A stretch of DNA of 20,000 nucleotides, taken from IMG/VR virus record IMGVR_UViG_3300050514_000222; one strand, 5' to 3'. This DNA comes from an uncultured virus (IMG/VR IMGVR_UViG_3300050514_000222) (lineage: Duplodnaviria > Heunggongvirae > Uroviricota > Caudoviricetes). The number at the start of each line of letters is the position of its first letter. Position 1 is the first letter of the stretch. Of the stretch, positions 1-20,000 are shown piece after piece. The notes beneath the pieces were generated by a model that saw only the letters and a list, made by a program, of their open reading frames with translations, searched no databases and was not told the DNA's origin. The position numbers were made by a program, and so were the translations under genes.

Positions 1-35
1 CGCTGCCGCCCGGACTGAAGATCGGAGGCTGAGGC

Positions 36-353
36 ATGGCGTCCAGACAGGACCTGCGGGACGTGATCGAGCTCGCGGCGCGCGCCATCGGCGCCGGCGA
101 GGACACCGGCGTCTTCGCGGCGGAGGATGCGGCCGCGGCCGCGGCGGCCTCCGGAGGCGCGCAACCGGTCGGCGCGCCCACGCCGGTGCAGCTCGGGATC
201 GCGACCACTGTCGCGGCGCCGATGATGGGGACGGTCGCCGGCAACGCGGACCTGACGTACGAGCTCACGCCGGACCAGGCCGCGCAGGTCGCCGCCGCGT
301 TCTCCGGCCTCGTGCAGCAGCTCAAGGACAAGGTGGCGGGGATTGAGGTCTAA
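36..353 (+). CDS. Hypothetical protein, probably virion-associated
   Basis: GGAGG/GAGG upstream of ATG; stop overlaps the next start (TAATG). Confidence 0.75.
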   Translation: MASRQDLRDVIELAARAIGAGEDTGVFAAEDAAAAAAASGGAQPVGAPTPVQLGIATTVAAPMMGTVAGNADLTYELTPDQAAQVAAAFSGLVQQLKDKVAGIEV

Positions 354-2008
354 TGTCCGCGGGCGTCACGCAACCCGGTGGTGCCGGCACGACGATCTTC
401 GTGTACGACAACACGCACGGGGACGCGGGCGGCGACGGCTCCTACTCCTTCGCCGACATCCTGGCCGCGATGAATACGCTGCGGCCGGGTCAGTCCGACA
501 TCGAGGGCGAGAAGGGTTCCGTCAGCGGAAACGCGCCCGCACGCACGAAATACATGATCAACGTCTCGATTCAGCTCGGCGGCGGCGCCGGGGACGGGAC
601 GCTCATCACGACGTTCAAGGACCTGAACGTCGACGTCGACTGGCGCAGCGGGTCGATGCTCTACCGATCGGGCGGCGGCGTGATCGAGACGCGGCTGGGC
701 ACCCAGACCGGGGTCGGGCCGCTCGGGCTCGCCGACCCGACGATGGGCGGCAAGGACGGCGTCAACATCAACAGCGGGTCGTGGACGTTCAAGAACGACC
801 TGTTCATCTTCGGTTGCAAGTTCATCTGCTCGAACGTCTACCAGGTCCAGACGATCGGCGGATCCACGCAGACGCTCGCCGGCAACACGTTCGTGGTCTC
901 CGGCGTGAACAACATCTTCGGGGACTCGACTTCGCTCGGGCTCTGGTACAACAACGTGTTCGTGCTCACGACGACGAGCGGGAACGCGATCAACGGGATG
1001 CGCCAGCAGGACGGCCGCGGAAACAAGTTCTTCTGCACGACGCCGCTCCAGATCCTGAGCGCGAGCCAAGCGACGGCGCGGATCCAGGGCGCGAACCTCT
1101 CCGGCGCGCCGTCGGTGGCCTACCTCAAGCCGACCGCGACGGACGCGAGCGACTGGAAGATCATCGACGTCGTCTTCCAGGACGACTCGCCGAGGGTCAC
1201 CTACTCGGTGGACCACACGCTCGCACAGGCGCTCCAGCAGTTCGGCCGGATCAACACGCACGTCGAGGACGGGACCAATCCGCTCGCGAACATCCCGGTC
1301 CGGCTCGTCTCGAGCGTGGCCGCGGACGACGGTGCCGGCGGCTCGAACGGCGGCGTGATCGTGGACACGAAGACGTTCGGAGACGGGGACCTCGGCTTCA
1401 CGCACGGACCGTCCGGCTACGCGAACGCTGTGCTCCTGCGCGAGTACTACCGCTCTGGCGGCGTGAACCTGGTACGCGACCGGACGTTCACGCTGTACGT
1501 CAACTACCCGGGCGGGGCGTACGCGCCGAACGCGGCGTACGGGAAGTACTCGCTCGTCTTCCAGTGGCCGGGGATCAACACGTTCAAGGGTGTCTACCAG
1601 GCCGGCGGAGGCACGTTCACGCCGTGCCTCCTGCCGATCACGCTGCCGGCCGCGGTCGGCCCTACGGCCGACTTCCGCTACACGCCGGGCGGGGGGTCCC
1701 CGGGCGTCTCGGTGACCTTCACGGACGAGTCGGTCGCGGGGGACGCCACGATCACGACCTGGGCGTGGACCTTCGGGGACGGCGGGACGTCCGCGGCGCA
1801 GAATCCGACGCACGTCTACGCGGCGGGCGGCCTCTACACCGTGGGCCTGACCGTGACGACGACGGTGGGATCCAGCGTGAAGACCGTGACGGGGGCCGTG
1901 TACGTCGCCACGCCGGCGTCTGTGGTTCCGGTCCGTGCGGCGGACGTGCCGCTACCGGAGCCCGGGGAGCTGAGGTATGAGGGAGTCGTGCCGGCGGTGC
2001 TCCCGTGA
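353..2008 (+). CDS. Virion structural/tail protein with C-terminal PKD domain
   Basis: 551 aa, Gly/Thr/Asn-rich and beta-rich. PKD signature PTADF...VTFTDES...WAWTFGDG...NPTHVY..GGLYTVGLTV at about 1661-1906. Confidence 0.85.
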   Translation: MSAGVTQPGGAGTTIFVYDNTHGDAGGDGSYSFADILAAMNTLRPGQSDIEGEKGSVSGNAPARTKYMINVSIQLGGGAGDGTLITTFKDLNVDVDWRSGSMLYRSGGGVIETRLGTQTGVGPLGLADPTMGGKDGVNINSGSWTFKNDLFIFGCKFICSNVYQVQTIGGSTQTLAGNTFVVSGVNNIFGDSTSLGLWYNNVFVLTTTSGNAINGMRQQDGRGNKFFCTTPLQILSASQATARIQGANLSGAPSVAYLKPTATDASDWKIIDVVFQDDSPRVTYSVDHTLAQALQQFGRINTHVEDGTNPLANIPVRLVSSVAADDGAGGSNGGVIVDTKTFGDGDLGFTHGPSGYANAVLLREYYRSGGVNLVRDRTFTLYVNYPGGAYAPNAAYGKYSLVFQWPGINTFKGVYQAGGGTFTPCLLPITLPAAVGPTADFRYTPGGGSPGVSVTFTDESVAGDATITTWAWTFGDGGTSAAQNPTHVYAAGGLYTVGLTVTTTVGSSVKTVTGAVYVATPASVVPVRAADVPLPEPGELRYEGVVPAVLP

Positions 2009-2358
2009 GCCCGGAGCTGCGTGCCGCGGCCGTGGAGGGGTTCGAGGGGATCACGCCGGCCGTGGCGGCCGTGGAGCTGGCGGCCGCGGCGGCCGAGCGG
2101 TTCGAGGACATGGCGCCCGTCCCGTACGGCGGGCAGGCCGGCTGGATCTCCCAGTACGTGACGATCGGCGGCGTGGAGATCCCGGCGGGTGCGGTGCCGA
2201 GCGGGCTGGTGGCGGCCACGCGCGCGGTGGAGCTCCAGGAGGCGGCCGTGGTGGCGTTCGACGGCATGGTCCCGTTGGTCCGGGTGACGGAGATCCAGGC
2301 GGACGGCCCGCTCGAGGGGATCACGCCGGCGGTGACGGTGACGGAGATCGGAGGGTGA
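2005..2358 (+). CDS. Hypothetical protein with short internal repeats (FEGITPAV-like)
   Basis: GTGA overlap with the upstream stop; four copies of a [FL][ED][GD]xxP motif. Confidence 0.7.
   Translation: MSPELRAAAVEGFEGITPAVAAVELAAAAAERFEDMAPVPYGGQAGWISQYVTIGGVEIPAGAVPSGLVAATRAVELQEAAVVAFDGMVPLVRVTEIQADGPLEGITPAVTVTEIGG
2042..2330 (+). repeat. 19-bp direct repeat TCGAGGGGATCACGCCGGC (2042-2060 and 2312-2330)
   Basis: Two identical copies, both encoding EGITPA within the CDS. Confidence 0.9.
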
Positions 2359-2359
2359 T

Positions 2360-2722
2360 GTGTCCAACCTGATGCCGGAGGTGCCGCGGGAGGTGCACGT
2401 GGGCGACGTCGGCCGCCGGCTGTCGTTCGCGTTCCTCAAGGCCACCCGGCTCGAGGTGCAGACGCTGACCGGCTACGCAGCGTGGGTGAAGTTCTGGTAC
2501 GGCGAGACGGCGCCGCACGTCACGCGGGCGTGCGCGGTGGACGGCGTGAACGGGCTGGCGATCTACGAGCTCCTTGGCGACGAGTACACCACGGTCGGCG
2601 AGCTCCTCGTCCAGTTCACAGTGTCCACCCCGGATTGGTACGCCGGCGGCGCGCCGGGACGGTTCTTCGCCCGCGTCTCCTCCGACATCATCCGGATGGT
2701 CGTCAAGCGGAGGCCGACGTGA
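2360..2722 (+). CDS. BppU N-terminal-like (baseplate/adaptor) protein
   Basis: Pattern VGDVGRRLSF...LTGY...G.AIY...G..LVQFTV resembles phage BppU_N-like domains; tail-module context. Confidence 0.6.
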   Translation: MSNLMPEVPREVHVGDVGRRLSFAFLKATRLEVQTLTGYAAWVKFWYGETAPHVTRACAVDGVNGLAIYELLGDEYTTVGELLVQFTVSTPDWYAGGAPGRFFARVSSDIIRMVVKRRPT

Positions 2723-4056
2723 GACGCCTGCCGCCGGTCTGGGACGGGGACCAGGGGCCGATCATGCGGTTCCCGGTGCGTGACGGGGCGAACCTCCGCG
2801 ACCTGGCCACGGCGACCGTCGAGGTCTACATCGAGAACGCCCAGGACGGCACCCGTATCGGGATGCGCCCCGGCTACATCGTCGGGACCAAAGCGTCCGG
2901 CGCCGTGGACGTCATGCTGAAGGGCGCGGAGACCGACTGGGGCGGCCTGGGTGCGGAGATCGTGCTGATCCCGCGGTTCTACTATGCCCAGACGATGGCG
3001 GCCGCGGGCGCGCCGGCGACCAACCTGCTCGCGAACGCCTCCTTCGACACGGACGGCAACGCGGACGGCGTGGCGGACTCCTGGAGCCTCCAGGGAGCCA
3101 AGACGGCCACCTGGGCGGTCGGTACGGACGACCCGGCCCCTCCGGTCATCTACGGGGCCTACCAGGCGGTCACGCACGCCGCCCTGACGGATCCGGACTA
3201 CATCCAGCAGGTCCTGGCGCCCACGTTGGCGCCCGGCGACGTGCTGTCCGTCGGGTGCTGGCACCGGAGCTACGGGGGAGCCGGCGAGGCGGCCTCGAAC
3301 GGGCACGCCCTGTTCTTCCACTTGGGTGCCACCGCCAACTCCTACGCGCAGCTGCGGGTGGGGGACAACGACTGGTACTTCACGATAGGGTCGGTGACCG
3401 CGGACGCGGCCTACGTGGCCGCCACGATGGGGATCGACCTCCGCGGGACGACCCTGTCGAACCGGCTGGACGAGGCGTTCGCGTTCGTCGGCCGGTGGTA
3501 CGTGTTCCATGGGGAGCGGAAGACGTTGCCGGTCCGGGCGTCGGTGGCCGTGTCGAAGAACTCGAACCAGATCGCCGGCGTCGGCGGGTTCGAGCAGGAC
3601 AGCGTAGGAGCGGGCTTCCCGGACGCGTGGAGCAATCAGGCGCCCGGGGTGACCTTCTCCATCGAGAAGGCACCCGCGAACGTCTCCGAGGGCCGGGCGG
3701 CCCTGAAGGTGGTACTGACCAACCAGTCCGCGAACCGAATCCGGCTGATCTGGCCCGGTAAGTATCTGGCCGGTGAGACCTGGAGGGTCGCGGTGGCCTC
3801 CAAGACCTCCGGAGCTCTCACCCCGGGCGGTGGCACCGGAGGGTACGCGGTGCAGCTCGCCACCGAACGGTTCGACGGGCCGGTCCAGACGTCCACGCTC
3901 GCGGCGCTGCCGACCAACGCGGCCGCCTACGCGGACACGACGGCGGACCTGGCGCTGACCGCGGATCGGAACCGGCTGATCGTGGACGTCTACCTGAACG
4001 GGGAGACGGGTACGGCTTGGTTGGACAACGTGAGGTTGTTCCGTGTGACGCCGTAG
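2719..4056 (+). CDS. Putative receptor-binding/tail protein: BppU-like N-terminus plus two CBM4/9-like carbohydrate-binding modules
   Basis: Start re-called at GTG 2719 (GGAGG RBS, GTGA overlap). Motifs NLLANASFD...DGVADSW, NQIAGVGGFEQD...FPDAW and terminal GTAWLDNVRL are typical of CBM4/9 jelly rolls. Confidence 0.75.
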   Translation: MRRLPPVWDGDQGPIMRFPVRDGANLRDLATATVEVYIENAQDGTRIGMRPGYIVGTKASGAVDVMLKGAETDWGGLGAEIVLIPRFYYAQTMAAAGAPATNLLANASFDTDGNADGVADSWSLQGAKTATWAVGTDDPAPPVIYGAYQAVTHAALTDPDYIQQVLAPTLAPGDVLSVGCWHRSYGGAGEAASNGHALFFHLGATANSYAQLRVGDNDWYFTIGSVTADAAYVAATMGIDLRGTTLSNRLDEAFAFVGRWYVFHGERKTLPVRASVAVSKNSNQIAGVGGFEQDSVGAGFPDAWSNQAPGVTFSIEKAPANVSEGRAALKVVLTNQSANRIRLIWPGKYLAGETWRVAVASKTSGALTPGGGTGGYAVQLATERFDGPVQTSTLAALPTNAAAYADTTADLALTADRNRLIVDVYLNGETGTAWLDNVRLFRVTP

Positions 4057-4114
4057 GCGCGCCGTTCGCCCGGTGCGTCGGGATGGGATCCAGGGAAGCG
4101 GGACGGGAGGAACG

Positions 4115-4468
4115 GTGCACCACCAGTGGACGTTCATGCCGCACGGGGCCTGCGTGGCGTGGGATCCGTTCATCATCTGGGGGAAGGCGCTGTCGGACGC
4201 GGTGATCGCCGCGGCGTACGTGATGATCGCGATCGGCCTGATCCTGATCCTGCGTAACGGGATCGAACTGGGCGCGGGGCAGCGGGCCGTGTTGCAGCTC
4301 GTGTTCGCGGCGTTCATCGCGAGTTGCGCGATGACGCACGTGATGGACGTGTTCACCATCTGGCGGCCGTGGTACGAGCTCGACACGGTCGTGCGGATGC
4401 TCACGGCCGGTTCCTCGCTCGCGGCCGCGATGGTGCTGTGGTCCTACCTCGATCCGAACGGAGCGTGA
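4115..4468 (+). CDS. Stand-alone ethylene-receptor (ETR1-like) three-TM sensor domain protein
   Basis: GGAGG RBS then GTG 4115, 117 aa. Contains FMPHGAC..W, SDAVIAAAY (cf. ETR1 SDFFIAIAY), FAAFIASCAMTH (cf. FGAFIVLCGATH) and RMLTAGSSLAAA (cf. KVLTAVVSCATA). Confidence 0.85.
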   Translation: MHHQWTFMPHGACVAWDPFIIWGKALSDAVIAAAYVMIAIGLILILRNGIELGAGQRAVLQLVFAAFIASCAMTHVMDVFTIWRPWYELDTVVRMLTAGSSLAAAMVLWSYLDPNGA

Positions 4469-4472
4469 CGCG

Positions 4473-4832
4473 GTGAACGGGAACGAGATCCGGACCTGGA
4501 AGCGCGTGGCGGTGGTCGGCGGCGCGATCGTGACGATCCTCACGCTGGCCGGCATGGGTTACGCGATCATCCTGTTCGTCGTGAACCTGTCGCTCACGCC
4601 GGTGCGGGCGCTCAGCGAGAAGTACCATCAGGAGACGAAGGACAAGATGAACGCCGAGTCGGACGCGCGCTACACGGGCGACACCACGATCATCTACCAG
4701 GTCGGCCTGATGGCGCGCGCCCTGAGCGAACCGGATCCCGGCGCGCGGCGGGTACTGCTCGAGCAGGTGCGGGAGGTTAAGGCGCCGCCCAAACCTCCTG
4801 ATTGGAAGGACGGGACCGACGGTGGGAACTGA
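4473..4832 (+). CDS. Single-TM membrane protein in lysis cassette (holin/antiholin/spanin-like candidate)
   Basis: Hydrophobic VAVVGGAIVTILTLAGMGYAIILFVV followed by a charged helical region; lies upstream of the endolysin. Confidence 0.6.
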   Translation: MNGNEIRTWKRVAVVGGAIVTILTLAGMGYAIILFVVNLSLTPVRALSEKYHQETKDKMNAESDARYTGDTTIIYQVGLMARALSEPDPGARRVLLEQVREVKAPPKPPDWKDGTDGGN

Positions 4833-5136
4833 CGACGAGCGGGGCGAGATAAGCGAGGACCGCCAGATCAAGTTCTCCCTCAGCTTGCGGCAATTGTGGC
4901 TGCTCGTCAGCGGCTTGGTGGCCGGTGTGGCGTTCGTGGCCATCTTCGTCTACCGGATCGAGTCGGCGCGGCTCGCGAACGAGACGCGGTGGGCGGACCA
5001 GTGGCGCTATAACACGGACAACACGCGCGCGCACGCGGTGATCGACAGTCTGGTGAACGACAACCGGTGGAGGGTGCGACGGCTGGAGAAGAAGGCCGGC
5101 ATCAAGACGCACCGTCGTGACGACGAGGAGGACTGA
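4822..5136 (+). CDS. Single-TM membrane protein in lysis cassette (holin-like candidate)
   Basis: TM segment LWLLVSGLVAGVAFVAIFVY, short coiled C-terminus (RVRRLEKK); directly precedes the endolysin. Confidence 0.6.
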   Translation: MGTDDERGEISEDRQIKFSLSLRQLWLLVSGLVAGVAFVAIFVYRIESARLANETRWADQWRYNTDNTRAHAVIDSLVNDNRWRVRRLEKKAGIKTHRRDDEED

Positions 5137-5137
5137 G

Positions 5138-5581
5138 ATGGAACTGACCCTGTTCGACCTGGCGAGCCGCTACGTCGGGATCCACGAGATCGCCGGGAAC
5201 GCGGACCACCCGCTCATCCAGTGGTGGCTCTCCCTGTGCGGGTTCCCGACCACCGTGCACGACGAGGTGGCGTGGTGCTCGGCGTTCGTGAACGGGATGG
5301 CGTGGGAGCTGCGGCTCAAGCGGAGCAAGTCCGCGGCCGCGCGGTCGTGGCTCACGGTCGGGACGGCCGTGGCGCTCCGCGACGCGGTGGCCGGCTATGA
5401 CGTGGTGGTGCTGAGACGCGGGACCGAGCCGCAGCCCGGACCGGACGTGCTGGCGGCTCCCGGTCACGTGGGGCTGTACGCGGGGCCGGGGAACATCCTC
5501 GGCGGCAACCAGGGCAACGGCGTGTGCGTCGAACCGTTCGACGAGTCGCGGCTGCTCGGCGTGAGGAGGTTGGTGGCATGA
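5138..5581 (+). CDS. TIGR02594-family NlpC/P60/CHAP-like peptidoglycan hydrolase (putative endolysin)
   Basis: GAGGAGG RBS, ATG 5138. Motifs YVGIHEIAG, DEVAWCSAFVN (Cys), AARSW, GHVGLY (His), LGGNQGN. Confidence 0.88.
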   Translation: MELTLFDLASRYVGIHEIAGNADHPLIQWWLSLCGFPTTVHDEVAWCSAFVNGMAWELRLKRSKSAAARSWLTVGTAVALRDAVAGYDVVVLRRGTEPQPGPDVLAAPGHVGLYAGPGNILGGNQGNGVCVEPFDESRLLGVRRLVA

Positions 5582-5946
5582 GGAGACGGGTCACACAGAT
5601 CGTCCTGTCCGCGCTGCTCATGGTCTCGGCGGCCGTCGCCGCGGCCGGCGAGCTCGTCTGGACCAACCCTCCGGGCAGGGTGCTCGGGATCCACTTCCTG
5701 GTCACGGCCCAGGACGGCCCGGCGCCGCGTGCGTGGGACCTCTACTACCCGCTGTACTACGTGGACGCGAAGGGTGACACGACGTGGAGGTCGCATGGCG
5801 GGATGCCGGACTCGCTCGCGTTCACCGGCTCCTGCCGTTCGGCGCCGGTGACGTACGTCTTCGTGTGCTTCGCGTGGAACGAGGCCGGGGAGTGCAAGGA
5901 CCCGTCGGACGGCGGGGTCCCGGTCAGCATGGTGGTACTACCCTGA
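5578..5946 (+). CDS. Secreted protein with possible fibronectin type III-like fold
   Basis: ATGA overlap; signal peptide MRRRVTQIVLSALLMVSAAVAAA; LVWT near the N-terminus and YVFVCFAWNEAGE resembling the FN3 Y.F.V.A.N..G motif. Confidence 0.6.
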   Translation: MRRRVTQIVLSALLMVSAAVAAAGELVWTNPPGRVLGIHFLVTAQDGPAPRAWDLYYPLYYVDAKGDTTWRSHGGMPDSLAFTGSCRSAPVTYVFVCFAWNEAGECKDPSDGGVPVSMVVLP

Positions 5947-5957
5947 AAGGAGCGGAC

Positions 5958-6617
5958 ATGTTCAAGAAGATCGAGGCGGTGCTCCGGACGTCGGAGTTCT
6001 GGATGTTCCTGGCGTCGGTGATCGTCCAGGCGATCGCGGCACCGGTGCCCGACGACGTGAAGGCCGCGGCCTGGGTCTACGTGGTCGCGCGTGTCGTCAG
6101 CAAGATCGTGAAGTACAAGCCGGCGCCGGCCGCTACGGCGGCCGCGGTGACGGCTGCGGCGCTGCTCCTCCTGGCGCCGCACGCCTACGCGCAGACGAAA
6201 CCGTCCACGGCCGACCGGATGCACGTGACCGTGAACGGCGGCGCGATGGTCATCACGACCGAGCCGAACTGGTCCGGCGCGAGCCTCGGAGCGGGGATCG
6301 GCTACAACCTGCATCCGGCGCTGACCGTCTTCGGAGGTTACGACCACGGCTTCCCGGTCAAACGGGACGAGTCTCACCTGAACCTCTACCGGGTGGTCGG
6401 CAACCTGCACGTACTGCCGGACGCGTTCGTCGGGTTCGGTTACGCATGGTTCGACCGGCACACGGACGGCGCGTTGGCACAGCTCGCGCTCACGCGGCAG
6501 GTGATGCGGAGGGTGGAGGTGGCCGGGATGTACGCGCACGTGATGTCTCGATCGGCGGCTCCGGACTTCGAGTACGTCCGGGTCTGCGTGAACTACCACC
6601 TCATCGGGAAGGAGTGA
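5958..6617 (+). CDS. Holin-like 2-TM domain fused via an internal signal peptide to an 8-stranded outer-membrane beta-barrel
   Basis: AAAGGAG RBS, ATG 5958. RTSEFW..(TM)..YVVARVVSK, then KYKP-hydrophobic-AYA|Q, then eight amphipathic strands (e.g. LGAGIGYNL, FVGFGYAWF, YVRVCVNYHL). Confidence 0.72.
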   Translation: MFKKIEAVLRTSEFWMFLASVIVQAIAAPVPDDVKAAAWVYVVARVVSKIVKYKPAPAATAAAVTAAALLLLAPHAYAQTKPSTADRMHVTVNGGAMVITTEPNWSGASLGAGIGYNLHPALTVFGGYDHGFPVKRDESHLNLYRVVGNLHVLPDAFVGFGYAWFDRHTDGALAQLALTRQVMRRVEVAGMYAHVMSRSAAPDFEYVRVCVNYHLIGKE

Positions 6618-6620
6618 CCC

Positions 6621-6902
6621 GTGGCGTTCAACATCTTCACGTTCCTGTCGACCCTCCTGGGCGGCCTCGACGTGCCGGACCTGGAGACGAAGGTGGTCGC
6701 GTGGTTGGAGAACGAGGCGGCCAAGTTCCCGGACCTCACGGCCCGCATCAAGGCGCTCGAGGAGTGGATCACGGCGGAGCTCGAGGCGGTGATCCCCCAA
6801 CTGGTGCTCTCGACGATGAAGAACACGATCTTCGGGATCGCCACGGACATCATCCACGGCACGGCGACGGTGGATCCGGGCGCCTGGAAGGGGATGGTCT
6901 GA
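6621..6902 (+). CDS. Hypothetical helical protein
   Basis: AAGGAG RBS, GTG start; last gene of the + strand block. Confidence 0.75.
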   Translation: MAFNIFTFLSTLLGGLDVPDLETKVVAWLENEAAKFPDLTARIKALEEWITAELEAVIPQLVLSTMKNTIFGIATDIIHGTATVDPGAWKGMV

Positions 6903-6977
6903 CGGTGGAGGGCCGGGATCGCCGGCGCGGACGGGTCGCTTGCGGCCTCCCGACCCCGCGCCGGTCCCCGGTCCGTC
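6901..6977. terminator. Long imperfect hairpin between convergent operons (putative bidirectional terminator)
   Basis: Nested complementary pairs GACGG/CCGTC, CCGGG/CCCGG, CCGGCGCG/CGCGCCGG and GGGTCG/CGACCC. No clear U-tract. Confidence 0.6.
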
Positions 6978-6978
6978 T

Positions 6979-7182
6979 TCAGGGGTTCATCCTGATGATG
7001 TTCAACAGCAGCACTACGATCGCGGCTATCAGGAGCGCCGGCCACCAGGTCCGGAACGCACGACGCCACCACGGCTGCGCACAACGCTCGCATAGCATTC
7101 TGATCCCGTCCCAGTCGTAGTCGCCGACCCCATCGTAGCCGCACCGCTCGCAGGCTGACGGCATCAACTTCCCTTTCGTCAC
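6979..7182 (-). CDS. Small Zn-ribbon membrane protein
   Basis: CERC...CERC followed by a C-terminal hydrophobic helix; GGAGG RBS. Confidence 0.7.
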   Translation of the reverse strand: MTKGKLMPSACERCGYDGVGDYDWDGIRMLCERCAQPWWRRAFRTWWPALLIAAIVVLLLNIIRMNP

Positions 7183-7192
7183 GGTTCCTCCC

Positions 7193-8506
7193 TCAGTCCT
7201 TGTACGGGTCGAACTCGTCCTCGCCGGCCATCGCCACGCCGATCGGGTGCAGCGTGTGCAGGACGCTCACGCTCCGTTCGTGGTGGCGCAGGACCTCCGG
7301 CAGCCGCTTGTAGCAGTGCGGCGACTCGTCGGTGCCGGCGCCGCGCAGCGTCACGCCCTTGGCGCCGATCCATTCGTGCATCATGGACCGCGAGATCCGT
7401 CCCTCACGGATCCGTTCCGACACGAACCGCTTGTGGGTGGTCGCGCCGCATTTCGGACACTTCGGGTTGGATCCGTCCGCGGCGCGCTTGGCGTCGTTCG
7501 TGAGCCACCCGTCGCAGTCGCGGTTCCCGCACGCCCACCCGGACCGGCGTTTCGTCTTTCCGGCGGCTTCGGTCCGCGACATCACGCGGCCGGCGCCGTG
7601 CACGGTGGAGTAGAGTGCGCGCTTCTGGTCCTCGTCCTCATCCAGCGTCGACGGGTAGACGCCCTCGAGGATCACCGAGTCGTCGCCCATGGATCCGCCC
7701 ACGAACCCGAGCTGGCCGGGGAACGCCGGCGTGGCGCCCTTCCGCACCACCCAGAGCTCCTCCCCGAAGTGCGTCTCCCGCCAGGCGTAGTTGTGGTGGT
7801 TGTGGACCTCCTCGAGGACCGTGGCGCCCAGGATACGCGCCACCTCCGCGCAGACCCAGTCACGGCCGGCGTAGGCGTAGCGGCCGGCGAGCGTCATGGC
7901 CTCCACGTAGTCGGCGCCGAGCGGGGTGCGGGCGCCGAGCACGAGCGGCGGCACGTGCATCCCGTCCGTCGCGCCGCCCATCTTGAGGAAATGCGTGGCC
8001 ACCTTGTGGCCGAACCCACGGGATCCGAAGTGGACGCCGATCCAGACGCGGCCGAGCTCGTCCTCGAACAGGTCGACGTAGTGGTTGCCGGACCCCACCG
8101 TGCCGAGCTGCGCGCGCGCCATCTCCTTCAACGGGGCGAGCGGCCGCATGGACCATCGTTCGTCGTCGAACAGCTCGTGGTCCACCCGCGTCTCGTTCCG
8201 TTGGCCGATGCCGAAGGAGATGCGCGAGGAGATGTCGTCCATGATCGCCTCGATGTCGAGCCGTACGGACGCCGCGTCCGCGTCGACGAGTACGGCCTTG
8301 TTCCCGCACCCGATGTCGTAGCCGACGCCGGACGGACTGACCGCGTCACGGTACGCCACCACGCCTCCGATCGGCACAGCGTAGCCGAGGTGGTGGTCGG
8401 CCATGAGCGCGACACGGTCGGCCGTCTGCGCGCACGTGCGGATCTGTTGGAGGGCACCTTCGTCCACCGGTTCGCCCCAGACCGGGATGCCGTCGATCAG
8501 CTTCAC
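7193..8506 (-). CDS. rtcB: RtcB family 3'-phosphate/5'-OH RNA ligase with Zn-ribbon insertion
   Basis: Start re-called at GTG 8506 (GAGGAGG RBS, GTGA overlap). Motifs DHHLGY..PIGGV, VGYDIGCG, GTVGSGNHY, HFGSRG, NHHNY, RKGATPA, HGAGR, DESP..YK. Confidence 0.96.
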   Translation of the reverse strand: MKLIDGIPVWGEPVDEGALQQIRTCAQTADRVALMADHHLGYAVPIGGVVAYRDAVSPSGVGYDIGCGNKAVLVDADAASVRLDIEAIMDDISSRISFGIGQRNETRVDHELFDDERWSMRPLAPLKEMARAQLGTVGSGNHYVDLFEDELGRVWIGVHFGSRGFGHKVATHFLKMGGATDGMHVPPLVLGARTPLGADYVEAMTLAGRYAYAGRDWVCAEVARILGATVLEEVHNHHNYAWRETHFGEELWVVRKGATPAFPGQLGFVGGSMGDDSVILEGVYPSTLDEDEDQKRALYSTVHGAGRVMSRTEAAGKTKRRSGWACGNRDCDGWLTNDAKRAADGSNPKCPKCGATTHKRFVSERIREGRISRSMMHEWIGAKGVTLRGAGTDESPHCYKRLPEVLRHHERSVSVLHTLHPIGVAMAGEDEFDPYKD

Positions 8507-8946
8507 GAACCCCTCCTCGATTCCGAGTATCGTAAAAGGTCGATGCGGTTCGCCAACTCCACGCATTTATCGTGATGGATCCTGTCACTCTTATAGCCGG
8601 CATAGATCATCAGGGCCTCACGGATCATACCGAACTGCTCGTCCGAGAACCTGTCGGACGGCCCCCACATCTCCTTCCCGCAACCCGAACAGAAGTAGAA
8701 CTTCAGGGTCGGTTCCTTCCCGCGGACCACACCCTTCTCCATGATGCCTGACGCGAGTTCCTCCACGACGTCGGACGGCACGCCGCGACGCAGCAGCTCC
8801 AACGTGAACTGGAGGACCTGGTAGGACTTCAGTACCGATTCGTGGACCCCGTTGCACGACGGATCCAGCAGGTGGACGTTGTCCCGTCTCACCGTCGTCT
8901 CCCACGCGCGGAGCTCGTCGATCTTGGCGAGTATGCCGGCGCTCAC
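8503..8946 (-). CDS. Hypothetical phage protein
   Basis: GTG 8946 with GGAGG RBS; 4-bp overlaps at both ends; one CSGC motif. Confidence 0.7.
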   Translation of the reverse strand: MSAGILAKIDELRAWETTVRRDNVHLLDPSCNGVHESVLKSYQVLQFTLELLRRGVPSDVVEELASGIMEKGVVRGKEPTLKFYFCSGCGKEMWGPSDRFSDEQFGMIREALMIYAGYKSDRIHHDKCVELANRIDLLRYSESRRGS

Positions 8947-9230
8947 CGTCCCTCCACCGTGAACGTGCCGGCGATGTGGTGCTGGACGCCGGCATCGTCC
9001 ACCCACCACGCCTCACCGCCGTTCGACTCCACCTTCGCGCGGGTCTCCCACTTCTCGATCACGCGTCCCTCGCACGTGTAGAGCGTGATCGTGGACCGCA
9101 GCATCACGGTGCCGGCCTTGAATCCGACCCAGGTGTTGCGGACCACGCCGCATCCGGACAGCGTGACGCAGGCCGTCCAGAGCAGCACCAGGGCCAACAC
9201 GGCGAGGATCATCCACTTCAGATAGCTCAC
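8943..9230 (-). CDS. Putative lipoprotein
   Basis: GTG 9230 with AGGAGG RBS; hydrophobic N-terminus ending in a lipobox-like LSGC. Confidence 0.7.
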   Translation of the reverse strand: MSYLKWMILAVLALVLLWTACVTLSGCGVVRNTWVGFKAGTVMLRSTITLYTCEGRVIEKWETRAKVESNGGEAWWVDDAGVQHHIAGTFTVEGR

Positions 9231-9907
9231 GTCAACACCTCCTTGGCGTACCAGTAGAGCCACAGTGCGTCGGCCTCGTCCTCGGACAGCGCGCAAAAAT
9301 CGACATCGGTCACACCGTCCGGTTTCTTCCCGATGACCTTTCCAACATATCCAGTCTCGCGATGGAGCCGGTTGAAGGCGGCCGCCACCATGGCCGGCTT
9401 GCCGCGGTCCACCGGGATCCGCTTCTCCTTCCTGGCGCGTCTATCACGCGTCTGCTTCGCCGTCTCCTTTGTCCGCGTGTCCGGGATGGCGAACGCCTTC
9501 AGCTTCTGGACGTGCACCGGCTGTAGCGGGATCCCGTGCAGCTCGCAGTGCTCCTCGAGCCGGCTGGTGAACGCTGCGGCGATCTCGGCGGCCGCGCGCG
9601 CCTTCGCCTGGAACTCCGACCGTTCGTACACGACCAGGTCCACCTTGACGAACGGGGACGGTGCGTTGAACGGGTGACTCACCGGTTCGTACGGCGGCTC
9701 GGCGACGTGGGCCGGCTTCCGGTACGGCGACAGCCTCACGAAGTCCGGTAACGTGACCTTCTCGAGCCAATGTCCGAACCGGCGCCAGCGGTTGCCGCTC
9801 GTCTCCCCGCGTTTCAGGCTGAAGTTCTCGGCGCCCCACTCGAGCCGTCCCGAATGATCGGTCGCCCACCCGGTGTGTGAGCCGGGGTCGATGGTCAGGA
9901 TCCTCAC
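9227..9907 (-). CDS. RuvC-like Holliday junction resolvase (phage type)
   Basis: RNase H-fold acidic motifs ILTIDPG..TGWA, VVYE and DEADAL. Confidence 0.85.
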   Translation of the reverse strand: MRILTIDPGSHTGWATDHSGRLEWGAENFSLKRGETSGNRWRRFGHWLEKVTLPDFVRLSPYRKPAHVAEPPYEPVSHPFNAPSPFVKVDLVVYERSEFQAKARAAAEIAAAFTSRLEEHCELHGIPLQPVHVQKLKAFAIPDTRTKETAKQTRDRRARKEKRIPVDRGKPAMVAAAFNRLHRETGYVGKVIGKKPDGVTDVDFCALSEDEADALWLYWYAKEVLT

Positions 9908-10167
9908 CGATTCTCCTTGAGGATCTGGACGGCTTGGTGGACGTCATGATTCGGTCCGGGACGGATGGGAGACGCCCACTTCTCCAGGAACGGCAACGCG
10001 CGCTCGATGCGTCCGAGGAGATCGTCGCGTTCCTTCTCGGCACGCATCAACAGATTCGCGAAATGGTCACGCCCACGCCAGAGCTCGCCGATGCGCCTCT
10101 CGCAGACCTTCAGTTCCTCGTGGTGGAGGCGAAGGGCGCGTTCGATGCGCAACCCGTGATGTCGCAT
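9904..10167 (-). CDS. Hypothetical coiled-coil protein (start uncertain)
   Basis: Stop overlaps the resolvase start (GTGA); helical charged sequence. ATG 10167 overlaps the upstream ORF by 58 bp. Confidence 0.55.
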   Translation of the reverse strand: MRHHGLRIERALRLHHEELKVCERRIGELWRGRDHFANLLMRAEKERDDLLGRIERALPFLEKWASPIRPGPNHDVHQAVQILKENR

Positions 10168-10430
10168 TTTCGAAGATCCCCATCGCACGTCCCCAGGAGG
10201 AAGGTCTGTGCTTCCCCCAAAATGTCCTCCACGTCGCGCCATTTCCCGGCCTCTAGAGAATCGTCAGGACGCGGCGTGGTGAACCTCAACGTCTCGGGAA
10301 CGGACGCACGTTCGTGCAACGCGATGCACGCCAGACCGTAGAGCGTCCCGATCTCTCCCTGACCGAGCGTACGTTTACCATCTCCGGCACGCATCAGTAG
10401 GTCGGCGAGCTGTTGCAGGGAGTCGGCCAT
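10110..10430 (-). CDS. Hypothetical protein
   Basis: TGATG coupling to the upstream gene. Confidence 0.55.
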   Translation of the reverse strand: MADSLQQLADLLMRAGDGKRTLGQGEIGTLYGLACIALHERASVPETLRFTTPRPDDSLEAGKWRDVEDILGEAQTFLLGTCDGDLRKCDITGCASNAPFASTTRN

Positions 10431-10654
10431 CAGTCGCTGTTGTGGTCGACGATGGGACCGGTGGTCTGGCCCGACGCGTCAATCTGGTTCTGTAGGTAGG
10501 AGGCATAGATCACCCCGCCGATCCAGATCGTGGCGCACGCCACCACGTACAGTATGAAGAACGCGGATCCGCGCTCTCCGCGCCTCCGCGCGTGTACCCG
10601 TTGCTCGTACTCCTCCACGAGCTCGTCGCCGGTCTTCAGCCGTTCCGTCTTCAT
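10430..10654 (-). CDS. Small single-TM membrane protein
   Basis: TM segment AFFILYVVACATIWIGGVIYA; ATGA overlap; GGAGG RBS. Confidence 0.7.
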   Translation of the reverse strand: MKTERLKTGDELVEEYEQRVHARRRGERGSAFFILYVVACATIWIGGVIYASYLQNQIDASGQTTGPIVDHNSD

Positions 10655-10947
10655 GGTTCCGTTCCCTCCCGTTCACGCGCCAGCGCCAACTTCAACCCCT
10701 CGCATTCCTTCTCCAACACCGCGACCTGCACGGTCAGACGATTGCGCTCCTCACGGACCTCCGCGATGAACAATGCGATCGAATCGGTGAACTTGTACAG
10801 GTCCGCATGATCGACCGTTTGGCTCACGCCGAGCCGGCGCCACTGTTCCGGTCGGCCGGTGATTATCGTCTTGACGTCGAAGCACTCATCCGTCACGCGG
10901 CCCACCACGAACGGCCGTTCCGTCGCCATCCACAGGCCGCCGCTCAT
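10651..10947 (-). CDS. Hypothetical protein with C-terminal coiled coil
   Basis: ATG 10947 overlaps the upstream stop (ATGA). Confidence 0.65.
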   Translation of the reverse strand: MSGGLWMATERPFVVGRVTDECFDVKTIITGRPEQWRRLGVSQTVDHADLYKFTDSIALFIAEVREERNRLTVQVAVLEKECEGLKLALAREREGTEP

Positions 10948-11249
10948 GTCGGCCCCATCACGATCTTGGCACCCAACACCCGGCAATATCCAGTGCAACC
11001 GAATGGGCAGGCGCACCGCAATCCGCCGATGTTCCGTTCTATCTGGTCCACGGTTGCCTGCGCCTCCTTCGCCTGCGCCCACCGCTCCATGTCCGCGCAG
11101 AACTGCCAGAGCTCCGCGGCGTCCACAGTGGAACCAGACCGGTAGGTGGCGTCCGAGGCGGCGTCCCGGATGTGGTGCCGGACGTCCTCCGGTTGGATCG
11201 CGTCGGCCGCCACGCGCTGGCGGATCCTCTCCATCAACTCCTTCGTCAT
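10944..11249 (-). CDS. Hypothetical protein
   Basis: AGGAGG RBS; Cys-rich C-terminus CACPFGCTGYC. Confidence 0.7.
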   Translation of the reverse strand: MTKELMERIRQRVAADAIQPEDVRHHIRDAASDATYRSGSTVDAAELWQFCADMERWAQAKEAQATVDQIERNIGGLRCACPFGCTGYCRVLGAKIVMGPT

Positions 11250-11258
11250 GCGACCCTC

Positions 11259-11390
11259 CTAATAGTCCTCGTCTTCCTCCTCGTCTTCCTCCTCGTCATC
11301 TTCGTAAGAATCGTCCTCGTCGTCTTCGTCCTCGAGATCGTACTCCTCGTCCTCATCGTCGCCGTACGGACCGTCCTGCATGGTCGTCAT
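11259..11390 (-). CDS. 43-aa hyper-acidic peptide (not in ORF track)
   Basis: Hand translation: MTTMQDGPYGDDEDEEYDLEDEDDEDDSYEDDEEEDEEEDEDY*. ATGA overlap with the recD2 stop and AGGAGG upstream; second ATG at 11381 has good RBS spacing; fills the gap between genes. Confidence 0.75.
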   Translation of the reverse strand: MTTMQDGPYGDDEDEEYDLEDEDDEDDSYEDDEEEDEEEDEDY

Positions 11391-13720
11391 CCCTCCTGTG
11401 GGTTCGGCGGCGCGGCTTGAGGATCTCCGACGGTGGACGTGTTGTGGTCCTCCCGTCCGTTCTCCGCCGGCTCGTTCCCGCCCCGCGCCGCGTCTTCCGT
11501 CGCCACCATCTCCATGATCCGCCTGCCGAGCCGCGTGTGCCGGAGCCGCGGATGGTTCCGCGCCACCACACGCGCGACCTCCTCACGTTCCCCGACCAGG
11601 ACCAGCACCTTCCGCGCACGCGAGCAGGCGGTGTAGAGCCACTGCCGCTGCGCGACCATCACGCCGAACGTCCTCGCCACCGGCACCACCACGTACTTCG
11701 CCTCGCTGCCCTGGAACTTGTGGCAGGTCAGCGCATAGGCGAGCTCGAGGTTGTTCTGCCAGGGCACGGCCACGAGCCGCGCCGGCGTGTCGAACTCCAC
11801 GTCCAGGTAGCCGTCCCGCGACCGCAACGCGCGCACGCGGCCGACCTCCCCGTTCATGACGTCCAGCGTGTAGTCGTTCCGCGTCTGGATCACCTTGTCA
11901 CCCACGCGGAACCGGCCGGCCGGCGCGGAGAAGACCGGCTCCGGGTTCAGTACCGCACGGAGCTGCTCGTTCAGGGCGGCCGCGGAGAGTGCCGTGCGCT
12001 CCCGCATCGGTACGATGACCTGGACGTCGGCGAACGGGTCGGCACCGAACCGTTGCGGCAACTCCACGGTCACCAATTGCACGATGGCCTCCCGGATCGA
12101 CTCCGGCCCCTCCTCCCGGCGGACGAACACGAAGTCCTGCGACCAGTCCTCCGCAAGCTCGAGCGCGCGGCCGTCCTTGATGGCGTGGCAGTTCCGGATG
12201 ATGAGCCCGGGATCCTGACGCTTGATCGTCTGGAGCTCGGTGTACGGGATCCGCTTGGACGCGATCAAGCTCCCGAGCACGTTCCCCGGGCCGACGGCCG
12301 GCAGCTGGTGCATGTCGCCGACCAGGACGAGCCGCGTCCCGGGCTTGACAGCCTCGAGGAACCGGGCCATGAGCGTGACGTCGACCATGCTGGTCTCGTC
12401 GATGATGATCGTGTCCGCGTCGATCGGCCGGTCCGCCGTCCGCGTGAAGACGAACCCGCGCCCGGCCGGCACCCCCACCACCGGTCTCCCCTCCGCATCC
12501 GTGGCGCCGGCCGGGCGCGTCTCGAGCAGGCGGTGCATGGTGCTCGCCGGCAGGTCGAGCGGATCGGCGCCCTGCTGGAGCTGCTCCTCGATCCGTTTGG
12601 CCGCCTTCCCGGTGGGCGCGGCCAGGGCGACCCTCCCGTGAGCCCCACGGACGATCCGCTTGATGGTGTAGGTCTTCCCGGTACCCGGCGCCCCCGTCAT
12701 CGCGAACACGGGGTTCCGGGCCGCCTTCTCGATGGCGTCCCGTTGGTCTGCGGCCAGTCCGGTCGCGTCCTGCTCGCGCCACGGGACGGCCCCGAGCAGT
12801 AGCGCGACCGCACGGGTGGCCACCGACACCTCGTCCTTGTGGAGGTTGGGCAGGTAGATGTGTCCGGCGTCCTTCACCAGCCGGCCGCCGGTGACCATCC
12901 ACTCCACCTCCGCCGCGATCCGCGCCGGCTGGACCTGGAGGAGCTCGGCCGTACGCTGGATCAGCAGCGGCTGCGGCAGGCAGACGTGACCGTCGCCGGC
13001 GGACTCCTCCAGGACGTACGTCAGCCCGGCGCGCAGCCGGTAGGGACCGTCACGTTCGTAGCCGACGTTCAGCGCGACCTTGTCCGCCTTGAGGAAGCCG
13101 ATCCCGTCAATGGATTCGATGAGGCGGTACGGATCGGACTTGATCGTCGCGACGGCGTCCGCGCCGAGCGTGCGGATGATCCGCACCACGATCGTCTGGC
13201 CGAGCCCGGAACCGACCAGGAGCTTCCGCACCTCGAGCTCCAGCGCCTCGTCCGTCTCGATGCCGCGCAGCATGGCGGAGATCTCCGCGGCGCGCTCCGG
13301 CGTCACGCCGGACACCTCCGCCGCGACGCGTGCCGGATCCTCCCGGCAGACGCGGACCGCGTCGGCGCCGAACCGGAGCACGATGGCCGCAGAGATCTTC
13401 GGACCCACCCACTTCGCGTTCGCGTGCAGGTAGGCACGGAACGCCTCCATGTCCTCCGGGACCTTCGCGACGTGCTCGGCGAACAGGAACTGGTCACCCC
13501 ACTTCGGGTTCCGGTCGACCCGGCCGGTGAAGGTGTACTCGGCGCCGATCCGCGGCTCGAGCATCGGCCCCTTCACGACGATCCCGCTGTCCAGCATCCC
13601 GATCATGAAACCGTCCCGGTGGAACCGCACGGTGGACAGCCGCCCGGTGAGCTCGGTGGCCGTCGGATCGAGTAGGGACTTACGACGCGCTCCGGTGAAT
13701 GGTCCGTTCGGTTCGTTCAC
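11387..13720 (-). CDS. recD2: ATP-dependent RecD2-like SF1B DNA helicase
   Basis: N-terminal OB/HhH region (DPYRL..IDGIGF.KAD), Walker A GAPGTGKT, APTGKAA, DETSM, GDMHQLPAVGPG, AYALTCHKFQGSE, LYTACSRAR. Confidence 0.95.
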   Translation of the reverse strand: MNEPNGPFTGARRKSLLDPTATELTGRLSTVRFHRDGFMIGMLDSGIVVKGPMLEPRIGAEYTFTGRVDRNPKWGDQFLFAEHVAKVPEDMEAFRAYLHANAKWVGPKISAAIVLRFGADAVRVCREDPARVAAEVSGVTPERAAEISAMLRGIETDEALELEVRKLLVGSGLGQTIVVRIIRTLGADAVATIKSDPYRLIESIDGIGFLKADKVALNVGYERDGPYRLRAGLTYVLEESAGDGHVCLPQPLLIQRTAELLQVQPARIAAEVEWMVTGGRLVKDAGHIYLPNLHKDEVSVATRAVALLLGAVPWREQDATGLAADQRDAIEKAARNPVFAMTGAPGTGKTYTIKRIVRGAHGRVALAAPTGKAAKRIEEQLQQGADPLDLPASTMHRLLETRPAGATDAEGRPVVGVPAGRGFVFTRTADRPIDADTIIIDETSMVDVTLMARFLEAVKPGTRLVLVGDMHQLPAVGPGNVLGSLIASKRIPYTELQTIKRQDPGLIIRNCHAIKDGRALELAEDWSQDFVFVRREEGPESIREAIVQLVTVELPQRFGADPFADVQVIVPMRERTALSAAALNEQLRAVLNPEPVFSAPAGRFRVGDKVIQTRNDYTLDVMNGEVGRVRALRSRDGYLDVEFDTPARLVAVPWQNNLELAYALTCHKFQGSEAKYVVVPVARTFGVMVAQRQWLYTACSRARKVLVLVGEREEVARVVARNHPRLRHTRLGRRIMEMVATEDAARGGNEPAENGREDHNTSTVGDPQAAPPNPQEG

Positions 13721-13920
13721 GGTTCACCAACCGTAAGGCGTACGCGTCTTGTCGTGTTCGGACGCATGGGTTTGAGACCGGCGCGTAGCATCCGTTCGTA
13801 CCTGACGCTTGCCGAAAATGGGTCGCACTCGTCAGGCGGCAACTTGAAACAGACGGTCACGTCGGCCATGTCCGCATCCTCGCGTTTCACCCACACGATA
13901 ATTCCTTTGTTTCCGGTCAT
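13717..13920 (-). CDS. Hypothetical protein (67 aa)
   Basis: ATG 13920 overlaps the ATPase stop; stop overlaps the recD2 GTG; GGAGGAG RBS. Confidence 0.65.
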   Translation of the reverse strand: MTGNKGIIVWVKREDADMADVTVCFKLPPDECDPFSASVRYERMLRAGLKPMRPNTTRRVRLTVGEP

Positions 13921-15575
13921 CCGAACAGCTCCTCCGACGCCCGCACCTCGCCGAAGGACGGCGTGTCCACGAGGTGTCGGCGCTTGAGCCGCGTGATGTA
14001 GGTGTCCCGGCTCGACCGCTGGAAGGTGGTCACGGCGGAGATGTCCGTGCGCGTCACCGCCTTGGGGTAGGCCGCGACGATCGCCTCGAGGATCTTCTTC
14101 TCGCCACCGCTGAGACGCGTGAGCCAATACTCGCGGAGCGCGTCACCGGTCGGCAGCCGCTCGAAGTCCGGCCCGAGCGTCTGCACGCCGGCCCCGGTCA
14201 CATGGATCCAGCCGTCGCCGGTCACCGTGACCAGACTCCCACGCACCAGCCGTGAGACGTAGGTGTCGCGGCTCGACCGCTTGTAGCCGGTCAGCATGGT
14301 GAGCTGCTCGCGGGTCACCCCGTCCGCGTGCTGCGCGATCGCCACCAGCACGCGCCGTTCGCCCTGGCCGAGTGCTGTTGCGTCCACGCGGAGTTCTCGA
14401 GCTCTGGCGACCCTGTCGGTCCGGACGTCGTCATGGATGCGTCCGAGAACGTGGACCGGTGTCCTGGCCGTGGCCACCGCGCTCGCGAGTCGCGACCCCT
14501 CCGCTCCGATCGCGACGCCGGCGGATCCGAGCCGGTCTACGATCTTCTCGATCCTGGCGATCAGCTTCTCGACGGCCGCGACGTCGGCCGGCTTCACCAC
14601 GTTCCGCTCCACGACCTTCGTCTCGACCACGGCCGCCGATTTGCCGCGTTCCAGTTCCGAGATCCTACGCTTGAGCTCCCGCGGATCCTCCTGCTTCGCC
14701 CGTTCGATGGTCGCCGCCATCTGCTTCCTGACCTTTCCGAGGTCCACGTCGGCCAGCGTCGCACCCGGCCGGCCGCCCTTCACGTTCTTCGGGGTGGCCG
14801 CGCTGTCGAACGTCGCCCGCCTCCGCGTCTGGATCCGCTTCATCACGCCGAGCCACTGCGGCGACCACACCCACGCCTCGCCGGTCGCGAGTCCGGGCAG
14901 CGACTCGAGGAGCTCGCGCTTTTGGCCGTGGTACTCGACCCACCCCTCGATCGCCTTCCGGTCATGCGGCGAGGTGGTCCGGAGCACGAACAAGGTCTCG
15001 ATCTGCGTGAGCACGTTCTTGTTGAGCGCCGCGCTGCGCTGCGTGACGAGCGTGGATCCGAGTCCGCGCGCGCGGCCGCGGCGCTGGATCCGCTCGAAGG
15101 CGCCGAGGAGCCTGGCCTGCTCGCGGAACGGCCGCTGCGGGATGTAGTCGTCCGCCTCCTCGAGGAACAGGTGCAGCGGTTCCTCGTTCCGCCGGTAGAG
15201 CCGTTCGGCGAAGTCGATCAGGAAGCGGATCTTGTCCGCCTCGGAGAACTCGCTCACGTCCAGCACGCAGGACGCGCGGTCGTCCACCACCAGGTCCGCC
15301 AGGACCTGGCCGCCCGTCTTCTCGAGCGCGACGTCTCCGTGGCGGCCGCCGAAGATCGGGATGGCGAGGCCGCCGGCGCGTCCGTCCGCCGTGGACCGCA
15401 GGCCCCACCACGAGCCGACCGGATCCACGACGACGAACGGCAGCCGCGCCTTCCACATCCCCTCCGCCATGACGGCGGCCAGGTTCGACTTGCCGGCGCC
15501 GCGCACCGCCAGGATCCCGAAGGTCTGCGTGACGGCGTCGTCCGGCAGCTCGAGGTTCGGCGCGATCCGGATCAC
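13917..15575 (-). CDS. HerA/FtsK-superfamily (DUF87-like) ATPase with two C-terminal winged-helix repeats
   Basis: Degenerate Walker A AVRGAGKS, VDPVGSW, Walker B LFLEEAD, RGRARG..LVTQR; duplicated L..GE++.L......RSSRDTY..RL....LV repeats. Confidence 0.85.
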   Translation of the reverse strand: MIRIAPNLELPDDAVTQTFGILAVRGAGKSNLAAVMAEGMWKARLPFVVVDPVGSWWGLRSTADGRAGGLAIPIFGGRHGDVALEKTGGQVLADLVVDDRASCVLDVSEFSEADKIRFLIDFAERLYRRNEEPLHLFLEEADDYIPQRPFREQARLLGAFERIQRRGRARGLGSTLVTQRSAALNKNVLTQIETLFVLRTTSPHDRKAIEGWVEYHGQKRELLESLPGLATGEAWVWSPQWLGVMKRIQTRRRATFDSAATPKNVKGGRPGATLADVDLGKVRKQMAATIERAKQEDPRELKRRISELERGKSAAVVETKVVERNVVKPADVAAVEKLIARIEKIVDRLGSAGVAIGAEGSRLASAVATARTPVHVLGRIHDDVRTDRVARARELRVDATALGQGERRVLVAIAQHADGVTREQLTMLTGYKRSSRDTYVSRLVRGSLVTVTGDGWIHVTGAGVQTLGPDFERLPTGDALREYWLTRLSGGEKKILEAIVAAYPKAVTRTDISAVTTFQRSSRDTYITRLKRRHLVDTPSFGEVRASEELFG

Positions 15576-15739
15576 GACGCCGCGTCCTCCTCGCGCGCGA
15601 ACCAGCCGAACCGCTCACGGAGGTAGTCCTTGATCCGCTTCCGCGCGGCCGGTTCGAGCGCCGCGATCTCATCCTCCGTCTTCTTCAACCGCTTGGACAG
15701 CACCCGCATCAGGGTCATCTCTTGGTCACGTGCGTTCAT
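15572..15739 (-). CDS. Hypothetical protein (55 aa)
   Basis: ATG 15739 with GGAGG RBS; 4-bp overlaps at both ends. Confidence 0.7.
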   Translation of the reverse strand: MNARDQEMTLMRVLSKRLKKTEDEIAALEPAARKRIKDYLRERFGWFAREEDAAS

Positions 15740-16638
15740 CTGCCCTCCTCCTCCTCGATCCATCTCCACAGCTCCAACACCGCCAGGAACACCTTGAACA
15801 GCTTCTTCTGGTCCGCGGCCGCGATCACCCGGACCTGGAACTCGGACGGTTTCCCGGTCTTCGGCAGCCGGACGATGCACCCGCCGGTGTCATCCGGCGT
15901 GGCGTGTCCCATCTCCACCAGCGCGTGCACGAGCGCCGCGTTCTGGAGGAGCGACTCGGCGTAGATCCCCTTGCCGGTCTTGTAGTCACCCACCGCGAAG
16001 ATCCGCGACCGGCCGGTCCCCTTGCAGACCACGCACTCCACGGCGCCGGTCACGTGGTTGTCCGTCATGCCGATCCCCTCGCAGTACCGACAGACCGCGA
16101 AGTTCGGCTCGTCGAGCTCGCCGGCCCAGTCCAGCGTGCCGGCGTACGCGTACCGTTTGGAGTAGACCACCTGCTCGACGAGGACCGGCGCCAGGTTCGC
16201 CCGCTGGCGCCACTCCTCGTACGCGGCGAACGACCGCATCCCGTCCGGATCCACCTTCGGTTCCGGCCCGACCTTCTGGAGGAGCTCGCGCCGCATGTTC
16301 CACTCGATCAGCGCGTGCACGGCAGTGCCGGTGTCGCCGGCTTTCCGCAACGCTTTGGCGTGCGCCTGCTCCTTACCGATCCGCCGGGCCAGCGTCTCCT
16401 CGTAGACCTGACGCATCATCTTCGGCGCAGCGATCGGCAGGTCCTCGTACAGGTCCGCGGCCGCCTTGACGAGCATGTCACGCTCGAGCCGCGCCGCCCA
16501 GTTGACGAGCGCCGGCTTGGCGATGACCTTGAGGATGGTGGTGACGGACGGGTAGAGCTTCCCGTCTATGTCGTAGAACCGCGAGGTCCGTCCGAACCCG
16601 TCGTCCCGGTGGACGCGTGACTCGACGCCGACGGTCAT
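15736..16638 (-). CDS. PD-(D/E)XK phage exonuclease with DnaJ-type Zn-finger insertion
   Basis: ATG 16638 (GGAGG RBS, ATGA overlap). Motifs YPSVTTIL, GTAVHALIE, VEQVV...YAGTLD, GDYKTG, Q.AA. Confidence 0.88.
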   Translation of the reverse strand: MTVGVESRVHRDDGFGRTSRFYDIDGKLYPSVTTILKVIAKPALVNWAARLERDMLVKAAADLYEDLPIAAPKMMRQVYEETLARRIGKEQAHAKALRKAGDTGTAVHALIEWNMRRELLQKVGPEPKVDPDGMRSFAAYEEWRQRANLAPVLVEQVVYSKRYAYAGTLDWAGELDEPNFAVCRYCEGIGMTDNHVTGAVECVVCKGTGRSRIFAVGDYKTGKGIYAESLLQNAALVHALVEMGHATPDDTGGCIVRLPKTGKPSEFQVRVIAAADQKKLFKVFLAVLELWRWIEEEEGR

Positions 16639-16895
16639 GGGCGCCTCCGGGATGCGCCGAAGCCGAGCCCCTTGACGCTCATACGTACGGAGGTGGAATC
16701 CGCCGGCACGATACCGATGATCCTCAGATGGCCGAGCGAGATCGTGTCGCCGGCCGCGACTCTGATCTCGGACCTGCCATTCCACGATTCGATGTGCACG
16801 TAGTCGTCAGCCCTACCCTCCATCCTCGCGATCAGGTAGCCGACCGCGAACGCCACGATGAGTACCGCGACGCGCTCTGCGGTCCTCGGATTCAC
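16635..16895 (-). CDS. Small protein with N-terminal TM/signal anchor
   Basis: GTG 16895 overlaps the upstream stop; hydrophobic VAVLIVAFAVGYLIA. Confidence 0.65.
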   Translation of the reverse strand: MNPRTAERVAVLIVAFAVGYLIARMEGRADDYVHIESWNGRSEIRVAAGDTISLGHLRIIGIVPADSTSVRMSVKGLGFGASRRRP

Positions 16896-17155
16896 GCGCG
16901 TCTCCGCTTCTCGGAGAGGACCGCCCCGACACCCTGTTTCCCGGCCCGATCGGCTGCGGCCACCAGATCGCTCCAGGAGAACGACACCCACCGGCCGTCC
17001 GGAAGTCGTACGATCGGCGAGTAGCCGCCCATATTGGCGGACATCTCGAACTCCCGGTCTCCGTCCTTCGCGGTGCCCACGTGCTGACGCAGGAACATGG
17101 TCTCCTGGGGATGGAGGCACACGTCTATGTTCACCGTCCTCATGCAGGGCTTCAT
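16892..17155 (-). CDS. Hypothetical protein
   Basis: ATGA/GTGA coupled at both ends. Confidence 0.7.
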   Translation of the reverse strand: MKPCMRTVNIDVCLHPQETMFLRQHVGTAKDGDREFEMSANMGGYSPIVRLPDGRWVSFSWSDLVAAADRAGKQGVGAVLSEKRRRA

Positions 17156-17322
17156 GACGTCGGATCCCGCCTTTCCTCGAGCGGCACCAGCGCGTCGCGT
17201 TCGCCCTCCTCGAGGAGCTCGTGCGCCGACTCCTTGAGGTAGCCCTCGATGTTCGGATCGTCCTTCCCGTCCTCGATCGCCTGCGCCAGGTCCCGCAGGA
17301 ACTTCCTCTCCCTCACAGTCAC
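17152..17322 (-). CDS. Hypothetical protein (56 aa)
   Basis: GTG 17322 with GGAGG RBS. Confidence 0.65.
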   Translation of the reverse strand: MTVRERKFLRDLAQAIEDGKDDPNIEGYLKESAHELLEEGERDALVPLEERRDPTS

Positions 17323-17338
17323 GCGTCCTCCGATCGTA

Positions 17339-17364
17339 TGGTGGAGCGCGCCGCCGCGCGCCCC
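17339..17364 (-). other. Intergenic hairpin with tRNA-Ala acceptor-stem (microhelix) features
   Basis: Minus strand reads GGGGCGCGC-GGCG-GCGCGCTCC-ACCA: 9-bp stem with a G3-U wobble, A discriminator and CCA. The structure is seen directly; function is unproven. Confidence 0.45.
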
Positions 17365-17407
17365 GTCTTGCGCGTACACCGATCCGGCGGGACCGGTAAC
17401 CGCGTCC

Positions 17408-17929
17408 CTAGAACGGCAGGTCCTCGTCCCCCGCGGCCGCCTCCGTCGGCTGCGCCTGCTGCGGGTTCGACACCCGGTCGCGGTGCCGGACGTAGCCGTC
17501 GGTGACCGTCAGCTTCGTCATGTTCTTCCCGATCGGCACGACCGCCTGGACGTTCGCGTAGACGTCGCCGCCCTCCTTCGCGTTGTGCACGACCTGGACC
17601 TGACCGTTCGCCCCGATCAGCTTCTCCAGGTCGAAGCCCTTGAGCTCCTCGGTGCTGAACTTCCGGCCGCGCCACGCCTCGAGCATCTTCCGGAGGTTCG
17701 CCTTCTCGCTCAGGGAGAGCGTGTAGATCTGCGACACCTCGTACGGCCGGCCGTGCTCCTCGTCGACCACCTCGAGCTGCCAGACGATGCGCGTCTTGGT
17801 GACCATCTTGCCGGCCTCGAACCCGGACTCGGCCTCGTACGGGTCCCACACGTCGCAGCACACCGCCTGGTGAAGCCCTTCCGGCGCCGGCTTGAAGTTC
17901 GACTCCGGTTTCCTCGCGTAAATCGGCAT
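17408..17929 (-). CDS. Phage SSB-like/replication protein (NGO0469-like) with acidic DLPF tail
   Basis: YTLSLSEKANLRKMLEAWRG..F..EE..GFDLEKLIG motif and C-terminal DEDLPF. ATG 17929 with RBS; the frame stays open upstream, so a longer start is possible. Confidence 0.75.
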   Translation of the reverse strand: MPIYARKPESNFKPAPEGLHQAVCCDVWDPYEAESGFEAGKMVTKTRIVWQLEVVDEEHGRPYEVSQIYTLSLSEKANLRKMLEAWRGRKFSTEELKGFDLEKLIGANGQVQVVHNAKEGGDVYANVQAVVPIGKNMTKLTVTDGYVRHRDRVSNPQQAQPTEAAAGDEDLPF

Positions 17930-18039
17930 CTTCCTCGCCTCCTCGCGTTTGACGGGATCCTCGTCCCATATCGCCTTGGTCCACCACGCCCACCACTCAC
18001 GCTTCCTACGGTCGCGTTCCGTCTCCCGGATCGCCCAAC

Positions 18040-18324
18040 TCAGTGCCGCATCTCCCACCGGCGCCGATCCAGATCCTCGGCTTCCGGCAGCGTGAGCGGG
18101 ACGAACCGTCCCTCCACCAACCGCCAGAAGTAGGTCTCGCCGCAGTTCCGGCACTGGCGCATCAGCGCGGAGCCGCCGACCTGCTCCGTGTCCCTGGATC
18201 CGCACCGGCAGGTCGGACCGCCTCCCTTTCCGGTGGTCGGTCCGGGCGCCACGACGCCGACGGGGTCGCCGGCCCGCACGTGGCCGGAACTGACGACGGT
18301 CACGAGCGCCCGGTCCGGCGTCAC
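18040..18324 (-). CDS. Hypothetical Zn-ribbon protein
   Basis: CRCGS...CRNCG; AAGGAG RBS; GTGA overlap. Confidence 0.65.
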   Translation of the reverse strand: MTPDRALVTVVSSGHVRAGDPVGVVAPGPTTGKGGGPTCRCGSRDTEQVGGSALMRQCRNCGETYFWRLVEGRFVPLTLPEAEDLDRRRWEMRH

Positions 18325-18515
18325 GCCAACTCCTTCATCACGCGGGCCACCCGCTCCACGATGGCCACCGACACGAATTGGCTCAGGTTCGTCGGCACCA
18401 TCGACTCCCGGTTCATCCTCTCCACGGCCGCCTTCGCCGCGTCGTACGCCTCGTCGAAGACCGCGATCGTGTGGAACGTACGCGGCTTCTTCTTGGTCGC
18501 CTTCTTCACCTTCAA
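18321..18515 (-). CDS. Putative ribbon-helix-helix DNA-binding protein
   Basis: Basic N-terminus, beta-strand FHTIAV, helix DEAYDAAK..., helix LSQFVSVAI. Start is TTG 18515 or GTG 18509. Confidence 0.6.
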   Translation of the reverse strand: MKVKKATKKKPRTFHTIAVFDEAYDAAKAAVERMNRESMVPTNLSQFVSVAIVERVARVMKELA

Positions 18516-19276
18516 GACGCCTCCCTCCTTCCCGAGTGTTCGCGCCAACAGTCGTTGCACGCGCCCTGCTCCGCCTTCTCCCTGTTGCTCATGGTGCGCC
18601 GGCAGTACGGACAGGCCATGTCGGCGGTCGGGTCCAGTTCGATCTGCCCCGTCTCCGGCACCACCTTCACCACCTGGATCCCGCGCTTCGTGATCGCCTC
18701 GAGCTCCGCCTCGGTCTCCGTACCCTTCCAGATGTACTCGACCGCGGTCGGTCGGAAGGCGTGGAACACGCCGGGCCGGAACTTGGCCTCCTCGCCCATC
18801 TTCTCCTCACGCGGCGCGGCGATCGGCACGATCCCGTCCGGGACCGCCTTCCGGTGCGCGAGCAGCACCCACGTCCCGATCTTGAAGTCCTTCGGGACCG
18901 CCGGGATCCGACGGGACACCCCCATCATGGCCGCCTCCTTGGTGAACTCGGCCGGCGTTCCGTAGTACTTCTCCCCCACCCACAGGAGGCCGGCCCTCCC
19001 GCCGAACCCGAGCCCGTCGAGCTGCGCGAGCGGACAGCGGTCGTAGTGTTCGGCCGGCGCGTGCGGTCCGCGCGGGAGCGCGAGGAGCGCCTTGGGATCG
19101 ATCCACGTCCAGCCGCGCGTCGGCTTGACGCCGGCGTGGCAGGTGGGACAGACCTCGAGGGCGACCGGCAGGGCGGAGCAGGGTTCGGAGAGACCGCCGG
19201 AGACGAGGTAGAGTCCGCCCGGCTTGCGGTAGCCGCAGCCGCGACGGCGTTCGATGCTGGTGCGGATCGGTGTCAT
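18512..19276 (-). CDS. Cys-rich hypothetical phage protein
   Basis: GGAGG RBS; RRGCGYRKPGGLYL N-terminus; CPTC, CPYC and CNDC motifs. Confidence 0.8.
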   Translation of the reverse strand: MTPIRTSIERRRGCGYRKPGGLYLVSGGLSEPCSALPVALEVCPTCHAGVKPTRGWTWIDPKALLALPRGPHAPAEHYDRCPLAQLDGLGFGGRAGLLWVGEKYYGTPAEFTKEAAMMGVSRRIPAVPKDFKIGTWVLLAHRKAVPDGIVPIAAPREEKMGEEAKFRPGVFHAFRPTAVEYIWKGTETEAELEAITKRGIQVVKVVPETGQIELDPTADMACPYCRRTMSNREKAEQGACNDCWREHSGRREAS

Positions 19277-19300
19277 CTTCGTGCCTCCATCGGTGAGGGG

Positions 19301-19330
19301 ATCATCGCGTCGTGAGCATCATCTCGTCAA
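19301..19330 (-). promoter_or_regulatory. Candidate sigma70-type promoter
   Basis: Minus strand TTGACG-N18-GATGAT in one of the few intergenic gaps, upstream of an RBS. Confidence 0.45.
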
Positions 19331-19333
19331 CAA

Positions 19334-19540
19334 CTATCTTGCGGAATCTTTCCGGTCCCGCAACTCGGCGTCGAGCAGGCGTTTCAGCCTGTCGGCTGTG
19401 ATGCCGATGTAACCCGCGGACGTCGCGGCGCCGCCCAGGTCGTCGTTGTCGAGGTGCGTCGCCACGGACTCCGTCGCGTTCCGCGTGACGTCGAGCAGCT
19501 CGTCAGCCTGCGCCCGCTTGGTCGGTTCCATCCTGACCAC
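19334..19540 (-). CDS. Hypothetical protein
   Basis: Helical 68-aa ORF with purine-rich RBS. Confidence 0.6.
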   Translation of the reverse strand: MVRMEPTKRAQADELLDVTRNATESVATHLDNDDLGGAATSAGYIGITADRLKRLLDAELRDRKDSAR

Positions 19541-19742
19541 CTCCCCTCCTCTCCGGCCGCACCACCCGGAAATCGGTCGAGTAGCCGTCCTCCCACTCCT
19601 CGGTGTACGGCTGGAGCTCGGTGCCGTCCTCCAGGACGATCGCCTCCACGGCCATCGACGTGCCGCGGGGCAACCTGTCGTTGTGTTCGCGTCGCTGGCG
19701 GACCGCCACGATCCGCTTGCCGATGACGCCGCGCGTGTTCAC
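19503..19742 (-). CDS. Hypothetical phage protein
   Basis: GTGA overlap; IGKRIVAVR...AIVLEDGT pattern. Confidence 0.7.
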   Translation of the reverse strand: MNTRGVIGKRIVAVRQRREHNDRLPRGTSMAVEAIVLEDGTELQPYTEEWEDGYSTDFRVVRPERRGGGQDGTDQAGAG

Positions 19743-19918
19743 GTCCTGCTCCTCAACGTGGCGACGTACGTCTCAAACGCGACGACGACCTCCGGCTCCA
19801 TGTAGATCCGGTTGCTCGGATCATTCGGTAGGCCGTTCTCGGTCGTGAGCCAGATCCCGTTGCCGTCGAACTGCGCGTACACGCTGTCGCCGAGGTAGGT
19901 CTTACCCGGATCCGGCAT
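19739..19918 (-). CDS. Small hypothetical phage protein (59 aa, not in ORF track)
   Basis: Hand translation MPDPGKTYLGDSVYAQFDGNGIWLTTENGLPNDPSNRIYMEPEVVVAFETYVATLRSRT*; AGGAGG RBS; GTGA overlap. Confidence 0.8.
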   Translation of the reverse strand: MPDPGKTYLGDSVYAQFDGNGIWLTTENGLPNDPSNRIYMEPEVVVAFETYVATLRSRT

Positions 19919-20000
19919 GGTCCGCCTCCTTCCGTCCGAACACCCGCGCGTACTCCGCGGCCGTCCTCACGATCTCCGGCAGCTTGTCGGTGGCCCCGGT
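19902..20000 (-). CDS. 3' end of a gene truncated by the window edge
   Basis: Open frame TGATDKLPEIVRTAAEYARVFGRKEADHAGSG*. Confidence 0.5.
   Translation of the reverse strand, partial: TGATDKLPEIVRTAAEYARVFGRKEADHAGSG

What the first reader, a model, noticed from the sequence alone, without database searches (positions are those of the whole stretch)
4115..4468. Stand-alone ethylene-receptor sensor domain at the head of a phage lysis cassette
Seen: a 117-aa three-TM protein with its own RBS that aligns by eye with the ethylene-binding domain of Arabidopsis ETR1 and bacterial ETR-like sensors. D28/Y35 match ETR1 D25/Y32, FAAFI matches FGAFI, and C71-xxx-H75 (4325-4339) matches the C65/H69 site implicated in copper binding. 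The bacterial FMPHG.C..W leader is also present. P36 is replaced by Ala and K91 by Arg. Known: this domain is normally fused to GAF/PAS/histidine kinase or GGDEF outputs. Here it stops right after TM3, and sits between tail genes and the endolysin, where holins/antiholins usually lie. Inference: either (a) an ethylene/copper-responsive lysis regulator linking lysis timing to a plant hormone or gas, (b) a decoy that heterodimerises with host ETR-like kinases, or (c) a sensor fold exapted as a 3-TM holin. I know of no described phage system like this.
Basis: partly seen in the sequence, partly recalled or inferred. Interest (0 to 1): 0.93.

Follow-up and report, generated by a model that had tools for sequence, protein, structure and literature searches.

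The report
Phage-borne output-less ethylene-receptor sensor domain
An uncultured soil phage carries, just upstream of its cell-wall-degrading enzyme, a small membrane protein that is a true copy of the copper-containing sensor domain of ethylene receptors with no signalling part attached; relatives occur in a few other phages, so it may link the timing of host lysis to a chemical signal.

Summary
ORF 4115-4468 (117 aa) scores 77 bits against Pfam ETR1_N (cut-off 27). It folds as three long helices and stops 8 residues after helix 3. It keeps the Cu-site Cys/His and 6 of the 7 residues needed for ethylene binding in ETR1 (Pro36 is Ala).

The window is a siphovirus-like late operon: tail genes, this gene, two single-TM genes, then a TIGR02594 cell-wall hydrolase.

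It is not a one-off. Five other virus-like lineages carry output-less ETR1_N genes. One lies directly before a GH108 endolysin. One lies in a TM/lipoprotein array before an M15 endolysin. All 80 best cellular relatives are fused to long outputs, run off their contig, or (one case) are split by a frameshift.

Stand-alone forms cluster together and 11 of 12 keep Cys and His. No cultured phage and no paper found has it.

Function is inferred. Most likely (about 0.4) it is an accessory lysis-timing component that acts on the neighbouring single-TM proteins and uses its copper/ligand site. Rivals are a plain holin, an unrelated late membrane protein, and a decoy of host sensor kinases. Ethylene or copper responsiveness is untested, and Pro36Ala argues for caution.

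The parts
2482..4056 (+). Upstream late gene (524 aa), presumed tail or host-recognition protein. It ends 58 nt before the ETR1_N gene.
   Evidence: No Pfam, PHROG or NCBIfam family. It lies downstream of a PKD-domain protein (353-2008) and of the tape measure and head genes in G001. No relatives in viral contigs.
4105..4110 (+). Shine-Dalgarno-like GGGAGG, 4 nt before the GTG start.
   Evidence: Read. The independent gene call P0005 uses the same start.
4115..4468 (+). Stand-alone ETR1_N (ethylene-receptor-type, Cu-site) three-helix membrane protein, 117 aa (P0001).
   Evidence: PF25487, 77 bits, E 1.4e-21. AF2 gives three helices, pLDDT 88. GC3 is 0.90. The identical protein is recorded on 4 contig entries in 2 rows.
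4139..4162 (+). Family-invariant N-terminal leader P9-H-G-x-C13-x-x-W16, presumed periplasmic.
   Evidence: H, G, C and W are kept in 12 of 12 stand-alone rows, and in 179, 179, 179 and 178 of 180 fused rows.
4196..4231 (+). Helix-1 ligand-site residues: D28 (ETR1 D25), Y35 (Y32), I38 (I35), A39 (P36 replaced by Ala).
   Evidence: Residue roles come from passages of PMC6586836 and PMC11819568. The role of Y32 is recalled from Wang et al. 2006, which was not held.
4316..4339 (+). Helix-2 site: I68 (ETR1 I62), C71 (C65), H75 (H69), the putative Cu(I) ligands.
   Evidence: C and H are 180 of 180 in fused rows and 11 of 12 in stand-alone rows.
4394..4396 (+). R94, at the position of ETR1 K91 / AzoEtr1 K98 (output-linked Lys).
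   Evidence: The spacing H75+19 equals AzoEtr1 H79 to K98. In fused rows the position is K in 132 and R in 42 of 180. In the 12 stand-alone rows it is R in 8, K in 3 and D in 1.
4473..4832 (+). P0002, 119 aa. One N-terminal TM helix and an 82-residue charged C-terminal domain. It starts 4 nt after the ETR1_N stop.
   Evidence: No family. The protein atlas gave only leads under 0.9.
4822..5136 (+). P0003, 104 aa. A charged 24-residue N-terminus, one TM helix and a 61-residue highly charged C-tail. It overlaps P0002 by 11 nt. It is the candidate holin-type partner of the hydrolase.
   Evidence: Atlas look-alikes are clusters of 90-98-aa proteins, 58-68% of members viral, scoring 0.93-0.94, with no family. 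An architecturally similar single-TM gene lies directly upstream of each P0004 relative examined.
5138..5581 (+). P0004, 147 aa. TIGR02594 / NlpC-P60-like peptidoglycan hydrolase, probably the endolysin, with no signal or TM segment.
   Evidence: TIGR02594 67.9 bits (cut-off 70.55). phrog_1259 E 3e-18. 469 phage records hold a relative; the genera the output names are Gram-negative, and 15 further genera were not listed. No TM segment.
5578..5946 (+). 122-aa ORF with an N-terminal signal-like hydrophobic segment and no lipobox.
   Evidence: Not scanned against families on its own.
5958..6617 (+). 219-aa ORF. It has two mildly hydrophobic N-terminal helices, a signal-like segment and a beta-rich C-terminal part. 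Role unknown.
   Evidence: The longer 277-aa reading gave only weak Pfam hits, E 0.05-0.6.

Best explanation
P0001 is an intact, output-less member of the ETR1_N family, the three-helix membrane domain that in ETR1 holds Cu(I) on Cys65/His69 and binds ethylene. An uncultured siphovirus-like phage of a probably Gram-negative host encodes it. It belongs to a small set of stand-alone ETR1_N proteins found so far on virus-like contigs and not among the closest cellular relatives.

It is transcribed with the late genes, at the head of a tight run of small membrane-protein genes that ends in the cell-wall hydrolase.

Most likely it is an accessory lysis-timing component, working like an antiholin or holin partner. 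It would sit in the inner membrane as an N-out/C-in three-helix dimer with its metal/ligand pocket intact. Having no cytoplasmic output, it would act laterally on the neighbouring single-TM proteins (P0002 and/or P0003). Its ligand, copper or redox state would then advance or delay hole formation and release of the hydrolase.

Shown here: domain identity, intactness, retention of the site residues, phage origin, operon position, recurrence in other phage lineages.

Inferred: topology, dimerisation, copper binding, any ligand, any contact with P0002/P0003, any effect on lysis.
For: Domain identity and intactness:
- Pfam 77 bits against a cut-off of 27. AF2 gives three helices, pLDDT 88. GC3 is 0.90.

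Operon position:
- The gaps between genes are 58 nt, 4 nt, an 11-nt overlap and 1 nt from the tail-side gene through to the hydrolase.
- No promoter-like site and no +-strand terminator-like site lies in 3500-7600. It therefore does not look like an independently expressed moron.

Recurrence near lysis genes:
- L049: a 133-aa ETR1_N (94 bits) is separated only by a 60-aa 2-TM ORF from a GH108 + PG_binding_3 endolysin (61 bits; phrog_315 81.9 bits). Two more TM proteins precede it.
- L006/L007: an ETR1_N-like ORF follows the tailspike region. After it come two single-TM ORFs, a 108-aa ORF with one weak hydrophobic segment and a lipobox lipoprotein, then two ORFs without family, then an M15 endolysin 3.4 kb downstream.
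- L035: the next gene is a single-TM protein, then the contig ends.
- L004: a single-TM protein directly precedes it and a second lies about 0.8 kb upstream.

The site is under constraint, as in sensors. Stand-alone n=12 against fused n=180:
- C65 site 11/12 against 180/180
- H69 site 11/12 against 180/180
- Y32 site 11/12 against 180/180
- I62 site 12/12 against 178/180
- D25 site 10/12 (the other 2 have Asn) against 158/180
- leader H-G-x-C-x-x-W 12/12
This holds although the other 11 stand-alone proteins are only 30-50% identical to P0001.

Accessory rather than sole holin:
- The five viral contigs relatives of P0004 (49-63% identical; L140-L142 look like one lineage, so three lineages) have no ETR1_N and no 3-TM gene.
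- In the three read in detail (L141, L143, L144) a single-TM 89-118-aa gene lies directly upstream of the hydrolase. L140 and L142 show the same ORF set as L141 where they overlap.
- P0001's tail after helix 3 is 8 residues with no basic residue.

Phage-restricted stand-alone state:
- All 4 viral-contig hits (3 lineages) are stand-alone.
- None of the 80 best genome loci is truly stand-alone.
- Stand-alone forms group together. FastTree puts the window with P0007 and P0011 at 97. The clade L004/L035/L049 has 95 in IQ-TREE.
- Trees that hold the 7, or all 11, stand-alone rows together score better than the free quick tree (p-AU 0.844 and 0.636).
Against: - No experiment and no interaction test. 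The complex predictor was unavailable.
- The neighbouring single-TM proteins of the different lineages show no sequence similarity to each other, so 'conserved partner' rests on architecture only.
- Synteny is not universal. L005's copy lies beside a replication-initiation-like gene, with the only endolysin-like ORF 3.6 kb away on the other strand. No hydrolase was recognised among the 7 ORFs of L004 that I scanned.
- With five evaluable lineages and two within three genes of a hydrolase, the association is only modestly better than chance. My rough estimate is p about 0.05, assuming about 7.5% of phage genes lie that close.
- L006/L007 has lost Cys, His and Tyr yet keeps an intact ORF in the cassette. 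The membrane role there does not need the metal site, which fits a plain holin.
- P0001 has Ala at the ETR1 Pro36 position, listed among the residues essential for ethylene binding (PMC6586836 passages). In stand-alone rows this site is Pro in only 7 of 12, against 170 of 180 fused rows (Fisher p 8e-4).
- P0004 could be a tail-associated lysin rather than the endolysin.
- Six of the 12 stand-alone proteins come from 0.9-3.7-kb contigs whose phage origin I could not check.
Confidence: 0.4

Rival explanations
1. Plain holin. The three-helix N-out/C-in scaffold of a captured sensor domain has been exapted as a class-I-like hole former. The conserved Cys/His and leader residues are kept for folding, dimerisation or raft formation, not for sensing.
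For: - Size (117 aa) and three TM helices.
- First gene of the membrane-protein run before a cytoplasmic hydrolase that lacks a signal or SAR segment and so needs a holin.
- Several relatives have a charged C-tail, for example L049, L004, L006, P0011 and P0188.
- L006/L007 lost the metal ligands but stays intact in a lysis-type cassette.
- The different endolysin types next to it (TIGR02594, GH108, M15) are, from general knowledge of lysis cassettes, the mosaic pattern usual for holin genes.
Against: - No Pfam or PHROG holin family matches.
- P0001's own tail is 8 residues with one acidic and no basic residue.
- Every cassette also has other small TM proteins that could be the holin.
- P0004-type hydrolases elsewhere pair with one single-TM protein and nothing else.
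- 11 of 12 stand-alone proteins keep the whole ligand site at only 30-50% identity to P0001, which is more constraint than a scaffold role predicts.
Confidence: 0.22
2. A late-expressed membrane protein unrelated to lysis, for example copper handling, protection of the infected cell envelope, or exclusion of other phages. It would sit at the tail/lysis junction only because accessory genes tend to collect there.
For: - L005's copy is in an early/replication-type neighbourhood, and no hydrolase was recognised among the 7 ORFs of L004 that I scanned.
- The association with hydrolases is statistically modest (see the best explanation).
- ETR1's sensor domain binds Cu(I) very tightly, with a dissociation constant of about 1.3e-15 M (PMC6586836 passages). 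A copper-binding role needs no output domain.
Against: - Tight coupling into the late operon without its own promoter-like or terminator-like signals.
- Small TM genes directly flank it in 4 of 6 lineages (window, L035, L006, L049). In L004 one directly precedes it and a second lies about 0.8 kb upstream. A hydrolase lies within 3.5 kb on the same strand in 3 of 6.
- Late expression is a poor time for exclusion or host-protective functions (inference).
Confidence: 0.24
3. A decoy. The output-less domain heterodimerises with a host ETR1_N sensor kinase or cyclase and silences or locks its signalling.
For: - ETR1-type domains work as dimers through helices 1 and 2 (PMC6586836 passages).
- The family is widespread in bacteria of the kinds likely to host such phages: Burkholderiales, Alphaproteobacteria, Bacteroidota and others.
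- The conserved leader Cys (12 of 12) could form the intermolecular disulfide described for plant receptors (PMC6682694 passages).
Against: - The nearest fused relatives are only 49-50% identical.
- Stand-alone proteins group with each other rather than each with a cellular sensor. A decoy that must track its host's receptor would show the opposite.
- The gene is in the late operon, when manipulating host signalling has little value (inference).
- The host is unknown, so whether it has a target could not be checked.
Confidence: 0.1
4. A decaying fragment of a captured host sensor kinase with no function.
For: Truncated or split sensor genes do exist. L083 is split by a frameshift. Several short database proteins with the long 'fused-type' leader nest inside fused clades.
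Against: - Intact ORF with an RBS and coding-type GC3.
- The stop comes cleanly 8 residues after helix 3, with no kinase remnant downstream; the next gene starts 4 nt later.
- The identical protein is on 4 contig entries.
- Stand-alone relatives exist in at least five other virus-like lineages, with family-invariant residues kept.
- The subfamily has a distinctly short leader: 5-13 residues before P-H-G, against a median of 14 in 127 fused proteins (Mann-Whitney p 8e-5).
Confidence: 0.03

Closest known systems
Ethylene-binding domain of ETR1 (Arabidopsis) and of the bacterial receptors SynEtr1 (Synechocystis) and AzoEtr1 (Azospirillum); Pfam PF25487 ETR1_N
   Same: - Same domain family by profile (77 bits).
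- Three TM helices.
- Cys/His pair in helix 2, Asp/Tyr/Ile in helix 1, Ile in helix 2, and the bacterial P-H-G-x-C-x-x-W leader.
- The spacing equals that given for AzoEtr1.
   Different: - No GAF, PAS, kinase or any other output; the protein ends 8 residues after helix 3.
- Encoded by a phage in a late operon.
- Ala at the Pro36 position and Arg at the Lys91 position.
- Shorter N-terminal leader.
- Copper and ethylene binding are untested.
Class I holins such as lambda S105 (recalled knowledge, not tested against a sequence here)
   Same: - About 100-aa protein with three TM helices, presumed N-out/C-in.
- Gene lies just upstream of the lysis enzyme in a late operon.
- Paired with diverse hydrolase types in different phages.
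   Different: - No sequence or profile similarity to any holin family in Pfam or PHROGs.
- No charged C-terminal tail in P0001.
- Carries a conserved metal/ligand pocket.
- Other candidate holins are present in the same cassette.
Antiholins that couple lysis timing to a signal, such as T4 RI acting on holin T in lysis inhibition (recalled knowledge)
   Same: The proposed logic is the same: a small membrane or periplasm-facing sensor protein without enzymatic output, encoded near lysis genes, sets the time at which the holin fires by protein-protein contact.
   Different: - Unrelated sequence and fold.
- The signal here would be a membrane-soluble ligand or copper/redox state rather than superinfection.
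- No interaction has been shown.
Phage-encoded copies of host signal receptors, such as the VqmA-type quorum-sensing receptor of vibriophage VP882 (recalled knowledge)
   Same: A phage carries a homologue of a bacterial sensory protein, which would let it read an environmental or host signal to decide when to kill the cell.
   Different: - VP882's receptor is a complete transcription factor that controls the lysis-lysogeny switch.
- Here only the membrane sensor module is present, and it sits in the lysis cassette itself.

Membership tests
ETR1_N domain family (PF25487) | Profile score above the curated gathering threshold | tested here: met
   77 bits against 27, E 1.4e-21, covering profile positions 2-91 of 97. 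G001's copy scores 77.2 bits.
ETR1_N domain family (PF25487) | Three transmembrane helices | tested here: met
   The AF2 model has helices 18-47, 54-83 and 87-110, pLDDT 88. The hydropathy scan finds helices 1 and 2 clearly and helix 3 below threshold.
ETR1_N domain family (PF25487) | Cys and His four residues apart in helix 2 (ETR1 C65/H69, the copper-linked residues) | tested here: met
   C71 and H75. These columns are invariant in 180 of 180 fused relatives.
Ethylene-binding-competent receptor domain (ETR1, SynEtr1, AzoEtr1 type) | All seven residues required for ethylene binding in ETR1: D25, Y32, I35, P36, I62, C65, H69 | tested here: not met
   Six of seven are present (D28, Y35, I38, I68, C71, H75). 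The P36 position is Ala39. The residue list comes from passages of PMC6586836 and PMC11819568; Y32 is recalled. Whether Ala abolishes binding in this background is unknown.
Ethylene-binding-competent receptor domain (ETR1, SynEtr1, AzoEtr1 type) | Binds Cu(I) and ethylene | not testable with these tools
   Needs purified protein (BCA/Cu(I) titration) and radiolabelled ethylene binding.
Ethylene receptor / ETR1_N sensor kinase (signalling protein) | Cytoplasmic output module (GAF, PAS, His-kinase, GGDEF and the like) fused after helix 3 | tested here: not met
   The stop codon comes 8 residues after helix 3 and the next gene starts 4 nt later. Among the 80 genome loci, 72 have 260 or more residues after the domain.
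Holin (functional class) | Small membrane protein with at least one TM helix, encoded beside the endolysin gene | tested here: met
   117 aa, three helices, two genes (670 nt) upstream of the hydrolase.
Holin (functional class) | Hydrophilic, highly charged C-terminal tail | tested here: not met
   The tail is Y-L-D-P-N-G-A, with no basic residue. Some relatives do have a charged tail.
Holin (functional class) | Match to a described holin family profile | tested here: not met
   No holin family in Pfam (E<=1) or PHROGs (E<=0.1). Foldseek against BFVD gave no match at E<=1e-3.
Holin (functional class) | Forms membrane lesions that release endolysin at a set time | not testable with these tools
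   Needs a lysis or complementation assay.
TIGR02594 / NlpC-P60-like phage cell-wall hydrolase (for neighbour P0004) | Profile score above the curated cut-off | tested here: inconclusive
   67.9 bits against a cut-off of 70.55. phrog_1259 E 3.2e-18. 469 phage records hold relatives. Pfam NLPC_P60 is only E 0.19.

The most novel reading that the evidence does not exclude
Phages of soil and rhizosphere bacteria carry a dedicated lineage of output-less ethylene-receptor sensor domains. These domains still bind Cu(I) and a membrane-soluble ligand (ethylene or another small unsaturated molecule). They gate the holin through lateral contact with single-TM partners. The time of host lysis would then depend on a plant-derived or microbial gas, or on copper/redox state. 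That would be a ligand-gated lysis switch built from a hormone-receptor module.
Probability: 0.13. Interest if true: 0.95.

Novelty: new variant of a known kind. Interest (0 to 1): 0.72.

Why it matters
The ethylene-binding domain is known as the input module of plant, cyanobacterial and a few proteobacterial receptors, always joined to a signalling output. Here it stands alone in phages, repeatedly next to lysis genes, with its copper-site residues under constraint.

- It would be a natural minimal version (117 aa) of a domain whose structure is still unsolved (no PDB relative). That makes it attractive for structural and binding work.
- It raises the testable idea that phage lysis can be tuned by a small-molecule or metal cue sensed inside the membrane.
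- It shows that phages have kept a sensor module for a long time without any recognisable output. This asks how such a module signals.

Even if it proves to be a plain holin, it would be a holin family with a traceable origin in a sensor domain, which I believe is unusual.

Tried and rejected
Searches for relatives that found nothing:
- Cultured phages. No DNA match to window 3000-7000. No tblastn match in 50,697 GenBank phage records for three different stand-alone ETR1_N proteins: P0001, L049's and P0188. The major head protein of G001 also had no match.
- Viral contigs. P0001 alone found none. Alignment A1 found 4 loci. Alignment A3 found none new. P0188 found none. The upstream 524-aa protein found none.
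- The search for homologous proteins at near lengths with P0001 alone returned only its own cluster.

Structure and fold:
- PDB sequence search: no relative at E<=1.
- Foldseek of the model against PDB and BFVD: nothing at E<=1e-3, only generic helical bundles.

Neighbour proteins:
- BLASTP between the single-TM neighbours of different lineages showed no similarity.
- Protein atlas: only leads below 0.9 for P0002; unnamed phage clusters for P0003.

Tools that gave no result:
- Complex prediction (P0001 alignment + P0002) was never run. The queue was full and then the tool was declared unavailable.
- The genome search on the window's own assembly and on 'relatives' was not possible for a virus record.
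- Earlier findings of this scan: nothing for this sequence.

Expression and habitat:
- No RNA holder was listed. One DNA run, labelled rhizosphere metagenome, holds the stretch and may be its source. It is not independent evidence of habitat.

RNA genes: no tRNA and no Rfam family in the window.

Literature. No relevant paper came from these full-text searches:
- 'ethylene-binding domain' + bacteria + phage: 0 papers.
- 'holin' + 'ethylene receptor': 3 unrelated papers, judged from listings only.
- 'ethylene-binding domain' + bacteriophage: 1 unrelated paper, judged from the listing only.
- Output-domain terms: nothing on stand-alone domains in the 12 listed.
- Wang et al. 2006 (PMC1785413) is not held. 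Carlew et al. 2019 (Small Methods), which surveys non-plant receptors, was seen only as a reference, so I cannot exclude that it mentions domain-only proteins.

Rejected idea: L083 as a cellular stand-alone form. It is a frameshift-split kinase.
Full report
**What is in the sequence**

The window is 68% G+C. ORF 4115-4468 on the + strand starts at GTG, 4 nt after GGGAGG (4105-4110), and encodes 117 aa. Its frame has coding-type composition, with GC3 of 0.90.

Pfam places it in ETR1_N (PF25487, 'Ethylene receptor 1-like, N-terminal domain') with E 1.4e-21 and 77 bits against a curated cut-off of 27. The match covers residues 20-112 and profile positions 2-91 of 97. PHROGs and NCBIfam have nothing for it.

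An exhaustive phmmer search of 1.84 billion representatives found 5112 relatives at E<=1e-3 and 1905 at E<=1e-10. Most of the 150 listed are several hundred to more than a thousand residues long, with the domain at the N-terminus.

An AlphaFold2 model built on a 40-row alignment has pLDDT 88 and pTM 0.78. It shows three long helices (18-47, 54-83, 87-110) and then only a short tail.

**Residues**

Passages of PMC6586836 name C65 and H69 as the copper-linked residues of ETR1. They name I35, P36 and I62 among the residues essential for ethylene binding. Passages of PMC11819568 add D25 and K91 and give the AzoEtr1 equivalents (D35, C75, H79, K98). Y32 is from my recollection of Wang et al. 2006, which was not held.

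By spacing, P0001 has:
- D28 for ETR1 D25
- Y35 for Y32
- I38 for I35
- A39 for P36
- I68 for I62
- C71 for C65
- H75 for H69
- R94 for K91

I had no ETR1 sequence to align, so the mapping is an inference from invariant motif spacing.

**The surroundings**

Window bases 1-17883 are identical to bases 15738-33620 of an IMG/VR record (G001, 33.6 kb). Upstream, that record encodes a major head protein (phrog_1005) and a tape-measure protein.

In the window the + strand carries, in order:
- a PKD-domain protein (353-2008)
- several ORFs without family, including a 524-aa protein (2482-4056)
- the ETR1_N gene (4115-4468)
- P0002 (4473-4832): one N-terminal TM helix and an 82-residue charged domain
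- P0003 (4822-5136): a charged N-terminus, one TM helix and a 61-residue charged tail
- P0004 (5138-5581)

The gaps between them are 58 nt, 4 nt, an 11-nt overlap and 1 nt. No promoter-like site and no +-strand terminator-like site was found in 3500-7600.

P0004 is a TIGR02594-type hydrolase. It scores 67.9 bits, just under the cut-off of 70.55, and phrog_1259 at E 3e-18. It has no signal or TM segment. Its relatives occur in 469 GenBank phage records. The genera the output names are Gram-negative, and 15 further genera were not listed. The relatives are annotated variously as endolysin, peptidoglycan-binding protein or tail lysozyme.

The minus strand beyond 7193 carries RtcB, a RuvC-like resolvase, a RecD2-like helicase, a HerA-like ATPase and an exonuclease.

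The setting is therefore a phage late operon, with the gene at the junction of the tail genes and a lysis-type cluster. 'Endolysin' for P0004 is probable, not proven.

**Is it a one-off?**

No. Scans of IMG/VR, JGI metagenomes and GTDB genomes and ORF reading gave the following output-less ETR1_N genes on virus-like contigs.

- L049: 133 aa, 94 bits. Tail-fibre-like ORFs and two TM proteins precede it. A 60-aa 2-TM ORF follows, then a GH108 + PG_binding_3 endolysin (61 bits; phrog_315 81.9 bits). A possible lipoprotein and a lysozyme-like ORF lie further on.
- L035: 88.6 bits. Large ORFs without family precede it and a single-TM protein follows, after which the 4.3-kb contig ends.
- L004: 133 aa, 77.8 bits. 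A single-TM protein directly precedes it and a second lies about 0.8 kb upstream. The contig also has a portal gene. No hydrolase was recognised among the 7 ORFs I scanned.
- L005: 72.7 bits, 39% G+C, on a 65-kb contig. It lies beside a replication-initiation-like gene. An endolysin-like ORF is 3.6 kb away on the other strand.
- L006 and L007: 12,237 bp, 100% identical, so one lineage. The ORF is a degenerate copy (25.4 bits, below the cut-off) that has lost the Cys, His and Tyr. It lies after a tailspike region. After it come two single-TM ORFs, a 108-aa ORF with one weak hydrophobic segment and a lipobox lipoprotein, then two ORFs without family, then an M15 endolysin 3.4 kb downstream.

Further short, apparently complete proteins exist in metagenomes: P0007, P0011, P0035, P0037, P0105 and P0150, and P0160, P0177, P0182 and P0188. 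The first six are each recorded on 1-4 contigs of 0.9-3.7 kb. P0188 is on 7 contigs of up to 50.7 kb. I could not see their contexts.

By contrast, the 80 best genome loci break down as follows:
- 72 have 260 or more residues after the domain.
- 7 run off the contig.
- 1 short ORF (L083) is continued in another frame by a His-kinase.

Of the 52 metagenome loci, only the window's own contig, L035 and L049 are stand-alone with a stop soon after helix 3. L043 has an 87-residue tail, one locus (L016) could not be read in the reported frame, and the other 47 are fused or cut by contig ends.

**Relationships**

In a FastTree of 211 domain rows, the window protein groups with P0007 and P0011 (support 97). 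These sit beside P0035, P0150, P0037 and P0105. L004, L035 and L049 form another group. The 211 rows came from 238, after I removed 27 near-duplicates and dropped P0005 as a copy of P0001.

An IQ-TREE 'quick' tree of 56 rows gives the L004/L035/L049 clade 95, but is otherwise poorly resolved. That set left out L006 for its very long branch and used a random sample of 32 fused rows.

Holding the seven short metagenomic or window proteins together gives a tree 22.7 log-likelihood units better than the free search (p-AU 0.844). Holding all 11 stand-alone rows together gives one 7.0 units better (p-AU 0.636).

A single old origin of the stand-alone forms is therefore not rejected. It is also not shown: the alignment has 114 columns, the branches are long, and I named the groups after seeing a first tree.

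The stand-alone proteins also share a shorter leader. They have 5-13 residues before P-H-G, against a median of 14 in 127 fused proteins.

**Constraint on the site**

I compared 180 fused rows with the 12 stand-alone rows.

| ETR1 position | Fused (of 180) | Stand-alone (of 12) |
|---|---|---|
| C65 | 180 | 11 |
| H69 | 180 | 11 |
| Y32 | 180 | 11 |
| I62 | 178 | 12 |
| I35 | 175 | 11 |
| D25 | 158 (18 Asn) | 10 (2 Asn) |

- The leader H-G-x-C-x-x-W is complete in 12 of 12 stand-alone rows.
- The only marked relaxation is at P36: Pro in 170 of 180 fused rows against 7 of 12 stand-alone rows (Fisher p 8e-4; rows are not independent).
The exception is L006/L007.

**What it most likely does**

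Three findings suggest the protein belongs to the lysis programme:
- It is packed tightly into the late operon.
- It recurs among small membrane-protein genes.
- It lies next to hydrolases of three different families.

Two findings favour an accessory role over the holin itself:
- The five viral contigs relatives of P0004 (49-63% identical; L140-L142 look like one lineage, so three lineages) lack any ETR1_N or 3-TM gene. In L141, L143 and L144 a single-TM, 89-118-aa gene with a charged helical tail lies directly upstream of the hydrolase. This is the architecture of P0003, although without detectable sequence similarity.
- P0001 has no charged C-tail.

The sensor-like conservation of the pocket then suggests that the pocket matters. 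My best reading (0.4) is a lysis-timing component that acts on the neighbouring single-TM proteins, with its copper/ligand state as the input.

The rivals are:
- Plain holin (0.22). L006/L007 keeps the ORF without the metal ligands, and several relatives have charged tails.
- An unrelated late membrane function (0.24). L004 and L005 lack a clear lysis context, and with five evaluable lineages the association is only marginal.
- A decoy of host sensors (0.10). The phage proteins group with each other, are at most 50% identical to any fused relative, and are expressed late.
- A decaying fragment (0.03).

Nothing here shows copper or ethylene binding, and the Pro36Ala change is a specific reason for doubt about ethylene.

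**Habitat and literature**

The only listed sequencing run holding this DNA is labelled a rhizosphere metagenome and may be its source. This is suggestive for a plant-gas idea but is not independent evidence.

Three stand-alone ETR1_N queries found no relative in 50,697 GenBank phage records. Four full-text searches found no paper on a phage or stand-alone ethylene-binding domain. The non-plant receptor survey by Carlew et al. was not readable here.

**Verdict**

This is a real and unusual feature: a phage-restricted, output-less variant of a known sensor domain. Its link to lysis is supported but unproven, and its ligand is untested.

Noticed in passing
window 4822-5581; L141 3579-4465; L143 3735-4345; L144 1695-2416: A two-gene unit recurs in the window and three other viral lineages: a single-TM protein of about 90-118 aa with a charged helical tail, directly followed by (or overlapping) a TIGR02594-type hydrolase. 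The TM proteins show no detectable sequence similarity to each other. It may be a minimal holin-endolysin pair.
   Followed up: partly
window 5958-6617: A 219-aa ORF with an odd layout: two mildly hydrophobic N-terminal helices, then a signal-peptide-like segment, then a beta-rich C-terminal part. The longer reading gave weak porin-like hits (E 0.05-0.06). It could be another lysis or outer-membrane-directed protein.
   Followed up: no
window 5578-5946: A 122-aa ORF with an N-terminal signal-like segment and several Cys, overlapping the hydrolase stop by 4 nt. It has no lipobox, and no o-spanin-type lipoprotein was seen in this cassette.
   Followed up: no
window 7193-8566 (-): A phage-encoded RtcB RNA ligase (217 bits). 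Its C-terminal extension of about 115 residues carries Cys pairs and gives a weak YdjO-like hit. It may serve tRNA repair against host anticodon nucleases.
   Followed up: no
window 9227-16785 (-): Replication/recombination block: a RuvC-like resolvase, a RecD2-like helicase (777 aa), a HerA/FtsK-like ATPase that also hits a terminase PHROG weakly, and an exonuclease.
   Followed up: no
L006 and L007 (whole loci): Two IMG/VR records of different length (38.6 kb and 88.3 kb) share an identical 12,237-bp stretch that includes the degenerate ETR1_N-like ORF. It is the same phage, or the same prophage region, assembled twice.
   Followed up: partly
L083 4947-6013: In an Omnitrophota MAG the ETR1_N sensor gene is split. 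A 168-aa ORF ends and the His-kinase part continues in another frame, overlapping by 4 nt. This is a frameshift or an assembly error.
   Followed up: partly
alignment column of P0001 A39 (ETR1 P36): The Pro36 position is the only family-invariant site clearly relaxed in stand-alone proteins: 7 of 12 Pro, against 170 of 180 in fused sensors. If this residue serves signal transmission to an output domain, its relaxation would fit the loss of that domain.
   Followed up: partly
L049 5554-6099 and 8627-9001: This virus-like contig has two peptidoglycan-hydrolase-type ORFs: a GH108 with PG_binding_3, and a 124-aa Phage_lysozyme-like ORF (24.9 bits). A 486-aa ORF and a possible lipoprotein lie between them.
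   Followed up: no
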